This document shows, one piece after another, positions 1 through 64,000 of a stretch of DNA of 64,000 bases. Each line of letters opens with the position of its first letter. Position 1 is the stretch's first letter. The notes under the pieces are model-generated. The model was given only the letters and a program-made list of their open reading frames with translations, ran no database searches and was not told the origin of the DNA. Position numbers and translations under genes: made by a program. Where the stretch lies: positions 3,430 through 67,429 of the forward strand of contig JAGWWI010000001.1 of the NCBI GenBank assembly GCA_018970465.1. The letters run 5' to 3'. The DNA comes from Patescibacteria group bacterium. GTDB taxonomy: Bacteria; Patescibacteriota; Minisyncoccia; Phycocordibacterales; Phycocordibacteraceae.

Positions 1-909
1 AAGCTGCGGCCCGATCCGGCGGGACGGGAAGCGCTTATCTATCGCATGTAGCGCGTCGTCCCAGTCCCCATCGGGGAACTGCTCCATCATCGCGACGACG
101 GCGCCGAGATGCTTGAGGAGATGTGTGCGCCCTTCTTCGGGTGTCAGTCCCTGATGAAGGCGTGTCCTGCGGTTGCCTGTGGCCGTGCGTTCACTCATTT
201 CGTCGAGCGCCTCCAATATGCCCGGCGGCAGCTTCTCGTAAACTATACGGTTGGTGATGTTCGCCACCGCCCACGGGTGGTTCTTCTTGTCCTTCGTGTA
301 GCGCTCCCACGACCACCCTTTAAGGCGATATATCTGGTAGTAGTAGTCCTCGCCGAAGGCCTTGAGCCACGACTGTAGCTCCTTGGCGATGTACCGCGCC
401 ATAAGTCGCTCGTACTCGTCGCGCTCTTTCTGGTAGCCCGTCGCCTCGTCAATAAGAGCGTTGATGCCTACCGTTGCAAAGGCGCCGAGCAAAATACGGC
501 TTTGTTCAGCCACTTTTTGCTGATTTCGGGTCAATTTATGGTCCAAAAGCGCCTTCACCCATATGTCGCAGATCAGTGGTATCACTTCAGCCTTGAGGCC
601 GACGGCCTCGGCGCCATTGAGGGCCGTGTACTCCACTGTCCCAGCCATGATCTCGGGAAGGCGTTCCTCTACATATGGCTGAATGTTTTTCGCCGAGATG
701 AACTCGGGGAGCATGTCAGCGTCTGGGTTCGCCTTCCTCTTCTTCCAGTAAGCGCCACCGCCCTTCACGCCGAGGGCGAGCGCCATACTACGGATCGAGA
801 CGACGCGCTCTTTGTCTTCGAGAACGGCGCACGCAATCTTGAGAGGGCCGAGGTGATCGCCTTGGTGAGTAGCTTTGAGGATTGGGGTCGTGTTCGTCTT
901 TCTTGCCAT
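1..909 (-). CDS. Hypothetical protein, possibly a phage-associated P63C-like domain protein. The 3' end runs off the window edge.
   Basis: Reverse-complement translation from the ATG at 909..907 is open all the way to position 1. It reads MARKTNTTPILKATHQGDHLGPLKIACAVLEDKERVVSIRSMALALGVKGG...GWSWERYTKDKKNHPWAVANITNRIVYEKLPPGILEALDEM...DDALHAIDKRFPSRRIGPQL. The ORF is absent from the supplied track because it runs off the edge. GC is lower than its surroundings, and the antisense ORFs 109..378 and 502..930 are artefacts of it. The family call is from memory and is weak. Confidence 0.6.
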   Translation of the reverse strand, partial: MARKTNTTPILKATHQGDHLGPLKIACAVLEDKERVVSIRSMALALGVKGGGAYWKKRKANPDADMLPEFISAKNIQPYVEERLPEIMAGTVEYTALNGAEAVGLKAEVIPLICDIWVKALLDHKLTRNQQKVAEQSRILLGAFATVGINALIDEATGYQKERDEYERLMARYIAKELQSWLKAFGEDYYYQIYRLKGWSWERYTKDKKNHPWAVANITNRIVYEKLPPGILEALDEMSERTATGNRRTRLHQGLTPEEGRTHLLKHLGAVVAMMEQFPDGDWDDALHAIDKRFPSRRIGPQL

Positions 910-935
910 AATAAAAGGAACTTAGGGTAATGGCC

Positions 936-967
936 CTAGTGTAGCCGAGGCGTACTTGAAGTCAAGG
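936..967 (-). promoter_or_regulatory. Sigma70-like promoter (TTGACT-16-TACACT on the minus strand) for the edge gene. A 13-nt palindrome GGGGATAATCCCC lies further upstream at about 1003..1015.
   Basis: The minus strand reads cTTGACTtcaagtacgcctcggcTACACTagg, 25-55 nt upstream of the ATG at 909. The region is AT-rich in an otherwise GC-rich window. Confidence 0.35.
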
Positions 968-1093
968 GCAAGTATCGCCGTTTTCTTTACTTACTTGATA
1001 CAAGGGGATAATCCCCAATGAGTTATTCACCTAGTGCCGTCAGGGTCTGCGCCGCGTAACCAGGGCGCCCGGCGCGGGGGTTATCGGGGGAGT

Positions 1094-1294
1094 ATGAAAA
1101 ATCTTACAGACGTCGTGCTTATCGCAGGCTTCTTGGCCGTGGACTTTCTCTTCTTCCACGACATGTTCAAGGCGGGGGAGGCGATTAGCGCGGCGCAGTA
1201 CCTTACCGGCGCCCTGAGCCTCCTCGTGATCGGCCGCTCGCTCCTCTCGCTCGCGGGCGGGCAGCAGGCGCCTGCTGCAGCGGCGCGGGCCTAG
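1094..1294 (+). CDS. Small hypothetical membrane protein (66 aa, 2 predicted TM helices).
   Basis: Internal ATG of track ORF 1034..1294, preceded by GGGGGAG. The product is MKNLTDVVLIAGFLAVDFLFFHDMFKAGEAISAAQYLTGALSLLVIGRSLLSLAG. Confidence 0.4.
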   Translation: MKNLTDVVLIAGFLAVDFLFFHDMFKAGEAISAAQYLTGALSLLVIGRSLLSLAGGQQAPAAAARA

Positions 1295-1329
1295 CCGGCG
1301 CGGCCGCGCCCTCTGCTAGACTGGGGGCG

Positions 1330-2067
1330 ATGGCCGCTATCCTCCACAGGGCAGAAGAGCGCGGGCGGGGCGACTATGGGTGGCTCAAGACGCGCTACTC
1401 GTTCAGCTTCGCGGATTGGTACGAGCCCACGAGGATGGGATTCGGCGCGTTACGGGTGATTAACGACGATACGATCGCGGCTGGGCAAGGCTTCGGGCCC
1501 CACCCGCACAGGGACATGGAGATCGTGACGATCGTCACTCGCGGCACGGTCGCGCACCAAGACAGCGCAGGCAACACAGGCGTCACGAGGGCGGGCGAGG
1601 TGCAGGTGATGAGCGCCGGCACGGGCATCGTCCACGCGGAGGCGAACGCCTCGGCCGAGGAGCCTCTCTCGCTCTTCCAAGTCTGGATCACGCCGCGCGA
1701 GGCGGGCCTCGTGCCGCGCTACGTGCAGCAGGCGTTCGACTTCGACGCGCCGGGCGCGACGCTGCTTGCCGCGCCCACCGTAGCCTCTGGCGAAGGGCGG
1801 GCGGCGCCAAGCGAGGATGGGGGAGCGCTCACTATCAACCAAGACGCGCACATCACCCTCGCGAACGTGGCGGGCGACTTCGCCTACGCGCTTCGCGACC
1901 CAGCGCACGGCGTGTACCTCTTCGTCGTCTCGGGGGCGGTCGAGATCGCGGGCGCCACGCTCCGCGAGCGCGACGCCTTGGGCGTGACGGGCGCGAGAGC
2001 GGTCGAGACGCGCGCGCCGCAGAGCGGCGCGCGCGTACTCATCTTCGAGGTGCCGATGATCGCCTAG
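1330..2067 (+). CDS. Pirin-family cupin protein (YhhW-like).
   Basis: Pirin N-terminal signatures are present: GWLKTRYSFSFADWYEP, GFGALRVINDDTI, and HPHRDMEIVTIVTRG (the metal-binding HxH...E). Length and layout are typical of the family. Confidence 0.9.
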   Translation: MAAILHRAEERGRGDYGWLKTRYSFSFADWYEPTRMGFGALRVINDDTIAAGQGFGPHPHRDMEIVTIVTRGTVAHQDSAGNTGVTRAGEVQVMSAGTGIVHAEANASAEEPLSLFQVWITPREAGLVPRYVQQAFDFDAPGATLLAAPTVASGEGRAAPSEDGGALTINQDAHITLANVAGDFAYALRDPAHGVYLFVVSGAVEIAGATLRERDALGVTGARAVETRAPQSGARVLIFEVPMIA

Positions 2068-2420
2068 AAGTGCGCGAGGAACGCCGCGAGCGTCGGGAGG
2101 TGCGAATGCGCGACCTCTTTGTTCGCCGTGAGGAGGGTCGCGCGGGTGCGTCGGCCGAGCTTCTCCGCGGCGAGCGCCCGGAGCGCCTTGCGATTCGCGG
2201 CGAGCTCGGCGCGGTAGCGTCGCGTGAACTCGGCGAAGCGCTCATCCGGCTTCGCGTGGTACCACTCCCGGAGCTCGCTCGAGGGCGCGAGCTCTTTGGC
2301 CCACCAATCTACCGCGGCGTCCGCCTTCGAGACCCCGCGCGGCCAGAGGCGGTCGGCGAGGATGCGGTACCCGTCGCTCTTCGCAGGGGCGTCGTAGACG
2401 CGCTTGGTCTTCGTAGTCAT
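2064..2420 (-). CDS. DUF488 (YeaO-like) family protein.
   Basis: Residues KRVYDAPAKSDGYRILADRLWPRGVSK...WAKELAPSSELREWYHAKPDERFAEFTRRYRAEL match the conserved DUF488 N-terminus. The gene is convergent with pirin, with a 4-nt overlap. Confidence 0.8.
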   Translation of the reverse strand: MTTKTKRVYDAPAKSDGYRILADRLWPRGVSKADAAVDWWAKELAPSSELREWYHAKPDERFAEFTRRYRAELAANRKALRALAAEKLGRRTRATLLTANKEVAHSHLPTLAAFLAHF

Positions 2421-2462
2421 GCCACTAGTATACGCCGCCTCACGGGCTCCTTATGCTCGTCC

Positions 2463-2468
2463 TGTATA
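2463..2468 (+). promoter_or_regulatory. -10 element TATAAT for the MFS gene (short or leaderless 5' UTR).
   Basis: A perfect TATAAT sits 11 nt upstream of the ATG at 2480 in a GC-rich background. The -35 element is weak. Confidence 0.35.
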
Positions 2469-2479
2469 ATCGCGTAGGT

Positions 2480-3994
2480 ATGCCAAGAGACACGGAGCAC
2501 CAGAACATCATGCTCGTGATGGGCGCCTTGATGCTAGTCCTCCTCCTCGCCGCGCTCGACCAGACGATCGTCTCGACCGCCCTGCCGCGGATCGCGAGCG
2601 ATCTCGACGCCTTGAACGAGCTCTCCTGGGTCGTGACCGCCTACCTCCTCACGACCGCAGTCACGACCCCGCTCTACGGCAAGCTCTCCGACCTCTACGG
2701 GCGGAAGCGAATGCTCTCCGCGGCGGTGATCATCTTCCTCATTGGCTCCGCGCTCTCGGGGCTCTCGCAGGGGATCGTCGAGCTCGTCATCTTCCGCGCC
2801 GTGCAGGGCCTCGGCGCGGGCGGGCTCATCTCGCTCGTCTTCGCAGCGGTCGGGGACGTGGTCGCGCCCCGCGAACGCGGGCGCTACCAGGGCTACTTCG
2901 GCGCGGTCTTCGGCCTCGCCTCGGTCGTGGGCCCCTTATTGGGCGGGGTCGCGACCGACTATTTCTCCTGGCGGTGGATCTTCTACATTAATCTCCCGAT
3001 CGGCATCCTCGCCCTCGTTGCGCTCTATCTCCGGCTCCCCGAGCACCAGTACCACCGCCGACACGCGATCGACTACCTCGGCGCGGCGCTCCTCTCTGCG
3101 GCGGTCGTCGCCGTGCTCCTCGTCGCGGTCTGGGGCGGCGTGACCTACCCCTGGGGCTCGCCCGCAATCCTCCTCCTCGCGCTCGGGGGCGCTGCTGCGG
3201 CAGTCGCGTTCGTCGTGACGGAGGCGCGGGCCCTCGAGCCAATTCTCCCGCTCGGGCTCTTCAAGAATCGCATCTTCGCCGTCTCGACGGCGCTCTCGTT
3301 CGTCACCGGTATCGCGATGTTCGCCGCGCTCGTCTACCTGCCCGAATATCAGCAGGTGGTGCGCGGCTATTCGGCGACGAAGTCCGGGCTCCTGATGCTC
3401 CCCTTGATCCTCGGCCTCGTCGGCGCCTCGATCGGCTCGGGCCGCATCATCTCGAAGACGGGGAAGTATCGCTGGTTCCCCATCATTGGGACAATCTTGA
3501 CCGGCTACGGCCTCTGGCTCCTCTCGCACGTGGGCGTCGCGACGCCGCAGACGACGCTCTCGGTCTGGATGTTCATCACGGGCCTCGGGATCGGCTCCTT
3601 CATGCAGGTCTTGACGCTCTCGGTGCAGAACGCCGTTGACCCGCGCGACCTCGGCACCGCGACCGCCTCGGTCGCGTTCTTCCGCACCATCGGCTCGACC
3701 TTGGGCACCGCGGGCCTCGGCGCCTTGCTCGCGAACCGCGTGCAGGAGTATATCGCCGCGCTCCTCCCGGGCGCTGCGGGGCAGGTGAACGTCTCGGGCG
3801 GCTTCTCGACGATCGCGCGGCTCGACCCGGCGGTCGCGCTCCGCGTCACGGAGGCATTCGCGGCGGCATTCCGCGACCTCTTCCTCTGGACCTTGCCCTT
3901 CGCCCTCGCGGCCTTCGTCATCTCCTTCTTCCTCAAAGAAATGCCCTTGCGCGAACGCTCCGAAGAGTACGCGGCAGGGCAGGGATTTGAATAG
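2480..3994 (+). CDS. MFS transporter of the DHA2 (EmrB/QacA-like, 14-TMS) drug:H+ antiporter family.
   Basis: Residues LDQTIVSTALPRIASDL...LYGKLSDLYGRKRML (the MFS motif A region), with about 14 hydrophobic segments and a length typical of DHA2. The start was chosen at the ATG preceded by AGGT and a perfect TATAAT at 2463..2468. An alternative upstream start lies at 2453. Confidence 0.88.
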   Translation: MPRDTEHQNIMLVMGALMLVLLLAALDQTIVSTALPRIASDLDALNELSWVVTAYLLTTAVTTPLYGKLSDLYGRKRMLSAAVIIFLIGSALSGLSQGIVELVIFRAVQGLGAGGLISLVFAAVGDVVAPRERGRYQGYFGAVFGLASVVGPLLGGVATDYFSWRWIFYINLPIGILALVALYLRLPEHQYHRRHAIDYLGAALLSAAVVAVLLVAVWGGVTYPWGSPAILLLALGGAAAAVAFVVTEARALEPILPLGLFKNRIFAVSTALSFVTGIAMFAALVYLPEYQQVVRGYSATKSGLLMLPLILGLVGASIGSGRIISKTGKYRWFPIIGTILTGYGLWLLSHVGVATPQTTLSVWMFITGLGIGSFMQVLTLSVQNAVDPRDLGTATASVAFFRTIGSTLGTAGLGALLANRVQEYIAALLPGAAGQVNVSGGFSTIARLDPAVALRVTEAFAAAFRDLFLWTLPFALAAFVISFFLKEMPLRERSEEYAAGQGFE

Positions 3995-4002
3995 CGCGCG
4001 AG

Positions 4003-4036
4003 AAGCCCCGGCCATAGAGGCCGGGGCTTATCTTAT
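4003..4036. terminator. Bidirectional intrinsic terminator between convergent genes.
   Basis: Perfect 11-bp stem aagccccggcc / ggccggggctt with a 5-nt loop, followed by atcttat. It lies between the MFS stop (3994) and the minus-strand gene ending at 4045. Confidence 0.7.
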
Positions 4037-4044
4037 AGGCACGA

Positions 4045-4386
4045 TCACGCACGGTGAAACCTTTTGATCGGCCCATCATAGGCGGCCAAGAAGGCTTCCA
4101 TGTCGAACGGCGGCTCCGGCCCTCCAGGCGTACTCTTGTGGTGCCGACAGAGCTTGTAGAGCAGGTCGGCATGGGTGAGGTTGGGGAACAGGTGCTCGAA
4201 GATGTGCATGAAGTTGAGCACGCCGACCATCCACACGGCCATACTAAGCTCTCCTTCGCGGTTATGGCGCTCGTAGTGCGCGCCGACGTGTTCGCGGAAG
4301 TGGGCGATAAGCTGGTCGGCCCCGCGCTGCTCGGCGATCAAGCGGCACCATTCCGCGTGAACAGCTACCGCTCTGTGTTCGTTCAT
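4045..4386 (-). CDS. Hypothetical protein (113 aa, His-rich).
   Basis: Frame-consistent ORF with GC3-rich codon usage. An SD GAAGGGA lies 8 nt upstream, and a TTGCGC-17-TATAAG promoter is on the minus strand at about 4400..4440. No family was recognised. Confidence 0.55.
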   Translation of the reverse strand: MNEHRAVAVHAEWCRLIAEQRGADQLIAHFREHVGAHYERHNREGELSMAVWMVGVLNFMHIFEHLFPNLTHADLLYKLCRHHKSTPGGPEPPFDMEAFLAAYDGPIKRFHRA

Positions 4387-4455
4387 TGATTCGGTCCCTT
4401 CAGTCGGTGATCCTCGACCCTTATACGACAGCGCATACTGGGGCGCAAGCGCAGA

Positions 4456-4485
4456 AACGGGCGGCCCGAAGGCCGCCCGTTTTTC
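4456..4485 (-). terminator. Intrinsic terminator hairpin (aacgggcggcc-cgaa-ggccgcccgtt, T-run on the plus side).
   Basis: 11-bp perfect stem with a 4-nt loop, 35 nt downstream of the minus-strand gene 4520..4720. The T5 run is on the plus side, so it may work bidirectionally. Confidence 0.6.
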
Positions 4486-4519
4486 GAAATTCCGGATCAG
4501 TTCTGCGCGTTCTCTTCGC

Positions 4520-4720
4520 TCATCGAGCTGCGGCCATGACGCTTAGGGCATGCCGGATCCGCCAGATGAAGGTACCGGCTGCGGTCATGGGCGTGCCACA
4601 GGGGCAGAAGTCCCCGTCGCGCCCCGCGTCATAGTGCATATGCGCGCAGAAGAAGGGGCCTTCATCCTCAGCTGTGCTCGCGAGGGCTGTCGTTGACAGC
4701 AGTAGCGCTCGTTGGGTCAT
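4520..4720 (-). CDS. Small hypothetical secreted protein, Cys/His-rich (66 aa), possibly metal-binding.
   Basis: Internal ATG of track ORF 4520..4867 with GGGAGG 6 nt upstream. The product is MTQRALLLSTTALASTAEDEGPFFCAHMHYDAGRDGDFCPCGTPMTAAG..., with a signal-like N-terminus and a CxHxH...CxC pattern. Confidence 0.45.
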   Translation of the reverse strand: MTQRALLLSTTALASTAEDEGPFFCAHMHYDAGRDGDFCPCGTPMTAAGTFIWRIRHALSVMAAAR

Positions 4721-4784
4721 TGTTGGCCTCCCGTTGTTCTGCAATTTGAGTATCATTTGGCGGGCGTGGTGTAAAGCAAGTAGA

Positions 4785-5531
4785 ATGGACCCAATGAGGA
4801 TTGTCTTCTTCGACACCGAGACGACCGGGGGCGCCGAGAAGGATCGGCTCATCCAGCTTGCGGCCAAAGACCGGCGCGCCCTCGCGCCGGTCGTGAATGC
4901 GCTCTACAAGCCGCCCTTGCCGATCTCGATAGAGAGCATGGCGATCCACCACATCACCGAGAAGATGGTCGCCGAGCGGCCGGCCTTCACCGAGGCGCCC
5001 GAATATGCCGAGCTCAAAGCGCTCTTCGAGCATCCGGACACGTTCGCCGTCGCGCACAATGCGGCCTTCGACCTCGCGATGCTCGCGCGGGAGGGGATTC
5101 GCCCGGCGAACGTTATCTGCACCTACAAGGTCGCGCGGGCCCTCGACCCCTCGGAGGTCGTCGAGCGCTACCAGCTCCAGTACCTGCGCTACCTCCTCGG
5201 GCTCGAAGTCGAGGCGGCGGCCCACGACGCCTGGGGCGACGTGCTCGTCCTTGAGGCGGTCTTCGAGCGCCTATTCGCCAAGGTGGTCGAGCGGGAGGGG
5301 AGCGAGGCAGCGGCGATCGAGCGGATGCGCGCCATCTCTGCCGAGCCGGTCCTCTTCACTACGCTCCGCTTCGGCAAGTATAAGGGCAAGAAGATCGCAG
5401 AGGTCGCCCGCGAGGATCGCGGCTACCTCGAATGGCTCCTCCGCGAGAAGCGCAAGGAGCCTGCGGGTGAGGAGGACTGGATCGCGACCCTGGAGCGCGC
5501 GCTTAGCGCGGCGCCCGTTGCGCGCGCCTAA
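4785..5531 (+). CDS. exoX: 3'-5' exonuclease of the DnaQ/DEDDh family with an ExoX-type C-terminal domain (exodeoxyribonuclease X-like).
   Basis: The Exo I motif MRIVFFDTETTG is at the N-terminus. The C-terminal LRFGKYKGKKIAEVAREDRGYLEWLL matches the E. coli ExoX C-terminal FTFGKYRGKAVSDVAERDPGYLRWLF. The start is an internal ATG of track ORF 4674..5531. Confidence 0.8.
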   Translation: MDPMRIVFFDTETTGGAEKDRLIQLAAKDRRALAPVVNALYKPPLPISIESMAIHHITEKMVAERPAFTEAPEYAELKALFEHPDTFAVAHNAAFDLAMLAREGIRPANVICTYKVARALDPSEVVERYQLQYLRYLLGLEVEAAAHDAWGDVLVLEAVFERLFAKVVEREGSEAAAIERMRAISAEPVLFTTLRFGKYKGKKIAEVAREDRGYLEWLLREKRKEPAGEEDWIATLERALSAAPVARA

Positions 5532-5908
5532 TTCGCACTCTCGGCGAGCCGCGGTGCCTGCCGGTACTGCCGCCAGACAAGGCCGAGCGCGAGCACGAAG
5601 AGGATCAACGCGCCGAAGTCGTCGCCCGCCGAAGACGGGTCGTCGAACTCGACGAGGAGCGCGCCGATCTTGGTTGCGAGCGCGAGCGCTACGAGCGCGA
5701 CCGGCGCGATCGAGCGCGCGAATCGGTTGCGGCCTCGGCGGTACCACCAGATCCCGGCGAGGCTGAGGAGGAAGAGGACGCCGTCGTCGATCTTGTCCGG
5801 CACGTCATTCTCGAAGAACACCTCAGGGAGGAAGGCGAAGCCCGAGAGCCCGACGATAGCGACGCCGAGGAGATTCACGCCGCAGTGTACGGATTCAGAG
5901 AGTGTCAT
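5528..5908 (-). CDS. Hypothetical integral membrane protein (about 4 TM helices).
   Basis: Hydrophobic-segment pattern. The gene is convergent with exoX and their stops overlap. Confidence 0.55.
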   Translation of the reverse strand: MTLSESVHCGVNLLGVAIVGLSGFAFLPEVFFENDVPDKIDDGVLFLLSLAGIWWYRRGRNRFARSIAPVALVALALATKIGALLVEFDDPSSAGDDFGALILFVLALGLVWRQYRQAPRLAESAN

Positions 5909-5912
5909 GTGT

Positions 5913-5940
5913 CGTAGAGTATAGCAGTCCTGCTATACTC
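5913..5940. promoter_or_regulatory. Divergent promoter/operator palindrome gtatagcag-tc-ctgctatac in the 39-nt intergenic region.
   Basis: Perfect 9+9 inverted repeat at 5919..5938. It gives a TATACT -10-like hexamer on both strands, each about 10 nt from its ATG (5908 on minus, 5948 on plus). Confidence 0.4.
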
Positions 5941-5947
5941 GCCCCAA

Positions 5948-6805
5948 ATGCCCGTACGCATTCTCGCTCTCATCGCGCTTGCCGCCTTCGCGGGCGGCTA
6001 CGGCGTCGTCCGGCTCGCGCACGGACACGTCCCGGGTGCGCGCGAGGCAGCTGTCGCGCAAGTGCTGCTTGCCGGAGCGCCGGATGTCGTCGCAGAGCCC
6101 GTCGCAACCTCCTCGGAGCCGACCGCGGGGGCGCCGGGGAATGTCCGCGTTCCCATTCTCGTCTATCACATAGTCCGGCCGAGCTACCCCTCCGACTCGG
6201 CGGCGGTGCGCGCGCTCGCGGTGACGCCCGAGACCTTCGACGCCGAGCTCGCGCACCTCGCGAGCGCGGGCTATCGCGTCGTCCCGCTCGCGGCGCTCGA
6301 GTCGAGCCTCGCCTCCTCGACCCCGCTCCCCGCGAAGCCGGTCGTGATCACGCTCGACGACGGCTGGGAGGACCAGTACCAGTACGCGTTCCCGATCCTC
6401 AGGGCGCACGGCGACCCGGCGACCTTCTTCGTCTTCACCAACGCGATCGGGCGCAAAGGGTTCTTCACCTGGAGCGAGCTCAAGGAGATGCTCGCTGTGG
6501 GGATGTCGATCGGCGACCACACGGAGTCGCACCCGTACCTCACGCGCCTCTCGCTCGCGAAGCAGCAGCAGGAGATCCTCGGCGCGCGCGCGATCCTCGA
6601 GCGCGGGCTCGGCGTCTCTATCCGGGAATTCGCGTACCCCTTCGGCCTCCACGACGCGACGACGACCGCGATCCTCTCGGCCGCAGGCTTCGCCGCCGCG
6701 CGCGACGACGGCGGGTCGCCGCTCCAGTCCCTCGCCAAGATCTACACGCTCGGCTCGATGAACGCGCCCACCACGACCGCGGCCTTCGACCGCTGGTTCC
6801 CTTGA
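5948..6805 (+). CDS. Polysaccharide deacetylase (NodB homology domain, CE4 family), membrane-anchored.
   Basis: N-terminal TM segment. NodB motifs are present: VPILVYHIV, ITLDDGWEDQY (the TFDDG-type motif 1), GDHTESHP, and FAYPFG. Confidence 0.9.
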   Translation: MPVRILALIALAAFAGGYGVVRLAHGHVPGAREAAVAQVLLAGAPDVVAEPVATSSEPTAGAPGNVRVPILVYHIVRPSYPSDSAAVRALAVTPETFDAELAHLASAGYRVVPLAALESSLASSTPLPAKPVVITLDDGWEDQYQYAFPILRAHGDPATFFVFTNAIGRKGFFTWSELKEMLAVGMSIGDHTESHPYLTRLSLAKQQQEILGARAILERGLGVSIREFAYPFGLHDATTTAILSAAGFAAARDDGGSPLQSLAKIYTLGSMNAPTTTAAFDRWFP

Positions 6806-6814
6806 CCTGCTATC

Positions 6815-7978
6815 ATGGCCGGGATGAAGCGGCTGCAGACCGAATCCGGGCCCTATTATCTTGCGGTCGCGGGGATGATCGCGCTCGCGGGCGCGGTCTA
6901 TCTCGCGGGCGTCTCGGACGCCTTCGCCACCGTCTACCGGCAGGGCGCCGCGCTCGCGACCTCGACTGCCGCGGCCGCTGCGAGCCCGGCTTGGCCGCTC
7001 GCGCTTGATACGGCTGACTACAACCGCCGGCTCCTCGCTTTGGCGCACATCCCGCTCGCCTCGACGACCCCGGACGCCGCGCGCGCCGCGGCGACCACGA
7101 CGCCGCGGCTCCTCCTCGCGACCTCGAGCGCCTCGACCTCCGTCGCGGTGGCAGGCAAGAAGTGGCCGCATTCGACCGTCTACCCAGAAGGGGGCGCGAT
7201 CTTGCCCTTCCATCGCATCGTCGCCTACTACGGCAACTTCTACTCCAAGCAGATGGGCGTCCTCGGCGAATATCCGCCCGATGTCGTCCTCGCGAAGCTT
7301 GCCTCGACGACCGCGGCCTGGGCCGCCGCCGACCCCGCGACTCCGACTATCCCCGCGATCCAGTACATCGCGGTCGTCGCGCAGGGCTCGGCCACCAAGA
7401 ACGGCAAGTGGATCGCGCGCATGCCGGACGACCAAGTCGACAAAGCGCTTGCGATGGCGAACCAGATCCACGGGCTCCTCTTCCTCGACGTGCAGGTAGG
7501 GCAGTCGAACGTCGAGACCGAGATCCCGATGCTCGAGAAGTACTTGCAGATGCCGAACGTCGAGCTCGCGATCGACCCCGAGTTCTCGATGAAGGACGGC
7601 TCGGCGCCGGGGAGGGAGATCGGCACGATGAATCAGGACGACGTGAACTGGACGGCCCAGTATCTGGCGAAGCTTGTCCGCGACAATAAGCTCCCGCCGA
7701 AGGTGCTCGTGGTGCACCGCTTCACCTACGACATGCTCCGCGGCGCAGCGCTCGTGAAGCCCCTGCCCGAGGTCGAGGTCGTCGTCGACATGGACGGGTG
7801 GGGCGGCCAGGCGAAGAAGATCGGCACCTACACCAACATCGTTGCGCCCGAGCCGATCCAGTTCACCGGCTTGAAGCTCTTCTACCACGCAGACTTGAAG
7901 CCGCCCTCGACCGGCATGCTCAGCATGAAGCAAGTGCTCTCGCTCACCCCTGCGCCGATTTATATCCAGTATCAGTAG
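6815..7978 (+). CDS. Hypothetical secreted or membrane-anchored protein. It may be a glycoside-hydrolase-like partner of the deacetylase, but this is unverified.
   Basis: N-terminal hydrophobic anchor, 387 aa, 10 nt downstream of the deacetylase gene. No motif was recognised with confidence. Confidence 0.6.
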   Translation: MAGMKRLQTESGPYYLAVAGMIALAGAVYLAGVSDAFATVYRQGAALATSTAAAAASPAWPLALDTADYNRRLLALAHIPLASTTPDAARAAATTTPRLLLATSSASTSVAVAGKKWPHSTVYPEGGAILPFHRIVAYYGNFYSKQMGVLGEYPPDVVLAKLASTTAAWAAADPATPTIPAIQYIAVVAQGSATKNGKWIARMPDDQVDKALAMANQIHGLLFLDVQVGQSNVETEIPMLEKYLQMPNVELAIDPEFSMKDGSAPGREIGTMNQDDVNWTAQYLAKLVRDNKLPPKVLVVHRFTYDMLRGAALVKPLPEVEVVVDMDGWGGQAKKIGTYTNIVAPEPIQFTGLKLFYHADLKPPSTGMLSMKQVLSLTPAPIYIQYQ

Positions 7979-8287
7979 CTAGCGCGGCTTCCAGTGCGAG
8001 AGGGGGAGCGCGACGCGCGGGCCGGCGAATTTGACGCCTTCGGCTGCGAGCTTCTCGCGCTTCGCGAGGATGCCGTCGAATGCGTAGCCCACGAGAGCGC
8101 CGCCCGCGCCGACGACGCGGTGGCAGGGGACCTTCTGCGGGTTCGTATTGCGCGACATGAGCATGCCGACGGCGCGGGCGGCCTTCGGATTCCCGGCGAG
8201 GGCTGCCACCTGGCCGTAGGTCGCGACCTTGCCCTTCGGGATCTTGGCGACGGTGTCGTATACGCGCTGCTTGAATGAATCGTCCAT
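7979..8287 (-). CDS. MGMT-family protein (methylated-DNA-protein-cysteine methyltransferase DNA-binding domain, Ogt/YbaZ-like).
   Basis: The active-site motif VPCHRVV is present, and the DNA-binding helix TYGQVAALAGNPKAARAVG is about 100 aa long. Confidence 0.85.
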   Translation of the reverse strand: MDDSFKQRVYDTVAKIPKGKVATYGQVAALAGNPKAARAVGMLMSRNTNPQKVPCHRVVGAGGALVGYAFDGILAKREKLAAEGVKFAGPRVALPLSHWKPR

Positions 8288-8312
8288 GCGTTCATGGTAT
8301 CATCGGCCGCAT

Positions 8313-9008
8313 ATGGACACCAACAAATGGCTCACGCCCGCTGCGGTCGTGCTCGCGGGCCTCTTTATCGGCGGGGCGATCGTCTGGAACAACCAGCACC
8401 CGGCGCAGGCAGGCGCGGGCGCTCCGGGCAGCGGCGCCCCTGCACCCACTGCTAACATTGCGGATGTGAACACCGCCGGCGAGCCCTACATCGGCAACGC
8501 GAACGCGCCCGTCACGATCGCCTTCTGGAGCGACTACCAGTGCCCGTTCTGCAAGCAGTTCGAAGAGCAGACGCTGCCGCAGTTGAAGAAGGGGTATGTC
8601 GATACTGGGAAGGCGAAGGTCGTCTTCCTCGACTTCGCGTTCCTCGGGAATGACTCGATCACGGGCGCGGAGTACGGCCGCGCGGTGTGGAAGCTCTACC
8701 CGAACCAGTACTTCGCCTGGCGCACCGCGATGTTCAACGCGCAGGACCAGGAGGGCGATCAGGGCTTCGGCAATGCCGCGTCGATCGACAAGCTCGACGC
8801 GACCGTCCCGGGCCTCGACGCGGCGAAGATCGCCGCGGACGTCGCCGCGAACAAGGCGACCTACGACGCGGCGATTGCCGCCGACAAGGCCGAGGCGCAG
8901 AAGGAGGGCGTGAACGCGACGCCGTCGTTCGTGATCGGCACGCAGCTCATCGCGGGCGCCGTGCCGCTCGCGCAGTTCCAGACCGCGCTCGCGGCCGTCG
9001 TCAAGTAA
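8313..9008 (+). CDS. DsbA-family thiol:disulfide oxidoreductase (thioredoxin fold), membrane-anchored.
   Basis: CPFC active site within WSDYQCPFCKQF, an N-terminal TM, and C-terminal TPSFVIG (cis-Pro loop region). The start is an internal ATG of track ORF 8229..9008, chosen to avoid overlap with the MGMT gene. Confidence 0.85.
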   Translation: MDTNKWLTPAAVVLAGLFIGGAIVWNNQHPAQAGAGAPGSGAPAPTANIADVNTAGEPYIGNANAPVTIAFWSDYQCPFCKQFEEQTLPQLKKGYVDTGKAKVVFLDFAFLGNDSITGAEYGRAVWKLYPNQYFAWRTAMFNAQDQEGDQGFGNAASIDKLDATVPGLDAAKIAADVAANKATYDAAIAADKAEAQKEGVNATPSFVIGTQLIAGAVPLAQFQTALAAVVK

Positions 9009-9022
9009 GGGCGAAGAAGGGT

Positions 9023-9056
9023 CCCGCGACCGGCTCCGCCGGTCGCGGGTTATCCT
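9023..9056 (+). terminator. Intrinsic terminator after the dsbA-like gene.
   Basis: Perfect 11-bp stem cccgcgaccgg / ccggtcgcggg with loop ctccg, followed by ttatccttatc. Confidence 0.7.
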
Positions 9057-9063
9057 TATCTAT

Positions 9064-9696
9064 ATGAAGAAACCTTCGCTCTCCCGAGCCCTCGCGCTCT
9101 GGGTTCCGTTTGTTGTCGCCTTCTCGGGCGTGTTCCTCTTCGCTGCGTGGGCGGTGCAGCAGAACTATCGCCTCGGGCTCGACGATCCGCAGATCGGCAT
9201 GGCCGAGGACGCCGCGCGCGCCTTGGCAGGCGGCGTTGCGCCCGAGGACGCCGTCGCGGACGGCAGGTCGCCTGTCGACATGGCCGCTTCGCTCGACCCC
9301 TGGCTCGCCGTCTACGACGCCTCCGGCGCGCCCGTCGCGGCGAACGGGCTCCTCGACGGCGCCCTGCCGCAGCTCCCGCCCGGCGTCTTCGACACGAGCG
9401 AGTGGCAACGCATCGTCATCGGCCACCACTTCAACCAGTCGCCTCCCGATGAATTCCGCTTCTCCTGGGAGCCGCGATACCCAGGTGCGCCAGGTGGGGA
9501 AGTGCGGCAGGCCGTCGTGCTCGTCCACTACGAGACGCCGACGGGCGGCGCGGGCTTCGTTGCCGCCGGTCGCAACATGCGCGTCGTCGAGAGCCGCGAG
9601 GCGACGCTTCGCGAGGGCGCCGCCATCCTCTGGGGCGGCACCTCGCTCGCGACCCTCGCGGCAATCATCCTCCTCCTCGCGCTCGGGTGGCTCTAG
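9064..9696 (+). CDS. Hypothetical membrane protein (N- and C-terminal TM helices).
   Basis: Clean ORF between a terminator and the ZIP gene. Hydrophobic termini and no recognisable family. Confidence 0.55.
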   Translation: MKKPSLSRALALWVPFVVAFSGVFLFAAWAVQQNYRLGLDDPQIGMAEDAARALAGGVAPEDAVADGRSPVDMAASLDPWLAVYDASGAPVAANGLLDGALPQLPPGVFDTSEWQRIVIGHHFNQSPPDEFRFSWEPRYPGAPGGEVRQAVVLVHYETPTGGAGFVAAGRNMRVVESREATLREGAAILWGGTSLATLAAIILLLALGWL

Positions 9697-9714
9697 TGCG
9701 GTATCATAGCCGGC

Positions 9715-10434
9715 ATGGTCATCTTCATCGCGCTTGCGGCTGGGCTCGCAACGCTCGCGGGCGGGGCGCTCGCGCTCACATTCCGCGACCACCTACACCT
9801 CATCCTCGGCTTCTCGGCGGGGGCGGTGGCGGGCGTCGCGCTCTTCGACCTCCTGCCCGAGGCGATCGGGCTCGGGGCGAAATATCACGCGGCTTCGGCG
9901 GTAGCGCTCTTCGTCGCGCTCGGATTCTTCGGCTATCTCATCCTCGACCGGCTCATCCTCCTGCATACGCATGACGACGAGGCGCATGCCGAGCACGCGC
10001 ACCCGCGCCGCGGGGCCTTGGGCGCGGCGACGCTCTCGGCGCATAGCTTCCTCGACGGCGTTGCGATCGGCGTGGGCTTCCAGGCCTCGGCGCTGGTGGG
10101 CGCGATCGTCGCGGCGGCGATCTTGACGCACGACTTCTCCGACGGGATCAACACGGTCAATTACATCTTGCGCAACAAGGGCGGCCGCGCGCGCGCCTTC
10201 CGCTGGCTCCTCGCCGACGCCGTGGCGCCCGTCCTTGGCGCGGCATCGACCCTGCTCTTCGCTATTCCCGCCTCCGCGATCGGGCTCGTGCTCGCGGTCT
10301 TCGTCGGCACATTCCTCTATCTCTCGGCCGCAGACCTCATTCCTGAGAGCCACCACCGGCACCCGCGAGCCTTGACTACGCTCATGACGCTTCTTGGCGC
10401 GTTCATCATCTGGGCGGTAGTATCGGTAGCATGA
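9715..10434 (+). CDS. ZIP-family divalent metal (zinc) transporter (ZupT-like).
   Basis: About 8 TM helices. A His-rich cytoplasmic loop HTHDDEAHAEHAHP is present, as are the conserved HSFLDGVAIG and HDFSDG motifs. Confidence 0.88.
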   Translation: MVIFIALAAGLATLAGGALALTFRDHLHLILGFSAGAVAGVALFDLLPEAIGLGAKYHAASAVALFVALGFFGYLILDRLILLHTHDDEAHAEHAHPRRGALGAATLSAHSFLDGVAIGVGFQASALVGAIVAAAILTHDFSDGINTVNYILRNKGGRARAFRWLLADAVAPVLGAASTLLFAIPASAIGLVLAVFVGTFLYLSAADLIPESHHRHPRALTTLMTLLGAFIIWAVVSVA

Positions 10435-11126
10435 ACGACACTACTATCGCGGTGCGAGACGGGAGCGAGATGCGCGCGTACGTCGCGCGCCCGGACGACG
10501 CGCCGGAGAAGGGGATCATCGTGCTCCAAGAAGCCTTCGGCGTCACCGACTATATCCGGCGCATGGCAGACCGCTTCGCCGAGCGCGGATTCCTCGCCGT
10601 CGCGCCCGAGCTCTTCCACCGCACGGCGCCGGCGGGCACCGAGCTCTCCTATACCGACTATCCGAGTGTTGCGCCGCATATGCAGGCCCTAACTCCCGAC
10701 GGGCTCGCGGCGGATCTCAAAGCTTGCTACGACTGGCTCCTCGCAGAGGGTGTCCCGACGGAGAAGGTTGCCGCGATCGGCTTCTGCATGGGCGGGCGGG
10801 CGGCCTTCCTCGCGAACGAGACGCTGCCACTTGCCGCGTCGGTCTCCTTTTATGGCGGCGGCATCGCCGACCAACTGTTGGATAGGGTGAGCGATCTCTC
10901 AGGGCCCCAGCTCCTCTTCTGGGGCGGGGAGGATGCGAACATTCCGCAGGAGAAGACAGATGCGGTTGCCGCCGCGCTCCGCGCGGCGGGTAAGACCTTT
11001 ACCGAAAAGACGTTCCCGGGCGCGGGCCACGCCTTCGCCCGCGACGTGGGCGACCACTACGACCCGGCTGCCGCGGCGGAGGCATGGGCCATGACCGACG
11101 CCTTCCTCGCCGAGCATCTCGGCTAG
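10431..11126 (+). CDS. Dienelactone hydrolase family protein (carboxymethylenebutenolidase-like).
   Basis: Nucleophile motif GFCMGG, and a C-terminal His in GAGHAF. The gene overlaps the ZIP gene by ATGA. Confidence 0.88.
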   Translation: MNDTTIAVRDGSEMRAYVARPDDAPEKGIIVLQEAFGVTDYIRRMADRFAERGFLAVAPELFHRTAPAGTELSYTDYPSVAPHMQALTPDGLAADLKACYDWLLAEGVPTEKVAAIGFCMGGRAAFLANETLPLAASVSFYGGGIADQLLDRVSDLSGPQLLFWGGEDANIPQEKTDAVAAALRAAGKTFTEKTFPGAGHAFARDVGDHYDPAAAAEAWAMTDAFLAEHLG

Positions 11127-11178
11127 GCTGTCCACACGGGCGCTCCGCGCCGCCCTCCCGCTTGATACAATCAAGCGC

Positions 11179-11523
11179 ATGAAACTCATTCTGCACTGGC
11201 TCATCGCCGCCGTCGCGATCGGCATCGCGGCGTACATCCTCCCGGGCGTCTCGGTCACGCTTACGGGCGCGGTCGTCCTCGCGATCGTGCTCGGCGCGCT
11301 GAATATCTTCATCCGCCCGCTCCTCATCGTCCTCACGCTCCCGATCACCTTGCTCACGCTCGGGCTCTTCACGATCGTCATTAACGCGTTCCTCGTTTGG
11401 CTTGCCGCCTTGATCGTGCCGGGCTTCTCGGTCGCGAACTTCTGGTGGGCCGCGCTCTTCGCTATCGTGCTCATGCTCGTCAATTGGGTCTTCCACTCCT
11501 GGATGCGCCGCGACCCTGCGTAG
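11179..11523 (+). CDS. Phage holin family 4 / DUF360 membrane protein.
   Basis: The sequence GALNIFIRPLLIVLTLPITLLTLGLFTIVINAFLVWLAALIVPGFSV matches the conserved core of this family. Three TM helices. Confidence 0.75.
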   Translation: MKLILHWLIAAVAIGIAAYILPGVSVTLTGAVVLAIVLGALNIFIRPLLIVLTLPITLLTLGLFTIVINAFLVWLAALIVPGFSVANFWWAALFAIVLMLVNWVFHSWMRRDPA

Positions 11524-11548
11524 CACTTGTGGTGGGCGCAGTCGAACC

Positions 11549-11779
11549 ATGATCGATCCCGAGCTCGCCGCTAAGCTCGACGAGATAGAGAAGGTCGCTC
11601 GCGCCGCCTACGAGGCGGCCGAGAAGGCGCGTAAATACCTCTTTTGGACCGGTGTCGCGACTATCGTCGTAATCGTCGTGCCGCTGATCGGCCTCGCGTT
11701 CGCGATTCCAGCATTCCTCACTAACTACGGCAATCCGCTCCAGCAGGAGACGAAGACCCTCAATTCGCTCGGCTACTAG
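11549..11779 (+). CDS. Small hypothetical membrane protein (76 aa).
   Basis: Amphipathic N-terminus plus one TM helix. The stop overlaps the dedA stop region. Confidence 0.45.
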   Translation: MIDPELAAKLDEIEKVARAAYEAAEKARKYLFWTGVATIVVIVVPLIGLAFAIPAFLTNYGNPLQQETKTLNSLGY

Positions 11780-12393
11780 AGCGCGCGGCGCCCGCGCACG
11801 ATATTGAGCGCGATAGGGAGGAACGAGACGACAATGATCCCGAGCGAGATCGGGAGTACGTAGTGCTGGATGCCCGGCACTGCCGTGCCGAGGAAGTAGC
11901 CCAAGGACACGACGCCCGCGCCCCAGATAATCCCCCCGAGCATGTTGTAGGAGAGGAATGTCGCGTAGCGCATCCGCGCGACGCCCGCCAAGACGGGCGC
12001 CAGGGTGCGCACGATCGGCACGAAGCGCGCGAGGAGCACGGCGCGCGGGCCGTACGTCGTATAGAAGCGCTCGGTGCGCTCCAAGTACTCGCGCTTGAAG
12101 AGGCGCGAGTCGGGCCGCTTGAAGAGCGCGCTGCCGACCCGCCGGCCGAACCAATAGCCGACCGTATCGCCGAGGATAGCGGCGAGCGCGACGACGGTCG
12201 CGAGCGGGAGATACCGCAAGAGCCCGCTCCCCGCGAGGAGGCCTGCAGCGAAGAGGAGCGAGTCGCCGGGGAGGAATATGCCGATCAGGAGCCCGCTCTC
12301 GGCGAAGACGAGGAGGGCGACGCCCGCGTATCCGCCCGCGCGCACGATCGCGAGGGGGTCCAAGTGCGCGCACGCGAGCAAGAAGTTCTCCAT
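11776..12393 (-). CDS. DedA/VTT-domain family membrane protein.
   Basis: The DedA core GLLIGIFLPGDSLLFAAG ... GRRVGSALFKRP ... RFVPIVRTLAPVLAG matches the family. Confidence 0.88.
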   Translation of the reverse strand: MENFLLACAHLDPLAIVRAGGYAGVALLVFAESGLLIGIFLPGDSLLFAAGLLAGSGLLRYLPLATVVALAAILGDTVGYWFGRRVGSALFKRPDSRLFKREYLERTERFYTTYGPRAVLLARFVPIVRTLAPVLAGVARMRYATFLSYNMLGGIIWGAGVVSLGYFLGTAVPGIQHYVLPISLGIIVVSFLPIALNIVRGRRAL

Positions 12394-12632
12394 GTGGCAC
12401 CCTCTATAACATCGCTTCTTCCTCCCTCGACCTCCCGAACAGCGCCCTCCAGCACTCGAGCATCACGGTCAACGGCACGCTCTTCAATCTCGGCGACTCC
12501 CACAGCATCACCGCCGCCTCCTCGACCCTGCTCGGGGACGCCAACACCTTCTCGGGCGCGAACGCCTTCACGACGGGCCTCACGGTCAACTCTTCGGGAG
12601 CAAATCCGACTATTAATAACACCACGAGCGGC

Positions 12633-15600
12633 GTGGGCGTCATTCTGCGCGGCATAAGCAGCGGCACCACCGGGCAACTGCGCATCGTCCCCAACGGTGG
12701 CGCATGGGCCGATAGCCAAGAAACGACCTATTTCCAAATCACCAACTCATCCAACAACAACGCGTCCTTCCAAGGGGGGACCTATGGCGCTGACACGCAG
12801 CTTAATCGGCTCCAATTCAATGCCTCATCGACGCAGGTTACTGACTACGCATTCGGCTCGACACCGGTCCCCAACTCGGTTTTCGGTGTCGTTTCCTCAA
12901 GTACCGTCAAGACGCTCTTCGCAGTGAAGAATACCGGCGGCTCGCCAAGCGGAGACTATCTGCAAATCTCTTCAAGCGCAGGCGCGGGCGACCTGCTTAA
13001 GGTCACGGGGGCAGGCCTCGTCGGCCTCGGCACCACCTCGCCCTCGACGACCCTCTCTGTCGGAGGAAGCGGATATATCACCGGCGGTCTTGGTGTCGGT
13101 GTCCTCAACACGGCTGCAGGAACCCTCACCACCTCAGGGAACGCGACGATCGGCGGCACGCTCGCGGCTGGCGCCGCCACCACCACCGATCTGGCGATTA
13201 CGCATCTCGCGAATGCGCTTCTTGCGGCGAACGCCGCAGGGTCCGTCGTCGCGACTACTTCGATAGGCGCCAATCTCCTGACAGGCTCTCTCGGTTCCAT
13301 CAACGGCAGCACATTCAACGCTGGTGCTTCGATCACCATCACCGCGGCCTCTTCCACGCTCCTCGCGAATAACAACACCTGGAGCGGCATCAACACGTTC
13401 ACAAACGCCTCTTCGAACTTCGCCGGCACCTGGCAGGGATACAGTCCGTCGGCCTTCGCCACCTTTAGCTATCCGTTCCCGGCGAACGCCACGACCACGC
13501 TTCTGAGCCTGAGCGGAGGGTTTACGGCGTATGCCTCCTCGACCATTGGTAAGGGAGGAGTCAATGGTCTTACTGTCAACGGGAACGCTACTACGACCGG
13601 CACCGCCTACTTTGGCGGGAATGTCGGAATCGCCTCGACCTCGCCGGAGTACCCGCTTTCGGTAGGGAACATTATCGGAATCGATGCGAGCGGAAACATC
13701 CACTTCGCGACGACCACGGAAATCAGTTATCCCGTAAGCCCGGGGAATTCGGCGCTTGATATCGTGGCGCAGAATGATACGTATCACGACAACCTCATCT
13801 CACTCGAAAACGACTCGATCCTTGCGAGCAACGGCCAGTGCGGCAATGATGCGCTCCGGTTCCGTGACAGCGTCGGGCATGTGGAGCGGGGCGCGATAGG
13901 GTATAGCAGCGTCAAGACCGGGTGCACGGCCGGATATAACCCAGACTATCTCTACGCCGAGATAGGGAATATCAACTCCGCAGATCCTGACGACACGAGC
14001 TTCGCCATCATCAACACGCACGGCCCGGGAGCGCTCAACCTTCCCGGGACCTCCTACAAAGTTCTCGACGTGCAGGGCAGCACGGGGAATTTGTCGCTCA
14101 ACGATACCAGCGGGAACTCGCACTTCTATCTCAACGCATCGAACGGTCATATCGGCATCGGAACGACGACGCCCGATGAGGCGCTCGTCGTGAACGACAC
14201 GATACAGGCCGGTAATACGACTCAGAACGGCAACCTCTACTTCGGCGGTTCCACCATCGCGCTCAAGTCGGCGTATTCGTCGAACATTCTAGCGATTTAT
14301 ACCGCCGGCAAAGAAGCCGCTCGATTCGACGGTAATGGGCGATTCGCGGTTGGGACCAGCTCGCCCTTCGCGCAACTTGCGGCATCCTCGACCTCCGTGT
14401 ACCCGACCTTTATTGCTGACCAGCATGGCTCGGCCCCGGTGGCTCTGTTCCTCGGCGGCAACGTCGGCATCGGCACCGCTTCTCCTAATACGAAACTGGA
14501 AGTGGATGGGAATGTAATCTTCAATCCGAACGCCATCGGAGGCGGCGGCCCCAACACCAACTCGGTTAACCTTATCGGCAATACGAATACAACCGCATTC
14601 CGTGCGACCTACAACAGCGTCGGCGCCCTCTTCTTGGGCCATAACTCCTCGAATGCCGTCATCGGTACCGATGGCACCGACCTGGCATTCCGAACCAACA
14701 TCGCGAGCGGCGACCTCACGAGCGGCTCCGAACTCATGCGCATCACCGCAAGCGGCAACGTCGGCATCGGGACGACGAGTCCGAGTTCGATGCTGACCGT
14801 GGGTACTGAAGGGACGACGCAAGCAATCTCCATCTCAGGCAATGCCGCGAGCCTATACACCGGTCGTCCGACCATAGATACCGCGCAGCTGAAGCTCGGT
14901 TCGGTCACTAGTTCGCAAGGCGGCGGCATCGAGTTCCAGGTGTCCTCGGCCAATAACGGCTACGGGTGGAAGATCGCCGCTCCCAACGTGACCAGCGGCA
15001 ACAGCAACCAGAGTCTGCTGTTCCTGGATCGCTCCAATTCTGCGACGTGGTCAGAAAAGATGAGGATCGACGAAAACGGCAACGTCGGCATCGGGACGAC
15101 GAGTCCGGGCTACCCGCTTGATGTTAAGGCGTCGGGCGCAATAGCGGCACGCCTATACGGCAATGCTGGCGCATCGAGCGACAACGTACAAGTGCGATTC
15201 GCGGGCCAAAAGGACGGAGAGTTGTGGGCGCTGGGATCGGATGTTACGGGAGGCGGATCAACGGGAGACTTTGAATTTTATAACTTAGGGAACGCGGGCG
15301 GGTCCATGGGTACGAAGCTGACCATTCTGGGGTCTGGCAACGTCGGTATCGGGACGACGAGTCCGGCCTACAAACTCACTGTCGACAACGCCGGATCGGC
15401 CGGCGGCGTTGCAGGCTTCGAGAATTCCTCGGGCGAGTGCGTCATAAATCCGACATCAAGCTCGATCAACTGCTCGTCCGACCAGCGGCTCAAGACCAAT
15501 TTCGTCTCCATCAGCACTACAACCGCCCTGGCCGATATCGAGGCGCTCTCCCCGACCTATTTCAACTGGAAAACGGAGGCCTCGGGCGCGCCGGAGCACG

Positions 15601-16106
15601 CGGGCTTCATCGCGCAGGAGGTGCAGCCGATCTTACCCGACCTTGTCTCGCAGGGCTCGAACGGCTACTACATGCTGGACTACACGGGCTTCGTGCCGTA
15701 CTTGACCGCGGGGATCCAGGCGCTCGCATACGAGATGCAGGGGCAAAGCGCCGATATAGCCCGTATACAGGGCCTTACGGGCCTCATGGCCACCACGACC
15801 CTCCCCGAGTCGCCCGCCTCGGGCGTCGCGGCCGAGTGCGTCGCGGGCGACACGAAGCTCCGCCGCCGGAGGAAGCGGGCGGACGGGAGCTACGCATACG
15901 ACGAGACCGACATCGCCGATATCGCGCCGGGCGACGAAGTCCTCTCGCTCGACGAGGCGACCGGCTGCGCGGTATACCGCCGCGTGAACGCGCTCCTGCC
16001 GCGCGGCGTGCAGGAGGTATACGAGCTCCGCACCAAGGGCGGCCGCGTGGTCCGAACCACCGCGAACCACCCATACCTTGTCCGCCTTTCCGATATAAGC
16101 GTATGA
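12633..16106 (+). CDS. Giant phage-tail-fibre-like protein: Gly/Thr/Ser-rich beta-helix with (G)NVGIGTTSP fibre repeats, a peptidase-S74 intramolecular-chaperone auto-processing domain, and an intein N-terminal (Hint) segment at the extreme C-terminus. The 5' end is uncertain: the track start is a GTG, and frame 0 is open and coding-like back to about 12394.
   Basis: The motif M/L-R-I-x-x-x-G-N-V-G-I-G-T-T-S-P recurs at least 5 times. S74 chaperone signatures are present: CSSDQRLKTN...HAGFIAQEVQPILPDLV...YMLDYTGFVPYLTAGIQALAYEM. Intein block A (CVAGDTKL) and block B (TANHPYLV) then follow. The stop overlaps the ATG of the next gene (ATGA). Confidence 0.85.
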   Translation: MGVILRGISSGTTGQLRIVPNGGAWADSQETTYFQITNSSNNNASFQGGTYGADTQLNRLQFNASSTQVTDYAFGSTPVPNSVFGVVSSSTVKTLFAVKNTGGSPSGDYLQISSSAGAGDLLKVTGAGLVGLGTTSPSTTLSVGGSGYITGGLGVGVLNTAAGTLTTSGNATIGGTLAAGAATTTDLAITHLANALLAANAAGSVVATTSIGANLLTGSLGSINGSTFNAGASITITAASSTLLANNNTWSGINTFTNASSNFAGTWQGYSPSAFATFSYPFPANATTTLLSLSGGFTAYASSTIGKGGVNGLTVNGNATTTGTAYFGGNVGIASTSPEYPLSVGNIIGIDASGNIHFATTTEISYPVSPGNSALDIVAQNDTYHDNLISLENDSILASNGQCGNDALRFRDSVGHVERGAIGYSSVKTGCTAGYNPDYLYAEIGNINSADPDDTSFAIINTHGPGALNLPGTSYKVLDVQGSTGNLSLNDTSGNSHFYLNASNGHIGIGTTTPDEALVVNDTIQAGNTTQNGNLYFGGSTIALKSAYSSNILAIYTAGKEAARFDGNGRFAVGTSSPFAQLAASSTSVYPTFIADQHGSAPVALFLGGNVGIGTASPNTKLEVDGNVIFNPNAIGGGGPNTNSVNLIGNTNTTAFRATYNSVGALFLGHNSSNAVIGTDGTDLAFRTNIASGDLTSGSELMRITASGNVGIGTTSPSSMLTVGTEGTTQAISISGNAASLYTGRPTIDTAQLKLGSVTSSQGGGIEFQVSSANNGYGWKIAAPNVTSGNSNQSLLFLDRSNSATWSEKMRIDENGNVGIGTTSPGYPLDVKASGAIAARLYGNAGASSDNVQVRFAGQKDGELWALGSDVTGGGSTGDFEFYNLGNAGGSMGTKLTILGSGNVGIGTTSPAYKLTVDNAGSAGGVAGFENSSGECVINPTSSSINCSSDQRLKTNFVSISTTTALADIEALSPTYFNWKTEASGAPEHAGFIAQEVQPILPDLVSQGSNGYYMLDYTGFVPYLTAGIQALAYEMQGQSADIARIQGLTGLMATTTLPESPASGVAAECVAGDTKLRRRRKRADGSYAYDETDIADIAPGDEVLSLDEATGCAVYRRVNALLPRGVQEVYELRTKGGRVVRTTANHPYLVRLSDISV
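15477..15800 (+). other. Peptidase S74 / intramolecular chaperone auto-processing domain (tail-fibre C-terminal chaperone), within the CDS.
   Basis: SDQRLK (containing the presumptive autocleavage Ser) ... GFIAQEV ... LDY ... L.AGIQAL. This is the classical endosialidase / tail-spike chaperone pattern. Confidence 0.75.
15837..16103 (+). other. Intein N-terminal splicing segment (Hint blocks A and B) at the C-terminus of the fibre protein.
   Basis: Cys1 codon at 15837 (…GVAAE|CVAGDTKL). Then ...GDEVLSLDEATG... and block B TTANHPYLV. The segment is about 89 aa and the ORF terminates right after it. Confidence 0.75.
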
Positions 16107-17425
16107 AACATACATTGACCGATGTAAAGAAGCGCGTCACTCCGAGGAATAAATCTGTCGCACAGGTGCGCGGGACGCGGGCGAAAAAGGCGGGAAGTCG
16201 TGAGATTCCAGAGCCGGGAATTCGTGATACGGCTCGCCGCATCGAATCGCGGCGAGCCGACATGTCCGCGCGGATCCGCTGCCCGTATTGCGGCTCCCCG
16301 GAATTCGTGAAGCGCGGCATCCGCAGGAAGAAGCATGAGGCCGTCCAGCTCTATCTCTGCCGCGCGGAGGCCTGCGGCCGCACCTTCACGAGCGAGCGCG
16401 TGAAGGGGAAGCGCTACCCCCTCCGGGTCATCATCGAAGGCATGAGCTACTACAATCTCGGCTGCACGCTCGAGGAGACCTGCCGGCTCTTGAAGAAAAA
16501 GTTCGCCGACGACGCGGGCGTGCTTGCGCCCACGCCCGAGACCCTCGCCGCGTGGGTAGAGCAGTACAAGCCGCTCTGCCGCTACGAGCGCATGCGCCCC
16601 TACGCGGTGAAGCTCTTGCGCCCCGCCGAGACGGTCGAGGTCGTGACCATGGCGCACCGCCAGCTCTATCGCTTCCGCTATCATCGCGCCAAGATGTTCC
16701 TCTCGCTCGAGGAGTTCGGCAACCGGCGCCTCGAACGGCTGAAGCAGTACCTCGACGCGGTGTCGAGCGAGACCCCGCACCAGTACTTCGACGAGGGCGC
16801 GCGCATGAGCGAGGTGAGGAGCCGGTTCGACGCGGCCGACATGATCGTGAAGGGGAAGCACAACTTCGCGAATGACCTCGCCGCGTTCGTCCTGCCCGCA
16901 GTCGAGCGCAACCTCGACCGCCACGAGGCGCTCCAGCGCTTCATGATCGCGAACGACAGCGTGACGGTGGCGACCGAGGTGCCGGTATATATCCGCCGCG
17001 AGGACGTCGAGCACCTCGAGAACGAGCTCAAGTTCAAGATCACGGACGACGGCCGCGTCTCGATGAAGGGGGACAAACAGCCGCGGCAGCTGCCGCAGCT
17101 CCTCACGGGCCATATCGACCTCGTGCAAGTGAGGAACGGCATGGTCCACATCCTCGACTACAAGCCCGGCGCTTCCAAAGAGCGGCCCGTCGAGCAGCTC
17201 ACTTGGTACGCGCTCGCACTCTCCCGGCTCACGGGGCTCCGGCTCTTCGAGTTCAAGTGCGCGTGGTTCGACGATCAGGATTACTACGAGTTCTATCCGC
17301 TCCATGTGGTCAAAAAGCTGCGCCCGGCTTCCGGGAAGAAGCCGCGGCGGCGCTATGTCCACTTCAGGGACGGCACGACGGCCGAGGTGCCGCGCGAGCA
17401 TGCCGCCAAGCCGGTTATCGTATGA
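16103..17425 (+). CDS. Zn-ribbon/HTH (IS1595/InsA-like N-domain) fused to a RecB/Cas4-like PD-(D/E)XK nuclease. A candidate free-standing homing endonuclease inside the split intein.
   Basis: N-terminus RCPYCGSPEFVKRG...YLCRAEACGRTFTSE (CxxC...CxxxxC) followed by an HTH-like YPLRVIIEGMSYYNLGCTLEET. C-terminal motifs are ATEVPVY (E), GHIDLVQVRNGMVHILDYKPG (motif II, D...D.K) and EQLTWYALAL (QxxxY). ATGA overlaps on both sides. Confidence 0.75.
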   Translation: MKHTLTDVKKRVTPRNKSVAQVRGTRAKKAGSREIPEPGIRDTARRIESRRADMSARIRCPYCGSPEFVKRGIRRKKHEAVQLYLCRAEACGRTFTSERVKGKRYPLRVIIEGMSYYNLGCTLEETCRLLKKKFADDAGVLAPTPETLAAWVEQYKPLCRYERMRPYAVKLLRPAETVEVVTMAHRQLYRFRYHRAKMFLSLEEFGNRRLERLKQYLDAVSSETPHQYFDEGARMSEVRSRFDAADMIVKGKHNFANDLAAFVLPAVERNLDRHEALQRFMIANDSVTVATEVPVYIRREDVEHLENELKFKITDDGRVSMKGDKQPRQLPQLLTGHIDLVQVRNGMVHILDYKPGASKERPVEQLTWYALALSRLTGLRLFEFKCAWFDDQDYYEFYPLHVVKKLRPASGKKPRRRYVHFRDGTTAEVPREHAAKPVIV

Positions 17426-17901
17426 TTATGAATTACTACAAGTCCAAGTATGAGCGGCGGCAGTTCGCGCCGAAGAAGCCGGTGAAGACCTTCCGCGACC
17501 TCGATATCTACCAGAAGACGCTCGAGTGCGCGGTCATCGTGATGAAGAACGTGCGCCCGAAGCTGGCTGCGCTCAAGTATCCGTTCCTGGACGGCATGAC
17601 CGATTGCGCCATGAACGTACCGCTTGCGATAGGCGAGGCGCATTCGATCCGCTTCGCGGACTTCGCGAAGGGACTCGGCCACCTGGAGCGCGCCATGAGC
17701 GGCTGCAACAAGATGATCATCTACCTCGAGCATGCGAAGGGGATGCACGGCGCGAAGGCCGATCCCGACAGCATCATCGACGAGCTCGTCGTGCGGTATG
17801 CCGAGAGCCGTACGAAGAGCTTCCGGCTCGAGCAGTCGTGGAAGAAGTGGCGGCAGGCGGACGCCGCGCTTCCCGCCGCTGCCCGCGCCCCGCGCCTATG
17901 A
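17422..17901 (+). CDS. Four-helix-bundle protein (TIGR02436-like; 23S rRNA intervening-sequence protein / DGR Avd family).
   Basis: The sequence FRDLDIYQKTLECAVIV...NVPLAIGEAHS...GLGHLERAMSGCNKMIIYLEHAKGM fits the FRDL..WQKA / NIAEG / GS..E four-helix pattern. About 160 aa, with ATGA overlaps on both sides. Confidence 0.75.
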   Translation: MIMNYYKSKYERRQFAPKKPVKTFRDLDIYQKTLECAVIVMKNVRPKLAALKYPFLDGMTDCAMNVPLAIGEAHSIRFADFAKGLGHLERAMSGCNKMIIYLEHAKGMHGAKADPDSIIDELVVRYAESRTKSFRLEQSWKKWRQADAALPAAARAPRL

Positions 17902-18149
17902 ACATGACCATGCCGCTCAAAAACCTTTCCGGAGATCGCGCGCGCTGGCGCAAGGTATCCGAGCTCGCGCCGGGCATGCTACTTGCCGTCGCCGCTGACG
18001 AGGTCCTCGCGCGCGCGACGGACGGCGTTGAGGACGCCGTGCTCTGGGACGACATCGTCTCGATCGCGTCGGTCGGGCGCGAGGAGGTGTTCGACATTGA
18101 GGTCGCCGGCACGCGCAACTTCGTCGGCAACGGCATCTACGCCCACAAC
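17898..18149 (+). other. Intein C-terminal splicing segment (blocks F and G), within the CDS.
   Basis: Block F VFDIEVAGTRNF, block G NGIYAHN, and a +1 Thr nucleophile. Confidence 0.7.
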
Positions 18150-19292
18150 ACGTATCTGCCGTCCGCCACCACGCTGCTCACGGTGGGCGGCGCGGCGGTG
18201 GACGCGGCCGCGTACATCGTCCCGGATGAGCCGGTCGTCGTCGAGTCCGGTGATGCGACGACGACCTTGAGTGCGCCGTCCGATGCGCTCGCGCCGGGCG
18301 GCGGCGTCGACCTCTATACGCTCGGACTCCACGACCTGGCGGCAGTCAACGCGCTCGCCGCCGAGGTCGACGCCAATGCCTCCACCACCGCTGCTCAGGG
18401 TACGAGTATCGCTACGCTCCGGTCCTCCCTCGCCGCCCTCCAGGGCGTGAACCTCGACCTCGCGGCCGTCGCGTCCTCCACCCTCGACATCGCGAGCACG
18501 ACAACGCCCTTGGACGCCGCGCAGGCGTTCGCGCAAGGGTTCTTCGGGAGCCTCTTTGCGCATATCACGAGCTGGCTCGCGAATAGCGGGAATGGGATAG
18601 GCAACCTCTTCGCCGCCGTGATCCACACAAACGAGCTCTGCGTCAAGGACGCGGCGGGCGCGGACGTCTGCATCACGGGCGACCAGCTCGCCGCGGCGGT
18701 CTCGGGCGCGGGCGCCGCCGCGCTCCCCGGCGTCACGACCGCCGACACGACCGTCACGAGCCAGAGCTCGACTGGCGCCGCGAGCACCGCCTCCTCCACC
18801 CCCTCCACCTCCACCGACGTCACTCCCCCCGTCGTCACCCTCCTCGGCTCCGCAGCGATGAACATCACCCAGGGCGCCGCCTTCACCGACCCTGGTGCGA
18901 CCGCTACAGACGACACCGACGGCGACCTGACCGCCAAGATCGTCGTCTCGGGCGCCGTCGACCCCGCAACCCCCGGCCTCTACACCCTCACCTACTCAGC
19001 GACCGACGCCGCCGGCAATACCGGCACCGCCTCCCGCGTGGTCACCGTCACCGCTGCAGGCTCCTCCACCCCAGACACCACCGCCTCCTCCACGCCTTCT
19101 GCAAGCACGAGCGGATCCGTCGCCTCCTCCAACACCGCCCCGGCCGACACCTCGACCGCTCCTCCGACGACGAGCACCACTGATACGACGACCGCACCCA
19201 CCCCGACCTCCGCAACCACCGATACCACTACGACGAGTGCAGCGGCGACGACCGATACCACCGCGAGCGCCCCGGCCGCAAGCGGCAATTAA
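17898..19292 (+). CDS. Protein beginning with an intein C-terminal splicing segment (blocks F and G, ...GIYAHN|T). It is followed by an extein with a bacterial Ig-like (DUF5011/Big-like) domain and a Thr/Ser/Pro-rich tail.
   Basis: N-terminus ...VLWDDIVSIASVGREEVFDIEVAGTRNFVGNGIYAHN then T(+1)YLPS.... Downstream, PPVVTLLGSAAMNITQGAAFTDPGATATDDTDGDLTAKIVVSGAVDPATPGLYTLTYSATDAAGNTGTASRVVTV is an Ig-like domain pattern. The gene is in the same frame as the fibre gene. The start is an internal ATG of track ORF 17526..19292. Confidence 0.8.
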   Translation: MNMTMPLKNLSGDRARWRKVSELAPGMLLAVAADEVLARATDGVEDAVLWDDIVSIASVGREEVFDIEVAGTRNFVGNGIYAHNTYLPSATTLLTVGGAAVDAAAYIVPDEPVVVESGDATTTLSAPSDALAPGGGVDLYTLGLHDLAAVNALAAEVDANASTTAAQGTSIATLRSSLAALQGVNLDLAAVASSTLDIASTTTPLDAAQAFAQGFFGSLFAHITSWLANSGNGIGNLFAAVIHTNELCVKDAAGADVCITGDQLAAAVSGAGAAALPGVTTADTTVTSQSSTGAASTASSTPSTSTDVTPPVVTLLGSAAMNITQGAAFTDPGATATDDTDGDLTAKIVVSGAVDPATPGLYTLTYSATDAAGNTGTASRVVTVTAAGSSTPDTTASSTPSASTSGSVASSNTAPADTSTAPPTTSTTDTTTAPTPTSATTDTTTTSAAATTDTTASAPAASGN

Positions 19293-19573
19293 CTAGGTTA
19301 TGCGGCGACTCTGCACAGAGGAGAAGTTCCTGGATGGGATTGAAGAAAGAAGCTGGGTTGCTAAAATGGCGATGGTTGGTGACTTGATGGGGGCGGGCGA
19401 GAGTATCCACACCATAGCTCTCGTTTGGGGTCGTGCGGTCGCGTCTTCCAAAAAAATCTGGTGTGTGCGTAGAAGACGCCAGCGGCGCGCACGCCCCTCA
19501 GCGGTTTCGTCCGTTGCCCCGTCAGTTCGTCAACCAGCCTCTGCAAGACCGTCGGTGATCCAGATTTCGCACT

Positions 19574-20116
19574 ATGCTTAGCCGGTACGACATACGAGGC
19601 AGGGTGGGCGTTTTTATCGACGCGGCGAATATTTTTTACTCGCAGCGCACGCTCGGGTGGCGTATCGACTTTGGCAGGCTCGCCGGGTATCTGAAAGGGG
19701 AGATCGATATAAAGGGCATGTACTATTACACCGGCAAAGTCGGCGCGCTCGCAAAGCAAGTATCCTTTCTCCAGAAGCTGCAATCTCTCGGCTACGAGGT
19801 AACTGCGAAAGAGGTGAAGTTCATAAAAACCGGCGGCGGTGCCCAGATCCCCAAGGGCAATCTTGATGTGGAACTCGCGCTCGATGCCTTCAGGCTCAAA
19901 GAGAATTTCGACGTATTTTTGCTGTTCTCGGGTGATTCAGACTTCGCGTATCTCATCGACCTTCTGAAACAGGCAGGGAAGCGCGTGTTCGTCCTCTCGA
20001 CGCGCGGCCATGTCTCGAAGGAACTGCTTGATCGCGCGAAGTATATAGATCTGCGGCGGCTCAGGGCCTTCGCGGAAAAGATCAAGGGGCCGGACGAGCC
20101 GGCCCCTGAGGTCTGA
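19574..20116 (+). CDS. NYN-domain (LabA/DUF88-like) putative RNase.
   Basis: GVFIDAANIFYS (N-terminal Asp), DVELALDAF, and LLFSGDSDFAYLIDLLKQAGKRVFV: the NYN/PIN-like acidic residues in the canonical order. Confidence 0.75.
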   Translation: MLSRYDIRGRVGVFIDAANIFYSQRTLGWRIDFGRLAGYLKGEIDIKGMYYYTGKVGALAKQVSFLQKLQSLGYEVTAKEVKFIKTGGGAQIPKGNLDVELALDAFRLKENFDVFLLFSGDSDFAYLIDLLKQAGKRVFVLSTRGHVSKELLDRAKYIDLRRLRAFAEKIKGPDEPAPEV

Positions 20117-20130
20117 CACAGCCACTATAT

Positions 20131-20586
20131 ATGACCCATTCTAAACGTCAAGTGAATAGCGGCCGGCTCGTGAGGCAGAGCCTCGCGGCGAAGCGTTTCT
20201 CCCTTTTTCTCCCTTTCTTCCTCTTCCTCCCGCTGCTCCCCCTTTCTACCCTTTTCCTTTTCCCCGCCGAAGCGCACGCCTCCGCCTTCACCCGCCCGCC
20301 GAACAATTTGGGCCTCGTCGGCTACTGGAATTTCGACGAAGGCTCGGGCACCGTCGCGCACGACCGCTCGGGGCAGGGCAACAACGGCACGCTCGTCAAT
20401 GCGCCGACGTGGGTGAAAGGGAAGGTGAACGGGGCGCTGTCGTTCAATGGGACGAATCAGTGTGTCGATGCGGGCAATGCCTCGTCGCTCAATGTGAGCG
20501 CCGCCACCGGCATGGCAGCCTGCGCTTGGTTATATCTGAATTCATACAGCTCCAGTACAGCTCTACAAGCTCGGGCATTGATATGA
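20131..20586 (+). pseudogene. Truncated LamG/ConA-like surface-protein gene. It keeps the N-terminal signal/TM and the first about 60% of one LamG domain, and is disrupted downstream by an AT-rich insertion carrying hicBA.
   Basis: It starts MTHSKRQVNSG..., like the intact paralog at 21840. It then reads AHASAFTRPPNNLGLVGYWNFDEGSG...ALSFNGTNQ, diverging at ...LNSY into an AT-rich sequence and a stop. The 5' DNA is nearly identical to the start of the 21840 gene. Confidence 0.6.
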
Positions 20587-20639
20587 GAAAAGTGGAAAGT
20601 AAGAAGTATAAAGAAGAAAGTATGGAGAAAAAAGAATCG

Positions 20640-20843
20640 CTACAAATCCCTCGACGAGAGTCCGCTCTGTTTCAAAATCGATCGCAGCGTGCTCTCGGGC
20701 AGATCTCCCGTGTGCATCGGGACGGTGACGCGCCGCTTGTCGTGCTCCCGATAGTAGATGCGGTGACTGCCTTTTTGCCTTTGGAATATGTATCCTTCCC
20801 GCTCAAGCGCGCGGCACAAAGTGCGGGCCGAAACGCCGGCCAT
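20640..20843 (-). CDS. hicA: HicA-family mRNA interferase toxin (type II TA).
   Basis: The 67-aa product LCRALEREGYIFQRQKGSHRIYYREHDKRRVTVPMHTGDLPESTLRSILKQSGL matches the YcfA/HicA consensus (GSH..., tvPhH...l..gtlrsIlkq). Confidence 0.8.
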   Translation of the reverse strand: MAGVSARTLCRALEREGYIFQRQKGSHRIYYREHDKRRVTVPMHTGDLPESTLRSILKQSGLSSRDL

Positions 20844-20846
20844 ATA

Positions 20847-21080
20847 CTATCGGGCAATTCCCACCTCGATGCTTCCCAGGAGCGTCGTGTCGGCTTCGGG
20901 CGCTTTTTCACCCGCTGCCTCCATGTCTTCCAAATACAGTTCGATCGCCTCGCGCGCCATCGCGCGCGCCTCGTTCATGTCGGCGCCGTAGGTGACGCAG
21001 CCAGGAAGCGCAGGCACCGTAACGGTGTACCCGCCTTGCGGATCGGATTCGAAGACAAGCTGGAAGGTCTGTTTGGTCAT
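20847..21080 (-). CDS. hicB: HicB-family antitoxin (UPF0150 fold).
   Basis: The 77-aa product FQLVFESDPQGGYTVTVPALPGCVTYGADMNEARAMAREAIELYLEDM matches the HicB N-terminal domain pattern (y.v.ie...gGy.a.vP.LpGc.t.G.t.eEa...EAi). It lies immediately upstream of hicA. Confidence 0.75.
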   Translation of the reverse strand: MTKQTFQLVFESDPQGGYTVTVPALPGCVTYGADMNEARAMAREAIELYLEDMEAAGEKAPEADTTLLGSIEVGIAR

Positions 21081-21116
21081 GGCAGCAGTATAGCAAATCG
21101 TGAGGCAGTAGAAAGT

Positions 21117-21371
21117 ATGAAGTATAAAGGGCTCAAGAGAGCGCTGCTTTGCGCGTCTCCCTTTATGCTTGCTACCTTATTCTTGCTTCCTCCGCTCGCG
21201 CACGCGAGCGTCCTCACCCGCCCGGCCAACAATTTGGGCCTCGTGGGGTACTGGCAATTCAACGAAGGCTCGGGCTCGCTCGCGCACGACACCTCTGGTG
21301 CTGGCAACACGGGTACGCTCGTCGGTTCGCCGAGCTGGGTGGCGGGGAAGGTGGGCGGAGCGATAGTATGA
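21117..21371 (+). pseudogene. N-terminal fragment of a LamG-repeat surface protein (signal peptide plus about 55 aa of LamG domain), truncated where the mazF-like gene begins.
   Basis: The product MKYKGLKRALLCASPFMLATLFLLPPLAHASVLTRPANNLGLVGYWQFNEGSGSLAHDTSGAGNTGTLVGSPSWVAGKVGGAIV reaches a stop 1 nt before the MazF-like ATG. Confidence 0.55.
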
Positions 21372-21372
21372 C

Positions 21373-21816
21373 ATGAGTATGCGAAAAGATTTCGATACAT
21401 GGAATGGAGAGAAGAAGCGCATCAACGAGCACGACACGGGCGCACTCTATTTCTACGAGCGTGAGATCTGGTGGTGTTCTCTTGGAGTGAACGTGGGCTT
21501 CGAGCAGGATGGGACGAATGAGCTATTCCAGCGCCCTGTCGTGATACTGAAAAAGTACAATCCGCAGATTTTTCTCGCTCTGCCGCTCTCGACGACATCC
21601 AAGCGCGGAAGCTATTATTGGCCGGTGGGCATCGTGGACGGTGAACAAGCCGTCGCGATACTCTCGCAGTTGCGCCTTTTGGATTCTAAACGACTGACGA
21701 ATCGCATCGGCATACTCGGCAAAAAGGAATTCGATCTTCTCGTCGGGGAAACCGTCGCCGCGAATTTCCCCACCTTAAAAAGTTCTCCCCCGCCGGGAGG
21801 CGGGGGCAAGCCGTGA
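21373..21816 (+). CDS. MazF/PemK/Kid-family toxin-like endoribonuclease with no adjacent antitoxin.
   Basis: The sequence EREIWWCSLGVNVGFEQDGTNELFQRPVVIL...LALPLSTTSKRG...AVAILSQLRLLDSKRLTNRIGIL aligns with the Kid/PemK blocks GEIW.v.l....G.EQ.G.RPvlIv / vP.Ts / R..D..R. Lower GC than the flanks. Confidence 0.7.
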   Translation: MSMRKDFDTWNGEKKRINEHDTGALYFYEREIWWCSLGVNVGFEQDGTNELFQRPVVILKKYNPQIFLALPLSTTSKRGSYYWPVGIVDGEQAVAILSQLRLLDSKRLTNRIGILGKKEFDLLVGETVAANFPTLKSSPPPGGGGKP

Positions 21817-21839
21817 GGCCGTTTGTGACTAGAGTATAT

Positions 21840-24029
21840 ATGACCCATTCTGAACGTCAAGTGAATAGCGGAAAAATCACGAGGCTAAGCCTCCTGAAAC
21901 ACCTCTTTCCCCCCGTTCTTCTCGTTGCCGCCCTTTTCTTGCTGCCTGCTTCGGCGCACGCGAGCGTCCTCACCCGCCCCGCCAACAATCTCGGCCTCGT
22001 CGGCTACTGGCAGTTCAACGAAGGCTCGGGCTCGCTCGCGCATGATGTTTCGGGTAACGGTGTTGCCGGCGTAGTCGTCAATGGCCCCGCCACCTGGACG
22101 ACGGGGAAGTTTGGCAGCGCGCTGTTACTAAGCTCGGCATCCAATCAACAGGTGCAGGCAACCTCGACTAAGGCCGTTCAATTTTCTACGACGCAGTGCG
22201 CGTGGATAAAACTCAATTCATACAATGGCGGCAATTTCGCCGGAGTGGCAGGCACCGGCGCGGGCGGAACAATCCTCACGACAAGATCATCGAATGCGAC
22301 ATTCGGCGCGTCGATACAAATCGCAAATTTTCACTTGTCGGCAAACAAAGCGGTGTTTATCTACAATACAGCCGGCACTGCGGTGGGCGCGGCGGGTAAC
22401 ACGACCATCGCCCTCAATACGTGGTATTTCATATGCGGTACATTTTCATACACCGGCGGCGGCGGAAACTTCGACGGCAATTGGCAAGTCTATGTGAATG
22501 GAGTCGAAGACGATTCGAGCGCGAATAATTACCTTGCGGCTGGCGGCAATCCCAGTTTCCCCATGAACGGCACCACCTGGAACATAGCCGGTATAGATGG
22601 CGCGATCGACGACGTCCGCATCTACAACCGCGCGCTATCGGCGGCGGACGTCCTGAAGCTCTACCAGCTCGGCACGACGCAAGTGAAGGCGACCCTCGGC
22701 ACCGCGCCCATCGTCCTCACCCCCACCGCCGGCATCGGCAGCGGGCTCGTGGGGTACTGGCCATTCAACGAAGGAACGGGCAACACCACCGCCGACATTT
22801 CCGGCAACAAGAACACCGGTACGCTCGTCAATGCGCCGAGCTGGGTGAAGGGGAAGTATGGGAATGCGCTGTCGTTCAATGGGACGAATTATATTTCTCT
22901 GGGAAATGTAGCGGCACTCAGTTTCCCGAGCACCGACTTCGGCATATGCGCATGGGCCTACCCGATCGAGAACAGCAATTACAGGGAGATAGTCAACAAG
23001 GGAGATAGCGGATCTGCCAGCGGTTCGCAGTATGAAGTACTTTTGGATAACTCGGGGAAGTACGCGTTTAATGTCATGGTGGGAGGTGTTGTTGATCGGC
23101 TGGCCGATACAGCGACCGCTTCTTTAAATAAGTGGGCTTACGTATGCGGTGTTCGCCAAGGGGCGCTCAATTCGCTTTATGTAAACGGTATTTTAAGGAA
23201 TTCGGCATCTTTTAGCGGACCGCTGAACACCACATCGAACGGTGTGAGTATAGGAGCCGCGGGCAACGGAAACACAAGCCTTGCTTTTAGGGGCACCATC
23301 GACGAAGTGCGCATCTACAACAGAGCACTTTCATCAAGCGAAGTGAAGCAGCTCTATCTCGACGAGAGCGTGCAGATCGGGCACAGCAACGCGGTCGTCT
23401 CGAACGGCCTCGTGGGCTGGTGGACCATGGACGGCAATAATTTGATCCAGAACGTGAAGGATTCGAGCGGGCAGGGGAATAACGGCTCCCTCGTCGGCTT
23501 CTCCGCCACCTCCTCGGCCGAAGTCGCGGGCAAAATCGGCGGGGCTTTGAAGTTTAATGGGACGAGTCAGTATATTACTGTCCCAGACACCACCGCGTTG
23601 CGGCTGTCGGGTAATTATTCTGTATCGGTTTGGATCAGGCCCGCAGCTCTAAAAGACTACGGAAACGTGCTTTTTAAAGAATCCCTAATAAGCAATACGG
23701 GCTATGGTCTCATCACCTTCGCAAACGGCTCGTGGGGATGGCAGATCGGCAATACGCTAGATATACAAACCTCCGCCGCGTTGCTAAAGAATACTACCTG
23801 GTCTCTTCTCATCGCGACGTATGACGGAACCAACGTACGTCTCTACCAGAACGGATCGCTCCTTTCGACCACCGTGGCTTCGGCAGTGGCGAGCGATGCG
23901 ACGGCTCTCGCCCTCGGCGCTGATACTGGCGACGGGAGATATTTTAACGGCACTATCGACGACGTCCGCGTCTACAACCGCGCCCTTTCGGCGAGCGAGA
24001 TCCAGGCGCTCTATGCGGCGGGGAGGTAA
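21840..24029 (+). CDS. Secreted surface protein with three LamG/ConA-like (Laminin_G_3-type) domains.
   Basis: Signal peptide ...LLPASAHA|SV. Three repeats run from GLVGYW.FNEG.G....D.SGN.N.G.L...P.W..GK.G.AL.FNG to ...IDDVRIYNRALSAAEV/SSEV..LY. The start is an ATG 27 nt inside track ORF 21813..24029, so that it does not overlap the mazF-like stop. Confidence 0.85.
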   Translation: MTHSERQVNSGKITRLSLLKHLFPPVLLVAALFLLPASAHASVLTRPANNLGLVGYWQFNEGSGSLAHDVSGNGVAGVVVNGPATWTTGKFGSALLLSSASNQQVQATSTKAVQFSTTQCAWIKLNSYNGGNFAGVAGTGAGGTILTTRSSNATFGASIQIANFHLSANKAVFIYNTAGTAVGAAGNTTIALNTWYFICGTFSYTGGGGNFDGNWQVYVNGVEDDSSANNYLAAGGNPSFPMNGTTWNIAGIDGAIDDVRIYNRALSAADVLKLYQLGTTQVKATLGTAPIVLTPTAGIGSGLVGYWPFNEGTGNTTADISGNKNTGTLVNAPSWVKGKYGNALSFNGTNYISLGNVAALSFPSTDFGICAWAYPIENSNYREIVNKGDSGSASGSQYEVLLDNSGKYAFNVMVGGVVDRLADTATASLNKWAYVCGVRQGALNSLYVNGILRNSASFSGPLNTTSNGVSIGAAGNGNTSLAFRGTIDEVRIYNRALSSSEVKQLYLDESVQIGHSNAVVSNGLVGWWTMDGNNLIQNVKDSSGQGNNGSLVGFSATSSAEVAGKIGGALKFNGTSQYITVPDTTALRLSGNYSVSVWIRPAALKDYGNVLFKESLISNTGYGLITFANGSWGWQIGNTLDIQTSAALLKNTTWSLLIATYDGTNVRLYQNGSLLSTTVASAVASDATALALGADTGDGRYFNGTIDDVRVYNRALSASEIQALYAAGR

Positions 24030-24044
24030 TATGAAGACTGTCGT

Positions 24045-26867
24045 ATGACGCTCAAGCAATCGCACGCTCCCGAAGGCTACAAGCAGCTGCTCGCATACCA
24101 GAAGGCGGAGCGGCTGCAGGAGGCGTGCGCGGCGTTCACGTCCCGTTTCTCCCATTTTTCCCATTCGCCCCATTTCCGCACCCTGATGGCGCTCGCGGAT
24201 CAGATGGACCGCTCCGCCCGCTCGGTGAAGCAGAACATCGTGGAGGGGTGGAAGAGGAATTCGACGAAGGAATACTACGACTTCCTCGGATTCTCGATCG
24301 GCGCGAACGCGGAGCTGCAGGAGGATTGCGACGACATCATCAAGGGCCGGTATGAAATGGGAGGAAAAGGGTTGAAAAGGGAAGAATGGGAGGAAGGGGA
24401 GAAATGGGATATCGAAAGGGTAGAAAAGCTGCCCTTTTACCCCCTTGATTCCCATTTGCCCCTTTTGATCCAGCTCCGGCTGCGCTGCAAAGAATTGAAT
24501 TTCCTGCTCGACAAACTGCAGAAATCTCTCGCCGAGAAGATGCGCGAGGATCACACCCTTTCCGGCGCCGATCGGTTCAACGCGGCTCGCCGCGCGCAAG
24601 CGGAAGAGGATAAGTGGTTTGCAAAAAGTTTGGAGGAGCAAGGGCTCACGCGGCTCTCCAACGGGCAGGTCGTAACAAAGGGAGAAAAGGGTAACAAAGG
24701 GGAGAAAGGAAGCGTCCGCCTTTCCCTTTTTCTCCTATTTTCCCCCTTCCTCCTTTTTTCCTTTTTGCTGCTTCCCGCGCCCGCAGAGGCCGCGCTCACC
24801 CGCCCGCCCAACAACCTCGGCCTCGTCGGCTACTGGCCTTTCGACGAAGGCAGCGGCTCGACTGCGTACGACCGAAGCGGCTTCGGCAACAACGGGACGC
24901 TCGTGAATTCGCCCGCGTGGACGGTGGGGAAGCTGGGCGGGGCACTGAGCTTCAATGGGACGAATCAATACACCACGACGGGAACCACGAGTTTCCCCAC
25001 AGGTTCGTCCGCGCGATCCGTCTTCGCTTGGATTTATGTAGCGGGTTCTACGGGCAACGAGCAAGACGTGTTCTCGTACGGAAACGGCGGAACCACCGTT
25101 CAAGCTTCCAATTTCGGCATGCAAGCTTCGGGGCTCAAGCTCTTTTTTTCGTCTTGGGGATCGGGAAGCGCAACTTTTAACAGCAGTCTTTCCGTGACTA
25201 CTGGCACGTGGCATTTCGTCGGGTATACCCTCACGAGCTCCGGCACCGCCACGCTCTATTTGGATGGAACCTCCGCTCAAGCTACGGGCATGAGCGTTGG
25301 TACGGTCATACCGGCGGTATCGGACGCATCCGTCATAGGATCTGGGCCGAATGGCCAGGAATCTGGCAGATACTTCGACGGTAAGATAGACGACGTCCGC
25401 ATCTACAACCGTGCGCTCTCCGCCGCAGACGTGGCCCGCCTCTACCAGCTCGGCACCGCGGTCGCGGGGCCAACGAAGATCACGAGCCCCACCACCTTCC
25501 TCACCAACGGCCTCGTCGGCTACTGGACTTTCGACGGCAAGAATATGGTCAACAACGTCGCCGACAGCTCCGGCAACGGCAATAACGGCTCGCTCGTCGG
25601 CTTCACCTCGACCACGACCGCCGAGACGCTCGGCAAGATCGGCCAGGCGCTGAATTTTAATGGGACGAATCAGTATGTGCTCGTGCCTGACGCACCAAGT
25701 ATCCGTCTCTCGAACAAGTTCAGCATTTCTTTTTGGTTCAAGACAGCGAACCTTGCTCAAACCAATACCTATATCATGTCGCGCAACAACTCCACGGGCG
25801 GTACTCAAAGTTCCATTATTTTTGGATTCGTGCCGAGTACCATTGAATTCTACGCCTCAGGCTTTAGTGGCTCGGATCCCCGGACCGGTTCTCAAATCAG
25901 CATCTCCGATACCAGATGGCATCAGGTGACCTACACCTACGATGGAACGACGTGGAGTGGCTATCGTGACGGTCAACAGATATTTTCCACCAGCCGCACA
26001 TTTTCGCTCAGTACCGCTTCGCTTGATGGGTGGTACATCGGCTCGGCCAATACATTTGCAAATTTTATCAAGGCGTCACTCGACGACGTCCGCATCTACA
26101 ACCGCGCGCTCTCGGCGAGCGAGGTGCAGGAGCTCTACAACGCCACCGGCGGCGCGCCCACCATTACGCCCGCGGCCGTCGCGGCTGCGGGCCCCGCGCC
26201 CGGGAACCTCGTCGGCTACTGGACATTCAACAACAAGGACATGAACTGGCAGACCGGCATCGCGCTCGACAAGAGCGGCCAAGGCAACAACGGCACGCTC
26301 ATCAACATGAGCACGACGACTTCGCCGGTGGAAGGCAAGGTGGGGCAGGCGCTCAAGTTCAACGGGACGAGTCAGTATGTCAAAGTTTCGAATGGCACGA
26401 TAGTGAAAACGCTTCCCAACTCGTCAATCTCAGCGTGGATAAAAGTCGCGGGAACAGTCGGATCGACCGCTCAAACTATTTACAGTGAAAATGAGCCCCT
26501 GGGAGTCGATTACGGTCTTCTTGTTGAAGGCAGCGGCAACAACGGTTGCGGCGCCAGTACCGCGGGCAGGGCTTCTTTTTATATGGCCAACGGTTCTGAC
26601 CACAACGCCTGCACGACGACGCGTGTCGACGACGGGAAATGGCATTATTTGGTTGCGACGTACTCTGGTGGTTCTGCGATGAACATATACCTCGACGGAG
26701 TATTGAGCGGCTCTGGCACGGGTAGTGCAGCTGCGAGTGCTGCGGCCTCCTACGTCGGCAGGTCCGGGCAGGGAGTCTATTTCAACGGCACCATCGACGA
26801 CGTCCGCATCTACAACACCGCGCTCACGGCCGCGCAGGTCTTGCAGCTCTACAACGCGACGAAGTGA
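24045..26867 (+). CDS. Fusion ORF: an N-terminal four-helix-bundle (TIGR02436/Avd-family) domain, a low-complexity linker and TM, then a LamG/ConA-like surface protein with about 4 LamG domains. It may instead be two genes, with the LamG part starting at an internal ATG near 24538.
   Basis: Residues 1-about 150 read LAYQKAERLQEACAAFTSRF...RSARSVKQNIVEGWKRNSTKEYYDFLGFSIGANAELQEDCDD...LIQLRLRCKELNFLLDKL, a four-helix-bundle pattern. Then comes a TM LFLLFSPFLLFSFLLLPAPAEA|ALTRPPNNLGLVGYW and repeated LamG units ending ...IDDVRIYNRALSA.EV. A 5-codon uORF (ATG 24031 ... TGA) overlaps the start as ATGA. Confidence 0.75.
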   Translation: MTLKQSHAPEGYKQLLAYQKAERLQEACAAFTSRFSHFSHSPHFRTLMALADQMDRSARSVKQNIVEGWKRNSTKEYYDFLGFSIGANAELQEDCDDIIKGRYEMGGKGLKREEWEEGEKWDIERVEKLPFYPLDSHLPLLIQLRLRCKELNFLLDKLQKSLAEKMREDHTLSGADRFNAARRAQAEEDKWFAKSLEEQGLTRLSNGQVVTKGEKGNKGEKGSVRLSLFLLFSPFLLFSFLLLPAPAEAALTRPPNNLGLVGYWPFDEGSGSTAYDRSGFGNNGTLVNSPAWTVGKLGGALSFNGTNQYTTTGTTSFPTGSSARSVFAWIYVAGSTGNEQDVFSYGNGGTTVQASNFGMQASGLKLFFSSWGSGSATFNSSLSVTTGTWHFVGYTLTSSGTATLYLDGTSAQATGMSVGTVIPAVSDASVIGSGPNGQESGRYFDGKIDDVRIYNRALSAADVARLYQLGTAVAGPTKITSPTTFLTNGLVGYWTFDGKNMVNNVADSSGNGNNGSLVGFTSTTTAETLGKIGQALNFNGTNQYVLVPDAPSIRLSNKFSISFWFKTANLAQTNTYIMSRNNSTGGTQSSIIFGFVPSTIEFYASGFSGSDPRTGSQISISDTRWHQVTYTYDGTTWSGYRDGQQIFSTSRTFSLSTASLDGWYIGSANTFANFIKASLDDVRIYNRALSASEVQELYNATGGAPTITPAAVAAAGPAPGNLVGYWTFNNKDMNWQTGIALDKSGQGNNGTLINMSTTTSPVEGKVGQALKFNGTSQYVKVSNGTIVKTLPNSSISAWIKVAGTVGSTAQTIYSENEPLGVDYGLLVEGSGNNGCGASTAGRASFYMANGSDHNACTTTRVDDGKWHYLVATYSGGSAMNIYLDGVLSGSGTGSAAASAAASYVGRSGQGVYFNGTIDDVRIYNTALTAAQVLQLYNATK

Positions 26868-26868
26868 T

Positions 26869-27327
26869 ATGGGAAAGGAGTTTGACCGATGGAATGCGGA
26901 GAAAAAGAAAGCGGATCGCGAAGCGCCGCGACTATACACTGTTCGCGAGATGTGGTGGTGTCGGCTGGGCGTCAATGTGGGTACGGAACAGGACGGCAGC
27001 GGGGAGAAGTTTCTCCGGCCGGTTGTCATCCTGCGCGGATTCGCTGCCGACGCTTGTCTGGTCGTCCCGCTCACCACTTCGCAGCGCGGGCATCGCTTGC
27101 GCGTTTCCGTAGGCATTGTCGACGGGAAGCGGACGCTGGCCAACCTTTCGCAGATTCGCGTCGTCGATACTCGACGACTGGTAGAAAAGATAGGCTTCCT
27201 CGATAATGGATATTTTCGAATTGCGAAAAGCCGCTCACAGTCTCGTGTGAGCGGCCCTGCGAACATTCTCCCCTTTGCAGGGGTGAGGCCGAAGCCAACT
27301 ATGGCTCCCATCATAGGAGCGCCATAG
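26869..27327 (+). CDS. MazF/PemK/Kid-family toxin-like protein, paralog of 21373..21816, with no adjacent antitoxin.
   Basis: MGKEFDRWNAEKKKADREAPRLYTVREMWWCRLGVNVGTEQDGSGEKFLRPVVILRG...LVVPLTTSQRG...LANLSQIRVVDTRRLVEKIGFL shows the same block structure as the first copy. Its ATG lies 1 nt after the LamG gene stop. Confidence 0.7.
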   Translation: MGKEFDRWNAEKKKADREAPRLYTVREMWWCRLGVNVGTEQDGSGEKFLRPVVILRGFAADACLVVPLTTSQRGHRLRVSVGIVDGKRTLANLSQIRVVDTRRLVEKIGFLDNGYFRIAKSRSQSRVSGPANILPFAGVRPKPTMAPIIGAP

Positions 27328-27398
27328 TAAAAGTCAAGTGAATATCACCATCCCGGTCCCCGCTACCCGGCGGGCCGGTAGCGTATCATGGAGGGCAT

Positions 27399-27932
27399 AT
27401 GAAGAACTTCCTCTGGTCGCTCGCCATTATCCTTGTCGTCGCCCTCGGCATCTGGGCCGCGCTCCGCTACGGGCGCGGCGGGGCGGTCGACCTCTGGGGC
27501 GCAGGCTCCTCTGCGAGCTCGACGCCCGCGGGCGACGCGGGCACCTACACCGAAGACTCGCTCGGCTTCTCCTTCGCCGTCCCGCCCGGCATGCACACGC
27601 AAAAATTGCTCGACGACAACGGCGAGACGATCCTCGTACAGCCCGCAGGGAGCGACGACGGATTCCAGGTCTACATCACCGCCTATGGCGACGATGCGAG
27701 TTCGATCACCAAAGCGAACATCGAGAAGCAGGCAGGTATGACGGTCGCGAATGATTCGCCGATCACTGTTGCGAATGTCGCACGAGGCCTCGAGTTCACC
27801 TCCACGGGCGACAATCCGCCCACTCTCCAGGCCTGGTTCGTCTACAACGGCAACCTCTACCAGGCGCAGACGTGGGCGAGCGATCCCGCGCTCATGCAGC
27901 AGATCTTGGGCTCGTGGAAGTTCACGCAGTGA
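27399..27932 (+). CDS. Hypothetical secreted or membrane-anchored protein (177 aa).
   Basis: N-terminal TM helix, SD GGAGGG 4 nt upstream, clean ORF. Confidence 0.6.
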   Translation: MKNFLWSLAIILVVALGIWAALRYGRGGAVDLWGAGSSASSTPAGDAGTYTEDSLGFSFAVPPGMHTQKLLDDNGETILVQPAGSDDGFQVYITAYGDDASSITKANIEKQAGMTVANDSPITVANVARGLEFTSTGDNPPTLQAWFVYNGNLYQAQTWASDPALMQQILGSWKFTQ

Positions 27933-27948
27933 CGCGCGCGGCCTGGCG

Positions 27949-28434
27949 CTAGAACTTTGCGAGGCGGCGGGCGTGGCGCGGGAGGCCCGAGAAGGGGGTC
28001 GCGACGAAGATGCGGACGGCCTCGAGCGCTTCTGCATCGGTGAGGAAGCGCGTGCCGAGGGAGAGGATGTTCGCGTCGTTGTGCGCCCGCGCGAGGCGGA
28101 CGAGGTCGTAGCCGTCACCTCCTGCGGTAGTGCCCTCGATCTCGATCGCTCCCGTCGCGCTCCGGGGGCCATAGAAGACGGCGGCGCGCGCGCCTTTGAC
28201 GCGGTTCGCCGCCATCGCCTCGCCCTCGCCCGAGCCGCCGATCGCGACGCCGAGCGCGCCCGGCTCCGCGGCGACGCGCTCGGCGAGCGGGGTGATGAAG
28301 TCCGGATAATCGTCCGCGGGGTCAAGCGCCGTCGCGCCGAGGTCGAGCGCTTCGCGCCCCTCGGCCGCGAGCGCGTCGAGGAGGGAACGCTTCAAGTCGA
28401 AGCCCGCGTGGTCGCTCGCCAAATAGAGGCGCAT
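27949..28434 (-). CDS. rpiB: Ribose-5-phosphate isomerase B (RpiB/LacAB family).
   Basis: MRLYLASDHAGFDLKRSLLDAL...GVAIGGSGEGEAMAANRVKGARAA...ANILSLGTRF matches the conserved RpiB blocks, including the Cys-less LacAB-type active region. Confidence 0.88.
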   Translation of the reverse strand: MRLYLASDHAGFDLKRSLLDALAAEGREALDLGATALDPADDYPDFITPLAERVAAEPGALGVAIGGSGEGEAMAANRVKGARAAVFYGPRSATGAIEIEGTTAGGDGYDLVRLARAHNDANILSLGTRFLTDAEALEAVRIFVATPFSGLPRHARRLAKF

Positions 28435-28435
28435 G

Positions 28436-28675
28436 CTAACGCGGGTGGGCTGCCGTCGAGCTCGCCTCGGCCGACCCGGGCGCCTTCGGGGTCGGCGCGG
28501 GCGACGCGGCGGCAGCGCCGATAACCCCGGCAGGGAAGAAGAGCTTCACGACCGGCCCGGTCGCGAGGATAAGCAGGAGAATGAGGATGATAAGCACGGC
28601 GCCGAAGGTTGCGCGCAGGCTCCGCAGCTCGCGCTCGACCGCGTTCAATTTCTTCAAGACAGGATCCGAATCCAT
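28436..28675 (-). CDS. Small hypothetical membrane protein (79 aa), directly upstream of rpiB.
   Basis: N-terminal amphipathic segment plus one TM helix. Its stop lies 1 nt from the rpiB start. Confidence 0.45.
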   Translation of the reverse strand: MDSDPVLKKLNAVERELRSLRATFGAVLIILILLLILATGPVVKLFFPAGVIGAAAASPAPTPKAPGSAEASSTAAHPR

Positions 28676-28724
28676 TGCTGCCAGTATACCAAGGCCGATA
28701 CGGGTGCGCGGCCGTTTCTCACAG

Positions 28725-29006
28725 CTACGAAGCAGGCGGCGCCCAGCCGGGCGGCGCGCCGGGCGGCGGCGTCACGTGCCCGGTAGGGAGCTTCGCGCTC
28801 CCCGCGAGGGCCGGGATGAGGAGGTAGAGCGCGATCGCACCCGCGACAAGCGCGACGCCGAGGAGCACGTAGCTCGCCTGGCGCTCGTCGGCAATCGCGC
28901 CGCCCGAGAGTTCTACGAGGAGCGCGGCGAAGGAGCGGCGCTCCTCAGCGGCGGCCGCCGCGGGAAGCGTGTCCTGCGAATCGAAGCTGATCTGCTCTTG
29001 ATCCAT
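28725..29006 (-). CDS. Pilin-associated small single-pass membrane protein, family member 1.
   Basis: The product MDQEQISFDSQD...AIADERQASYVLLGVALVAGAIALYLLIP is paralogous to 30592..30873 and 36988..37236, which share an acidic N-terminus, a KDERQA-type motif and one TM. It lies 11 nt downstream of the pilin 1 stop. Confidence 0.55.
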   Translation of the reverse strand: MDQEQISFDSQDTLPAAAAAEERRSFAALLVELSGGAIADERQASYVLLGVALVAGAIALYLLIPALAGSAKLPTGHVTPPPGAPPGWAPPAS

Positions 29007-29017
29007 ATTCGGAAAGA

Positions 29018-29509
29018 TTAATTGCTGAGCCAATACCAATTCGGGCCGCCGTTCCCGCACCCTGCTGAAGAGGGGTTCCCCTGCGCCGCGGGCGGATTAT
29101 TCTCGAGGTTGACCGCGAGCACGTAGTGCTGGCCGCCCGAGAGCTGGCAGTACTCGTAAATATGGCAATTCGGCGTCGAGCCGCAGTTGCCGAGGTCGAT
29201 GTTCTGCGGATCGACCGGCACCTGCGAGATGTAGGTCGAGGCGAGGCCGCCCGTCCAGCACGCGCCCCAGCTGCTCCAGGAGCCCGCCTGGCCGCAGAAC
29301 TGCGGATATGTGTTGTGGTCGCTGTAGTAGAGCTCGAGCGCGGTCTGGATCGATTGCAGGTCGCTCTCGCGCCGGGCGTCGCGGCTCTTCGAGCGCGCGG
29401 TGTTCAAGGAGGCGAGCACGATCGAAGACAGGAGCCCGATGATCGCGATCACGACCAAGAGCTCGATGAGCGTGAAGCCTCGATTATGCTGCGGCAGCCG
29501 CAAGGACAT
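29018..29509 (-). CDS. Type IV pilin-like protein (prepilin-type N-terminal cleavage/methylation domain, GspG/PulG-like), paralog 1.
   Basis: Leader MSLRLPQHNRG|FTLIELLVVIAIIGLLSSIVLASLNTAR..., followed by a Cys-rich C-terminal domain. Its leader overlaps the last codons of gap. Confidence 0.85.
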   Translation of the reverse strand: MSLRLPQHNRGFTLIELLVVIAIIGLLSSIVLASLNTARSKSRDARRESDLQSIQTALELYYSDHNTYPQFCGQAGSWSSWGACWTGGLASTYISQVPVDPQNIDLGNCGSTPNCHIYEYCQLSGGQHYVLAVNLENNPPAAQGNPSSAGCGNGGPNWYWLSN

Positions 29510-30497
29510 GGCGCACGAGGGATTCGGTGTAGCCCATCTCGTTGTCGTACCAGGCGAGGACCTTGACGAGGTTGCCGCCGACGACGCGCGTCATCCCGAG
29601 GTCGGCGATCGAGGCGGTCGCTTCGCCGACGATGTCGGAGGAGACGAGCTCTTCGTCGGAGGCGGCGAAGATGCCCTCCCAGCGCGCCTCCCTGGCCGCG
29701 TCGCGGAGAAAGCCGTTCACCTCCTCGGCAGAGGTGTCGCGCTTCGCGATGAAGGTGATGTCCGCGATCGACCCCGCCGGGACGGGGACGCGGAGCGATA
29801 TGCCGTCGAATTTATCCACGAGCTCGGGATACGCCTTGGTGACCGCGATCGCCGCGCCGGTCGAGGTCGGGACGATGTTCGCGGCGCCCGCGCGGCCCTC
29901 CTTCATATCCTTCTTCGATGGGCCGTCGACGATCGACTGCGAGGCGGTGTAGGCGTGGGTCGTCGAGAGGATGGCCTTCTCGATGCCGAGCTTCTCGTTC
30001 AAGATCGCGATCACGGGAGAGGCGGCGTTCGTGGTGCAGGAGGCGTTCGAGGTGACCGGGCAGGCGGCGAAGCGGTCTTCGTTCACGCCCATGAGGACGG
30101 TCGCGCCGGCGACGCCCTCGTCGCCCTTAGCAGGCGCGCTGATGACGACGCGCCGCGCGCCCGCCGTCACGTGTGCGCCTGCAGCCGCGAACTCGGTGAA
30201 GAAGCCGGTCGATTCGACGACGACGTCGACCGCGAGCTCCTTCCAGGGAAGCGCAGCCGGATCCTTCTCGCTACAGAAGCGCACGACCTGATCGCCCATC
30301 CGCAGATTGCCGCCCTCGATCGCGACCGGGAAGGGCGGGCGCTTGTAGACGGTGTCGTGCGCGAGGAGGTACGCGAGGTTCTCGAGGGAGCCGAGGTCGT
30401 TGACTGCCACGATCTCGACCCCGCGCCCCCACGACCGGCGCGCGAACGCTCTGCCAATCCGCCCGAACCCGTTTATCGCTACGCGTATGTCAGCCAT
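29484..30497 (-). CDS. gap: Glyceraldehyde-3-phosphate dehydrogenase, type I.
   Basis: NAD-binding motif INGFGRIGR, active-site ASCTTNA, and WYDNEMGY at the C-terminus. The start is an internal ATG (MADIRVAINGFGRIGR) of track ORF 29484..30614. Confidence 0.92.
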   Translation of the reverse strand: MADIRVAINGFGRIGRAFARRSWGRGVEIVAVNDLGSLENLAYLLAHDTVYKRPPFPVAIEGGNLRMGDQVVRFCSEKDPAALPWKELAVDVVVESTGFFTEFAAAGAHVTAGARRVVISAPAKGDEGVAGATVLMGVNEDRFAACPVTSNASCTTNAASPVIAILNEKLGIEKAILSTTHAYTASQSIVDGPSKKDMKEGRAGAANIVPTSTGAAIAVTKAYPELVDKFDGISLRVPVPAGSIADITFIAKRDTSAEEVNGFLRDAAREARWEGIFAASDEELVSSDIVGEATASIADLGMTRVVGGNLVKVLAWYDNEMGYTESLVRHVLAAAAA

Positions 30498-30591
30498 ATG
30501 CGCCCATGGTAGCACTGCCGCGAGGCGGTAATCCACACCCGCGAGGGGTGCCTCGGCGGGCGGCCCGGCCCCGATGCTATGCTTACCCTCG

Positions 30592-30873
30592 ATGGATGAA
30601 GGGCGGCAGCTCACGATAGATGAACAAGGGGATGCCTACGCTCGGCCAATGCCGGATACCGCGCCCCGGGGCATCACGGGCCTCGTAATCCGGTGGGGCC
30701 TCGCCAAAGACGCGCGGAGCGCCGGGTACGTACTCCTCGGGACAGCGGTCGGGGTGGCCGTGCTCGCGTTCGTCATGCCGATGGTGATCGGCGGAGGCGG
30801 GCGGAGCGCGGGCGTCCCGCAGTCGGTCATCGATGCGAAGACGCCGTCGACGGGTACCGCGCCCTCCCTCTAG
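30592..30873 (+). CDS. Pilin-associated small single-pass membrane protein, family member 2.
   Basis: The product MDEGRQLTIDEQGDAYARPMPDTAPRGITGLVIRWGLAKDARSAGYVLLGTAVGVAVLAFVMP has its stop 2 nt before the pilin 2 ATG. The alternative start at 30574 would overlap the divergent gap region. Confidence 0.55.
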   Translation: MDEGRQLTIDEQGDAYARPMPDTAPRGITGLVIRWGLAKDARSAGYVLLGTAVGVAVLAFVMPMVIGGGGRSAGVPQSVIDAKTPSTGTAPSL

Positions 30874-30875
30874 CC

Positions 30876-31385
30876 ATGCATCGCTCGCGCGGCTTCACCC
30901 TCATCGAGCTCCTGGTGGTCATCGCCATCATCGGGCTCTTGTCGAGCATCGTGCTCGCCTCGTTGAACACGGCACGGCAGAAAGGTTTCGACGCCCAACG
31001 AGTATCGAACATGCGCGCGATACAAACGGCGCTCGAGCTTTACTACAACGATCACGGTCAGTATCCGCCTGGCAACGGTTCTAATTACGGCTGGGCGAGT
31101 CAATGCCCCGCGTGGGGAGGCGTGACGGCGAGCAACGTCATCCCCGGGCTCACGCCGAGTTATATGGCCTCCTTCCCCACCGACCCGCAGATGAATACGA
31201 GTGCCAGTACCTGCTGCTACCTCTATATCGCCGGCAACGGGGACCAGGATTATAAGCTTCTCCTCCACAACTGCCCAACCTCCTACGCTTGCTATGGCAC
31301 TGGGGAGGCGACGAGCGGTTTCTATGATCCTGTTCGGCCTACCTGGGCCTGCCAAATATCGACTCCTGGCGCGCAGGGTTGGTAA
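30876..31385 (+). CDS. Type IV pilin-like protein, paralog 2.
   Basis: MHRSRG|FTLIELLVVIAIIGLLSSIVLASLNTARQKGFDAQRVSNMRAIQTALELYYNDHGQYP..., with a Cys-rich C-terminus. The N-terminal DNA is about 90% identical to pilin 3. Confidence 0.85.
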   Translation: MHRSRGFTLIELLVVIAIIGLLSSIVLASLNTARQKGFDAQRVSNMRAIQTALELYYNDHGQYPPGNGSNYGWASQCPAWGGVTASNVIPGLTPSYMASFPTDPQMNTSASTCCYLYIAGNGDQDYKLLLHNCPTSYACYGTGEATSGFYDPVRPTWACQISTPGAQGW

Positions 31386-31407
31386 GGTGCGACGCTATAC
31401 TGCGTCC

Positions 31408-33033
31408 ATGAGCGCAATCATTCCCGCTATACTGCCGCGGACGCGCGAGGAGCTTGCGGCGGCGCTTCGGAAGCTTGCGCCGATTGCGGGCGTCACGGTC
31501 GTGCAGATCGACGCGGTCGACGGGCGCTTCGTCGCATCGGCCTCCTGGCCGTATGCGGAGCCCGCGCGTCTCGGAGCAGCGGATCTGGCACGCGAGCTGC
31601 AGGACGTGCTCGCGCCCTATGCAGGGCGCTTTGTAATCGACGCGGACCTCATGGTCGCCGACCAGATCGAGGCGGCGGAGGCGTGGCTTGCCGCGGGCGC
31701 CTCGCGGGTGACGCTCCACATCGAGGCGCTCGGCGAGCCGCTCCGCGCGCTCGCCGCTCTCGAGCACCGGCTTGGCCGCCGGCAGGGCGGGAAGCCCTAC
31801 GAGCTCGGGCTCGCCGCCGGGCTCGGCACCGACCTCGCGCGCCTCGCGTCGCTCATCCCGCACGCGCGGCCCGACTACGTGCAGTTGATGGGCATCCGGA
31901 CCATCGGCCGGCAGCACGAGCCCTTTGACGCGCGCGTCCTCGCGCGCGTCAGGGCGCTCCGCGCGCGCTATCCGCGGCTCGTGATCCAGGTTGACGGCGG
32001 CGTCTCGGCGGAGACGACGCGCGCCTTGATCGACGCGGGCGCCGACCGGCTCGTCGCCGGGCACGCGATCCTCGGCGCCGCCGACTCGGCGGCCGCGTTC
32101 GCCTCGCTCGCTACGATCGCGGCGGGCGACGCGCGGTATGATGAAGCCATGCCGTTGACCGATGGAGATGTGCGAGCGATCGCCGAGAAGGCGAACGAGA
32201 TCCGCGAGACGATCGTCGAGATGCTCGTCGCCGCGGGCTCGGGGCACACTGCGGGCCCGCTTGGCTTGGCGGACATCTTCGCCGCCTTCTACTTCCACAT
32301 CCTCCGCCACGACCCGAAGAACCCGGAGTGGGAGGGGCGCGACCGCCTCATCCTCTCGAACGGCCACACTTGCCCCGTCCGCTACGCGGCGATGGCGCAC
32401 GCGGGGTACTTCCCGGCCGAGGAGTGTCTTACGCTGCGGAAGTTCGGCTCGCGCCTCCAGGGCCACCCCGAGCGCGTGCGGCTCCCCGGGCTCGAGACGA
32501 CCTCCGGCCCCTTAGGCGAAGGGCTCGCGCAGGCCGCGGGTATGGCCCTCGCCTTGCGGATGCAGGGGGAGAGAAACAGAGTGTATTGCGTCGTCTCCGA
32601 CGGCGAGCAGGACGAGGGGAATACCTGGGAGGCAGCCCTCTTCGCCGGGAAATATAAGCTCGGGAACCTCACCGCGATCATGGATCGCAATAACATACAA
32701 ATAGATGGGGTGACGGAAGACGTCATGCCGCTAGAGCCCATCAAGGATAAGTACGAGGCCTTCGGCTGGCACGTCCTCGAATGCTCGGGGCACGACATCC
32801 GCGCGTTCGTCGCGGCGGTCGAGGAGGCGAAGGCGATCTACGAGAAGCCGACGATGATCATCGCTCACACGATCCCCGGCCGCGGCGTCCCCGAGATCGA
32901 GTTCGACTACCGCTGGCATGGCGTCCCGCCTGGCGCAGGTCCCGAGGACGTCTGGAAGAAGGGCGAGCAGGGCGCCGCGATGCTGCGCGAACTCCGCACG
33001 CTCGGAGGCCGTCTCCCGCACGAATATGCTTAG
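31408..33033 (+). CDS. Fusion protein: a ribulose-phosphate 3-epimerase-like TIM barrel (N-terminal, about 235 aa) followed by the transketolase N-terminal (TPP-binding PP) section.
   Basis: The N-terminal half parallels Rpe blocks: IIPAILP..., VQIDAVDGRFV, DADLMV, AGASRVTLHIEA, VQLMGI, IQVDGGV and AGADRLVAGHAILG. The C-terminal half reads GSGHTAGPLGLADIFAAFYFHILRHDPKNPEWEGRDRLILSNGH...GPLGEGL...VSDGEQDEGNTWEA...NLTAIMDRNNIQIDG, a transketolase N-terminal pattern. The ORF is continuous with no stop. Confidence 0.75.
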   Translation: MSAIIPAILPRTREELAAALRKLAPIAGVTVVQIDAVDGRFVASASWPYAEPARLGAADLARELQDVLAPYAGRFVIDADLMVADQIEAAEAWLAAGASRVTLHIEALGEPLRALAALEHRLGRRQGGKPYELGLAAGLGTDLARLASLIPHARPDYVQLMGIRTIGRQHEPFDARVLARVRALRARYPRLVIQVDGGVSAETTRALIDAGADRLVAGHAILGAADSAAAFASLATIAAGDARYDEAMPLTDGDVRAIAEKANEIRETIVEMLVAAGSGHTAGPLGLADIFAAFYFHILRHDPKNPEWEGRDRLILSNGHTCPVRYAAMAHAGYFPAEECLTLRKFGSRLQGHPERVRLPGLETTSGPLGEGLAQAAGMALALRMQGERNRVYCVVSDGEQDEGNTWEAALFAGKYKLGNLTAIMDRNNIQIDGVTEDVMPLEPIKDKYEAFGWHVLECSGHDIRAFVAAVEEAKAIYEKPTMIIAHTIPGRGVPEIEFDYRWHGVPPGAGPEDVWKKGEQGAAMLRELRTLGGRLPHEYA

Positions 33034-34036
33034 CCCCGCTGCGAAGCTCTCGGCGAAGGTCTGCGCCGACGATATCGAAGAGAAGCCGACGCGCGACGGC
33101 TTCGGCGCGGGCGTCGTCTTCGCGGGGAAGAAGGACGAGCGCATCGTCGTCCTCACCGCCGACCTCGCGGAATCGACGCGGGCGGAGTGGTTCGAGAAGG
33201 AATTTCCCGAGCGCTTTGTAGAAATGGGCGTCGCCGAGCAGGCGATGGCCACCGTCGCGAGCGGCATGGCTGCCGTCGGGAAGATCCCGTTCATTACGAG
33301 CTACGCGGCCTTCAACCCGGGCCGCAACTACGAGCAGATCCGCACGACGATCGCCTTGAACGAGGCGAATGTGAAAGTCTGCGGCATGCACGCAGGCGTC
33401 TCGGTCGGCCCTGACGGCGCGACGCATCAGATGCTCGAGGATATCGGGATGATGCGCATGCTCCCCAACATGATCGTCCTCAATCCGGGCGACGCGATCG
33501 AAGCACAGAAGGCCGTCATCGCCGCGGCTAAGCACGCGGGGCCCGTCTATCTGCGCTTCGGCCGCGCGGCGACACCGGTCTTCACTACCGAGGCGACGCC
33601 GTTTACGCTTGGCAAAGCGCTTACGCTCTTCGATCCGGAGGCAGAGAGCAGCGCGCCCGGCACGAAGCCCCGCGTCGCGATCCTCTCGACCGGCGCCTTG
33701 TCCTACGAAGCGCTCCGGGCGGCGAAGGCGCTCGCTGCGGAGGGTATCGCCGCTTCGGTGACCCACTTCGCCACGGTGAAGCCGCTCGATATCGAAGCGC
33801 TCGAGCGCACGGCCCGCCGCGCGGGCGCAGTCGTTACCGTCGAGGAGCACCAGGCCGCGGGCGGATTCGGCTCGGCGGTCGCGGAGCTTCTTGGCGAGCG
33901 CATGCTGCTGCCGATCGCGCGCATCGGGGTGCGCGACCGCTTCGGCGAGTCGGGCGAGCCCGCGGAACTTCTCGCGGCGTTCGGGCTCGACGCCGCTGCG
34001 ATCGCGGCAGCGGCGAAGCGCCTCGTGCTAGGATAG
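33026..34036 (+). CDS. Transketolase C-terminal section (Pyr plus C-terminal domains; split transketolase subunit B).
   Basis: The sequence EFPERFVEMGVAEQAMATVASGMA...FITSYAAFNP...NVKVCGMHAGVSVGPDGATHQMLEDIGMMRMLPNM is the transketolase pyrimidine-binding pattern. It overlaps the upstream gene by 8 nt. Confidence 0.88.
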   Translation: MLSPAAKLSAKVCADDIEEKPTRDGFGAGVVFAGKKDERIVVLTADLAESTRAEWFEKEFPERFVEMGVAEQAMATVASGMAAVGKIPFITSYAAFNPGRNYEQIRTTIALNEANVKVCGMHAGVSVGPDGATHQMLEDIGMMRMLPNMIVLNPGDAIEAQKAVIAAAKHAGPVYLRFGRAATPVFTTEATPFTLGKALTLFDPEAESSAPGTKPRVAILSTGALSYEALRAAKALAAEGIAASVTHFATVKPLDIEALERTARRAGAVVTVEEHQAAGGFGSAVAELLGERMLLPIARIGVRDRFGESGEPAELLAAFGLDAAAIAAAAKRLVLG

Positions 34037-34040
34037 CCGC

Positions 34041-34214
34041 ATGCGTTTAGCGACCTTCAAGCTGAACTCCTACTTCGCCGTGCTCATCATCACGCTCGTC
34101 GGCTCGGGCGCGGCGTTCGTCATCGTGCATGTCGGCACGACCGACGTAAGCAAGGCCGCGCTCGGCAACGAGGCGCAGTTCGCGAAGCTGCAGCAGTCGA
34201 TCCTAAGCAAGTAG
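34041..34214 (+). CDS. Small hypothetical membrane protein (57 aa; below the ORF-track cutoff).
   Basis: ATG with AGGA 8 nt upstream. The GC3-rich codon usage matches the genome. The product is MRLATFKLNSYFAVLIITLVGSGAAFVIVHVGTTDVSKAALGNEAQFAKLQQSILSK. Confidence 0.4.
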   Translation: MRLATFKLNSYFAVLIITLVGSGAAFVIVHVGTTDVSKAALGNEAQFAKLQQSILSK

Positions 34215-35198
34215 TTAGAGCGGCCGCGCGGCGTAGCTCGCAGGAGCCTCGGCGAGGAGCTTCTCGAGGGCGTCGCGCGCGAGGAGGCCTTTCTGCGCGC
34301 CGATCTCCTGCACGACCGCCATCGAGTTCACCGGCCCCCAGAGGAGGGCCTCGGCGAGGGGCTTCCCGAGCGCCAAGGCCGCGACGATGGTCGAGGTGCA
34401 GGCGTCGCCCGCGCCTGTGCGCTCATACGGGGGCTTGGGGTCCGGATACATCGGGACGAACCACGCGCCCGTGCTGTCGGCGGCATAGGCGCCCTTCGGG
34501 CCGTCGGTGACGATCGCGATCTCGGGGCCTAACGCGCGAAGCTTCTCGAGGAGCGTCGCGGGTTCGCTCTCAGCGGGGAGGGCGAGGATGCGCTCGGCCT
34601 CCTCCTTGTTGCAGGCGACGAACGCAGCGGCCCGGTAGAGGGGCGCGAGCTTCTCGACCCCGAGCGCCATCTCGAAGGTGCTCGGCTGGAAAGCGAGCTT
34701 GGTCTCCGGGTGCTTCGCGCACCAGTCGGCGAGCGCGAGGTGGAACTCGAGCGAGCGCCCGGCAGAGGAGAGGTAGATCCATTTGGGCGCGGGAAGGTCC
34801 TCGGGAATCGCGTACGCGAAGTCCTCGTGCCGCACGAGGATAGTGCGCTCCGCCTCGAACCAGAGCACGTAGTCGTGGTTGGTCGCGACGCCCGCATTGA
34901 CGCGCACGAAGCGCGTGTCGACGCGTTCCCGTTCGAAGGTCGCGATGATCTCTTTGCCGTAGTCGTCGCCGCCCACGTTCGAGAGGAAGCCGGTTGCAAG
35001 GCCGAGGCGCGCGGCGGCGACTGCCGCGTTCGCTGCGTTCCCGACGCCCGCGACGCGCACCGAGAACTCGTAGGGGATCTTGTCGCCCCAGTTCATGCTG
35101 ATCGTGCAGTTCTCGTCGTTTAGGTCGCAGTTGACGCGCGCGTCCTTCAAGCGGATGAACTCATCCACCGTCGTGTCGCCTATGGCCAAGAAATCCAT
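34215..35198 (-). CDS. PfkB-family carbohydrate/nucleoside kinase (ribokinase-like).
   Basis: N-terminal Gly-rich motif VAGVGNAANAAV and C-terminal GAGDACTSTIV (the GAGD anion-hole motif). The start is an internal ATG (MDFLAIGDTTVD) of track ORF 34215..35339. Confidence 0.82.
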   Translation of the reverse strand: MDFLAIGDTTVDEFIRLKDARVNCDLNDENCTISMNWGDKIPYEFSVRVAGVGNAANAAVAAARLGLATGFLSNVGGDDYGKEIIATFERERVDTRFVRVNAGVATNHDYVLWFEAERTILVRHEDFAYAIPEDLPAPKWIYLSSAGRSLEFHLALADWCAKHPETKLAFQPSTFEMALGVEKLAPLYRAAAFVACNKEEAERILALPAESEPATLLEKLRALGPEIAIVTDGPKGAYAADSTGAWFVPMYPDPKPPYERTGAGDACTSTIVAALALGKPLAEALLWGPVNSMAVVQEIGAQKGLLARDALEKLLAEAPASYAARPL

Positions 35199-35221
35199 AC
35201 GGTCGAGTGTATCATAGGTAT

Positions 35222-36223
35222 ATGACCGACCTCTTCGCCGCCGCGCGCGCACTCGTCGAGCCCAGCAAGGGCCTCCTCGCCGCCGATGAGAGCACGCCCA
35301 CCGCAGCGAAGCGCCTCGCCGCGTACGGCATCGCCTCATCGCCCGAGCTCCGCCGGCAGTTCCGCGATCTCTTCCTCTCGATGGAGGGCGTCGAGCGCTA
35401 CCTCTCGGGCGTCATCCTCTACGAGGAGACATTCGCGCAGAAGGGGAGCGACGGGAAGCTCTTCCCCGACTCGCTCGAGGCGCGCGGGATCGCGCCGGGG
35501 ATCAAGGTCGACGAAGGGACCGAGCCCTTCCCGGGGAGCGCGGAGGAGCTCATCACCAAGGGCCTCGTCGGCCTCCCCGAGCGGCTCGCGGCTTTCAAGA
35601 AGGGCGGCGCGGTCTTCACCAAGTGGCGAGCCGTGATCCGGATCGAGGGCGACGCCCTGCCTACTGCCGCCGCCGTCCTCGAGAACGCGAAGCGCCTCGC
35701 GAGCTACGCCAAGGAGGCGCAGGTCGCGGGCCTCGTGCCCATCGTCGAGCCCGAGGTCCTCTTGGCGGGGAAGCACTCGCGCGCGCGGTCACAAGCGGTC
35801 ATCCAAGAGACGCTCGCGACGCTCTTCTCGGCGCTCGCGGCGCAAGGGGTCGACCTTGGCGGCCTCCTCCTCAAGACCGCGATGGCCCGTTCGGGCGACG
35901 CCTCGGCGCACAAAGACGCGTCCGAGGAGGTCGCGGCGGCGACTCTCGAAGCGCTCGTTGCGAGTGTTCCGCGGGAGGTGGCGGGCATCGTCTTCCTCTC
36001 GGGCGGCGAGAGCCCCGACGAAGCGACCGCTAACCTCGCGGCGATCACGCGCGAGGCGCGCCGCGTCGAGGCGCCCTGGCCCCTGACCTTCTCCTACGCG
36101 CGCGCCCTGCAGGAGGAGGCCTTGGCGCTCTGGAAGGGCAAGGCCGAGAACGTCGAGGCGGCCCGCGCCGCCTTCCGCGCCCGGCTCGAGAAGGTCCAGG
36201 CCGCGCTTGTCTCCTCCCCATAA
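35222..36223 (+). CDS. Fructose-bisphosphate aldolase, class I.
   Basis: KGLLAADESTPT, Schiff-base region GIKVDEG, and FTKWRAV...LVPIVEPEVLLAGKH: canonical class I FBA motifs. Confidence 0.9.
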   Translation: MTDLFAAARALVEPSKGLLAADESTPTAAKRLAAYGIASSPELRRQFRDLFLSMEGVERYLSGVILYEETFAQKGSDGKLFPDSLEARGIAPGIKVDEGTEPFPGSAEELITKGLVGLPERLAAFKKGGAVFTKWRAVIRIEGDALPTAAAVLENAKRLASYAKEAQVAGLVPIVEPEVLLAGKHSRARSQAVIQETLATLFSALAAQGVDLGGLLLKTAMARSGDASAHKDASEEVAAATLEALVASVPREVAGIVFLSGGESPDEATANLAAITREARRVEAPWPLTFSYARALQEEALALWKGKAENVEAARAAFRARLEKVQAALVSSP

Positions 36224-36234
36224 CCCTGCAAGAT

Positions 36235-36931
36235 GTAGGACATAGTATGTCCTACAATGGAGAGGTCATGGAACTCTGGCACGTGATATATCGGGGCGTT
36301 GACGGCCGAGATATCTTCAAGGACGACCAAGATCGCGCGCGGTTCGTACATGACCTCTACGAATTCAACGACACGGCTCCAGCCGGTGTTTATGTCGGAC
36401 ATACTATGTCCAAAGCTCGGGAGACGATTGTCGAAGTGCATGGGTGGAAACTCATGCCCAACCACGTGCATTTACTTCTTTCGGAATCTCGTGATGACGG
36501 ATTCTCGCTGTTTCTTAAGAAAATGCGCGGATATGCCCGGTACTACAACGAACGCCATAGCCGTCGCGGGATCTTATTCGACAAGATGAAGAAGGTGCAC
36601 ATCGAACGCGAAGCGCATTTCCTGTACATACTCCATTACATCCACCTGAACGGGCTCGACGATCTGCCAGGCGCAGAGCGGTGGCGGGAGCGTGACAAAG
36701 GGGCGATATCCGATGTTGGTGCGGCGCTCGCGCATCTCGGGCAGGATAAATGGAGCAGCTTCCGCGATTATTGCGGCATCGCGAATTTCCCCTCGATACT
36801 CACCACACGCTTGTTCGAAGATCGTCCGAGAGAATACGAGCGCGATCTTGAAGACTTTCTGCAAAATCGGACTGACCCTGGGCTGGCGGCTTACGATCTC
36901 GAATAAACGTAGGACATAGTATGTCCTACGT
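36235..36931 (+). mobile_element. Minimal IS200/IS605- or RAYT-like element: one HUH Y1 transposase gene bracketed by two identical hairpin palindromes GTAGGACATAGTATGTCCTAC.
   Basis: Left palindrome at 36235..36255; right palindrome at 36909..36929 (extended to ACGT...ACGT at 36907..36931). The tnpA ATG lies inside the left hairpin. The element sits in an intergenic slot between fba and a pilin pair. Confidence 0.65.
36247..36906 (+). CDS. tnpA: HUH single-tyrosine (Y1) transposase, REP-associated tyrosine transposase (TnpA_REP) / IS200-like.
   Basis: ELWHVIYRGVDGRDIFKDDQDRARFV, an HUH motif LMPNHVHLLL, and a catalytic-Tyr region RGYARYYNERHSRRGILF. Confidence 0.75.
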   Translation: MSYNGEVMELWHVIYRGVDGRDIFKDDQDRARFVHDLYEFNDTAPAGVYVGHTMSKARETIVEVHGWKLMPNHVHLLLSESRDDGFSLFLKKMRGYARYYNERHSRRGILFDKMKKVHIEREAHFLYILHYIHLNGLDDLPGAERWRERDKGAISDVGAALAHLGQDKWSSFRDYCGIANFPSILTTRLFEDRPREYERDLEDFLQNRTDPGLAAYDLE

Positions 36932-36987
36932 TCCAGGGCTGTGGATAGCGTGGGTGCGCGCGGCGCGGGAGTGTACGCTTAGCGCAT

Positions 36988-37236
36988 ATGGCGGACATGC
37001 AGTTCGAGGAGCCCTCCTACGGCGCGCCGGTCGTCGATGCGGGGCCGAAGGGCCTTGCGGGGCTCCTTATCAGGTGGGGCGTCGCGAAGGACGAGCGTCA
37101 AGCGCAAGTCGCGCTCCTCGTCATCTTGGTCGTTGCGCTCATCGGGGCGGCTAGCCTCTTCCTCTTCGGCGGGGCGGCTGGCTCGTCGCGGCCGCCGGTC
37201 CCGAATATCGACGGCACGCCGAGGACCGGCCCATGA
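36988..37236 (+). CDS. Pilin-associated small single-pass membrane protein, family member 3.
   Basis: The product MADMQFEEPSYGAPVVDAGPKGLAGLLIRWGVAKDERQAQVALLVILVVALIGAASLFLF overlaps the pilin 3 start as ATGA. Confidence 0.55.
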   Translation: MADMQFEEPSYGAPVVDAGPKGLAGLLIRWGVAKDERQAQVALLVILVVALIGAASLFLFGGAAGSSRPPVPNIDGTPRTGP

Positions 37237-37691
37237 ATTCGCCTGCTCGCGGCTTCACCTTGATCGAGCTCCTGGTCGTCATCGCGATCATCGGGCTCCT
37301 CTCCGCGATCGTGCTCGCCTCCTTGAACACCGCGCGCACGCGCGGGCAGGACGCGGCGCGCGAGTCGGACGTAAAGTCCCTCGAGACCGCGATGGAGCTC
37401 TACTACAACGACAACGGCGGCTACCCGACCTCGAACGGCAGCGGAAACGGCGACGTGCTCCTCTCTGACGCGACTTTGGTCGGGAAGCTGGTCCCCAAGT
37501 ACATCGCAAGCATGCCAGCTCTTCTCATCGCTGACGGCGACCACTATTACGGCGCGGGCGCGACCTCGGGCGTCGAGACGACCGGCTATGACATGTACAT
37601 TTACGTCGGTGCATCAAACTCCTACTGCCGCGCCGGCACGCTCCCCACTTGGACGGGTGACTGGGGCACTCCGACGGTCTGCAACTTCTAG
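37233..37691 (+). CDS. Type IV pilin-like protein, paralog 3.
   Basis: The product MNSPARG|FTLIELLVVIAIIGLLSAIVLASLNTARTRGQDAARESDVKSLETAMELYYNDNGGYP... has a C-terminal CRAG...TVCNF Cys pair. Confidence 0.85.
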   Translation: MNSPARGFTLIELLVVIAIIGLLSAIVLASLNTARTRGQDAARESDVKSLETAMELYYNDNGGYPTSNGSGNGDVLLSDATLVGKLVPKYIASMPALLIADGDHYYGAGATSGVETTGYDMYIYVGASNSYCRAGTLPTWTGDWGTPTVCNF

Positions 37692-37729
37692 TTGCCTCCC
37701 GGCCGCGGGCGGGGTATAGTGCGCCCGTT

Positions 37730-38371
37730 ATGCCGAATCTCCCGGTAGCAGCGCGCGATAGCGCCCACACGTCCCCGAAGGCGCTCCGCCGCGCGGGGAA
37801 GGTCCCGGCCGTCGTCTACGGCGCCACACAGGCGTCGACCCCGATCGCCGTCGACCTCGCCGCCTTCGCCAAAGTCCTCGCCGAGGCGGGGGAGTCGTCG
37901 ATCGTGACGCTCGAGGGCCTCGGCGCCCCGGTGCCGACCTTGATCCACGAGGTCGACCTCGACCCGGTGACGCGCACGCCCCGGCACGTCGACTTCTATG
38001 CGGTGACGCGCGGGCAGAAGGTGGAGGTCGCGATCCCGCTCGAGTTCGTCGGGGAGTCCCCGGCGGTCAAGGCCGGCGCGAACCTGGTCAAGGTCATGCA
38101 CGAGCTCACCGTCGAGGCCGACCCGATGGCGCTGCCGCACGAGCTCACCTTCGACGTTTCCGCGCTCGCGGAAGTGGGCCAGCAAGTGCGCGCGGGCGAC
38201 GTGCTCCTCCCCGCGGGCGTCACGCTCGCGGTCGACGCGGACGAGATCGTCGCCCTTATCCAGGAGGTCGCCGAAGAGCCCGAGGAGGAGGCGGCGCCCG
38301 TCGACCTCTCGACGATCGAGGTGGAGCAGAAGGGCAAGGAGGAGCCCGCGGAGGGCGAAGCGGCGGAGTAA
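37730..38371 (+). CDS. rplY: 50S ribosomal protein L25 (Ctc/general-stress form with an acidic C-terminal extension).
   Basis: RAGKVPAVVYG...HVDFYAV and an acidic tail EEPEEEAAPVD...EGEAAE, typical of long-form L25/Ctc. Confidence 0.85.
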   Translation: MPNLPVAARDSAHTSPKALRRAGKVPAVVYGATQASTPIAVDLAAFAKVLAEAGESSIVTLEGLGAPVPTLIHEVDLDPVTRTPRHVDFYAVTRGQKVEVAIPLEFVGESPAVKAGANLVKVMHELTVEADPMALPHELTFDVSALAEVGQQVRAGDVLLPAGVTLAVDADEIVALIQEVAEEPEEEAAPVDLSTIEVEQKGKEEPAEGEAAE

Positions 38372-38375
38372 GGGC

Positions 38376-39740
38376 GTGCTCGGGCGTGGTACACTCTACG
38401 CCGTGAACCGGCGTTTTTTTGTTGCAGCGTTCGCTCTGGCTGTTCTCTCTGGCGCGGGCCTCGCGGCGCTCCACGCGCCCGCCACGCGCGCCCAGGAGCT
38501 CACGGACGCCGAACGCGCGCAGCTGCAGGCTGAGTATAATCAGCTGCAGCAGGAAATCGCCGCGCAGCAGCAGATCATTGCCCAAACGCAGGGGCAGGAG
38601 CGCACGCTGAAGGGCGACGTGACCTCGCTCACCGCAGCGATCACCGCCGCGCAGAAGCAGATCGACGCCAAGAACATCCAGCTCCGGCAGCTCGCCTCGG
38701 AGATCGCGACGAAGACCGAGACGATCAGCAATCTCGAATCGCATATCGACGCGGGGAAAGAGTCGCTCGCCTCGATGCTCCGGCAGGAGGCGCAGCTCGA
38801 GGACGCCTCGCCGGTCGCGATCGCCTTCGGCGCCGAGAGCATCTCGGAGTTCTTCTCGGACGTGGACTCCTTCGCCTCGATCGAGAACGCCCTCCACGTC
38901 GTCTTCAACGACCTTGAGGCGAGCCAGGCGCAGGCCGCCAACGAGCGCGACGCCCTCGCCTCGACGCAGAACCAGGTCACGGACGCCAAGTACGCGGTGC
39001 AGGAAACCAAGGCGCAGATCGCGACCAATAAGACCGAGAAGCAGCAGCTCCTCGCCGCCGCCTCCGCGAGCGAGGCCGAGCAGCAGAAGGTCCTCGCGGC
39101 GAACCAGGCTAAGGCCGCCGCGATCCGCGCCGCGCTCTTCCCGCTCCGGGACGCGGCGGCGATCCCCTTCGGCACGGCGCTCCAGTACGCACAGGCGGCG
39201 CAGCGGGCGACCGGCGTCGACCCGGCTCTCGTCCTCGCCATCCTCACGCAGGAGTCGAATCTCGGCGCGAACGTGGGGCAGTGCTATCTCGCAAACGATC
39301 AGACCGGCGCGGGGGTAGGGAAGAATAGCGGCACCGCGTTCGCGAAGGTCATGAACCCGAATCGCGACGTGCCTATCTTCCTCGCGATGGCGAACGCGAT
39401 CGGTTTCGATCCGCACCACCAGGTCGTCTCCTGCCCGATCGCGGGCGCAGGCGGCTGGGGCGGCGCGATGGGCCCCGCGCAGTTCATCCCCTCGACCTGG
39501 AAGCTCTACATGGGCGTCTCGGCGAACCCTTGGGACCCGAGCGTCGCGATCCGCGCGATGTCGACCTACCTCGCCGACCTCGGCGCGGGCGCGGGCGGCT
39601 ACACGGCGCTCCACACCGCCGCGGCGAAGTACTACGCCGGCGGCGCCTGGGCCTCCGCCGGCCAGGCCTACGCCAACCAGGTGATGGCGAAGGTCTCCGC
39701 CATCCAGCAGAACATCACGTTCTTGGCGCAGAATTCTTAG
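38376..39740 (+). CDS. Secreted coiled-coil protein with a C-terminal lytic transglycosylase (SLT/MltB-like) domain.
   Basis: N-terminal TM, about 230 aa of Q/A/E-rich coiled coil, then LAILTQESNLG (catalytic Glu-Ser), GQCYL, and GAMGPAQFIPSTWKLY (the G..QF.PSTW motif). Confidence 0.7.
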   Translation: MLGRGTLYAVNRRFFVAAFALAVLSGAGLAALHAPATRAQELTDAERAQLQAEYNQLQQEIAAQQQIIAQTQGQERTLKGDVTSLTAAITAAQKQIDAKNIQLRQLASEIATKTETISNLESHIDAGKESLASMLRQEAQLEDASPVAIAFGAESISEFFSDVDSFASIENALHVVFNDLEASQAQAANERDALASTQNQVTDAKYAVQETKAQIATNKTEKQQLLAAASASEAEQQKVLAANQAKAAAIRAALFPLRDAAAIPFGTALQYAQAAQRATGVDPALVLAILTQESNLGANVGQCYLANDQTGAGVGKNSGTAFAKVMNPNRDVPIFLAMANAIGFDPHHQVVSCPIAGAGGWGGAMGPAQFIPSTWKLYMGVSANPWDPSVAIRAMSTYLADLGAGAGGYTALHTAAAKYYAGGAWASAGQAYANQVMAKVSAIQQNITFLAQNS

Positions 39741-39744
39741 GGCC

Positions 39745-40419
39745 ATGTTTCGGCGTAGCACTAAGCCGGCCATCGCCCCTCAGAACCGAGTTGTTCTCAT
39801 TGCGGGCGGGAGCGGCGAATTGGGGCAACTGTTGTCTGCAACAAAGCCGGATGGCGTCACGCTCGTCAACATCTCGCGTCAGCGAGACCTTGAGGGCGAA
39901 GGAGTCATCAACTACCACTTTGACCTTACGCGTGCGCCTGAGAAGTCTTTCGCACAGATTTCCTCGATTGTACCGAGAGTCGATGTCTTTGTCTACGCGG
40001 CATATTCGCGCGCATTTTCTACGTTTGAGCGCCTCGAGCGAGGAGCTTTCCTTAAGGAGTACGAGCTTGACGTTTTCGCGGCGGCTGCGTGGACACGCGC
40101 GTGCGCAGATCGCTTCTGGTTACGAACAGGGTCAAGAGATAACTCGGCGCATGCACGTAAAGCAATCTGGATCTCGAGCGTCGCTGCCTTCGCCAAGACA
40201 GCGCGGCCTGAGCTTGCGTCCTATAGCGCAGCTAAGGCTGCGCTGAATGCGCTCGGACCGTACGCGCATGACTACCTATTTGAAACTAGCGGCATACCGC
40301 TGGCCATCCTTGCGCCCGGTTCACTCTCTGATCCGCACATTCGCACCCAGACCGCGGCGCGCTTCTGGGAGCTCGTTAATGAGCCGCTCGATCGTTTCGT
40401 CCTTGAGCGACTATCTTGA
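39745..40419 (+). CDS. Short-chain dehydrogenase/reductase (SDR) family protein.
   Basis: Cofactor motif VVLIAGGSGELG and catalytic YSAAKAAL (YxxxK). Confidence 0.75.
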   Translation: MFRRSTKPAIAPQNRVVLIAGGSGELGQLLSATKPDGVTLVNISRQRDLEGEGVINYHFDLTRAPEKSFAQISSIVPRVDVFVYAAYSRAFSTFERLERGAFLKEYELDVFAAAAWTRACADRFWLRTGSRDNSAHARKAIWISSVAAFAKTARPELASYSAAKAALNALGPYAHDYLFETSGIPLAILAPGSLSDPHIRTQTAARFWELVNEPLDRFVLERLS

Positions 40420-40440
40420 CCATCCAGTATACTGACCGGG

Positions 40441-41256
40441 ATGCTCGAAGGCCTGAGGGCTTTAAAGGATACGCTTGACAAACGGCGCCTCGCGCTTGCC
40501 GAAGCTATGTCTCTTGACGACTTTCTGACCCCCCAGCCGTATACAGTCGAACGCGAGCCTTTCCCCCATGTGGTCGCCGATGATTTCTTTAAGCCAGAGC
40601 AGGCCGAACGCCTCAACCGTTTCTTCTACACTCGGCTTGCCGACGGGTGCGCAGATACGCTCGACTACTCCCGCTTCCACGCGTTCAGGAATCCGGGCGC
40701 AGGGGCGCAATCGATCGACTACGACGGCTACGTATATATGCCGCGCCCAGAGGAGGACGCGAGCGTGCGCGTTCTATTCAGCCTCGCGTGGAATTTGTTC
40801 TTTTCCGATCTCTTTGCGCAGCCGACGGGGTTCGCTACTACCGTCGCCTTCCACCATCATCCGGCCGGCGATCACACCGGCTTCGTCCACGATGATCACG
40901 CAGTCAAAGCCTTCTCTTCGCGCAACCGTCTTGCGAACGGCGTGGTGCCCTCGATCGCATCGCAGTCGGCTCCGGGGGACGCGGCGGGGTCTTTCAGCGG
41001 CATGCGCAGCATCGCTGTGTTGTATTTCTTCGGGGGTGGGTGGAAAGAGGGCGATGGGGGAGAGACGGGCCTCTATGCCGACCAGAATGCGCCGCCCGCC
41101 AAGCGAGTCGCGCCTTTGCCTAACCGCTTGCTCGCGTTCCAGATATCTCCGCGCTCGCTCCACGCATTTCAGGCGAATAAGACGCCGCGCGACTCCTTCG
41201 TGCAGTGGTTCCATACGGATCCGCGTTGGGCTCGCCGGCGCTATCGGCGCTCGTAG
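40441..41256 (+). CDS. 2OG-Fe(II) oxygenase-superfamily (cupin) protein.
   Basis: HHHPAGDHTGFVHDDH (an HxD facial-triad-like cluster) and a downstream His in SLHAFQ. About 270 aa. The family call is inferential. Confidence 0.55.
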   Translation: MLEGLRALKDTLDKRRLALAEAMSLDDFLTPQPYTVEREPFPHVVADDFFKPEQAERLNRFFYTRLADGCADTLDYSRFHAFRNPGAGAQSIDYDGYVYMPRPEEDASVRVLFSLAWNLFFSDLFAQPTGFATTVAFHHHPAGDHTGFVHDDHAVKAFSSRNRLANGVVPSIASQSAPGDAAGSFSGMRSIAVLYFFGGGWKEGDGGETGLYADQNAPPAKRVAPLPNRLLAFQISPRSLHAFQANKTPRDSFVQWFHTDPRWARRRYRRS

Positions 41257-41310
41257 AGCTGTGGATTGTGCGTTGCGCGCATACGGCCTTCGTCGGCTAT
41301 ACTGAGCATC

Positions 41311-41544
41311 ATGTCACTCCCCGTCATCCAAAAGAAGGCTACCTATGTCGCTCTTGGTCTCGCGTCCGCGCTTCTTGGCATAATCCTGGTCCCTTTCAGC
41401 ATAAACGGCTCAGCGTCGACGGCGAAGGCCGACATGACTGCCGGTCCATCACCGAGTGGCCCCACCGGATCAGAAGCTGCCGGAGGTCCGGCGCCGTGCA
41501 ATAGCGACACTGGCACTGAATGCGCTGGTACAGGCGTACAATAA
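41311..41544 (+). CDS. Small hypothetical secreted or membrane protein (77 aa).
   Basis: Internal ATG of track ORF 41266..41544 with TATACT 8 nt upstream. Signal-like N-terminus and a Cys pair near the C-terminus. Confidence 0.4.
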   Translation: MSLPVIQKKATYVALGLASALLGIILVPFSINGSASTAKADMTAGPSPSGPTGSEAAGGPAPCNSDTGTECAGTGVQ

Positions 41545-41559
41545 CTCTCGCGGATCCCC

Positions 41560-42645
41560 ATGCTTTCAAAGAAGGCGTCGGTAGTGCTAGGAGTAACGGC
41601 GATTGTCCTCGTCGGATTGCTTGGAGGCGCGTGGTGGTATGTGCATAAATTTCATACCCCCGCCGCGTCCACTGCAATACAAGACACGACCCTTGCCACG
41701 CTTGCACCGCTTGCGCAACAGGCTAACGTGCTTCTCGCACAGGGTAAGCCAGATCAGGCTGCGGCACTCTTCAAGAATCTCGATCGTTCCCGCCTCGACC
41801 CGCTTCAGCTCGCCTTTGTCGATACGGCGCTCGCCTCGATAACCTACGTGACAGACCGGCACGCCGCGGCTTCGCTTTACGCCGCTATAGGGAGCAGTAC
41901 TGCCTATCCAGCCGTCAGCCGGGCATATGCCTTCGTCGAATTTGCGCGGGACTATTACAATCAAAGCGACCTGTCGCTCGCGGATCCGTTCTTCACGGCA
42001 GGCGAACGTGCGCAGTATCCCACTGTATACACTCGGTATATCGCTCTCCTCAAGCGGAGTTACCTCATATACCCATTTAGTCTCGCGGCATCAGAGATCG
42101 CGAGCAGCGAGATACAGTCGCTCGTCGATCAGTACGGTGCCGCCACAACGACCTCGAGTGAAAAGACACAACTCGCCGCGGCAGCGCTGACTATCGCGAG
42201 CCCGTATATCGCGGCATTCAACAAGTCGATCACCGACATAACGCCGCCGCGGGCAAGCAGCATCCTGCTACCCACCTCCTACCTCTCTAAGGCGGTACTG
42301 CTCAGCAATCTGACGTATATGAAAGCGCCGGTACAGGAGACGCCGGACGCGAGCTTCCTTTCGGCGATAAGCTATGCGCAGAGCCTTGGGATGATAAGGG
42401 CGGAGGGAGGGGCGAGATTCTTTTATGCAGCGTATCTCTCGGGGGAGCCGGGGAAAGCGAGTGATGTTTTACAGCAACTCTCTGACATTGCATCCGATAC
42501 GTCACAAAAGGCCGAGGTACAAGCGTATCTAACTGCACACCCCACAGCTTTCACAACCGGGCGGATATTCGAGAACTTGGCGGCACTTGCAAAGAAAGAC
42601 GTTAAGATAGCGGCGGCGCTGAAAGGTCTCGGCGCCAAGATTTGA
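41560..42645 (+). CDS. Hypothetical membrane-anchored (N-terminal TM) extracytoplasmic protein, 361 aa.
   Basis: Clean ORF with an N-terminal TM helix and an Ala/Ser-rich ectodomain. Followed by a strong terminator. Confidence 0.65.
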   Translation: MLSKKASVVLGVTAIVLVGLLGGAWWYVHKFHTPAASTAIQDTTLATLAPLAQQANVLLAQGKPDQAAALFKNLDRSRLDPLQLAFVDTALASITYVTDRHAAASLYAAIGSSTAYPAVSRAYAFVEFARDYYNQSDLSLADPFFTAGERAQYPTVYTRYIALLKRSYLIYPFSLAASEIASSEIQSLVDQYGAATTTSSEKTQLAAAALTIASPYIAAFNKSITDITPPRASSILLPTSYLSKAVLLSNLTYMKAPVQETPDASFLSAISYAQSLGMIRAEGGARFFYAAYLSGEPGKASDVLQQLSDIASDTSQKAEVQAYLTAHPTAFTTGRIFENLAALAKKDVKIAAALKGLGAKI

Positions 42646-42662
42646 GCAGGTACTGAAATAGG

Positions 42663-42691
42663 AAGCCCCCGGATCAAGGATCCGGGGGCTT
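42663..42691. terminator. Bidirectional intrinsic terminator between convergent genes.
   Basis: Perfect 13-bp stem aagcccccggatc / gatccgggggctt with a 3-nt loop. Confidence 0.75.
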
Positions 42692-42714
42692 CTTGGGCGT
42701 CGGAGGTGCGACAG

Positions 42715-43278
42715 TTACGCGATGCCACCGGTTTCGACCGGGACCTTCGCGATCGGCCCGTTGGCGTTCATCCAAGCGGGCCACCCGCCACGGTACCAGT
42801 AGACGTTCTGGTATCCGAGTTTCAGGGCCCGCAGGGCCGCATTGTAGGAAAGCCAGCAATGCGGGCCGCCGCAGTAAAACACCACGGGCCGGTAGCGGTT
42901 GTTGCTCGTCGCTTCGCCCAGCATCTGGGCAAAGCGCTGGTCATACGCGGTGCCGTAGAGGCCGGCTTCCGGCCACCAATGGCCGCCCTGCACCACCATT
43001 CCGAAGTGGAAGGTCGTATTGGTGCGGACGTCGACAACGAGAGGCGGCTTGCTCGAGGAGAGCATCTCCCCGAGCTGGCTCGTCACGATAACGGCCCGGA
43101 TTCCGGGGATGGTCAGAGGCGTTGCCGCCTCGTAGTCGCCCGTACGGAGTTGGGACGTCGGCGGGACGCCGAAGTCCTCGGTCTCCGCCCGGGAGTTGCT
43201 CAAAGCCAGGCCCGCAATGGCGGGAACAGCAAAGAGCAGCAGCAGGGTAGCAGCTAGAACGCCTTTCATTGCACGCAT
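42715..43278 (-). CDS. Secreted rhodanese-like domain protein (sulfurtransferase fold; the YCGG-PHCW active-site region is atypical).
   Basis: Signal peptide ...AVPAIAGLA. Rhodanese-fold blocks LVVDVRT...F..GH...A and VVFYCGGPHCWLS (Cys loop). The start is the M5 ATG of the track ORF. Confidence 0.6.
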   Translation of the reverse strand: MRAMKGVLAATLLLLFAVPAIAGLALSNSRAETEDFGVPPTSQLRTGDYEAATPLTIPGIRAVIVTSQLGEMLSSSKPPLVVDVRTNTTFHFGMVVQGGHWWPEAGLYGTAYDQRFAQMLGEATSNNRYRPVVFYCGGPHCWLSYNAALRALKLGYQNVYWYRGGWPAWMNANGPIAKVPVETGGIA

Positions 43279-43436
43279 AGCTTCCTCCATAGAACTGCAG
43301 CCTAAGGGACCAGGCCGCTCCTAGCTCATCTTTTAGCACACTATTGAAATAATTGCAAGCCCCCTGTGGACAACTTGCGCGGGCCCTCTGGGTATGGCAT
43401 TCTCCTGCCAGGTCCAAACTGAACAGGAGACATGCC

Positions 43437-43721
43437 ATGAGAGGCATCAGTTTAGCGGCAGCAGCCCTGGTCTGCGGCTTCACAGCCGCAATTGCTGGGC
43501 AGCCGAGCGTCGTCGAGCTCCAGGGGTACCTGGCTCCTGGCACGCTCGTATGCAGCCAGACGCGCTGCTTCCGTACGGCGCAGGAGGCATCGGTTGCTTT
43601 CTTCGCCTTCGACGGGCGCGTTAGCCCGCAGGTGTGGTTCGCCCGGCCAGCGCGGGTGGGTCGGGACTTCCAGTGCGTCCCGCTCTATCTTGGCAATGAG
43701 ACACGGTCCGCGACGAGCTGA
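43437..43721 (+). CDS. Small hypothetical secreted protein (94 aa; signal peptide, 3 Cys).
   Basis: SD CAGGAGA 6 nt upstream of the in-frame ATG. The product is MRGISLAAAALVCGFTAAIAGQP.... Confidence 0.5.
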   Translation: MRGISLAAAALVCGFTAAIAGQPSVVELQGYLAPGTLVCSQTRCFRTAQEASVAFFAFDGRVSPQVWFARPARVGRDFQCVPLYLGNETRSATS

Positions 43722-43816
43722 ACATCGTCACCCAACAACTCCGGAAGCCCGCCTCGCGCGGGCCTCCACATTTTAGCTCAAGGGCCGCGTATCGCGAATG
43801 CTATAGTTGCGCGTAT

Positions 43817-44512
43817 ATGCATGCGGTGCGCGGCTGGATGCTCTTTGTGACAGCTTTCCTCTTTGCTGTGGTAGCTGCTTGCATCGTTCTGACGCTTTCT
43901 TTCGGGTGGATCGGGCGTTCGTCTGCGTCGATCGCCGCCACGTTGCCGCCGCAGCTTGTTGTGACGGGAACCGACCACTCCCGCGGAAGCGCGGCGGCAC
44001 CAGTAACGCTCATAGAATACGCCGATACGGAGTGCGAATTTTGTAAGCGGCTCGAGCCTGTGCTCGATACGCTGTATACTTGGTATGGCCCGACCGGGCA
44101 GGTGCGCTTCGTCTACCGCTATTTCCCGCTTGGCCTATGGAGCGACTCGACGCCGGAGGCGGAGGCGCTTGAGTGCGCTGCGCGTGCTGGAGGCGATACG
44201 GCCTTCTTCGCGTATCTCGACGCTCTTTTTACTGCGACCGCCTCGAATAACGGCCTCGATCTCGCGCGCCTGCCCTCATTGGCAAGCAGCGTTGGCCTAA
44301 ACGCCGGTGCCTTTGCTAAGTGCCAGGCTTCGGCAGGGGAGCTATCGCCGGCTATCGAACGGGACGTCGCTAGCGGCAAGGCGCTCGGCGTCTCCCAGGC
44401 CCCGGCACTCTTTATTGTTGCGGCGGGTGGGCACGTAACAAGGATTGTGGGGAGCAGGAGCTTGCCGGTCCTCGACTCGGTCATCAAGGCCGCGCTCGCT
44501 CCTGCGCCATGA
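43817..44512 (+). CDS. DsbA-family thiol:disulfide oxidoreductase, second copy.
   Basis: N-terminal TM, active-site CEFC in YADTECEFCKRL, and thioredoxin-fold spacing. Confidence 0.8.
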   Translation: MHAVRGWMLFVTAFLFAVVAACIVLTLSFGWIGRSSASIAATLPPQLVVTGTDHSRGSAAAPVTLIEYADTECEFCKRLEPVLDTLYTWYGPTGQVRFVYRYFPLGLWSDSTPEAEALECAARAGGDTAFFAYLDALFTATASNNGLDLARLPSLASSVGLNAGAFAKCQASAGELSPAIERDVASGKALGVSQAPALFIVAAGGHVTRIVGSRSLPVLDSVIKAALAPAP

Positions 44513-45039
44513 TCCGTCTCGGCCGCATCGGGTCAGTGCCTATACACGCGCGCGACGCCAGCGTCGGTGGCGTGGTCGCTATTTTATCTATCCTGTGCGT
44601 TGCGTATATGCCGAATGTGGATGCGCTCCGGCTCGTACTCATGTCCGGCTTGCCGGTGAGCGCCAAGGCCGTAGCTTTTGTACATCCCGCGTTTGGTATC
44701 CGAGCCCAATACGGCGTCGTTCAAATGTGGTTCATAATCTTGAACGCGCTTCTTCTGGGCGTCAATGCTGCATTGATTTCGAGTTTTATCGCCGCTCGAT
44801 TCTTCGTCCCTGGCAGGCAGATCGCCTCAAGTTTTGGGGCATTCGTCGCGGCGACAGTCGGTCTCGGCTGCGCGTCTTGCGGGGCAGCGCTCGGCTCATT
44901 CTTGGTTGCTTTATTCGGGAGCGGTTCGTCGGTACTCGTGCCGGATATCGGGTTGTTGCTTAACATGTGCGCCTCTCTCGCATATGTCGGATCAATCGCG
45001 CTTATCATCGCGCAGATGCGCAAGCCGGCCGTGTGTTAG
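44509..45039 (+). CDS. Integral membrane protein with a CxxC motif. It is translationally coupled to the dsbA-like gene, and may be a DsbB/VKOR-like redox partner.
   Basis: ATGA overlap with the DsbA-like gene. About 5 TM helices, and GLGCASCGAALG in a loop. Confidence 0.5.
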   Translation: MIRLGRIGSVPIHARDASVGGVVAILSILCVAYMPNVDALRLVLMSGLPVSAKAVAFVHPAFGIRAQYGVVQMWFIILNALLLGVNAALISSFIAARFFVPGRQIASSFGAFVAATVGLGCASCGAALGSFLVALFGSGSSVLVPDIGLLLNMCASLAYVGSIALIIAQMRKPAVC

Positions 45040-45043
45040 ATGT

Positions 45044-45859
45044 ATGCTGAAGCCTATGCGGATCCGCAAGAAGGGAATAGCGCTAGCGCTTGTTTGTGGT
45101 ATGTTCGCGATCTCTCTCGGCGCATACCCTTTCTGGTCTGCCGTTCCTGCTCGCTTCGCCTGGGCGCACGGCTACCACGCCGCCGCCTATTATTTGAACC
45201 ACACGGATGCGAATCTTGCGCTCGAAGAAGGACATTATTACTTTGGCGTTGGCGCGTACGATCTTGGAAAGGCGGCAGGAGCGTTCAAGCTCGCGCTCCG
45301 GCTCGACCCCGCTGCGCTCCTTGCGCATTATGAGCTTGGCCGCATCTACTACGTCGAGGGCAACCTCGCCGCGGCCTATCGGGAAATGAATGCGGAGCTC
45401 ACTGCGAATCCGGGCGACTTCCGCGCCTTTTATGAGCGCGGACTCATAGATGCCAGCCAAGGCGACCTCTCAAGTGCCGAAGCGGACTTCAAAATCTTTA
45501 TCCCGCATGCGCCTGCGGAGTGGGGTGGCTACAACGATCTGGCGTTCGTGCTTGCACAAGAAGGCAGGTATGCCGAATCGGAGGCTGTGGCCAGGGAGGG
45601 AATGCAGAAGGTCCCCGGTGGCGCAGATATCCCCTGGTTGTGGAATTCTCTCGGCCTTGCGCAGCTGAATGCGCTACAGTACGAGGGAGCGCGGGCATCC
45701 TTCGAGCAGGCACTCGCGCTCGCCAATCACCTCACGACCGCAGAGTGGCAGCGTGCCTATTCAGCTAATGACCCCACCGCCGCCAAGCAAAGCATAGCCA
45801 ATTTTCAAAACGCGATACGAGCTAATCTCTCCATGGCACAAGCAGGCAGCACTCCATGA
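45044..45859 (+). CDS. Tetratricopeptide-repeat (TPR) protein with an N-terminal membrane anchor.
   Basis: Repeated W/L-G-Y-A-F-P helical-pair pattern (AAAYREMNAELTANPGDFRAFYERGLIDASQGDLSSAEADF..., YNDLAFVLAQEGRYAESEAV..., WNSLGLAQLNALQYEGARASFEQAL). Confidence 0.7.
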   Translation: MLKPMRIRKKGIALALVCGMFAISLGAYPFWSAVPARFAWAHGYHAAAYYLNHTDANLALEEGHYYFGVGAYDLGKAAGAFKLALRLDPAALLAHYELGRIYYVEGNLAAAYREMNAELTANPGDFRAFYERGLIDASQGDLSSAEADFKIFIPHAPAEWGGYNDLAFVLAQEGRYAESEAVAREGMQKVPGGADIPWLWNSLGLAQLNALQYEGARASFEQALALANHLTTAEWQRAYSANDPTAAKQSIANFQNAIRANLSMAQAGSTP

Positions 45860-45863
45860 TCAC

Positions 45864-47948
45864 ATGATTACGCACCGCGCTCATTTCGCGCACCAACTAG
45901 TTAGATTTTCGAAGAGATACCCCGTATCCCTATCGGCGGCTGGTATCGCCGTACTCGTGCTAGTCGGAAGCCTTGTTTTTACTGGACGTGCTCCCGCACG
46001 CGCACCTCTCACGCTCGCTCCCACCCGGGTCGGCCTCGGCGAGGGCGTCCCCGCCTGCTATAGCAGCACCGGACCAACTTGCGACGGCAGCGGCAATACG
46101 GCTATACCATTTAACTGGGATGAGTGCGGCGGACAGTCGTTCAATGTCGAAGTCGATTTCTATCACTACGACAACAACACTTTCGGCAGCGCGATATTTC
46201 AGCAAACCGAGCCATGTTCGGGAGGTTTTAATCTCATTCAACCCACTACTCCCGGGCAGCAATATATCGCGACAGTAAGCTATCCGGCGGGCCAGCCGGG
46301 GAGTCAGGTGTGCCCGGTAGGGCGCTCGGCCGCCTGCCTTGACTCCTACGTGTTCAGCGCGCCGAACCCCGCGTGCCCCGCGTCCGCGCCGCCGAGCTGT
46401 TCGATGTCCTTCAGCCCCTCGACGACGGGAGTGAACGAGAACAGCACATTCTCCTGGTCGACCGCGAACGCCACTTACTTTACGACCGACGTGTATGGAA
46501 ATCTTCCACTCTCAGGCTCCTTCGCGGGTGCCCACAGCGGCCAAACCCTCACGATCCACGGCACGGTGACTGGCGCCGGCGGGTCGAGCACCTGTAGCGC
46601 GACACTCACGGTTGTGCCGCCTGCGGCCATTTCCGGCACCATCACCGCGACCTCCTGTACCATCCCGGCTGGGCAAGGGAGCTGCGGCATAGCCGACAGC
46701 TGGGCCGCGCAGAACACGCAGTACACCGACGGGCAGCCTCTGACCCAGGTCAATGTCTACCAGAACGGCAGTCTCTACGGCGGCGCAGCGCAGCAGGGCT
46801 ACAACTGGACCAATACGCGCTCGAACAGCGGCTCCTATACCTTCACCCTCCCGCCCGGCACCTACGATATGGCGCTCTACGGCTATAGCGGCTCGACCGC
46901 CGTCGAGCTCGACGACAAGACCGCGACTGCCGCCTGTGCCGCCGGCACCAACTGGGACCCAGGAAGCAGCACCTGCAAGGCGCAACAACAAGTGCCGAAT
47001 GGCGGGAACGTCACCGGGAACTTCGAATCGGCCAATTGCTCCGCGCTCACTGGATGGGCGTTCGACGGCAACAGTTCGAGCGCCTCGATCGACGTACAGG
47101 TTTATACGCAGGGCAGCTGCGGCGTCGGCTGCAGCTGCATCGGGGCCTGCAACTACATCGGCCAATATTCGACTGACGTCTACCGTGGCGACGTCAACAG
47201 CGCCTTCGGCATTAGCGGCAACCACGGCTTCTCGATCCCGCTCCCGGACGCGTTCAAGGATGGGGGGACGTATCAGGTGAACGTCTACGGCGTCGCCGCC
47301 GATAACTCGGGCAGGCGCTCGATCGGTAACGATCCGCTCACGGTAAGCGGCTGCACCGTGCCGCCGACCGTATCGCTCACGGCCGATGGACAGAGCTCTC
47401 TCGCGCTCACCTCGCCGGGCCAGAATTACACGCTCGCGTGGAGCTCGGCCCACGCGACCTCCTGCACCATGACCGACAACCGGACCGACGGCTACCCGGA
47501 CGACGCGCCCTGGAACGCCGGCCTCTCGGGCTCCGCGCAGTCCGGCCTCCTCGGGAGCTACACCTATACGTGCACCGGCCCGGGCGGGAGCGCATCGGCG
47601 ACGGCAACGATAACCGGGAGCAGCAACTCTCCGAACGGCGGCGGAGGCGGCAATAGCTGCGGCGCGCCCTCGGCGACCATTAGCGCGACGCCGAGCCGCA
47701 TCTCGGGCTCCTCGGGCCAGGCGCAGATCTCCTGGAGCGGCTCCGGCGTCTCGAGCTCCTGCGTGGTCACGGCGAACGGCGCAACTATCAAGACGGATAC
47801 GGCCTCGAGCTGCGCTGTGGCGCCTGACCAGCTCACGGAGACCGTGAGCCAGCAGACCAAGTACTGCATCTCCTGCGACGGCGCGACCTCGGGCGACGGC
47901 TACAAGTGCGTCCTCGTGAACGTCGGCAACCAGTTCATCCACTTCTAG
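45864..47948 (+). CDS. Large secreted Cys/Gly/Ser/Thr-rich repeat protein, paralogous in part to 62927..>64000.
   Basis: N-terminal TM/signal. About 50 Cys. A domain [75 protein letters not shown] is shared with the edge gene, as is a C-terminal ...[24 protein letters not shown] block. Confidence 0.7.
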
Positions 47949-47992
47949 CTCCCGTTTGCGCCGCGCCTTCGCGCGTGGTATCCTCCGGCCTA

Positions 47993-48241
47993 ATGAAGAA
48001 GGACATCCATCCGGCAGGCTACCGCCCGGTCGTCTTCGAAGATCTCGCCTCCGGCGAGCGCTTCGTGATCGGCTCCACGATCCGCGCCGCCGAGACGGTC
48101 ACCGAGGGCGGCGTCGAATACCCGAAGGTCGCGGTCGAAATCTCTTCCAAGAGCCACCCCTTCTACACGGGCGAGGACCGCGTCCTCGACAAGGCCGGCC
48201 GCGTCGAGAAGTTCAAGGCGCGCGCCGCTAAGAAGAAGTAA
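47993..48241 (+). CDS. rpmE: 50S ribosomal protein L31.
   Basis: [32 protein letters not shown]...[13 protein letters not shown]: the L31 signature (DIHP, SHPFYTG). This is the non-Zn-ribbon (B-type-like) form. Confidence 0.9.
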
Positions 48242-48302
48242 ACAGTAGACAGAAACCAGTACACAGGACAGTGCCAATGAGCAGCTGTCTGCTGTAGACT
48301 GT

Positions 48303-49271
<969 letters not shown>

Positions 49272-49313
49272 CGGCTTGCCGAGCGCGGCCCGCTAAGGTA
49301 CAGTACGCCAATC

Positions 49314-50012
49314 ATGGCAGCAGCCACCGGAGCAGACGTCGAGCGCCTCTTCAACGCGGGGGCGCATTTCGCGCAGGCCAAGAGCCGCCGCCACCCCTCG
49401 ATGAAGCCCTACCTCGCGGGCGCCAAGGGCCGCCAGGGGATCATCGACCTCGCGCAGACCGAGGCGCAGCTCGAGGCCGCGAAGGGCGCGCTCGCGACCC
49501 TCGCGCGGGAGGGGAAGACCGCGCTCTTCGTCGGCGGCAAGACGGAGATCGCGGGCGAAGTGTCCGCTATCGCGAAGCGCCTCGGCGCTCCGTACGTCGC
49601 CGGCCGCTGGCTCGGCGGCACGATCAGTAATTGGCCCGAGATCAAGAAGCGCGTCGACCGACTCGCGACCCTCGCCGAGGAGCGCGCCTCGGGCGCCGCG
49701 AGCCGCGCCGGCCGGACGAAGCTCGAGCTCGTCCTCCTCGAGCGCGAGGAGAAGCGGCTCGCCGAGCGCCTCGGCGGCCTCGTCTCGCTCGCGAAGCGCC
49801 CCGACGCGCTCGTCGTCGTCGACACGCGCCACGAGAAGCACGCGGTCAAGGAGGCGAAGGACGCGGGCATCCCGATCGTCGCCATCATGAGCTCGGACTG
49901 CAATATCGCCGACGCGGCGTATCCGATCGTCGCGAACGACGCCTCCCGCGAGACGGTGCGCCTCATCCTCGGCGAGCTCGCCGCCGCCTTCGAGGAGGGC
50001 CGGCGCGGCTAG
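49314..50012 (+). CDS. rpsB: 30S ribosomal protein S2.
   Basis: LFNAGAHFAQAKSRRHPSMKPYLAGAKGRQGIIDLAQT: the conserved S2 N-terminus. Followed by tsf. Confidence 0.9.
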   Translation: MAAATGADVERLFNAGAHFAQAKSRRHPSMKPYLAGAKGRQGIIDLAQTEAQLEAAKGALATLAREGKTALFVGGKTEIAGEVSAIAKRLGAPYVAGRWLGGTISNWPEIKKRVDRLATLAEERASGAASRAGRTKLELVLLEREEKRLAERLGGLVSLAKRPDALVVVDTRHEKHAVKEAKDAGIPIVAIMSSDCNIADAAYPIVANDASRETVRLILGELAAAFEEGRRG

Positions 50013-50133
50013 TCGGCCTCGACAGGAGCGGCGATTTTGCGCTCCTTCGGTTCCGGTCACCAGTCGCAGCAAAACCGCCGCTCCTGCCTCGGCTCTCGCC
50101 CCCAGATTTTAGTGGTACAATAGATTTCGTCAC

Positions 50134-50715
50134 ATGGAACTCACGACCGATCTCATAAAAGAATTGCGCGATAAGACCGGCGTCTCGGTCATGCAGTGCA
50201 AGAAGGCTCTGGAGGAGGCGGGCGGCGACCTCGCGCAGGCCGAGGTCATCCTCCGCAAGCGTTCTGCCGCCTCGGCGGAGAAGAAGGCCGATCGGGTCCT
50301 CGCCGCCGGCGTGATCGGCACCTACGTCCACGACGGCGCCATCGGCGCGATGGTCGTCCTCTCCTCGGAGACGGACTTCGTCGCGAAGAATCCGGAGTTC
50401 GCTGTCCTTGCGCGCGAAGTCGCGATGCAGGTGGCGGCGACCGCGCCCCTCTATGCGCGTACGGAGGACATCCCGGAGGATAAGCGCGAAGCGGCGCTCG
50501 CCGTCTTCGCCAAGGAGGTCGAGGGGAAGCCGGAGGCGATGAAGGAGCAGATCCTCGCGGGCAAGATGGCGAGCTTCTTCCGCGACCAGGTGCTCCTCGA
50601 GAGCCCGTATATCAAGGACGAAGCGAAGACGGTGCGCGACCTCTTGAACGAAGCGACGCAGAAGTTCGGCGAGCGGGTCGAAGTCTCGGCCTTCTCCCGA
50701 CTCTCCGTCCGCTAA
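50134..50715 (+). CDS. tsf: Elongation factor Ts (short form).
   Basis: N-terminal UBA-like region LIKELRDKTGVSVMQCKKALEEAGGDLAQAEVILRK, and the EF-Ts core DFVAKNPEF. Confidence 0.9.
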   Translation: MELTTDLIKELRDKTGVSVMQCKKALEEAGGDLAQAEVILRKRSAASAEKKADRVLAAGVIGTYVHDGAIGAMVVLSSETDFVAKNPEFAVLAREVAMQVAATAPLYARTEDIPEDKREAALAVFAKEVEGKPEAMKEQILAGKMASFFRDQVLLESPYIKDEAKTVRDLLNEATQKFGERVEVSAFSRLSVR

Positions 50716-50718
50716 GCC

Positions 50719-51120
50719 ATGTACTTCATCGCCTTCGCGCTTCTCCTCCTCGTTGCCTACGGCGCAGTGCTCGTGGTCGAGGCGCGCCGGGGCGCGCGCT
50801 TCTTCGCGCCCTACCGCGAGGCGCTCGACCGAGCTGCTTCGCAGGCGCGATTCGTCGTGCTGCATATCGACTTCGCCTCATTCGCCCGCGAGGAGTCGGC
50901 GCGTGCCGCGCGGTATCTCATGCACGAATCCGCGCACCTCGCGCTGCAGGCCGTGCGCGCGATCGAGCGCTTCCTGACCCGGATCGTGAAGCGCCTCCGG
51001 CTCCACCCGGAGGCGCCCGTCTCGCCCGCGGGCGAATCCGCGCGCCAGTTCGTCCGCGCGCTCTCCGACCTCAAGGTGGAGCTCTCGACATCCCGGCGGG
51101 AGATGCGTGAGGTTCGCTAG
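50719..51120 (+). CDS. Hypothetical membrane-anchored protein (133 aa).
   Basis: N-terminal TM followed by an Arg/Ala-rich helical region. The stop is 1 nt from the tRNA. Confidence 0.45.
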   Translation: MYFIAFALLLLVAYGAVLVVEARRGARFFAPYREALDRAASQARFVVLHIDFASFAREESARAARYLMHESAHLALQAVRAIERFLTRIVKRLRLHPEAPVSPAGESARQFVRALSDLKVELSTSRREMREVR

Positions 51121-51121
51121 C

Positions 51122-51195
51122 GCCGCCTTAGCTCAGCTGGTTAGAGCAGCCGATTTGTAATCGGCAGGTCCTCGGTTCGAATCCGAGAGGCGGCT
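51122..51195 (+). tRNA. tRNA-Thr (anticodon UGU).
   Basis: Cloverleaf: acceptor GCCGCCT/AGGCGGC, D-arm GCTC-AGCTGGTTA-GAGC, anticodon stem GCCGA/TCGGC with loop TTTGTAA, short variable loop AGGTC, T-arm CTCGG-TTCGAAT-CCGAG, discriminator T. CCA is not encoded. Confidence 0.85.
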
Positions 51196-51866
51196 CAAGA
51201 GCCTTTCGAGGTGCTCGTCGCGAGCGCGCTCTTCGGGAAGCGCTTCTCGAGGTCGGCGAGGGTGGTGAAGCCGTAGCTCGCCTTGCCGTTAATCACGATC
51301 GCGGGGAAAGAGGGTTGAATTTTCTCGATCCCGATCAGGGTCGACAGGGCGCCCAAAGAGAGGTGATAGTCGAAGGAGTAGACCCGGAGCGCGGGGTAGG
51401 TATCGCGCAGATACGAGAGCGCGTAGCCGGCCTTGTCGCAGTCGGGGCACTCGCCCGGGGTGTTGCTGTAGAAGTAGAGCACGGTGACCGGCTTCTCGTC
51501 GCACTCCTTCGCGAGCTCCTCGGTCGCGAGGTAGTCGCGTATCTCGAGGAGGGAGTACTGCTGCTTGAGGCGGACCACCTGCGCATTCTCCGAGCCGAGC
51601 TGGTTCTCGGTGTAGGCGAGGCGGTTGCCGAGGTCGGTCAATTCGCCCGTGAGGTCGGTCGAGGATGCGGTCGACTCGCAAGGCGCGTTCGCGAGGAGGG
51701 AGAACTGCGTATCGAGGGAGAGCGTGTCAATCGAGAGCTGGTCCTCGATCGCCTGGAGGTCCGCGACGCGCTCTCGGTTGAGGTAGTCGACCGCGTAGAC
51801 GACCGTGCCGACGATGGCGCCGGTGATCGCGAGCGCGATGAGGGCGTTCCGTACGAAGAGCGGCAT
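51195..51866 (-). CDS. Membrane-anchored thioredoxin-like protein (CxxC), hypothetical.
   Basis: N-terminal TM and a coiled-coil-like segment. The C-terminal region VLYFYSNTPGECPDCDKAGYAL has a CPDC motif with thioredoxin-fold-like spacing. Confidence 0.5.
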   Translation of the reverse strand: MPLFVRNALIALAITGAIVGTVVYAVDYLNRERVADLQAIEDQLSIDTLSLDTQFSLLANAPCESTASSTDLTGELTDLGNRLAYTENQLGSENAQVVRLKQQYSLLEIRDYLATEELAKECDEKPVTVLYFYSNTPGECPDCDKAGYALSYLRDTYPALRVYSFDYHLSLGALSTLIGIEKIQPSFPAIVINGKASYGFTTLADLEKRFPKSALATSTSKGS

Positions 51867-51870
51867 ACGC

Positions 51871-53133
51871 TTAGCGCCACGCGCGCTTCTTGCCGAGCGC
51901 GATATCGGCCAGAGAGCGCATCACCCAGAGGGGCGCAATGAAGCCATAGGCGATCAGGTAGGCGAGGAGGCCCTGTACGAGCGAGCCGGGCGTCTCGGAG
52001 ACGCGCTTGCCGATCGCGATCATCGTCAGCGAGCCGATGATGGTCGCGACGCCGAGCAGGATGTAGAGCGAGGAGGGGAGGTAGAACCAGTCGAAGGTGC
52101 GGGAGAGCGCCGAGGCGTGCGGGAGCCAGGCGTAGGAGGCGGGGATGCCGCTCCGGATCTCGATCGCGGCGAAGGCCCGCCGCCCGAGGAGGAAGAGCGC
52201 AAGGAGGAACATCAAGGTGCCGCTCACGTAGGTCGTGAGGTTCAGCGGGAGGACGAGCATGCCGAGGGCGCCGTAGCGGCGATTCCCCACGAGGTCGCGG
52301 TATTCGCCGCCGACGTTCCGCATGAAGCCCGTCGTCCAGCGTACGCGCTGCTTGAGGAGCTTGCGCAAGGTCGGCGGGCCCTTGGTGTAGACCTTGGCGC
52401 GCGGGGCGTTCTCGAGCCAGTAGCCCGCGCGCTGGAGGCGGAGCGCCATCTCGAGGTCTTCGCCCTTGTGCGCCTCGCGGAATCCGCCAAGAGCGACGAT
52501 GATCTCCCGGCGGAAGAAGGAGAACGGGCCCGGCGTCACATAGAGCCCGTTCACCGAAGCGAGCGTGTGCCGGAGCGTGATGCCGAAGATGTACTCGGCG
52601 TTCTGCATGTGCCGCAGCAGATTGTCCGGCTTGTGGACCGACATCGCGGCCGTCACCGCCGCCACCTGCTCGCTCGTGAAGCCGCTCATCACCTCGAGGA
52701 GGGCGCTCGGCTCGACGAAGGAGTCGGCGTCGAGGTACCCGACGATCTCTGCCGAGGTCAGCGCCGTGCCGGCATTCATCGCGGTGTGTTTGCCGCCGTT
52801 CTCTTTGCGGACGATCTGCACCTGCGCATTGTCCGCGAAGCGCGCCATCGCGGCGGGGGTGCCGTCGGTCGAGCCGTCGTCGACGAGGATGATCTCGAGC
52901 TTCTCCTTGGGATACTTGAGCGCGAGGAGCGACTCGACGGTGCCGGCGACCGTCGTCTCTTCGTTCCAGCAGGGGACGACGATCGCGACCGTGGGGAGGC
53001 TCGGGTCCTCGATCGAGGCAGCCTGCCGGGCGCGCGCGGAGCGCGCTGGCTTCGAGAGGAAGGTCACGAGGACGAAGCTCTCGAAGAAGAGCGCGATGAA
53101 GAGGAAGGGGTAGGCGAGGGCCTCCGGATTCAT
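51871..53133 (-). CDS. Family 2 glycosyltransferase (processive beta-glycan/PNAG-type synthase, PgaC/NodC/cellulose-synthase-like).
   Basis: VVPCWNEE, DXD region ILVDDGSTDGT, YLDADS, and the Q(R/Q)xRW motif KQRVRWTTG. Several C-terminal TM helices. Confidence 0.88.
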   Translation of the reverse strand: MNPEALAYPFLFIALFFESFVLVTFLSKPARSARARQAASIEDPSLPTVAIVVPCWNEETTVAGTVESLLALKYPKEKLEIILVDDGSTDGTPAAMARFADNAQVQIVRKENGGKHTAMNAGTALTSAEIVGYLDADSFVEPSALLEVMSGFTSEQVAAVTAAMSVHKPDNLLRHMQNAEYIFGITLRHTLASVNGLYVTPGPFSFFRREIIVALGGFREAHKGEDLEMALRLQRAGYWLENAPRAKVYTKGPPTLRKLLKQRVRWTTGFMRNVGGEYRDLVGNRRYGALGMLVLPLNLTTYVSGTLMFLLALFLLGRRAFAAIEIRSGIPASYAWLPHASALSRTFDWFYLPSSLYILLGVATIIGSLTMIAIGKRVSETPGSLVQGLLAYLIAYGFIAPLWVMRSLADIALGKKRAWR

Positions 53134-53170
53134 GGCGCAGACTATACCATTTTGCTATGCTGAATGCGAC

Positions 53171-53935
53171 ATGAACGAGGCGGCCAAACCGACAGGGCGT
53201 CTGCACCCGATGACGGTCGCGATCCGCGACATTGCCGCCATCTTCGGCCGCATGGGCTTCGGCGTCGCCTATGGCCCTGAGCTCGAGGACGACTGGCACA
53301 ACTTCACCGCGCTCAATGTCCCCGAGGATCACCCCGCGCGCGACATGCAAGACACCTTCTGGACGGACGAGCGGCCGCCCCGGGTGCCGCGTACGCATAT
53401 GACCGCGGTCACCGCGCGCGAGCTCGAGCGTATGGCGCGCGAAGGGCTCGAGGAGCTCCGCATGATCGCGCCGGGCAAGGTCTTCCGCAACGAGGCGACC
53501 GACGTGACGCACGAGGCGCAGTTCTTCCAGCTCGACGGGTTCGCGGTCGGCCCCACGGGCGCGGTGACGCTCGCGCACCTCAAAGACACGCTCGAGCGCT
53601 TCTATCGCGAATATCTCGGGCCGCAGTCGAAGGTGCGCTTCCGGCCCTCCTTCTTCGGCTTCACCGAGCCCTCGGTCGAGGTGGATGCGTGGTACGAGGC
53701 GCCGGGCAAGGAGGGCCGCTGGCTCGAGATGAATGGCGGCGGCATGCTCCACCCGAAGGTGATCGCCGACGCCGGGCTCGACCCGGAGCAGGTTGCCGGG
53801 TTCGCCTTCGGCGGCGGCATCGAGCGGATGATCATGGTGAAGTACGGCATCCCGGACGTGCGGCTCTTCCACAACGGCGATGCGCGGTTCGTCTATGCCT
53901 TCGACGCCCAATCTATGGATGTCGGACGTCCATAA
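53171..53935 (+). CDS. pheS: Phenylalanine--tRNA ligase alpha subunit (short form lacking the N-terminal extension).
   Basis: Class II motifs: FRNEATDVTHEAQFFQLDG (motif 2) and GFAFGGGIERMIMVKYGIPDVRLF (motif 3). The start is an internal ATG of track ORF 53132..53935, avoiding 5' overlap with the divergent GT2 gene. Confidence 0.88.
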   Translation: MNEAAKPTGRLHPMTVAIRDIAAIFGRMGFGVAYGPELEDDWHNFTALNVPEDHPARDMQDTFWTDERPPRVPRTHMTAVTARELERMAREGLEELRMIAPGKVFRNEATDVTHEAQFFQLDGFAVGPTGAVTLAHLKDTLERFYREYLGPQSKVRFRPSFFGFTEPSVEVDAWYEAPGKEGRWLEMNGGGMLHPKVIADAGLDPEQVAGFAFGGGIERMIMVKYGIPDVRLFHNGDARFVYAFDAQSMDVGRP

Positions 53936-53938
53936 TCT

Positions 53939-55750
53939 ATGAAAGCTTCGCGCAAATGGCTGCAGAAATATTTTGACGATGCGCTGCCGGAGGGGCAGGC
54001 ACTCGCCGACGCGTTCACCTTCCACTCGTTCGAGGTGGAGGAGATGGTGGGCGACCTTATCGACCTCAAGGTCTTGCCCGACCGCGCGGGCTACGCGCTC
54101 TCGCATCGCGGCGTCGCCTCGGAGCTCGCAGCCGCACTCGATCGGCCCCTGCGGCACGACCCCTTGCGCGAGCCGCTCCCAAGTCGGGACGTCGTACGTC
54201 CCGACATGCTTGCGGTCGAGATCGAGGAGCCGGAGAAGTGCGCGCGGTACATGGCCGCCCTCGTGAAGGGTGTGAAGGTCGGACCTTCACCAGACTGGCT
54301 TCGTGCGGCGCTCGAGAGTGTCGGCCAGCGCTCGATCAACAACGTCGTCGACGCGACCAACTACGTGATGCTCGACATCGGGCAACCCTTGCACGCGTTT
54401 GACGCGAAGAAACTGGTAGAGAAAGACGGGAAGTATGCGATCGGCGTGCGTGCCGCGAAGGCGGGCGAGCAGATCACGACTCTTACCGGCGACGAATACG
54501 CGCTCACGCCCGAGCGCACGGTCATCGCGGACATGCACGCCGGCCGGGCGCTCGCGATCGCGGGGGTGAAGGGCGGCAAGGCTGCGGAGGTCGATGCGGA
54601 GACGACGGACATCATCGTCGAATCGGCGAACTTCGACGGCACCTCGGTGCGCTGGACGGCGCAGGCGCTCCGACTCCACACCGAGGCCTCCGCGCGCTTC
54701 CAGAATCATCCGTCGCCCGAGCTCGCGGCGTATGGCATGCACGACGTGCTGAAACTGATTGCCGAGGTTGCGGGCGGCGAAGTCGCGGGCGTGGTCGATG
54801 CATACCCCGGCAAGCCCGCGCCGCGACAGGTATCGACCACACTCGCGCGCGTGAGCGGCCTTCTCGGCTCGCGGTTCGCGGCGGCGCAAGTCGAAGACGT
54901 CTGGCGGCGGCTCGCGCTCCCGTATGAGCGCGCGGGCGAAGGCGGCTGGACGATCACGCCGCCCTTCGAGCGCACCGACCTCGTGATCCCGGAGGACCTC
55001 GCCGAGGAGGTCGGGCGCGTGCTGGGCTACGACACAATCGACCCCGTCGAGCTCCCGCCGCCTGCGGGCGAGCCGGATCAGAATCGCTTCAGGGGCATCG
55101 AACGGATGAAGGATCAGCTCGTCGAACAGGGCTTCACCGAGGTCTCGACGCAGTCGTTCGTCAAGAAGGGCGACATCAGGCTCGCGAACCCGCTCGACAA
55201 GACGCGCCCCGTGCTCCGCATCTCGCTCGAAGAGACGCTCGGTGAAGCGCTGAAGAAGGCGAAGCAGTATGCACCTCTCTTCCTCCCGCCAGGCGAGAAG
55301 CCGAGGCTCTTCGAGGTCGGCTCCGTCTTCCCGATGCTTGGCGAATACCTCGAGCTCCGCATGACCGAAGCGGCACGGGAAGGGGTCCCGACGCACGACA
55401 ACCTCACCGTCGCGAAGCTCGAGGACTACGGCGCAGGTTACGACCCGAAGCGGTACGAGCTTTCCGAATATCACCCATTTTCGCAGTATCCCTTCGTCCT
55501 GCGCGACATCGCTGCCTGGAGCCCGGCAGGGCAGGACGCCGATTCGACGATCGCGTTGATCCAAAAAGAAGCGGGCGAACTCCTCCGTCGCATCGACCTC
55601 TTCGATTCTTTCACGAAAGGCGAGCGCACCTCCTACGCCTTCCGCCTCGTGTTCGAATCCATGGACCGCACCCTCACCGACGAAGAGGTGAACGGCGTCA
55701 TGGAGCGCGTCGCAATAGCCCTCGGGGCCAAGGGCTACGAGATCCGCTAA
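53939..55750 (+). CDS. pheT: Phenylalanine--tRNA ligase beta subunit (short, about 600 aa form without the N-terminal tRNA-binding domain).
   Basis: B3/4 region NNVVDATNYVMLDIGQPLHAFDAKKL, B5 region and C-terminal FDX-ACB-like LFDSFTKGERTSYAFRLVFESMDRTLTDEEVN. Directly follows pheS. Confidence 0.88.
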   Translation: MKASRKWLQKYFDDALPEGQALADAFTFHSFEVEEMVGDLIDLKVLPDRAGYALSHRGVASELAAALDRPLRHDPLREPLPSRDVVRPDMLAVEIEEPEKCARYMAALVKGVKVGPSPDWLRAALESVGQRSINNVVDATNYVMLDIGQPLHAFDAKKLVEKDGKYAIGVRAAKAGEQITTLTGDEYALTPERTVIADMHAGRALAIAGVKGGKAAEVDAETTDIIVESANFDGTSVRWTAQALRLHTEASARFQNHPSPELAAYGMHDVLKLIAEVAGGEVAGVVDAYPGKPAPRQVSTTLARVSGLLGSRFAAAQVEDVWRRLALPYERAGEGGWTITPPFERTDLVIPEDLAEEVGRVLGYDTIDPVELPPPAGEPDQNRFRGIERMKDQLVEQGFTEVSTQSFVKKGDIRLANPLDKTRPVLRISLEETLGEALKKAKQYAPLFLPPGEKPRLFEVGSVFPMLGEYLELRMTEAAREGVPTHDNLTVAKLEDYGAGYDPKRYELSEYHPFSQYPFVLRDIAAWSPAGQDADSTIALIQKEAGELLRRIDLFDSFTKGERTSYAFRLVFESMDRTLTDEEVNGVMERVAIALGAKGYEIR

Positions 55751-55767
55751 GTAGGGGCCGCGGCCGC

Positions 55768-56295
55768 CTACCGCTCGGAAAATTCCCAGCGGTCACCCGC
55801 CCGGGCGAGGCGTGCTATAGCGCTGCCTCCCGAGCCCTGCTCGAGGGACTCGATCACGTCCGCGCGCGCGGCGTCGACGCCGGCGAGGATGAGGTGCCAG
55901 TCGGCCTGCCCGGCGAGCGCCGCGGCGGACGCAGGGCTCGCGAGATCCGGGACGACGAGCGCATACGGGTCCTGGCGGATGGCGAGGCGGAGCGCGGCAG
56001 AGAGGGCCTCATCTCCCGCACTCGGGTCAACCGGATACAAGAGCGCGCCCGCGACCGGCTCGCGCTCCGCGGCGTCGAGGATACAGACCGGGACCGCGGC
56101 CGCGTGCAGAGCGCCCTGGCCCGAGCGAGGCCCGACCCGCTCGACGAGCGCGCGGGCGAGCGCGTACATGAGGCTCGTGCGCTCCTCGGGCACCGCGCTC
56201 GTCACGATCACGACCCCGGTGCCGGTGTCGAGGCGGCGGAGCACCGCTCCGGCTGCCTCCGGGCCCATGAATGTCGCGAGCGTTTCGTCCGTCAT
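55768..56295 (-). CDS. Hypothetical protein (175 aa from an internal ATG).
   Basis: Genome-typical codon usage; no recognisable motif. The N-terminal extent is uncertain (track ORF 55768..56346). Confidence 0.4.
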   Translation of the reverse strand: MTDETLATFMGPEAAGAVLRRLDTGTGVVIVTSAVPEERTSLMYALARALVERVGPRSGQGALHAAAVPVCILDAAEREPVAGALLYPVDPSAGDEALSAALRLAIRQDPYALVVPDLASPASAAALAGQADWHLILAGVDAARADVIESLEQGSGGSAIARLARAGDRWEFSER

Positions 56296-56385
56296 GGGGC
56301 CAGCATACCATGGCGGAGCATCGCTCGATCTGTTGCTGACGGACAAGAAACGGAACCGGCGCGCCAGAGGCGCGCCGGGTGCGGG

Positions 56386-56865
56386 CTAGGGCGGAACATG
56401 TGTGGGTGGGACCTGCCGGACGGCCTTGAGAAGCTCGCCGACTTTGCCGGCCCGCTTGGCATCCCAGTCGAACCCGGGCTGACGACCAGCGATGAGCATC
56501 ATCTGCTCGACCTTCACAAAGACCCTGGGGTTCCGCAGGTGTCGGTTCGCCATCGCGATCAGCTGCGGTACGGCTTCTGGCGATGCGTCGAAATCTATGG
56601 CCGCGAGCGTGTCGTTCAGTGCGGAACGAGCGCTCCAAATGAGCTGGATATCCGCCTTGAGTTTGGGGAACGGATATTCCTCTTCGGAGCGGAGCATTTC
56701 GCTCCCCCAGCTCGGTTGAAGATACATATCGTGACTAAACCCGCGGCCGATCCTCACTAGGCGGCCTCTGTATGCGTACGAGTACGATCGCGAGCCGTCG
56801 GCGTGCTTGACGGTGATGATGGCCCGCTTGAGCTGCGGACTTACTTCCGCGATGACCTGCGCCAT
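56386..56865 (-). CDS. Hypothetical protein (159 aa).
   Basis: Clean ORF upstream of the divergent gyrB promoter region; no recognised motif. Confidence 0.4.
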   Translation of the reverse strand: MAQVIAEVSPQLKRAIITVKHADGSRSYSYAYRGRLVRIGRGFSHDMYLQPSWGSEMLRSEEEYPFPKLKADIQLIWSARSALNDTLAAIDFDASPEAVPQLIAMANRHLRNPRVFVKVEQMMLIAGRQPGFDWDAKRAGKVGELLKAVRQVPPTHVPP

Positions 56866-56930
56866 GGCTTTCTCCTGGTTGCGTCTAGAGACAGTATGAC
56901 CCATTTTGCGAGAAATACAACCGTCTCTGC

Positions 56931-56959
56931 TTCAGAATTGCCTCGATCCGTGCTATACT
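56931..56959 (+). promoter_or_regulatory. Sigma70-like promoter for gyrB (TTCAGA-17-TATACT).
   Basis: AT-rich divergent intergenic region. The -10 TATACT is at 56954..56959, 14 nt upstream of the gyrB ATG. Confidence 0.4.
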
Positions 56960-56972
56960 TTTTGTATCGAAT

Positions 56973-59051
56973 ATGGCCAAAGCAGCTGAAAAAGAGCCCA
57001 AGAAAAGCGCCTACGACGCCTCCTCGATCACCGTTCTTGAGGGCCTCGAGCCGGTCCGGAAGCGTCCGGGGATGTACATCGGGACCACGGGCCCCGAGGG
57101 ATTGCATCACCTCATCTGGGAAATTTTCGACAACGCGCGCGACGAGGCGATGGCTGGCCGCTGCGACGATATCGAGGTCGCTCTGCTCCCCGGCGGTTGG
57201 GTGCGCGTCGCCGATAACGGCAACGGCATCCCGGTCGGCATCCACCCCAAGACGAAGGTCTCTGCGCTCGAGACGATCATGACCACGCTCCATGCGGGCG
57301 GCAAGTTCGACAACAATGCGTACAAAGTCTCGGGCGGCCTCCACGGCGTGGGCGCCTCGGTCGTGAACGCCTTGTCGGAGGAGGCGAAGGTCGTCGTCCA
57401 TCAGGACGGCGGCATGCACCTCCAGGAGTACAAGATCGGCGTCCCGAGGGCGAAGGTGAAGAAGATCGGCACGACGAAGGAGCACGGCACGATCGTCCTC
57501 TTCAAGCCTGACGTGACGATCTTCAAGGAGGGGATCGAATGGGAGTGGGGGAAGATCGTCGCGCACCTCCGGCAGCAGGCCTACCTCGTGAAGGCGGTGC
57601 GGATCGCGGTCGTCGACGCGCGGGAGCAGGAGGACGCGTTCGAGACGGAGACCTTGTTCCTCCGCGATATGCAGGTCGAAGCGCCCTCGATGACCTTCTA
57701 TTTCGAAGGCGGGCTCGCTTCGCTTATCGCCTTCTACAACGCGCATCAGGAGCCGGTCCACAAGAATATCTTTTATGTAGACAAAGAGCAGGACGGGGTG
57801 ATGGTCGAAGTGGCGCTCCAGTATGTCGACGACATCACCTCCCGCATCACCGCCTTCGCGAACAATACCTACAACAGCGACGGCGGCACGCACGTGACCG
57901 GATTCAAGACGGCGCTCACGCGTACGCTGAACAGCTACGGCCGCGCGGCGAACCTGCTCAAAGAGAAGGACGAGAACTTCACGGGCGACGATGTGCTCGA
58001 GGGCCTGACGGCGGTCGTCTCGGTGAAGCTGCCCGAGATCCAGTTCGAGGGCCAGACGAAGGCGAAGCTCGGGTCGACGGAGGCGACCGGCGCGGTCGCG
58101 AGCGTATTCGGCGAGGCGTTCAGCGCGTTCCTCGAGGAGCACCCTGACGACGCACGCGCGATCATCAACAAAGTCACCCTCGCCTTGAAGGCGCGCAAGG
58201 CCGCGAAGGCCGCGAAGGATTCCGTGCTGCGCAAGGGGGCGCTCGAGGGTATGACCTTGCCCGGCAAGCTCGCGGACTGCCAGGTCAAGAGCGCGGAGGA
58301 GGCCGAGCTCTTCATCGTCGAGGGCGAGTCGGCCGGCGGCTCCTCGAAGCAGGGCCGCGACCGCCGCACGCAGGCGATCCTCCCGTTGAAGGGCAAGATC
58401 CTGAACGTTGAGCGCGCGCGCATCGACCGAATGCTCGCCTCGGTCGAGATCCGCGCGCTGGTCGTCGCGATGGGTACCGCCATAGGCGACGTCTTCGACC
58501 TCGCCAAACTCCGCTACCACAAGATCATCATCGCGACCGACGCCGACGTCGACGGCGCGCATATCCGCACGCTCCTCCTCACCTTGCTCTATCGCCACTT
58601 CCGCCCCGTGATCGAAGGCGGGTTCGTCTATATCGCGCAGCCGCCCTTGTACAAGATTTCGAAGGGCAAGCAGGTCGCCTACGCCTACTCCGAACCGGAG
58701 AAGGATGCGACCTTGAAGGCGATGGGCGTCGCGCCCGAGGAGATCGCGGAGGTGACGGAGGCCGAAGGCGAAGCCGAAGGTCCCGAGCAGAGCGAGGGAG
58801 AAGAGGAGGCGACCGCCAAGAGCAAGAAGAGCCCCCGCGCGAACGTCCAGCGCTACAAGGGCTTGGGCGAGATGAACCCGACCGAGCTCTGGGAGACGAC
58901 CATGGACCCCGCTCGCCGCGTCTTGAAGCGCGTGCGGATCGAGGACGCCGAGTCGGCTGATCGCATCTTCGACATCCTCATGGGCACCGACGTTGCCTCG
59001 CGCAAGAGCTTTATCCAGTCGAACGCGAAATTGGCGACACTCGACGTATAA
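56973..59051 (+). CDS. gyrB: DNA gyrase subunit B.
   Basis: GHKL ATPase motifs EIFDNARDEA, DNGNGIPVG, GLHGVGASVVNALS. Toprim LFIVEGESAGGS and PLKGKILNVE. C-terminal QRYKGLGEMNP. Confidence 0.92.
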   Translation: MAKAAEKEPKKSAYDASSITVLEGLEPVRKRPGMYIGTTGPEGLHHLIWEIFDNARDEAMAGRCDDIEVALLPGGWVRVADNGNGIPVGIHPKTKVSALETIMTTLHAGGKFDNNAYKVSGGLHGVGASVVNALSEEAKVVVHQDGGMHLQEYKIGVPRAKVKKIGTTKEHGTIVLFKPDVTIFKEGIEWEWGKIVAHLRQQAYLVKAVRIAVVDAREQEDAFETETLFLRDMQVEAPSMTFYFEGGLASLIAFYNAHQEPVHKNIFYVDKEQDGVMVEVALQYVDDITSRITAFANNTYNSDGGTHVTGFKTALTRTLNSYGRAANLLKEKDENFTGDDVLEGLTAVVSVKLPEIQFEGQTKAKLGSTEATGAVASVFGEAFSAFLEEHPDDARAIINKVTLALKARKAAKAAKDSVLRKGALEGMTLPGKLADCQVKSAEEAELFIVEGESAGGSSKQGRDRRTQAILPLKGKILNVERARIDRMLASVEIRALVVAMGTAIGDVFDLAKLRYHKIIIATDADVDGAHIRTLLLTLLYRHFRPVIEGGFVYIAQPPLYKISKGKQVAYAYSEPEKDATLKAMGVAPEEIAEVTEAEGEAEGPEQSEGEEEATAKSKKSPRANVQRYKGLGEMNPTELWETTMDPARRVLKRVRIEDAESADRIFDILMGTDVASRKSFIQSNAKLATLDV

Positions 59052-59057
59052 ACGAGT

Positions 59058-59083
59058 GCGTCGCCGCCCGAAGGCGGCGACGC
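59058..59083. terminator. Bidirectional terminator hairpin between gyrB and the convergent protease gene.
   Basis: Perfect 11-bp stem gcgtcgccgcc / ggcggcgacgc with loop cgaa. Confidence 0.65.
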
Positions 59084-59091
59084 GAGGAATC

Positions 59092-59907
59092 TTACCTCAG
59101 TCTTGAGAGCTGATCCGTAATCTGAGGATGCACTCGCCGGCGAGCGCGGTACAGCTCGCTGGTCGGGATGCATACGGCCACGGACCCTTGGAGACCGGTG
59201 ACATGGCCTGTATTCATCCCGACAAGCCGCGCCTTGTCATCGATGATGGGGCTTCCAGAGTAACCCTCATCGCTCAGCATACGGAGAAGCCAACAGGGAA
59301 GCCATCCTTCGGCCCGGAGCGCCGTGAGGCGCTGGAAGTCTGGTTCAGGGAACTGCTTGATGGGCTCCCCGTTCTTATACAGGGCGCCCCATACGGCCTT
59401 CCGAACATTCGGGTGTTGCGCGCACAGGGTCGAGAGATGGCCGGTATCCGCATCCATGCGGTGCTGAAAACTGTAGAGCGTCTCATTGCGCACCTCCCGA
59501 TCGCGGTCGACGAGTCGCAACCTCGTGAACTGCGTCGCATCTGGGAGCCGAACGAATTGGAACGCCACATCACTTCCCTCGATCGGATCGTAGATGGGCG
59601 AGCCAAGCACCTCTCCGGGTATCGGTTCGGGAGGTGCCGGGAAGTTCACGAATGCGGAGGCACCCACACGCTTGCCCACTTCGAGCGTGTGGCGGCAGGC
59701 GATGAGGAGGGTAATGTTCGATTCGTATATCTCGATCAGGCTGCCCATGCCGAGCGAAATGTCTGTCGGGTTCTCTCTCTCACACCATCGGACCGATGGC
59801 GGACGGCCAGGGCGGCGACCGGCTGTGGCCGCTCGCGGAAGGCAGTTATCTCCGGTGACACCCCTCGAGGGTTCCCAAAGCGTGACGCATTCTGGGTAGA
59901 CAAGCAT
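59092..59907 (-). CDS. Trypsin-like (chymotrypsin-fold) serine peptidase-domain protein with no signal peptide, in a lower-GC island.
   Basis: GYSGSPIIDDKARLVGMNTGHV (GxSGSP catalytic Ser motif), and upstream His in ACRHTLEVGK. A strong SD AAAGGAGAAC lies immediately before the chosen ATG, which is internal to track ORF 59092..59955. Codon usage and GC differ from neighbours. Confidence 0.6.
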   Translation of the reverse strand: MLVYPECVTLWEPSRGVTGDNCLPRAATAGRRPGRPPSVRWCERENPTDISLGMGSLIEIYESNITLLIACRHTLEVGKRVGASAFVNFPAPPEPIPGEVLGSPIYDPIEGSDVAFQFVRLPDATQFTRLRLVDRDREVRNETLYSFQHRMDADTGHLSTLCAQHPNVRKAVWGALYKNGEPIKQFPEPDFQRLTALRAEGWLPCWLLRMLSDEGYSGSPIIDDKARLVGMNTGHVTGLQGSVAVCIPTSELYRARRRVHPQITDQLSRLR

Positions 59908-60018
59908 GTTCTCCTTTCGGAACGGTTCTACTCTGCAAGCACCGTACGACAACAACAGAGCAAAAGCTAGCGCGCCGCGGCCCGGAGGGCCGCGGCGCTT
60001 TTCTCTTATTCTTTGAAA

Positions 60019-60786
60019 TTACTGCACCGTAATCGTCGCCGAGGCGCTATTGTTCGACTCGTTCGACTCCCGGACCTTGTTGTCCGGGTCGGCAGTGACG
60101 GTGATCGCGTTGGTGCCTGTGCGCGGACGGCCCGTCGAGAGCCGGAGGTCGATCATGACCGGCTGATTCGGGTCGAGGGAGGCCATCGTCTCGGTGTCGG
60201 TCAGGTTCGCGTTCGATGCGGCCGGGACGCTCGCCTCGAGGCTCCAGGGGCCGGTCTGGTTGGTGCCGATATTCGTCACGAGGATCTCGGCGGCGAGCTC
60301 GTTCGAGCGGGAGATCGTCGAGGCGGGGACGAAGTTCCCGCTCGAGTCGACGTAGCCCACGTCGACGATCTTCACGATGAGATCGGGGAGGCCGGAGTAG
60401 CTCGCGCTCCCGGAGGGGTTCGGGATCTTGACTGCGCCCGGGACGGGATACGAGGTCGTCACGGTGCGGTAGTAGACGGGCGCTGGGCCGGCAGCCTTCT
60501 GCGGCGTCGAGGACGCAGCCGGGGTCGAGGAGGCCGCGGCGGGCGTCGACGTGGCCTCGGGGAAGGGGAGCGTGGTCGAGGCGGTCGGGACGACCGCGAG
60601 CCGCGAGGCCGGGCCTGGCGCGAAGAGGGAGCCCACGTAGTCGGCGGCCGCGCCGAGGCCGCCCGTGCCCGTCAGGGAGCGGGCGAGCCAGAGCGCGAGC
60701 CAGAGGCCCACGACGACAAGCGCCACGAAGCCGACGACAGCGAGCGCGGTGATGGATGCGTTCTTGGCGGGGGTATCGGGGTTCAT
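60019..60786 (-). CDS. Membrane-anchored CARDB-domain protein.
   Basis: N-terminal TM and a Pro/Ala/Thr linker. CARDB pattern LPDLIVKIVDVGYVDSSGNF...ILVTNIGTNQTGPWSLEASVP...DPDNKVRESNESNNSASATITV. Confidence 0.7.
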   Translation of the reverse strand: MNPDTPAKNASITALAVVGFVALVVVGLWLALWLARSLTGTGGLGAAADYVGSLFAPGPASRLAVVPTASTTLPFPEATSTPAAASSTPAASSTPQKAAGPAPVYYRTVTTSYPVPGAVKIPNPSGSASYSGLPDLIVKIVDVGYVDSSGNFVPASTISRSNELAAEILVTNIGTNQTGPWSLEASVPAASNANLTDTETMASLDPNQPVMIDLRLSTGRPRTGTNAITVTADPDNKVRESNESNNSASATITVQ

Positions 60787-60880
60787 GGGATGCGCTTCTG
60801 TTACCACTTGAGAAGATATCTGTCAAGCCTCGGCGCACTTGACATAAGGCTCTCTATGCTGTACTGATTGGTAAGACGAT

Positions 60881-61549
60881 ATGGGTGTCCTCGTGAACGG
60901 TATCCGCGCCAGTCGGCGCGCCTGGGGCCGGAAGTGGAGCTTCTCGGGGCTTTTCCTCGTGATCTTCGCCCTCATGGTGCTCCTCCTCGCGCGGCTCGAC
61001 CTCCTGCCCGACCCTCCGGCCGCTGCAGCCGATGGCGGAGCGGCGGCCGGGAGCGCCGCAGCGACCATCGCCGCGACCACGACCGCAGTCTCGCCGGCTG
61101 TGCCTGAAGCGCCGGTTAAGATCGAGATCGCGAAGATCGGCCTCTCGGCGACCATCGCCGACCCGGCGACGACCGACACGAACGTCCTCGACGCACTCCT
61201 CCTCAAAGGGGCGGTGCGGTACCCGACGTCGGCCAAGCTGAACGAGGACGGCAACGTGGTCATCTTCGGCCACTCGAGCTATCTGCCGATCGTCAAGAAC
61301 CAGGCGTACAAGACCTTTGACGGGATCCAGAAACTTTCGGCGGGCGACCTCATCACCGTGTATTCATCCGACGCCGCGTACACCTATGCGGTGCGCACCG
61401 TGGCCAAGGAGAAGGCGAGCAACGCGGCGATCCCGCTCGCGGTTGCCGGGCGTGTGCTCACGCTCTCGACCTGCAACTCCTTCGCGACGACGGACGACCG
61501 GTTCGTCGTGACCGCCGACTTTGTTGAAAGCCATCCGATCGGGGAGTAA
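60881..61549 (+). CDS. Sortase-family transpeptidase.
   Basis: N-terminal TM. Catalytic His in VIFGHSSY, TLxTC motif LTLSTCNSF, and a downstream conserved Arg (DRFVVTADF). Confidence 0.82.
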   Translation: MGVLVNGIRASRRAWGRKWSFSGLFLVIFALMVLLLARLDLLPDPPAAAADGGAAAGSAAATIAATTTAVSPAVPEAPVKIEIAKIGLSATIADPATTDTNVLDALLLKGAVRYPTSAKLNEDGNVVIFGHSSYLPIVKNQAYKTFDGIQKLSAGDLITVYSSDAAYTYAVRTVAKEKASNAAIPLAVAGRVLTLSTCNSFATTDDRFVVTADFVESHPIGE

Positions 61550-61691
61550 GCTCCCCGGCAGATGGCTCTCCGCAAGGGGATCTTGATGAAGATCTTCATG
61601 GAAGCCCGGGCCCCTGGTAGGCGCCGGTAAAGCTCGTTTCCTGCAACAATTCAACCCAAACCGCCCCGGACGGGGCTGAAAGGAGGGCGCT

Positions 61692-62822
61692 ATGCGCCTC
61701 CACACGATCCTGGCCGCCATGGTGGCGGCTCTCGGGCTGGCTGGCTGCGCGAGCAGCCCGCCAGTTAGCTACATCTCGCCGGGTTCGGCGGGGCAATACT
61801 CGTCGGTCGCAACGCCAGGCGTGAGTCCGCAAGAGGACCCGCCCAAGCTGGCGTCCCTCGAGCCTTTCCGAGCTTTCGGGCTCGGACAGGGGCACGGTTA
61901 CGCTCGCACTTACCGCAACCGGTCCATCCCGGAGCTTGTGGGATTGCTGCGCAGCCCAGCCGAGTTCTCGCGGCAGATGCGCGTCTCGTGCAGCATCTGG
62001 GTCCGGCAGGTCGCGGAAGCGCACCCGGGTACCCCGTGGGAGAGCTGCGAGGGCGCTGCGGCCGCGCTCGAACGCGGTGGCTATGCCTCCGTCGCCTGCA
62101 CCGACCAGATGCTGGCGCAGAACTGGCTCGCGGTAACCGATGCTGAAGGCCACGCCTTCGGCGTCTGGCACCGGCGCTGCCTCCCGGGCGAGCAATTGCT
62201 CGTGCAGGGCGACCAACTGCTCGCGTCGCTTCTCTGCATCAACCCGGGGGTTCCGGCTGGTGCTCCCCCGGCACCCCCGCCTATGATGCCGGTGGCGACA
62301 GGCGGCTGCCCTGCTGTTGATATCCTCAAAATCAACATCTGGGGACATGAGGCGCTTGCCTTGCCGGGAGTCGAGCGCACAGATGCGAACGAGCAGCTCG
62401 CGAACCGCTTCGATGTGTACAACCGCATCGCGCACGTCTCGTATGACAACGGCGCGCAGTTCCGTCAGGCATACGCCGCGGGTCAGATCGGCCGGAGTCG
62501 CCAGCCGCACATGATGCAACTCTCGTTCATCATGACGAGCCAGGCGCATGGCGGCGCTCCCGACATCCTGCGCGAGCAGATCGTCGGCGTCGTCCCGGTG
62601 ACTGGGCTCTACGAATGGCGAATTCCGGCAGCCGTGCGTCGCGTCTGGGATGCCGAACGCGTTGTGCCGGTCAATAGCGACGTGTCCTCGCCGCCGGCGT
62701 CCGGTCAAACGGGGTATCACGAGCTCAGATTCTTCAACCACTTGCCCGAGAATCCGACCGAGGGCGAGTGGGCGCGGAACCCGGTTCCTGATTGCGTCAT
62801 GAACGAGCACTTCATCGAGTGA
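61692..62822 (+). CDS. Hypothetical lipoprotein (lipobox LAGC), 376 aa, Cys-rich.
   Basis: MRLHTILAAMVAALGLAGCASS... with SD AAAGGAGGG 6 nt upstream. Confidence 0.65.
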   Translation: MRLHTILAAMVAALGLAGCASSPPVSYISPGSAGQYSSVATPGVSPQEDPPKLASLEPFRAFGLGQGHGYARTYRNRSIPELVGLLRSPAEFSRQMRVSCSIWVRQVAEAHPGTPWESCEGAAAALERGGYASVACTDQMLAQNWLAVTDAEGHAFGVWHRRCLPGEQLLVQGDQLLASLLCINPGVPAGAPPAPPPMMPVATGGCPAVDILKINIWGHEALALPGVERTDANEQLANRFDVYNRIAHVSYDNGAQFRQAYAAGQIGRSRQPHMMQLSFIMTSQAHGGAPDILREQIVGVVPVTGLYEWRIPAAVRRVWDAERVVPVNSDVSSPPASGQTGYHELRFFNHLPENPTEGEWARNPVPDCVMNEHFIE

Positions 62823-62926
62823 GCGCGCTCGTTTCGATCTCGGAGGGGCGCTACGCGCCCCGATGAGGTCCCTTTTCGGGCTCGTCTCCTTTCGAGAGGC
62901 GAGTCGGAAATAGGACCATCACCATC

Positions 62927-64000
62927 ATGTCACTCACTTTTAATCGCTATACCATACTAGTTCCCCTTTTCGTCGTTATCGCTTCGGCGACGGTTTTTGC
63001 GGCGCACTTCAACTGGATTTCCTACGGAGTTCACGGTTTTTCCGTGCATATTCTTCATGCCTACGCCGAAGGTGATGGAGGTGGCGGCGATGGAGGTGGC
63101 AGTGATGGTGGTGGCGGAGACGGTGGTGGTAACGATGGGGGCGGTGGCGACAGTGGCGGCACGAGCACGAGCGGCGGGAACAACGGCGGAGGCGGCGAAA
63201 GCACGCCCACGCCGCCTCCGCCTGCGGTGCCCAGCTGCACCATGTCCTTCAGTCCGACGGCGACCGGGGTCAACGAGGACAGCACGTTCTCGTGGTCGAC
63301 CACGGACGCAACTTCCTTTTCTACGGACGTATACGGCGCGCTCGATCTCTCGGGCTCGATCCCGGGCGCTCACAGCGGCCAGACGATCACGGTGAATGGC
63401 ACGGTGACGGGGCCGGGGGGCACCAACTCCTGCAGCGCGACTCTCACGGTGAATCAGCCCCCGGCTCCGCCGCCTCCGTCGGCGACGCCGACCTGCACCA
63501 TGTCCTTCAGCCCCTCGACGGTCGGGGTCAACGAGAACTCGACGCTCACCTGGTCGACCTCGAACGCGACCTCCTTCTCGACCGACATCTACGGCAGCCT
63601 TGCGCTCTCGGGCTCGATCCCGGGCGCTCACAGCGGCCAGACGATCACGGTGAACGGCACCGTCCAGGGCGCAAGCGGCACCGCGACCTGCAGCGCCACG
63701 CTGACGGTGAACCAGCCGCCGCCCGCTACCAATCACCCGGCCGGCGGCTATTTCGATACCGCGACGTGTACCAGCCTCGATGGCTGGGTCGTCGACCCGG
63801 ACGATCCGAACGATCCGGCCAATGTCCGCATATTCGAAGACGGTCCGTCGGCGAGCGGGACGCTGCTTGGCACCTTCCTCACGAGCGTCTTCCGCGGCGA
63901 TGTGACGGAGAGCACGACCGGCATCCCGGGTCTCGTTGCCGGTAATCACGGCTTCTCCGTCCCCACGCCCGCAAGCGCGAAGGATGGCGCTACGCACACC
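62927..64000 (+). CDS. Secreted Gly-rich repeat protein, partial (runs off the window). It carries a tandem duplicated about 85-aa Cys-containing domain paralogous to 45864..47948.
   Basis: ATG at 62927 in frame 2, with no stop to the window end, so it is absent from the ORF track. N-terminal TM, a (GGD/GGG)n run, then two near-identical units C(T)MSFSP(S/T)..GVNE(D/N)ST..WST.(D/N)[44 protein letters not shown]. The C-terminal block ...VFRGDV...NHGFSVP matches the end of the 45864 protein. Confidence 0.75.
   Translation, partial: MSLTFNRYTILVPLFVVIASATVFAAHFNWISYGVHGFSVHILHAYAEGDGGGGDGGGSDGGGGDGGGNDGGGGDSGGTSTSGGNNGGGGESTPTPPPPAVPSCTMSFSPTATGVNEDSTFSWSTTDATSFSTDVYGALDLSGSIPGAHSGQTITVNGTVTGPGGTNSCSATLTVNQPPAPPPPSATPTCTMSFSPSTVGVNENSTLTWSTSNATSFSTDIYGSLALSGSIPGAHSGQTITVNGTVQGASGTATCSATLTVNQPPPATNHPAGGYFDTATCTSLDGWVVDPDDPNDPANVRIFEDGPSASGTLLGTFLTSVFRGDVTESTTGIPGLVAGNHGFSVPTPASAKDGATHT
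63232..63725 (+). repeat. Tandem direct repeat (2 copies, period about 255 nt) inside the edge CDS.
   Basis: Stretches such as ggctcgatcccgggcgctcacagcggccagacgatcacggtgaa(t/c)ggcac and tgcaccatgtccttcag recur with about 255-nt spacing. Confidence 0.7.

Follow-up and report, generated by a model that had tools for sequence, protein, structure and literature searches.

What are two small four-helix-bundle genes doing in the 64-kb stretch of Patescibacteria DNA analysed here (the window), one of them inside an intein and the other continuous with a LamG surface protein? An earlier note, made from the sequence alone, assigned both to the Avd/23S-IVS superfamily and proposed that they are either mobile-element passengers or the marks of a diversity-generating retroelement (DGR) whose reverse transcriptase (RT) and TR would be found beyond the window. 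These two ORFs, here called 4HB1 and 4HB2, are the only ones of their kind in the window; their surroundings are summarised in Table 1.

Table 1. Coordinates (window positions) of the features discussed in the text.
Feature	Coordinates	Strand	Description
N-extein	12633..15836	+	Tail-fibre-like giant surface protein; GNVGIGTTSP-type repeats; Peptidase_S74 intramolecular-chaperone domain
N-intein half	15837..16106	+	89 aa; Cys1 (CVAGDTKL); block B (TTANHPY)
Nuclease	16103..17425	+	Zn-ribbon (IS1/IS1595-type CPYC...CxxC), helical region and PD-(D/E)xK
4HB1	17422..17901	+	Basic four-helix-bundle protein, pI 9.7; divergent S23/IVS/Avd-superfamily member; ATGA overlap at each end
C-intein half	17898..18149	+	84 aa; blocks F and G (VFDIEVAGTRNFVGNGIYAHN), then Thr+1
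C-extein	18150..19292	+	Ig-like surface domain and Thr/Ser/Ala-rich tail; Bact_surface_Ig-like E 1.8e-24 (Pfam)
NYN-domain nuclease gene	19574..20116	+	Pfam NYN E 8.5e-26
Mini-ORF (MKTVV, stop)	24031..24048	+	5 codons; overlaps the 4HB2 start (ATG 24045) as ATGA
4HB2	24045..24713	+	Four-helix bundle (PF05635/TIGR02436) plus a C-terminal extension specific to its family
Signal/TM segment of LamG gene	24714..24791	+	Hydrophobic (VRLSLFLLFSPFLLFSFLLLPAPAEA/A); now internal; placed from the paralogue N-termini at 20131 and 21840
LamG domains of fused ORF	24792..26867	+	Three Laminin_G_3 stretches, E 1.3e-77 (Pfam)

The gene that hosts the intein encodes a giant protein whose N-extein matches Peptidase_S74 (E 8.9e-16, Pfam) and tail-fibre families (E down to 6e-29, PHROG). 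The intein blocks are divided over two ORFs, with blocks A and B (CVAGDTKL and TTANHPY) in 12633-16106 and blocks F and G (VFDIEVAGTRNFV and GIYAHN/T) in 17898-19292, and Cys1, TxxH, HN and a nucleophilic +1 residue are all present and conserved in relatives: Cys1 and TxxH are retained in 18 homologous N halves from related loci, and HN/T in 21 of 23 related C halves. Profile searches match the N half to positions 10-71 of Intein_splicing (E 1.7e-4) and to Hint (E 6e-5), and the C half to positions 114-155 of Intein_splicing (E 1.7e-8) and to TIGR01443 (27.8 bits against a cut-off of 15.6). The halves are complementary stretches of one Intein_splicing profile, which bears out the proposal that 4HB1 lies inside a split intein, between an N half at 15837-16103 and a C half at 17898-18149. 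From the intact Cys1, TxxH and HN/Thr+1, we infer that the two halves trans-splice.

Between block B and block F, that is, at the endonuclease-insertion site, stands the free-standing PD-(D/E)xK gene (16103-17425), whose ATG overlaps the N-intein stop codon as ATGA. This is the arrangement of the ‘fractured genes’, in which a free-standing homing-endonuclease gene lies between the halves of a split intein and the endonuclease also occurs as a stand-alone insert (Dassa et al. 2009, PMC2677866). As in those genes, the host ORF is broken at the intein endonuclease-insertion site, the N- and C-intein sit on adjacent ORFs with the nuclease between them, and the same nuclease family is also found on its own outside inteins. 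The two cases differ, however, in that the host gene, from Patescibacteria, codes for a tail-fibre-like giant surface protein rather than a phage DNA-metabolism enzyme, in that the nuclease combines a Zn-ribbon with a Cas4/RecB-like PD-(D/E)xK core instead of belonging to a Vsr-like family, and in that the insert consists of two genes, one of them for an Avd-like protein, often with extra cargo (NYN, Bro-N and TA genes). The arrangement described here also looks vertically inherited within its clade.

Relatives present a graded series of the same intein, which runs from a contiguous, empty mini-intein (L081), through a contiguous intein with an NYN domain in frame (L059) and loci where N-extein, N-intein and nuclease form a single ORF (L031, L048 and L062), to the fully separate ORFs of the window; the intein is thus found empty, NYN-filled and cassette-filled, and its inheritance looks mainly vertical. 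The NYN gene that lies further downstream in the window is, in relatives, often located within the same split intein. A read-through product of nuclease, 4HB1 and C-intein, which share a frame in L016 and L021, was considered and rejected, as the common frame occurs at about chance frequency and the frames differ in the window. No relevant publication came up in our search of the literature on this cassette, on NYN domains in inteins and on inteins of CPR giant proteins.

The nuclease is 440 aa long when read from ATG 16103 and 387 aa from the start used by NCBI (ATG 16262). It scores 25.4 bits against PDDEXK_1 (Pfam cut-off 22), its zinc-binding domain scores 30.9 bits against NF050000 (cut-off 28), and further matches are to Cas4-like and exonuclease entries (PADLOC, PHROGs). 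The active site H-I-D...L-D-Y-K is invariant across 23 homologues, in a family of more than 2,300 proteins; the AF2 model (pLDDT 51, pTM 0.37) was too poor for placement among nuclease families. By this domain composition, the Zn-ribbon region would bind DNA and the PD-(D/E)xK domain would form the catalytic core.

4HB1 itself is predicted to be an up-down four-helix bundle of about 110-130 residues that can be superimposed on solved structures of the PF05635/TIGR02436 family, and its top structural matches are S23/IVS proteins and the DGR protein Avd. Its pI of 9.7 is similar to that of bAvd (9.55), and three cysteines are invariant within its subfamily. Sequence models of the family do not recover it directly: 4HB1 falls below the PF05635 and TIGR02436 cut-offs, with no Pfam or NCBIfam match at E<=0.01 and a best family-model score of 14 bits (NF008912, E 0.034, cut-off 124), the precomputed Pfam domain is absent in 120 of the 120 homologues listed, and PADLOC and PHROGs scans gave nothing usable. 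Likewise, a search of PDB sequences with a profile of the 4HB1 family returned a chance match only, and phmmer with bAvd found no match in the window or in 173 loci. An hmmsearch with the 4HB1-family profile returned 28 distant matches, 18 of which are PF05635 proteins (E 1e-9 to 1e-17). An hhalign comparison of the 4HB1 and 4HB2 families was not significant (probability 1.3%, E 0.04), with the alignment in register, and is given no weight here. Since direct family models miss 4HB1, its assignment to the Avd/23S-IVS superfamily rests on fold and transitive profiles, and on these we conclude that it belongs there. For 4HB2 the family models suffice (45.5-49.2 bits against PF05635, cut-off 33.8, and 46-47 bits against TIGR02436, cut-off 24, over residues 14-93), so that the superfamily originally proposed for both ORFs holds for each of them.

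The most constant neighbour of 4HB1 is the nuclease, which lies directly upstream on the same strand in 71 of 74 GTDB loci, with a median gap of 33 nt. The pairing is also seen in loci picked via the nuclease (L178-L180), and it is kept in a distant lineage with another gene order (L177), where the four-helix bundle has 24% and the nuclease 46% identity. Across 72 loci the identities of the two proteins co-vary (r=0.78), and one 561-aa protein (P0400) consists of the full nuclease followed by 4HB1. The earlier suggestion that 4HB1 is a mobile-element passenger is thus right about the neighbourhood, which is rich in small selfish genes (two PemK-like genes, HicAB and NYN, among genes that are mostly toxin-antitoxin modules), but not about the gene, because a near-obligate nuclease partner and a natural fusion with it are not what a loose passenger would have.

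Is there, then, a DGR in which 4HB1, 4HB2 or both serve as Avd, with RT and TR outside the window or lost? Both proteins do belong to the Avd/S23 superfamily, 4HB2-type genes, like avd, occupy a position just 3' of genes for surface proteins, and a DGR-type RT occurs within 6-7 kb in two loci with 4HB1 relatives (L022, L044) and one with a 4HB2 relative (L140). These three, however, are all that was found among 160 related loci (80 with 4HB1 relatives and 80 with 4HB2 relatives), and in L022 and L140, the two of them that were looked at more closely, the RT is adjoined by a short canonical Avd-like ORF of its own (119 and 125 aa). The window, as had been noted, contains no RT: Pfam scans of 20 further large ORFs revealed no RVT domain, and phmmer with the BPP-1 bRT found no match in the six-frame translation, while the same query finds the RTs of all three loci. 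Nor does the 64-kb window hold a TR/VR pair with adenine-specific mismatches; its strongest self-matches come from domain paralogues of the LamG or giant genes, and A accounts for no more than 70% of the mismatches, in pairs of 57-59 nt with 10 mismatches. As the constant neighbour of 4HB1 is, moreover, a nuclease and not an RT, the DGR explanation is largely refuted and to our minds exceedingly improbable, and a role of 4HB1 and 4HB2 as DGR parts is not supported; this genome may have an RT elsewhere, but nothing ties one to these two genes. Rfam and tRNA scans yielded only a tRNA-Thr at 51122, and hence no known RNA associated with 4HB1 or 4HB2.

For 4HB2, the presence of the four-helix unit at the start of the ORF was confirmed, but its extent, judged from homologues, is about 205-220 aa and not the roughly 150 codons first claimed. 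More than 500 homologues of 4HB2 carry PF05635; homologues are stand-alone proteins of 190-290 aa, ending about 3-8 residues past NGQxVxK. 4HB2 is a stand-alone PF05635 gene that in Patescibacteria commonly lies just after surface-protein genes. The mini-ORF that had been described in front of it, from ATG 24031 through MKTVV-TGA and overlapping ATG 24045 as ATGA, is present; as a conserved regulatory feature it was rejected, as relatives of 4HB2 start 1-45 nt past the upstream gene and have no such ORF.

In the window the stop codon expected a few codons past ...NGQVVTK is missing, and the ORF runs on unbroken to 26867, taking in a hydrophobic segment followed by three Laminin_G_3 matches, as the earlier reading had it. 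That two separate genes have been joined here by an assembly or sequencing error is very unlikely, even though 4HB2 is separate from LamG in all 80 relatives examined and the junction lies in error-prone, low-complexity purine/pyrimidine repeats of 9-10 nt. An identical 940-aa fusion protein is encoded in a second, independently assembled MAG (GCA_028865925.1), so that two MAGs carry the fusion in their DNA. Furthermore, a single indel error could not restore two genes, since no ATG or GTG start precedes the signal segment and the conserved LamG N-terminus MTHS(K/E)RQVNSG is wholly missing. Analogous in-frame fusions to a downstream signal peptidase also recur in other organisms (P0161, L098 and L101). 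The fusion probably arose by a deletion that took the 4HB2 stop codon together with the 5' portion of the LamG gene that follows, and the retained signal-peptidase-type site (AEA/A) would still permit export and release of the LamG part. Given its occurrence in 0 of 80 relatives, the 4HB2-LamG fusion is a lineage-specific accident and no family trait.

Taken together, the best reading of the locus, to which we give about an even chance, is that of a two-subunit, homing-endonuclease-type nuclease with 4HB1 as its Avd-like accessory protein, housed in a split intein, with 4HB2 a separate, fused gene and with no DGR involved. The intein, of class 1, has the cassette at its canonical endonuclease-insertion site and would thereby be divided into two trans-splicing halves as in a fractured gene. 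The four ORFs, which overlap as ATGA, may be translationally coupled on a single transcript; the intein halves would reassociate and ligate the exteins, as their conserved catalytic residues suggest. The nuclease would then introduce a site-specific DNA break that may lead to homing-type copying of the cassette or the intein. 4HB1, the small basic subunit of this two-gene cassette, could act as an oligomeric helical scaffold that binds both nuclease and nucleic acid and is required for, or tunes, nuclease activity, much as Avd does with the DGR reverse transcriptase. This role is proposed from the strict gene linkage, from the fusion protein that occurs naturally, and from fold and charge; the interaction of 4HB1 with the nuclease and the site specificity of the latter are likewise proposals.

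The mode of inheritance bears on this reading. Only about a quarter of the cassettes (19 of 74 loci) lie within an intein; in the remainder, found in Patescibacteria and in a small number of DPANN archaea, the cassette is placed just downstream of the same S74 tail-fibre-like giant gene, which is intact there. Mean identities of the nuclease (69%) and 4HB1 (62%) are close to that of GAPDH (68%) and correlate with it (r = 0.80 and 0.90, respectively, n = 12). As identity tracks GAPDH, inheritance of the two genes looks mostly vertical, under strong purifying selection, and this pattern points to a host-retained function or an addiction module as a better fit than an actively homing selfish gene.

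The nuclease-4HB1 complex might accordingly have been domesticated for a cellular role, such as introducing programmed breaks from which recombination or variation of the adjacent giant and LamG genes follows, or in general DNA repair or uptake, the intein site being a clade-specific accident. Conservation as strong as that of GAPDH, the constant place beside the S74 giant gene in bacteria and archaea alike, the majority of copies outside any intein and the lack of relatives of either protein in pattern scans of IMG/VR (2.9 million viral contigs) all speak for such a function. On the other hand, neither a target site nor a donor cassette nor a footprint of recombination was found, the repeats of the LamG and giant genes are ordinary domain paralogues of 60-80% identity, and decayed or truncated copies (P0445, P0446, P0462, P0469 and L006) are what a dispensable element would leave; we regard domestication as quite unlikely.

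Alternatively, the pair may be a toxin-antitoxin (TA) or nuclease-inhibitor module, with the PD-(D/E)xK protein as a toxic nuclease and 4HB1 as its neutralising partner, kept by addiction, that entered the intein gap as other TA modules there have done. The tight coupling of a small ORF to the nuclease gene and a gene order compatible with type II modules would suit it, as would the PemK-like, HicAB, RelE-like, DUF433/PIN-like and MNT/HEPN genes held by the neighbourhood and by the split-intein gaps of relatives. In addition, 4HB1 lacks an adjacent nuclease in three loci and stands intact beside a truncated one in a fourth, which is the direction of decay expected of a toxin. GAPDH-level conservation and co-divergence with the host are, however, unusual in TA modules; a single-chain toxin-antitoxin fusion like the 561-aa protein would be odd; in three loci the nuclease is in frame with the N-intein of the giant protein, as an intein endonuclease domain would be; and 4HB1 has neither a PADLOC match nor a recognisable DNA-binding antitoxin domain. 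We consider this explanation unlikely, if a serious contender.

The preferred reading, a nuclease with an Avd-like accessory subunit, has partial counterparts in known systems. I-Ssp6803I is a homing endonuclease of the PD-(D/E)xK type; yeast HO, which has a zinc-finger domain, is an intein endonuclease that has been domesticated. Like intein endonucleases, the nuclease described here sits at the intein endonuclease site, and in it a zinc-binding region for DNA recognition is joined to a nuclease core; unlike them, it requires, or in any case always retains, a second, small protein as partner, and its homing role is a proposed one. Avd is a barrel-shaped pentamer with positive charge that resembles S23 proteins, and bRT has no activity in its absence (bioRxiv 10.1101/2023.10.23.563531). 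4HB1 departs from Avd (PDB 4DWL, 8UB7) in that it is paired with a nuclease and not with a reverse transcriptase, goes with no TR/VR or spacer RNA, has no similarity to bAvd that phmmer detects, and contains three subfamily-invariant cysteines. In CPR, rRNA insertion sequences are known to carry PF05635 ORFs (PMC11270868), and the 4HB1 gene resembles these ORFs in occupying a slot otherwise used by homing endonucleases, although its slot is an intein in a protein-coding gene rather than an rRNA insertion. Within the S23 family (PF05635, TIGR02436; PDB 2RLD, 2GSC), 4HB2 passes both cut-offs, whereas 4HB1 lies under the family models and joins by structure and profile search; 4HB2 differs from the family in a C-terminal extension of about 110 aa and repeat-encoded loops.

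These findings remove a false lead, in that 4HB1 and 4HB2 are no sign of a DGR at work on the LamG array. They also extend the fractured-gene route to split inteins from phage DNA-metabolism genes to the giant surface proteins of Patescibacteria, with intermediates kept in related genomes, and these naturally split inteins, whose break falls at an unusual place (89 + 84 residues), may interest protein engineers. Going further, one could imagine that S23/IVS/Avd bundles are general accessory subunits of the nucleic-acid enzymes of selfish elements, and that the nuclease-4HB1 pair is a domesticated, intein-derived, HO-like break-maker that varies surface proteins by recombination, an RT-free counterpart of the DGR; we hold this combined view to be improbable. 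To our knowledge, S23/23S-IVS structures have been solved, and a function is known only for the DGR Avd branch of the family. The cassette adds a branch that is firmly linked to an enzyme of another kind, a nuclease with Zn-ribbon and PD-(D/E)xK core. As 4HB1 is tied to a nuclease in the endonuclease slot of an intein, and canonical members occur in rRNA insertion sequences, a testable, family-wide hypothesis would be that S23 proteins act as oligomeric, nucleic-acid-binding helpers of selfish-element enzymes.

Between 12.6 and 19.3 kb, four plus-strand ORFs follow one another, each stop codon overlapping the next start as ATGA (at 16103, 17422 and 17898). The first, a giant surface-protein gene, ends in an 89-residue N-intein (CVAGDTKL...TTANHPY...), and the fourth begins with an 84-residue C-intein that closes with ...VFDIEVAGTRNFVGNGIYAHN|T. 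The two halves match complementary stretches of one Pfam profile (10-71 and 114-155 of 155 positions), and the split point separates block B from block F, at the usual place of the homing endonuclease in inteins. Cys1 and TxxH are retained in every related N half covering those positions, and HN|Thr+1 in 21 of 23 related C halves. The window carries a split intein with intact catalytic motifs, enclosing a cassette of two genes: a nuclease gene and the four-helix-bundle ORF 4HB1.

Features of the window, and example intein gaps with extra genes in related loci
Feature	Position	Strand	Remarks
P63C-domain protein	1-909	-	at window edge
Giant surface protein, N-extein and N-intein	12633-16106	+	PHROG tail-fibre matches, Peptidase_S74 chaperone domain
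Nuclease, 440 aa	16103-17425	+	zinc ribbon and PD-(D/E)xK core
4HB1	17422-17901	+	four-helix-bundle ORF
C-intein, then Ig-like domain and Thr/Ser-rich tail	17898-19292	+	
LamG gene, truncated 5' copy	20131-20586		
HicA/HicB pair	20640-21080	-	between the two truncated LamG 5' copies
LamG gene, truncated 5' copy	about 21171-21371		
PemK-like gene	21373-21816		after second truncated LamG copy
PemK-like gene, second	26869-27327		
Example cargo gap, L023	887-1711		
Example cargo gap, L024	4740-5162		
Example cargo gap, L016	408-894		
Example cargo gap, L080	4868-5518		

4HB1 was missed by the family models in Pfam and NCBIfam scans, and the literal 'GSxxE' motif that had been read in it is absent. 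Its AF2 model (pLDDT 85.6, 30 homologues as input) has four long helices. Searching 1.84 billion representative proteins with a profile of its family returned 233 proteins; 18 of 28 distant full-length matches (E 1e-9 to 1e-17) are PF05635 by Pfam, among them P0463 (E 2.6e-13), whose PF05635 annotation is also independent. The predicted fold and these transitive matches bear out the proposed Avd/IVS-type four-helix bundle and place 4HB1 as a divergent branch of the S23/IVS/Avd superfamily. Three cysteines are invariant in its subfamily, and it is basic (pI 9.7), as is the Avd of phage BPP-1 (bAvd, 9.55). The window is part of a metagenome-assembled genome (MAG) of Patescibacteria (CPR); translated, 17428-17901 gives exactly NCBI protein KGO04_00130 ('Patescibacteria group bacterium'), and its nearest relatives are labelled Kaiserbacteria or Paceibacterota.

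The nuclease combines a zinc ribbon of the IS1/IS1595 type (30.9 bits to NF050000) with a catalytic core matching PDDEXK_1 (25.4 bits, cut-off 22), with further weak matches to Cas4-like and exonuclease families. It is highly conserved, its zinc-ribbon cysteines and H-I-D...L-D-Y-K motif being invariant across 23 homologues. A scan with one genome per GTDB species gave 154 relatives of 4HB1, nearly all in Patescibacteria with a few in DPANN archaea; 80 loci were kept, 74 with sufficient upstream sequence. The nuclease gene lies directly upstream on the same strand in 71 of these 74 (median 33 nt from nuclease stop to 4HB1 match in the linked loci), and the linkage is also seen with the nuclease as bait (L178-L180). 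It extends to one remote lineage (L177), in which the gene order is 4HB, Bro-N, nuclease, at identities of 24% (4HB) and 46% (nuclease). Furthermore, nuclease identity co-varies with 4HB1 identity (r = 0.78, n = 72), and P0400 is a single 561-aa protein with the full nuclease followed head-to-tail by 4HB1. By this strict linkage, together with the co-variation and the natural fusion, 4HB1 is one half of a two-gene unit with the nuclease rather than a free passenger. Decayed forms also occur, as truncated and deletion-fused copies (P0445, P0446, P0462, P0469, L006).

HMMs built from the intein halves, used on the flanks of related loci, recognised such halves in no more than roughly one locus in four (C-intein just downstream in 19 of 74). 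In the remaining loci the cassette lies immediately 3' of an intact giant gene and 5' of genes such as GAPDH and RpiB, the intein-nested arrangement being limited to the closer relatives. L081 has a contiguous, empty mini-intein. L059 (1025-2299) has a contiguous unsplit intein of the window's family whose endonuclease-insertion site is taken up by a NYN domain (PIN-like nuclease) in the same frame, its nuclease-4HB1 cassette being located downstream of the giant gene; we found no mention in the literature of NYN domains in inteins. In L031, L048 and L062 a single unbroken ORF (e.g. L062:442-2127) spans N-extein, N-intein and nuclease, with 4HB1 and the C-intein as separate ORFs 3' of it; this is a stage midway from a classical intein endonuclease to a fractured gene, and the fully separate ORFs of the window are also part of this graded series. 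The split-intein gaps of L013-L080 carry variable extra genes between N-intein and nuclease: NYN, identified by similarity, and, by eye from translations, Bro-N-like and PemK/MazF-like genes and RelE-like and DUF433/PIN-like pairs, both pairs on the minus strand. The gap behaves as a place where small selfish genes land. The earlier note's view of 4HB1 as a mobile-element passenger is half borne out; its free-passenger part fails against the near-constant upstream nuclease.

The window arrangement corresponds to the fractured genes of Dassa et al., who also note the same endonucleases as stand-alone inserts (PMC2677866), but differs from them in host gene, nuclease type and an obligatory second gene. 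Other systems closest to 4HB1 are the Avd of diversity-generating retroelements (DGRs) and the PF05635 ORFs of 23S-rRNA intervening sequences and CPR rRNA insertion sequences; those in the CPR insertions, called functionally uncharacterised by the authors who describe them, occur together with endonuclease ORFs of the LAGLIDADG and GIY-YIG types (PMC11270868). Within the incomplete coverage of our literature search, neither the pairing of an Avd-like protein with a PD-(D/E)xK nuclease nor a nuclease-4HB1 cassette in Patescibacteria inteins turned up as previously described. In an unrelated organism (L176:1470-5459), genes of an mbh/mrp-type hydrogenase-antiporter operon alternate with a pair of canonical PF05635 ORFs and an endonuclease ORF of the Vsr-like DUF559 family, a stand-alone insertion of the kind made by free-standing endonuclease genes.

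The second four-helix bundle, 4HB2, opens the LamG ORF 24045-26867, and its residues 14-93 exceed both the PF05635 and TIGR02436 cut-offs, as its proposed family membership implied. Its homologues (>500) stand alone, measure about 190-290 aa, and all have a C-terminal extension that stops 3-8 residues past ...NGQxVxK. In the window the expected stop is missing, and the frame continues via KGEKGNKGEKG into a LamG signal peptide without the paralogues' MTHS(K/E)RQVNSG start; no ATG or GTG precedes this signal peptide, the one alternative start being a TTG at 24630 that lacks support. Because a second MAG encodes exactly the same 940-aa protein, the in-frame fusion is real DNA and not a sequencing error. 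LamG fusion occurs in none of 80 4HB2 relatives; in P0161, L098:1016-2164 and L101:1132-2295, a 4HB2-family domain is fused in frame to a downstream type-I signal peptidase (Peptidase_S26), running through the membrane anchor in parallel with the window fusion. Since 4HB2 relatives overlap their downstream neighbour by ATGA, such fusions would be easy to form, and since the fusion keeps a cleavage-type site (AEA|A), the fused LamG part may plausibly still be exported and released. The 5-codon mini-ORF reported ahead of 4HB2 is present, though not conserved in relatives.

The LamG array (20-26 kb) has a GC content of 0.56-0.57, against 0.62-0.69 for most of the window, and the truncated LamG 5' copies have a conserved leader in common (20126-20184 versus 21835-21893, 83% identity). 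Period-9/10 pyrimidine/purine repeats (TCCCATTTC / GGGAGGAAT) of alternating orientation occupy 24141-24766 and 20196-20254; they pair as inverted repeats of 36 nt with 81% complementarity, hence imperfect, and encode low-complexity loops, tail and signal peptide. The pair motif CCC[ACT]TT-N2-6-CCC[ACT]TT was observed 17 times (0.27 expected), always within the 4HB2 gene or LamG signal-peptide stretch, and in relatives it is found immediately ahead of the start codon of 4HB2.

The earlier note had alternatively suggested that both genes mark a DGR whose reverse transcriptase (RT) and TR lie outside the window, in which it saw no RT. Pfam found no RT among the ORFs of this region or among 20 further large window ORFs. 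A phmmer search with BPP-1 bRT (from AY029185), covering the window in six frames plus 173 loci (1.36 Mb), matched only L022, L044 and L140. 4HB1 and 4HB2 are the only four-helix-bundle ORFs in the window, and no repeat pairs with adenine-specific mismatches were found there. DGR parts are absent from the window, and the marker claim is not supported by these RT and TR/VR searches of its 64 kb. L022:6536-10297 and L140:4414-7466 are genuine DGRs with their own target gene (products ending ...FSVRCLKN or ...DSRCVRR), the first 2 kb from a 4HB1 cassette and the second right beside a 4HB2 gene. Each RT is accompanied by a separate short Avd-like ORF (119 aa in L022, 125 aa in L140), and with the window lacking both RT and adenine-biased repeats, any DGR role for 4HB1 or 4HB2 is very improbable.

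Across 12 loci also carrying GAPDH, the nuclease averages 69% identity to the window copy, 4HB1 62% and GAPDH 68%, and cassette identity tracks that of GAPDH (r = 0.80 for the nuclease, 0.90 for 4HB1). With the nested state confined to closer relatives, this points to a cassette inherited mainly vertically and kept by strong purifying selection, but passed at least once to DPANN archaea. In L090 and L091 (Aenigmatarchaeota, archaeon GW2011_AR5; nuclease 49-51% and 4HB1 43% identity) the cassette adjoins giant surface proteins of the same repeat type, implying cross-domain transfer, perhaps together with the giant gene. IMG/VR, searched for nuclease and 4HB1, yielded no relatives, which together with the vertical pattern weakens active homing and leaves only moderate confidence in our best reading, that 4HB1 is an Avd-like accessory of an intein-associated nuclease. 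The same vertical descent and weakened homing keep alive a toxin/inhibitor pair, in which 4HB1 would neutralise a toxic nuclease, which we regard as unlikely, and a domesticated host function of the cassette, which we regard as slightly less likely still.

bRT is inactive without Avd (bioRxiv 10.1101/2023.10.23.563531). By analogy, a 4HB1 oligomer would bind nuclease and nucleic acid, and would be needed for, or modulate, cleavage by a site-specific nuclease; the intein halves would trans-splice, and the cassette would once have homed. To this joint reading, whose functional part is drawn from genomic association, we give an even chance. The cassette thereby offers a testable role for the long-uncharacterised S23/IVS family.

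Follow-up and report, generated by a model that had tools for sequence, protein, structure and literature searches.

The window, the whole 64-kb stretch of DNA analyzed, carries two MazF/PemK-like toxin genes on its forward strand. Gene 1 occupies positions 21379 to 21816 (+) and encodes 145 aa counted from the second ATG of an ORF that opens at 21373. This second ATG is the likely start codon of copy 1, because it agrees with an identical 145-aa NCBI protein and with the homologous junction at the related locus L001; the NCBI protein, 100% identical to MazF-1, comes from a Patescibacteria bacterium and carries a PemK/MazF toxin annotation. Gene 2 (26869 to 27327, +; 152 aa) was assigned from its Pfam PF02452 match and the family alignment. 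Both products scored above the Pfam cut-off of 23.1 for PF02452 (PemK_toxin), gene 1 with 32.2 bits (E = 1.3e-7) and gene 2 with 41.6 bits (E = 1.6e-10), and MazF-1 and MazF-2 were 45% identical over 120 aa. These values bear out the original prediction that the two ORFs are paralogs of MazF/PemK identity. A search of NCBIfam with both proteins returned no specific model, and PADLOC matched neither to a defense system.

A MazF fold was predicted in an AF2 model (pLDDT 76), and the best 50 Foldseek matches in the PDB were all MazF/MoxT/YdcE-family toxin chains, with a probability of 1.0 and a target-normalized TM score of at most 0.76. In profile alignments to 4mdx and 4me7, the invariant R54-P55 aligned with R25-P26 of Bacillus subtilis MazF, and S73 in copy 1, or a threonine in copy 2, aligned with T48; we take R25 and T48 to be the catalytic residues of that enzyme. 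Every family-invariant residue is kept in both copies, the catalytic Arg (R54) and Ser/Thr73 included, and the earlier suggestion that these are retired toxins is therefore unlikely. The subfamily consists of proteins of 127 to 150 aa, predicted to be soluble and of the MazF fold. It is unusually conserved, with 16 invariant columns in its alignment, and the alignment and the AF2 model place an extra helix with invariant K5, W10, and K14 at the N terminus. Judged by these features, both ORFs are intact MazF/PemK paralogs, with predicted endoribonuclease activity and toxicity.

Search for a protein antitoxin

Neither toxin gene has the adjacent, co-oriented antitoxin protein gene of type II (MazEF-like) systems. 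The original prediction had noted the absence of a MazE/PemI-like small gene, and closer inspection for unannotated small antitoxin ORFs agreed with it: ORFs of ≥25 aa on both strands around both mazF genes gave no Pfam match at E ≤ 0.1. Nothing MazE-like was found in the 64-kb window, where the hicBA pair is self-contained. When ORFs of ≥40 aa within 800 nt, in any frame, were clustered from about 80 related loci, no recurrent protein family emerged. With no Pfam-matching ORF nearby and no recurrent neighbor, an adjacent small protein antitoxin was rejected. In comparative-genomic surveys, more than half of the toxin homologues of the largest families have long appeared "solo" (PMC2701414).

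Predicted convergent small RNA genes at the toxin 3′ ends

The toxins are probably not orphans. Each has a small gene in convergent orientation, placed at its 3′ end or spanning it. At gene 1, an independent promoter scan found TTGACG, a 16-nt spacer, and TATACT on the minus strand at 21833 to 21860 (10/12 matches), placed as in 80 of 85 family copies. The predicted transcript, sRNA-1, covers 21777 to 21826 (−) and is about 50 nt long. Its leader, ACAAACGG, is followed by hairpin H1 (GCC-UCAC-GGC), whose loop contains the mazF stop codon on the opposite strand, then by hairpin H2 (CCCCCGCC-UCCC-GGCGGGGG) and AGAACUUUUU. A terminator scan placed a terminator-like site at 21806 to 21787 (−). R1, the covariance model of the family element described below, matched 21783 to 21819 (−) with 14.6 bits (E = 0.09 over the whole window), a weak score because H1 differs in this copy. 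Near-identical copies of sRNA-1 lie 3′ of orthologous genes in L001, L003, and L100.

At gene 2, the promoter (TTGACT, a 16-nt spacer, and TATGAT; 10/12 matches in the promoter scan) lies at 27310 to 27337 (−), and the predicted sRNA-2 covers 27226 to 27302 (−; about 77 nt). The leader AUAGUUGG precedes H1 (GGC-UUCG-GCC; 27296 to 27287), H2 (CCCCU-GCAA-AGGGG; 27283 to 27270), and a terminator hairpin (27255 to 27230) followed by UUUU. R1 matched 27260 to 27305 (−) with 52.2 bits, this copy being among its 16 training sequences; an independent nhmmer search, with a seed that excluded this copy, matched it at E = 1.1e-6. The two predicted sRNA sites were the only R1 matches at E < 1 in the 64-kb window.

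The best three promoter-like sites in 8.1 kb were the promoters of sRNA-1, sRNA-2, and a mini-gene (20075 to 20151, −) that converges on an NYN RNase gene (19574 to 20116) at its 3′ end. Sequence scans gave the promoter of this mini-gene (TTGACG-N16-TATAGT, 20151 to 20124) and its terminator (a GC hairpin and U-tail, 20107 to 20075); a 59-nt repeat (D13) is shared with 21835 to 21893. The mini-gene resembles the sRNA genes but lacks hairpin H1, and a comparable one lies 3′ of the NYN gene in L100.

The last ~13 codons of MazF-1 (KSSPPPGGGGKP) correspond to the sRNA-1 hairpins read antisense. The C-terminal ~27 residues of MazF-2 are a read-through of the entire sRNA-2 gene, where the usual stop site within the terminator hairpin falls out of frame. 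By sequence, the C-terminal tails of both MazF-like proteins are derived from read-through of the predicted antisense sRNA gene.

Conservation of the RNA element across the MazF subfamily

Toxin loci of the subfamily were retrieved from 80 species-representative genomes, and the sRNA element was found 3′ of nearly all of these toxin genes, always antisense. It consists of a sigma-70 promoter (TTGACN-N16-TAnnnT), a leader A[C/U]A..GG with the consensus uACAAAUGG, a 3-bp hairpin (H1) capped by UUCG or a similar tetraloop, a GC hairpin (H2), and a U-run. By nhmmer, nearly all retrieved loci had the element 1 to 46 nt beyond the stop codon of the toxin gene, with 90 of 90 matches on the strand opposite mazF. 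MAFFT alone misaligned the variable H2 stem, so R1 was built from 16 sequences whose stems and loops were uniform in length, and the other copies were realigned to this model. In 639 kb, R1 gave 57 matches at E < 0.01, all on the strand opposite mazF and, apart from two extra copies (L072:4600-4645 and L054:3892-3936), just downstream of a toxin gene. The promoter TTGACN-N16-18-TANNNT was correctly placed in 68 of 83 copies, compared with 0.7 expected; a looser pattern matched 80 of 85 copies, and an extended −10 TG was present in 39.

Pair counts were taken from the alignment fitted to R1. Ninety-nine percent of hairpin cells were paired, and changes on both sides of a pair (compensatory changes) occurred in 44 cells, versus 13.5 in shuffles, none of 500 of which reached 44. 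H1 alternates between G-C and C-G (38:18). The leader and H1 are kept in sequence across the subfamily, and their A and G positions do not vary among 61 copies, while H2 keeps only its pairing and varies freely in sequence. On the antisense strand, the H1 loop reads UUCG in 60 copies and the H2 loop reads GCAA, GAAA, or UUCG in 53, and this strand folds better in 63 of 84 copies (p = 8e-6). The number of G-U pairs in minimum-free-energy folds did not tell the strands apart. A 3′-UTR element on the plus strand was rejected on the opposite-strand promoter, the loop identities, and the folding energy. Like the pemK RNA motif RF02913, the element is a structured RNA linked to pemK genes, but searches of the window and of 20+8 loci at gathering thresholds and at E ≤ 5-10 matched neither RF02913 nor any other Rfam 15 family. 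As a predicted transcript, the sRNA gene is very probably real.

The predicted sRNA overlaps the toxin ORF in 44 of 65 cases and stops at the toxin stop codon in about a third of loci, where pairing would therefore require read-through of the toxin transcript. Among L033, L072, L042, and L054, we observed sRNA copies without a toxin and a toxin relic that retains its sRNA. No intact toxin with a readable flank but without the element was seen among the retrieved loci. This decay pattern, in which the sRNA survives loss of the toxin, is typical of toxin-antitoxin pairs.

LamG neighbors and island history

The last nucleotides of the LamG stop codons are 21371 and 26867, and the mazF ATGs follow at 21373 and 26869. 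The stop/start abutment of LamG and mazF ORFs pointed out in the original prediction thus holds at both sites, with the likely start of copy 1 at 21379. The ORF upstream of gene 1 is a relic (LamG relic B; 21117 to 21371, +) of 84 aa, comprising a signal peptide and the first ~55 residues of a LamG domain before the stop; by the junction alignment with L001 and repeat families D1/D2, it retains the ancestral "..TGAGTATG" junction to mazF. At gene 2, a 940-aa ORF (24045 to 26867, +), whose 3′ end abuts mazF-2, has an N-terminal four-helix bundle (23S rRNA IVS family) in frame with a three-domain LamG protein (Pfam PF05635 and PF13385, TIGR02436). A third LamG-3′-end/mazF-start junction persists as a relic at 20558 to 20590 (+; CAGCTCTACAAGCTCGGGCATTGAtATGAGAAA), in direct repeat D16 with 26844 to 26876. 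There, a hicBA cassette on the other strand, recognized by hicA and hicB Pfam matches, replaces the mazF body.

True orphan toxins tied to LamG, either neutralized by the LamG protein or acting as RNases that control surface-protein expression, could be read from this tight junction, which occurs three times in the window (once as a relic) and once in another genome. The expected pairing of LamG and mazF in relatives was recovered in one related genome (L001/L002) and failed elsewhere: other close relatives carry Fic, a Y1 transposase, the mur operon (murD), or a TraG-like gene upstream, or an NYN gene downstream of mazF, and only 2 of 80 species-representative loci have a LamG-type neighbor. 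Because the pairing is absent from these close relatives and from 78 of the 80 loci, a functional link between toxin and LamG is unsupported, and the gene neighborhoods of relatives rule out general coupling. Further, one of the upstream "LamG" genes is the 84-aa relic, and the LamG proteins, which carry signal peptides, would be exported. We therefore regard a LamG-tied orphan toxin as very improbable. The suggestion of noncanonical neutralization survives in part; any neutralizer must be noncanonical, but the convergent sRNA is a far better candidate than the upstream LamG protein. The LamG adjacency looks like co-duplication with the module in a variable low-GC island, with no functional coupling. 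What had been taken for N termini of the LamG ORFs is likewise a by-product of the sRNA gene with its promoter.

Comparison with known toxin-antitoxin systems

Plasmid pVir of Campylobacter jejuni is reported to carry a type I system, cjpT with the RNA antitoxin cjrA (Shen et al. 2016). Two articles (PMC10470494, PMC7826846) place the type I system cjrA/cjpT on pVir and present CjrA as an antisense sRNA antitoxin. [quoted passage not shown] An sRNA detected by Northern blotting, CJpv3, runs along the minus strand from 31119 to 31043 (77 nt; PMC3656092 Table S12). CJpv3 converges on the toxin gene from its own extended −10 promoter, ends 5 nt beyond the toxin stop, and has the length of the predicted sRNA-2; cjpT/cjrA may be the PemK-like gene and CJpv3. 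The window family repeats this order of a homologous toxin followed by a convergent sRNA ending at the stop. It differs in that CJpv3 has a longer leader and no detectable homology in sequence or structure to the predicted RNAs, and in that CJpv3 resides on a conjugative plasmid from a cultured epsilonproteobacterium. R1, a model derived from Patescibacteria, gave no significant match on Campylobacter, Helicobacter, and Nitratiruptor loci (best match at a correct site, 7.2 bits, E = 3.9). Since it detects no sRNA of the Campylobacterota significantly, the Campylobacter link is one of architecture and protein homology and not of RNA.

In B. subtilis bsrG/SR4 and txpA/RatA, the toxin and RNA antitoxin genes converge and their 3′ ends overlap. 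Those antitoxins, like the predicted sRNAs, have their own promoter and terminator; their toxins are small hydrophobic peptides, in contrast to the ~130-aa MazF-fold RNase of the present loci, where the sRNA also carries a leader and a hairpin conserved in sequence. At the level of sequence prediction, then, the family has the type I feature of a cis-encoded antisense RNA that possesses a promoter and overlaps the toxin transcript, and it lacks the small hydrophobic peptide toxin. Type III systems (ToxIN, CptIN, TenpIN) also pair a Kid/MazF-like-fold RNase toxin with an RNA and not a protein antitoxin, but their RNA is an upstream, same-strand tandem-repeat array processed by the toxin, and their toxins are of the ToxN/AbiQ type and not PF02452. 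We found no ToxI-like tandem repeats upstream of the toxin, and a ToxI-like repeat antitoxin was rejected in view of the single-copy, downstream, convergent element. Type II MazEF, PemIK, and Kid-Kis toxins share family, fold, and catalytic residues with the toxins studied here, which differ in having no MazE/PemI gene and in the extra N-terminal helix with K5, W10, and K14.

A candidate RNA antitoxin and its alternatives

Because a conserved opposite-strand RNA gene trails nearly every subfamily toxin, the missing antitoxin is most likely an RNA. Each MazF-like gene would be the toxin half of a module whose second half is a small RNA and no protein. The sRNA gene, at or just beyond the toxin stop, would be transcribed towards the toxin from its own sigma-70 promoter, giving an RNA of ~50 to 80 nt with a single-stranded leader, a 3-bp hairpin capped by UUCG or GNRA, a GC-rich hairpin, and a U-run. 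Over its full length, such an RNA would be complementary to the toxin mRNA, at the 3′ end or in the 3′ UTR. We infer both neutralization of the toxin and its route; most likely, the sRNA would pair with the toxin transcript, which would then decay or be silenced (type I-like cis-antisense control), and collision of the converging transcription may help. That the sRNA is an antitoxin by some route is probable, and the antisense route in particular is plausible. Taken as a whole, a two-part module of MazF toxin and sRNA is the explanation that we tentatively prefer.

Cis-antisense pairing alone leaves unexplained why very divergent lineages share the sequence of the leader and H1 but not that of H2, which varies freely. 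Pairing of the sRNA with the translation-initiation region of the toxin was no better for cognate than for noncognate pairs (p = 0.48), and targeting of the ribosome-binding region was rejected. ToxN-type toxins have a Kid/MazF-like fold and are inhibited by RNA. In a type III-like manner, the sRNA might likewise bind the MazF-like protein directly, as a decoy or pseudo-substrate recognized through its leader and UUCG hairpin. The sequence conservation of leader and H1, which cis-antisense pairing alone does not require, would fit such binding, as would the unusual conservation of the protein and the absence of any sign of pairing at the cognate initiation region. The uACAAAU leader also resembles UACAU/ACA, presumably the sites of characterized MazFs. 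Set against this are the single-copy, convergent, downstream RNA, unlike the upstream tandem repeats of ToxI, the assignment of the toxin to PF02452 and not ToxN/AbiQ, and the classification of the reported Campylobacter system as type I. Direct binding is in our estimate unlikely, and we are equally doubtful of a new Patescibacteria-wide class of module in which a MazF RNase is checked by a directly binding, structured, single-copy convergent sRNA whose uACAAAU leader and cUUCGg hairpin would act as a pseudo-substrate.

Other readings fare worse than cis-antisense control or direct binding. The sRNA could be real and serve to insulate or terminate transcription or to regulate the downstream gene, here LamG, with the MazF-like RNase tolerated through narrow specificity or weak expression. 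The sRNA promoter does overlap the 5′ ends of the LamG ORFs at 20131 and 21840, and at many loci a hairpin between A and U runs contains the toxin stop and resembles a bidirectional terminator. But the element trails the toxin gene regardless of the downstream gene or its orientation, and its persistence in toxin-less copies, with no intact toxin seen without it, makes a role other than antitoxin improbable. We give still less weight to a DNA-level element, such as a mobile-cassette end or recombination site with hairpins recognized by a Y1/IS200-type transposase and with incidental hexamers. It would suit the rearranged region and the frequent position of the module directly 3′ of the stop codons of unrelated genes; a Y1 transposase adjoins the gene in L003, yet such a gene is nearby in only 1 of ~90 loci. 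The −35 and −10 boxes are conserved far above background, as are their spacing and the distance that separates them from the hairpins; UUCG and GNRA loops stabilize RNA specifically, and the homologous Campylobacter region is transcribed. A protein antitoxin encoded elsewhere in the genome seems just as remote. Myxococcus xanthus has a solitary MazF, and trans-encoded antitoxins are known (PMC2701414); the visible sequence, moreover, is 64 kb of the genome. MazF-mx, too, is a MazF homologue that has no protein antitoxin gene next to it (PMC2701414), but its antitoxin, MrpC, is encoded elsewhere, whereas in the present family the linked conserved RNA gene makes it unnecessary to invoke a protein acting in trans. 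A distant protein would leave this universally linked gene unexplained, and the window holds nothing MazE-like, its hicBA pair being self-contained.

Implications

The solo MazF subfamily comprises at least 1,270 clusters at 50% identity (E ≤ 1e-10). This large subfamily carries a linked structured sRNA gene that is invisible to protein-based annotation and missing from Rfam. For experiments, plasmids of culturable Campylobacter, Helicobacter, and Nitratiruptor offer homologues arranged in the same way. Direct binding, if true, would be a protein-RNA antitoxin mode that belongs to neither type I nor type III. The NYN RNases of these genomes may share the arrangement, which would account for part of the long-noted excess of "solo" toxins. 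If the RNA is the antitoxin, the "type II toxin" annotations of these genes would be misleading, and RNA-controlled MazF toxins would be common in Patescibacteria, which are reduced episymbiotic bacteria.

Two intact MazF-like toxins

mazF-1 (21373 to 21816, +; 147 aa) and mazF-2 (26869 to 27327, +; 152 aa) matched Pfam PemK_toxin (PF02452) at 32.2 and 41.6 bits, respectively, against a cutoff of 23.1. Their products were 45% identical across 120 residues, confirming the paralogy in the original prediction. No specific NCBIfam model was found for either protein, while an NCBI PemK/MazF toxin (Patescibacteria group bacterium) was 100% identical to MazF-1 counted from the second ATG, at 21379. 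A profile of the MazF subfamily aligned B. subtilis MazF (4mdx and 4me7; E, ~2e-6), placing the family-invariant R54-P55 on R25-P26 and S73/T on T48. R25 and T48 are the catalytic residues of B. subtilis MazF. A Foldseek search with an AlphaFold model (pLDDT 76) returned only MazF-family toxin structures. The subfamily has an extra N-terminal helix that carries invariant K5, W10, and K14. Retirement of the toxins had also been proposed. Since all 16 family-invariant residues, including R54 and S73/T at the catalytic positions, are kept in both MazF-1 and MazF-2, neither copy is obviously retired.

A predicted convergent small RNA gene follows mazF

Comparison of the downstream sequences of 89 subfamily members revealed a conserved element of ~100 nt 3′ of almost every one. 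Read antisense to mazF, it comprises a −35 box, TTGAC(a/t); a spacer of 16 to 18 nt; a −10 box, TAnnnT, often immediately preceded by TG; ~7 nt beyond the box, a leader, (u)ACAAAUGG; a hairpin, H1, with a 3-bp stem and a cUUCGg loop, followed by CUC; and a GC-rich hairpin of variable sequence, H2, with a GCAA, GAAA, or UUCG loop. The 3′ end is AGAAC and a U-run or, at many loci instead, a further hairpin around the toxin stop codon, with flanking A/U runs. In nhmmer searches the element lay 1 to 46 nt past the toxin stop in nearly all loci, and all 90 of 90 matches were antisense to mazF.

A covariance model of the element (R1), trained on 16 copies, gave 57 matches at E < 0.01 within 639 kb. 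Every one was on the mazF-antisense strand. All but two additional copies (L072, 4600 to 4645; L054, 3892 to 3936) lay directly 3′ of a toxin gene. In an alignment fitted to R1, 99% of cells were paired, both-side changes occurred in 44 cells versus 13.5 in shuffles (0 of 500 shuffles reached this number), the middle pair of H1 switched from G-C to C-G (38:18), and pairing collapsed once the register was slid. A strict promoter, TTGACN-N16-18-TANNNT, was correctly placed in 68 of 83 copies (0.7 expected), and a looser pattern in 80 of 85, 39 of which had the extended −10 TG. On the antisense strand, UUCG loops were found on H1 in 60 copies and GCAA, GAAA, or UUCG loops on H2 in 53; this strand gave the more stable fold in 63 of 84 copies (Wilcoxon P = 8e-6). 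These features provide evidence that the element is an independently transcribed RNA gene. Rfam 15, including the pemK motif (RF02913), gave no match to it at gathering thresholds or at E ≤ 5 to 10; as far as could be checked, the sRNA family is uncatalogued.

The toxin stop codon of many members, such as those at L034 (~4370 to 4410) and L048 (~4360 to 4400), falls in the 3′ arm of a hairpin that covaries and has an A-run on one side and a U-run on the other (e.g., aaaGCCGTCA…TGACGGCttt); the window has such a hairpin at 27226 to 27255. This hairpin looks like a bidirectional terminator common to the toxin mRNA and the sRNA.

The predicted sRNA genes of the window

A promoter-scan tool independently picked, as its best three sites in 8.1 kb, minus-strand promoter candidates for sRNA-2 (27337 to 27310, TTGACT-16-TATGAT) and sRNA-1 (21860 to 21833, TTGACG-16-TATACT) and at the 3′ end of an NYN gene (20151 to 20124, TTGACG-16-TATAGT), with terminator-like hairpins downstream at 21806 to 21787 and 20107 to 20085. 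The predicted minus-strand transcripts run from about 21826 to 21777 (sRNA-1, 50 nt) and from about 27302 to 27226 (sRNA-2, 77 nt). R1 matched sRNA-2 at 27260 to 27305 (−) with 52.2 bits, a copy that belonged to its training set; independent support came from nhmmer with a seed lacking that copy (E, 1.1e-6). The match at sRNA-1, 21783 to 21819 (−), reached 14.6 bits (E, 0.09), and the only others in 64 kb were two 10-nt GCCUUCGGGC hairpins (E, 6.5). H1 of sRNA-1 is the variant GCC-UCAC-GGC, also present in the orthologous L001, L003, and L100; sister loci have a GAAA or GCAA loop in its place and an H2 with compensatory and G-U changes. Translation ends ahead of the sRNA gene in most subfamily members; the conserved tail of MazF-1 (SPPP..GGGKP) and the 27-residue tail of MazF-2 are translation running across the predicted antisense gene.

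At the NYN gene, the convergent sigma-70 promoter (TTGACG-N16-TATAGT) is combined with a GC hairpin and U-tail located within the 3′ end of the gene (mini-gene, 20075 to 20151, −). A like mini-gene (~3060 to 3135, −; TTGACT-N16-TATCAT and a terminator) accompanies the L100 NYN gene (2551 to 3093, +), neighbor of a mazF orthologue. The NYN-linked mini-gene, which may form a second RNase/antisense-sRNA module with NYN, has no H1 hairpin of the kind seen in the mazF-linked RNA.

A low-GC island with eroded LamG-mazF units

GC content is 0.54 to 0.59 in the 19.5- to 27.4-kb block versus 0.65 to 0.70 on either side. The block begins with the NYN (PIN-like) RNase gene (19574 to 20116, +) and continues with an internally deleted LamG gene (20131 to 20586), hicBA (20640 to 21080, −; Pfam hicA and hicB, E values of 1.6e-20 and 1.2e-12), an 84-aa LamG N-terminal relic (21117 to 21371) just 5′ of mazF-1, mazF-1, a full LamG gene (about 21840/21861 to 24029), a 940-aa ORF with a four-helix-bundle part and a LamG protein (24045 to 26867, +) just 5′ of mazF-2, and mazF-2. 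The lower GC of this block suggests an island, either variable or of horizontal origin, with many toxin and surface-protein genes.

As originally described, the mazF ATGs (21373 and 26869) abut LamG stop codons, which end at 21371 and 26867. The junction (LamG 3′ end, TGA, 1 to 2 nt, ATG) was seen at mazF-2, at mazF-1 (where it reads ATGAGTATG), as a relic at 20558 to 20590 (repeat D16) kept by the end of the deleted LamG gene, and in GCA_016207185.1 (L001/L002). Because it recurs, the LamG-mazF unit appears to have been duplicated and then eroded via recombination among LamG repeats. Two LamG ORFs share the N terminus MTHSxRQVNSG (repeats D12 to D14), and this start is the predicted sRNA promoter read from the other strand.

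Direct repeats of 23 nt (91% identical; 20591 to 20613 and 21107 to 21129) bracket hicBA, which occupies the exact site of the missing mazF body after the relic junction, as if one toxin cassette had been swapped for another. The 940-aa ORF starts with a four-helix bundle of the 23S rRNA intervening-sequence protein family (PF05635/TIGR02436) and runs on in frame into a signal peptide with three LamG domains behind it. This is probably a pair of genes with no stop between them, or else one fused gene. Between the two parts lie an inverted repeat (24376 to 24409/24733 to 24766) and imperfect repeats rich in purines. Outside the block, the ORF at 17526 to 19292 (+) contains in translation an intein-like C-terminal block (~17900 to 18200; …EEVFDIEVAGTRNFVGNGIYAHNT), then a low-complexity stretch rich in Thr, Ser, and Ala and what may be an Ig-like repeat.

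The sRNA is the constant companion of the toxin

The subfamily is large, forming at least 1,270 clusters (50% identity, E ≤ 1e-10). Across GTDB species representatives, 482 of 600 pattern matches encoded a relative. Patescibacteria supplied the overwhelming majority of the retrieved loci, and a few came from Verrucomicrobiota, Hyphomicrobium, and Bacteroidia. Their flanking protein genes showed no conservation of identity, distance, or orientation, and an NYN gene followed mazF in L100 to L102. By sequence, the only constant companion of mazF is the sRNA. Copies without an intact toxin occur (L033, 3621 to 3811; L072, 4599 to 4682; L042, 3296 to 3390; L054, 3890 to 3954): in L033 the sRNA is kept beside an internally deleted mazF relic (N-terminal 20 residues joined to the C terminus), and L072 carries a second copy in tandem. 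No intact toxin without the element was seen among loci with a readable flank. This asymmetry is that expected of an antitoxin.

In close relatives, mazF directly follows a Y1 (IS200-like) transposase gene (L003, 3194 to 3853) or has a 4-nt overlap with the stop of a Fic-domain gene (L100, 1061 to 1927). The mazF start lies ≤25 nt from an unrelated same-strand upstream gene in about a quarter of loci, a position that suggests cotranscription or insertion at gene ends.

A precedent on Campylobacter plasmids

In a tblastn search of plasmids, Campylobacter, Helicobacter, and Nitratiruptor yielded homologues that carry a PemK/MazF toxin annotation, including one on C. jejuni 81-176 pVir (NC_008770.1, 30634 to 31038, +). 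The sRNA CJpv3 of pVir (minus strand, 31119 to 31043, 77 nt, “><>”) was seen on a Northern blot (Dugar et al. 2013, PMC3656092, Table S12). By coordinates and strand it is therefore convergent with the toxin gene, ending 5 nt past the toxin stop, and an extended −10 box (TGaTATAAT) lies upstream of it. The Nitratiruptor and Helicobacter loci share this layout, and the Nitratiruptor RNA starts AUAAAU, followed by a hairpin. R1, a Patescibacteria model, had no significant match at the loci of these three genera. A type I system of pVir, cjrA/cjpT, has been reported to use the antisense sRNA CjrA as its antitoxin (PMC10470494, PMC7826846); it is plausible that cjrA is CJpv3 and cjpT the PemK-like gene.

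A second Northern-validated convergent sRNA, CJpt4 (pTet of C. jejuni 81-176, 40999 to 40919, −; 81 nt, “><>”), lies between the hypothetical gene pTet0047 and tetO (PMC3656092, Table S12). pTet0047/CJpt4 might be an analogous toxin/sRNA pair.

How the sRNA may act

The convergent sRNA is probably the antitoxin of the MazF-family toxin; here we infer function from sequence throughout. By construction it is complementary to the toxin 3′ UTR or 3′ end. Predicted RNAs start a median of 51 nt past the stop and have a median length of 53 nt (interquartile range, 49 to 79), and 44 of 65 overlap the toxin ORF. The layout is like that of convergent type I systems. Complementarity and layout therefore favor cis-antisense control, in which the sRNA would act in cis as an antisense RNA on the toxin mRNA, a tentative reading to which we give somewhat less than an even chance. 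No evidence was found for pairing with the toxin translation-initiation region. Leader and H1 are conserved in sequence, whereas H2 covaries freely, and antisense pairing needs no such conservation; this hints at a type III-like arrangement with the sRNA recognized by a protein, most simply the toxin itself, a reading that we consider less likely.

That the sRNA is real but serves in a role other than antitoxin is unlikely alongside the asymmetric linkage. So is a DNA-level role in which the element belongs to a mobile element, alongside the strand-specific promoter and fold. A protein antitoxin encoded elsewhere is also unlikely. The reported lack of an adjacent antitoxin gene was borne out, small ORFs near both mazF genes on either strand matching no protein family. 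Functional coupling to LamG is improbable too: the pairing recurs in only one related genome, GCA_016207185.1, and upstream or flanking neighbors elsewhere include murD/murI, Fic, Y1 transposase, and TraG-like genes. The original picture of an orphan toxin tied to LamG thus largely gives way to a toxin with a linked convergent sRNA, constant across loci. As a probable antitoxin, this sRNA would place the toxin among the RNA-antitoxin modules, one likely relative of which has been studied in Campylobacter.

Follow-up and report, generated by a model that had tools for sequence, protein, structure and literature searches.

The question raised by this locus is what kind of protein is encoded by the small gene that lies beside each of three type IV pilin genes. 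The initial annotation described these three pairs and suggested that the small protein could be a dedicated pilin chaperone, a membrane-insertion factor or an immunity factor. The window, meaning the whole stretch of DNA analyzed, is 64 kb of a Patescibacteria MAG with a GC content of ~65% and a total of ~66 genes. All six ORFs (three pilins and three small proteins) are present at the coordinates first proposed. A six-frame motif scan of the 64 kb detected prepilin genes three times only and members of the small-protein family three times only, and all three family copies adjoin the only three pilins in the window.

Prepilin 1 (29018..29509, minus strand, 163 aa, leader MSLRLPQHNRG followed by FTLIE) overlaps at its start the final 26 nt of a GAPDH gene (29484-30614). 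Its stop codon is followed after 11 nt by the ATG of S1 (28725..29006, minus strand, 93 aa), a divergent representative of the small bitopic family, and no terminator-like site was found between the two. S2 (30592..30873, plus strand, 93 aa) ends with a TAG located 2 nt before the ATG of prepilin 2 (30876..31385, plus strand, 169 aa, leader MHRSRG followed by FTLIE), and no recognizable Shine-Dalgarno sequence was seen before this pilin. S3 (36988..37236, plus strand, 82 aa) is the nearest of the three to the family consensus, and its TGA overlaps the start codon of prepilin 3 (37233..37691, plus strand, 152 aa, leader MNSPARG followed by FTLIE) in an ATGA; the gene for ribosomal protein L25 comes next. 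All three junctions therefore agree with the original description. Searches of the window identified no type IV pilus machinery genes, and pilM and pilO are absent as well.

The three larger genes carry a class III signal peptide, defined as a short, basic leader whose last residue is Gly, F or M at +1, Glu at +5 and ~20 hydrophobic residues, with the sequence RG followed by FTLIELLVVIAIIGLLS; the signature of G followed by FTLIELLVVIAIIG is present in all three. Each matches PF07963 (N_methyl) at 36-37.5 bits against a cutoff of 21.2 (E values of 1.4e-9, 1.9e-9 and 3.4e-9 for prepilins 1, 2 and 3) and TIGR02532 at 34-37 bits against a cutoff of 16.3 (2e-9, 8.9e-9 and 1.7e-8). All equivalog models (GspG, PilA, ComGC or similar) scored below cutoff, the best being TIGR01710 GspG at 47-53 bits versus 88.85, and the GspG-like match of prepilin 1 at 9.8e-14 is likewise below cutoff. 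By these profile matches, the three are generic CPR pilins. The alpha1-N segment is nearly invariant among the paralogues. Pilins 2 and 3 had been called near-identical over their first 90 nt, but only 74/90 positions (82%) agree, and the closest pair is in fact 1/3 (81/90). Most of the differences are synonymous, which indicates that the similarity of the 5' ends reflects a conserved peptide and GC-biased codons rather than recent gene conversion.

The kinship claimed for the small proteins is significant on formal comparison. Pairwise BLASTP E values are 2e-13 for S2/S3, 7e-6 for S1/S3 and 3e-5 for S1/S2, and an HMM of the family from which the window sequences had been left out recovered S3 at 1e-26, S2 at 8e-22 and S1 at 6e-14 (E values scaled to the 948 ORFs of the window); the nearby small TM ORFs at 28436-28675 and 34041-34214 gave no match to this HMM. 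These alignments indicate that S1, S2 and S3 are truly related and form one family. Among 1.84 billion proteins, the family comprises 579 cluster representatives at E<=1e-3, with lengths of ~60-144 aa, and judging from these matches it is Patescibacteria-wide and so far unnamed. Neither Pfam nor NCBIfam produced a match for the three window proteins or for 108 family members, no relative of the family was found in the PDB, and no domain fusion pointing to a partner was present among the family representatives, in keeping with the earlier impression that the small protein belongs to no known pilus-biogenesis family. Codon bias is gene-like in all three (GC3 of 0.81-0.86 versus GC2 of ~0.52), including the divergent S1 (GC3 0.81). 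The small gene is real and conserved.

Family members open with a conserved motif, M-x-D-[VI]-Q-F-[DE]-E-E, which in its longer form ends in ..Y. A short helix at the membrane interface comes next and leads through the invariant turn G-L-A-K-D-E-x-x-A into a TM helix of 23 residues with a single conserved face of small residues; an outer tail of ~20 residues completes the protein. Conservation reaches 97% at F6, 95% at G31, 98% at A39 and 89% at L43. The tail is Pro-rich (19% Pro) with two near-invariant prolines (90% and 88%), and is the least conserved region of the family. The predicted topology is N-in/C-out, and the K+R count is 2.8 in the N-flank versus 0.96 in the C-flank. An AF2 model of S3 (pLDDT 81) shows coil at residues 1-22, a helix at 23-30, a turn, a helix at 36-63 and a coil tail. 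Conservation in the juxtamembrane and TM regions has a 100-degree periodicity, as expected for one conserved helix face. Conserved positions occur on the inner and the outer side of the membrane and line a single face of the TM helix. S3 bears both motifs (MADMQFEE and GVAKDERQA). In S2, I replaces F6 (LTIDEQ) and the turn reads GLAKDARSA. The motifs of S1 are the most degenerate of the three: the F is kept (ISFDSQ), the turn is degenerate (GAIADERQA) and R-W-G is missing.

Association with pilins extends well beyond the window. Outside the window, 23 independent family genes were informative; they come from Saccharibacteria, Wolfebacteria, further Patescibacteria MAGs and metagenomes. Behind 19 of them, on the same strand, a prepilin gene begins at a distance of -17 to +103 nt. 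Assuming that ~5% of genes are pilins, as in the window (3/~66), the binomial probability of such adjacency by chance is below 1e-18. The commonest junction is -4, i.e., an ATGA overlap; most loci have stop/start overlaps or gaps of 0-5 nt, and some pairs are 55-103 nt apart. As the small gene immediately precedes a GspG-like prepilin gene and usually overlaps it by an ATGA, both proteins are made from one mRNA, and the stop/start overlap probably couples their translation. The surrounding genes differ between loci (PGI/ROK, RpiB, aldolase, AI-2E transporter and others), and the modules occur within strongly expressed clusters of housekeeping genes (sugar-phosphate metabolism and ribosomal genes), not with pilus machinery.

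The pairing is common without being universal. A family gene in L022 lacks any neighboring pilin, another is separated from its pilin by the L25 gene (L013), and one exception among the 23 has a decayed prepilin remnant, MARPTNKGFTLVETF, 5 nt after the family gene. The canonical order is the small gene and then the pilin, as for S2 and S3, both immediately upstream of a prepilin gene. The rare pilin-first arrangement is seen in window pair 1, where S1 lies downstream, and in L012, and both of these small copies have degenerate motifs. The initial statement that each pilin is paired is correct for the window but passes over this difference in gene order, and at the loci compared several CPR pilins of similar type have no small partner (L028, L013). 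One further locus, L015, contains two tandem small-pilin pairs, a tandem duplication that copied the pair as a unit. The first ~45 residues of its small proteins differ at 1 site, while divergence is concentrated in the distal TM and tail of the small proteins and in the head of their pilins, a sequence pattern that fits a common cytoplasmic partner combined with a pilin-specific outer part.

Comparison with described pilus components yields an analogy rather than a homolog. TfpY, TfpX, TfpZ and FimB of Pseudomonadota are membrane proteins reported to interact with the major pilin and promote assembly without entering the fiber (PMC11841053). Like the small proteins, they are encoded in a cassette with a pilin gene, in their case that of the major pilin, with which they are co-regulated, and have no recognizable catalytic domain; by analogy they are the closest functional parallel to the small family. 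TfpY-like proteins, at 235-245 aa, combine three TM helices with a globular, beta-rich domain in the periplasm, and their genes follow pilA after a terminator that acts as an attenuator (PMC11841053). Membership in this group was rejected, as the small proteins of the window have 82-93 aa, a single TM, a coil tail and no globular domain. The two families also share no sequence relationship, and the gene layout is absent, with S2, S3 and 19/23 relatives located upstream with overlapping or abutting codons. In PilN, a short conserved cytoplasmic N-terminal peptide binds PilM. PilN (PF05137) resembles the small proteins in having such a peptide followed by a single TM helix, but beyond the membrane it carries a ferredoxin-like periplasmic domain, its gene accompanies pilM/pilO, and its N-terminal motif differs in sequence. 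Identity with PilN was rejected given the absence of Pfam matches, the short tail and the lack of pilM/pilO in the window; PilN and PilO are moreover already encoded separately in CPR genomes (PMC6744442; PMC11623550). The small genes also recall, by description, GSU1497 (Spc / PilA-C) of Geobacter sulfurreducens, a small protein encoded beside the gene for the short pilin PilA-N. GSU1497 is reportedly needed for pilin stability or forms a heterodimer with the pilin. It differs, again by description, in being encoded downstream and in complementing a headless truncated pilin, whereas the window pilins are full length (152-169 aa).

The reading that we favor, with a probability of roughly 0.45, is that the small genes encode pilin-dedicated bitopic (N-in/C-out) membrane accessory proteins of ~85 aa that are made together with their pilin. 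A chaperone- or insertion-type role is proposed on the grounds of gene order, putative coupling of translation, topology and conservation pattern; nothing speaks in favor of an immunity factor. In such a scheme, the small protein would be inserted beside the newly made prepilin, and the Ala/Gly stripe of its TM helix (A39-L43-A47-A50-A54 in S3 numbering) would pack on the hydrophobic alpha1-N helix of the pilin. This would place the juxtamembrane G-L-A-K-D-E-x-x-A turn level with the pilin leader and Glu5 and allow the Pro-rich outer tail to touch the base of the pilin head. The invariant cytoplasmic N-terminal peptide may dock on a cytoplasmic component of the pilus apparatus or on the prepilin peptidase (PilM, PilB, PilC or PilD), and the net effect would be that a membrane pool of the cognate pilin is stabilized, held or handed over for assembly. 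As alpha1-N is nearly invariant, TM-TM contact alone does not explain why every pilin should have its own copy. We count in favor of the accessory role the reality of the family, its linkage to pilins, its topology and shape, the L015 pattern and the TfpY/FimB precedent. Against it we count the non-obligatory pairing, the reversed pairs, the absence of machinery genes from the window, the lack of domain fusions, and similarities that are not mirrored between partners: the closest window pilins are P1-P2, yet the closest small proteins are S2-S3. A more specific version is distinctly speculative, namely that the family is an unrecognized, lineage-wide core part of the Patescibacteria type IV pilus, a stoichiometric escort that would hold the prepilin by helix-helix packing and deliver or gate it to the motor, platform or peptidase via its N-terminal Phe-acidic peptide. 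If true, this would be a subunit-delivery step without a described counterpart in classical type IV pilus systems.

Two other explanations accept the link to pilins and assign the small gene a different task, and we regard each as improbable. Translation of the upstream ORF could be what matters, with its TM recruiting the ribosome-mRNA complex to the membrane and ATGA termination-reinitiation setting both the amount and the place of pilin synthesis, such that the peptide itself has little function. The tight junctions at most loci, the absence of a recognizable Shine-Dalgarno sequence before pilin 2 and the location of the modules in highly expressed clusters would all suit such a device. It would not, however, need specific residues to be kept on both membrane sides and along the TM face across distant CPR classes, and it sits poorly with pairs that are 55-103 nt apart or split by another gene and with the persistence of the family downstream of pilins. 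To a similar degree it is conceivable that the small protein is a regulator or sensor that reports the level of membrane pilin, or modulates extension and retraction through its N-terminal peptide, without chaperoning. The near-invariant peptide (M1, F6 and acidic flanks) does resemble a short motif on which a cytoplasmic partner could dock, and TfpY-type proteins were first described as modulators of retraction dynamics, with tfpY mutants suppressed by regulatory mutations (PMC11841053). At only ~85 aa, the small protein has no DNA-binding, kinase or nucleotide-binding module, and co-translation with an abundant structural subunit is not expected of a regulator.

Less probable still is that the small protein serves the envelope or membrane in general, has nothing to do with pili and simply travels in the pilin operon. 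The lack of homology to any pilus component, the metabolic and ribosomal gene context and the few members without an adjacent pilin are compatible with this idea, but it does not account for pilin adjacency in 19/23 independent loci with differing neighbors, for the L015 duplication of the pair as a unit or for the position of all three window copies beside the only three pilins. The small protein could also be a cryptic prepilin peptidase substrate, either a mini pilin-like protein or the precursor of a small exported peptide, with the invariant Gly as -1 and a Glu at +5. It shares with type IV prepilins a single TM near the N-terminus, the highly conserved G31 ahead of it, a Glu five residues later in 53% of members, and a gene adjoining those of true PilD substrates. 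In pilins, however, the hydrophobic stretch follows directly on the cleavage site, whereas here the Gly is followed by polar K-D-E-K-Q, placing conserved Lys and Asp at +3 and +4, and the hydrophobic segment begins only from ~+10. The leader is long and acidic instead of short and basic, there is no globular head, and the exported tail is the part least conserved. The small proteins also have no PF07963 match, and hhalign against pilins aligns the TM only, with 3% probability. These features argue against a pilin- or Flp-like substrate, and we consider this the least credible of the explanations.

A pilin-dedicated accessory protein would be of consequence in these organisms. Few functions are enriched across CPR, type IV pili being one of them, and cultivated Saccharibacteria depend on these pili to bind their hosts, to twitch and to grow (PMC6744442; PMC11623550). 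An unannotated but conserved protein made together with the pilin would represent a missing part of the CPR pilus machine. It would also be a small, concrete target for genetic work in the tractable Saccharibacteria, for producing CPR pilins in heterologous hosts and for predicting the structures of pilin complexes in the membrane. The family HMM combined with synteny also provides a clean signature for annotating hundreds of "hypothetical proteins". S2 itself appears in the NCBI annotation as a shorter, 74-aa product (P0003) that begins at an internal Met; the longer start used here is supported by the family HMM alignment, which begins at S2 residue 10.

All six ORFs named in the initial annotation are present in the window, namely three larger ORFs, pilin 1 (29018-29509, minus strand), pilin 2 (30876-31385, plus strand), and pilin 3 (37233-37691, plus strand), and three small genes encoding single-pass membrane proteins, S1 (28725-29006, minus strand), S2 (30592-30873, plus strand), and S3 (36988-37236, plus strand). 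The three larger ORFs are type IV prepilins, with scores above threshold for both PF07963 and TIGR02532 and a short, basic leader with Gly at position -1 followed by FTLIELLVVIAIIG. None of the equivalog models for GspG, PilA, or ComGC reaches its cutoff against these proteins, and they are thus called generic pilins of CPR (Patescibacteria). Each contains several cysteines, and a Thioredoxin_4/DsbA-like gene is found at 43817-44512, roughly 6 kb away from pilin 3; Meheust et al. (PMC6744442) have linked pilin folding to a family of thiol-disulfide oxidoreductases enriched in CPR. No pilus machinery genes were found within the window, promoter and terminator scans returned nothing informative, and the sole Rfam match is a tRNA elsewhere in the window.

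A six-frame motif scan of the 64 kb detected three pilins and three small-family members, always adjacent to one another. The junctions are as originally described, with 11 nt between the pilin 1 stop and the S1 start, 2 nt between the S2 stop and the pilin 2 start, and an ATGA overlap between S3 and pilin 3. The gene order is reversed in pair 1 (pilin 1 and S1). Pilin 1, from its annotated start, shares 26 nt (29484-29509, minus strand) with the 3' end of the GAPDH gene, and pilin 1 and S1 are for this reason probably co-transcribed with gap. The 5' ends of the pilin genes, which had been described as near-identical for copies 2 and 3, share only 82-90% DNA identity. The differences are mostly synonymous, so that this similarity reflects conservation of the peptide, and recent gene conversion was rejected as its source. 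A mirror-tree style comparison of small-protein and pilin similarity showed no congruence over the three window pairs, a sample (n=3) with no statistical power.

The small proteins belong to a real and conserved gene family. The window comes from a Patescibacteria MAG with a GC content of about 65%, catalogued at NCBI as GCA_028865925.1 with KGI78_ locus tags. S1, S2, and S3 show the codon usage expected of genuine genes in this high-GC genome, with GC3 values of 0.81-0.86, and their suspected relatedness is borne out by pairwise BLASTP E-values of 2e-13, 7e-6, and 3e-5. An exhaustive HMM search of 1.84 billion cluster representatives, which used a profile of S1-S3 and no word index, identified 579 proteins at E<=1e-3, all of about 60-144 aa, with the longer members carrying N-terminal extensions that are apparently mis-called. 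An independent HMM built from 105 members, with the window sequences left out, recognizes S3 (1e-26), S2 (8e-22), and S1 (6e-14) but does not match two further small TM ORFs in the vicinity. The family alignment also favors a 93-aa form of S2 starting at 30592 over the NCBI product (KGI78_00655), which is 74 aa long and begins at an internal Met.

The view that this protein lies outside known families held up, as neither S1-S3 nor 108 family members have a meaningful match in Pfam or NCBIfam. Comparisons to Pfam, NCBIfam, and PDB sequences and by hhalign produced only scattered, TM-driven noise, and no relative was found in the PDB. Searching 5.8 billion proteins with the single S3 sequence recovered S3 itself only; a profile search of the same set returned at least 21 matches, all unnamed among those listed. 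Wherever the source names family members they are called "hypothetical protein", and a cluster look-up of the family yielded no names and no taxonomy. The literature searched on CPR protein families and Saccharibacteria pili makes no mention of a small protein encoded upstream of pilins.

Loci outside the window were gathered by exact look-ups of four family members and by scanning GTDB genomes and JGI metagenomes for a sequence pattern; a scan of genome contigs with S3 alone gave no match. The scan pattern, G[LV]AKDE[RK][SGQ]A, was derived from a 14-sequence sub-alignment and recovered 7 + 12 loci; it is narrow, and the locus sample is thus biased towards canonical motifs. Removal of duplicates left 23 informative family genes from three Saccharibacteria MAGs, a Wolfebacteria MAG, a complete UBA2103 genome, and other Patescibacteria. 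Of these 23, 19 have a prepilin gene downstream on the same strand, starting at -17 to +103 nt, and the commonest junction is a 4-nt ATGA overlap. The binomial probability of this count is <1e-18 by our arithmetic, assuming that pilins make up ~5% of genes, as in the window. The small gene shares an operon with a prepilin gene, mostly with overlapping stop and start codons.

The four exceptions differ in kind. At L006 the small gene otherwise appears intact and is followed after 5 nt by its pseudogenised partner, a decayed prepilin at 2998-3207 (MARPTNKGFTLVETF... / MARPTNKGFTLVETFRTIATPR...) that has lost its hydrophobic helix. A gene for ribosomal protein L25 sits between the small gene and the pilin at L013, a motif-degenerate copy lies downstream of the pilin at L012, as S1 does in the window, and the copy at L022 is truncated just after the TM, with no pilin nearby. 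Neighboring genes vary by locus and include PGI/ROK (with pilB/pilC nearby), RpiB, aldolase, and an AI-2E transporter, indicating that the pair itself is the conserved unit; at L015 it occurs in two tandem copies. Pairing is common rather than universal, and at these loci some pilins are without a small partner. The partnered pilins are short (152-197 aa), with a GspG-like alpha1 helix (RDAxR...ALELYY). Small-pilin modules are also found inside a conserved cluster of genes for GAPDH, RpiB, Rpe/transketolase, a PfkB kinase, a class I aldolase, L25, and a coiled-coil SLT-domain protein, in the window (27949-39740) and at L026, L028, L006, L012, L013, and L009. The slot they occupy in this metabolic/L25 cluster differs between genomes of several CPR lineages.

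The family consensus begins with M-[AS]-D-[VI]-Q-F-[DE]-E-E-x-x-Y, in which F6 (S3 numbering) is present in 97% of members, followed by about 10 variable residues and G-L-x-G-L-V-I-[KR]-W. A nearly invariant turn, G-L-A-K-D-E-[KR]-Q-A (G 95%, A 98%), leads into a 23-residue hydrophobic helix, a G/S-rich stretch, and a tail of roughly 20 residues that is 19% Pro and contains two prolines conserved at ~90%. Basic residues average 2.8 per 15 TM-flanking residues on the N-terminal side versus 0.96 on the C-terminal side, which by the positive-inside rule indicates an N-in/C-out topology for this bitopic protein. An AF2 model based on the family alignment (pLDDT 81) consists of coil (1-22), a short helix (23-30), a turn at the invariant Gly, a single long helix (36-63), and a coil tail. 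Along the juxtamembrane and TM helix, conservation recurs with a periodicity of 100 degrees, and the conserved face, A39-L43-A47-A50-A54, forms a small-residue stripe of the kind typical of tight helix-helix packing. Conserved features thus occur both in the cytoplasm and on the outer side of the membrane, as well as at the inner interface and along one face of the TM, and this pattern argues for a protein that has partners and is more than a translated spacer.

We propose, with a probability of about 0.45, that the small protein is a pilin-dedicated accessory, chaperone, or hand-over protein. It would be produced along with the prepilin and enter the membrane next to it, with its small-residue TM face packing on pilin alpha1-N and its charged turn level with the pilin leader and Glu5. 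The Pro-rich tail may contact the base of the pilin head, and the N-terminal Phe-acidic peptide may serve to dock the protein onto the peptidase or onto some cytoplasmic part of the pilus machine. The tandem paralogues at L015, which have one difference over the first ~45 residues and then diverge in the distal TM and tails, fit this accessory model. An ORF serving coupling or membrane targeting, its product being secondary, is unlikely given conservation at the residue level and the existence of non-overlapping pairs. A role in regulating or sensing either the pilin pool or pilus dynamics is rated equally unlikely. The synteny statistics speak against an unrelated envelope protein that happens to share the operon, making this quite improbable. 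Least plausible is a cryptic prepilin-peptidase substrate or exported-peptide precursor: the Gly is followed by a polar K-D-E-K stretch, the leader is acidic and long, the hhalign probability against pilins is 3%, and conservation is lowest in the exported tail.

Geobacter GSU1497 (Spc/PilA-C) offers a loose analogy to a small pilin-linked protein. The nearest functional analogy to the accessory role is found in the TfpY/TfpX/TfpZ/FimB proteins of Pseudomonadota, which form a cassette with the major pilin, interact with it, and promote assembly (PMC11841053). These proteins are 235-245 aa long and contain three TM helices plus a globular domain in the periplasm, and TfpY-type genes lie downstream of the pilin behind an attenuating terminator (PMC11841053); the small CPR proteins do not share these defining features, and membership in that family was rejected. 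PilN has a similar layout of a conserved N-terminal peptide and one TM, but differs in its periplasmic domain, motif, and gene context. No profile match of the family to PilN was found, and PilN and PilO are encoded separately in CPR genomes (PMC6744442; PMC11623550). A small hypothetical gene beside a pilin is in itself not astonishing. The finding is a putative CPR-wide kind of pilin accessory protein, different in fold, size, and gene order from known examples and without homology to them. Given how widespread the family is, how it is coupled to pilins, and how well its residues are conserved, it is a credible candidate for a part still missing from the pilus machine, which is central to how CPR bacteria live; the accessory-protein idea is directly testable.

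Several other features of the window were noted. Between S1 and rpiB, at a distance of 49 nt downstream of S1, is a 79-aa single-pass membrane ORF (28436-28675, minus strand; GC3 0.84, gene-like). It resembles the small family in architecture, having a helix in the cytoplasm, one TM, and a tail rich in Ala, Pro, and Ser; it has no Pfam match and was rejected as a fourth family member or pilin (family HMM E about 1). A 219-aa ORF at 36247-36906, with an HVHLLL / YIHLN pattern and no Pfam match at 1e-3, looks by eye like a RAYT/IS200-type tyrosine transposase. Two identical 21-nt palindromes (GTAGGACATAGTATGTCCTAC) flank it, one at 36235-36255 and the other at 36909-36929, and an 81% copy also occurs at 36394-36414. 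The whole element (36235-36929) forms an insertion that separates the aldolase gene from S3, a position where it is absent in L009 and L013. A 940-aa single ORF (24045-26867) joins a 23S_rRNA_IVP four-helix-bundle domain in frame with an apparent signal peptide and three LamG (Laminin_G_3) repeats, probably representing two genes without a stop between them, and the 738-aa ORF before it (21813-24029) is likewise a triple LamG protein. Two further products are probably large surface proteins: one of 1157 aa (12633-16106), which ends in a Peptidase_S74 (endosialidase chaperone) domain at its C-terminus, and one of 588 aa (17526-19292), in which a Bact_surface_Ig-like domain is accompanied by an intein-splicing match below threshold.
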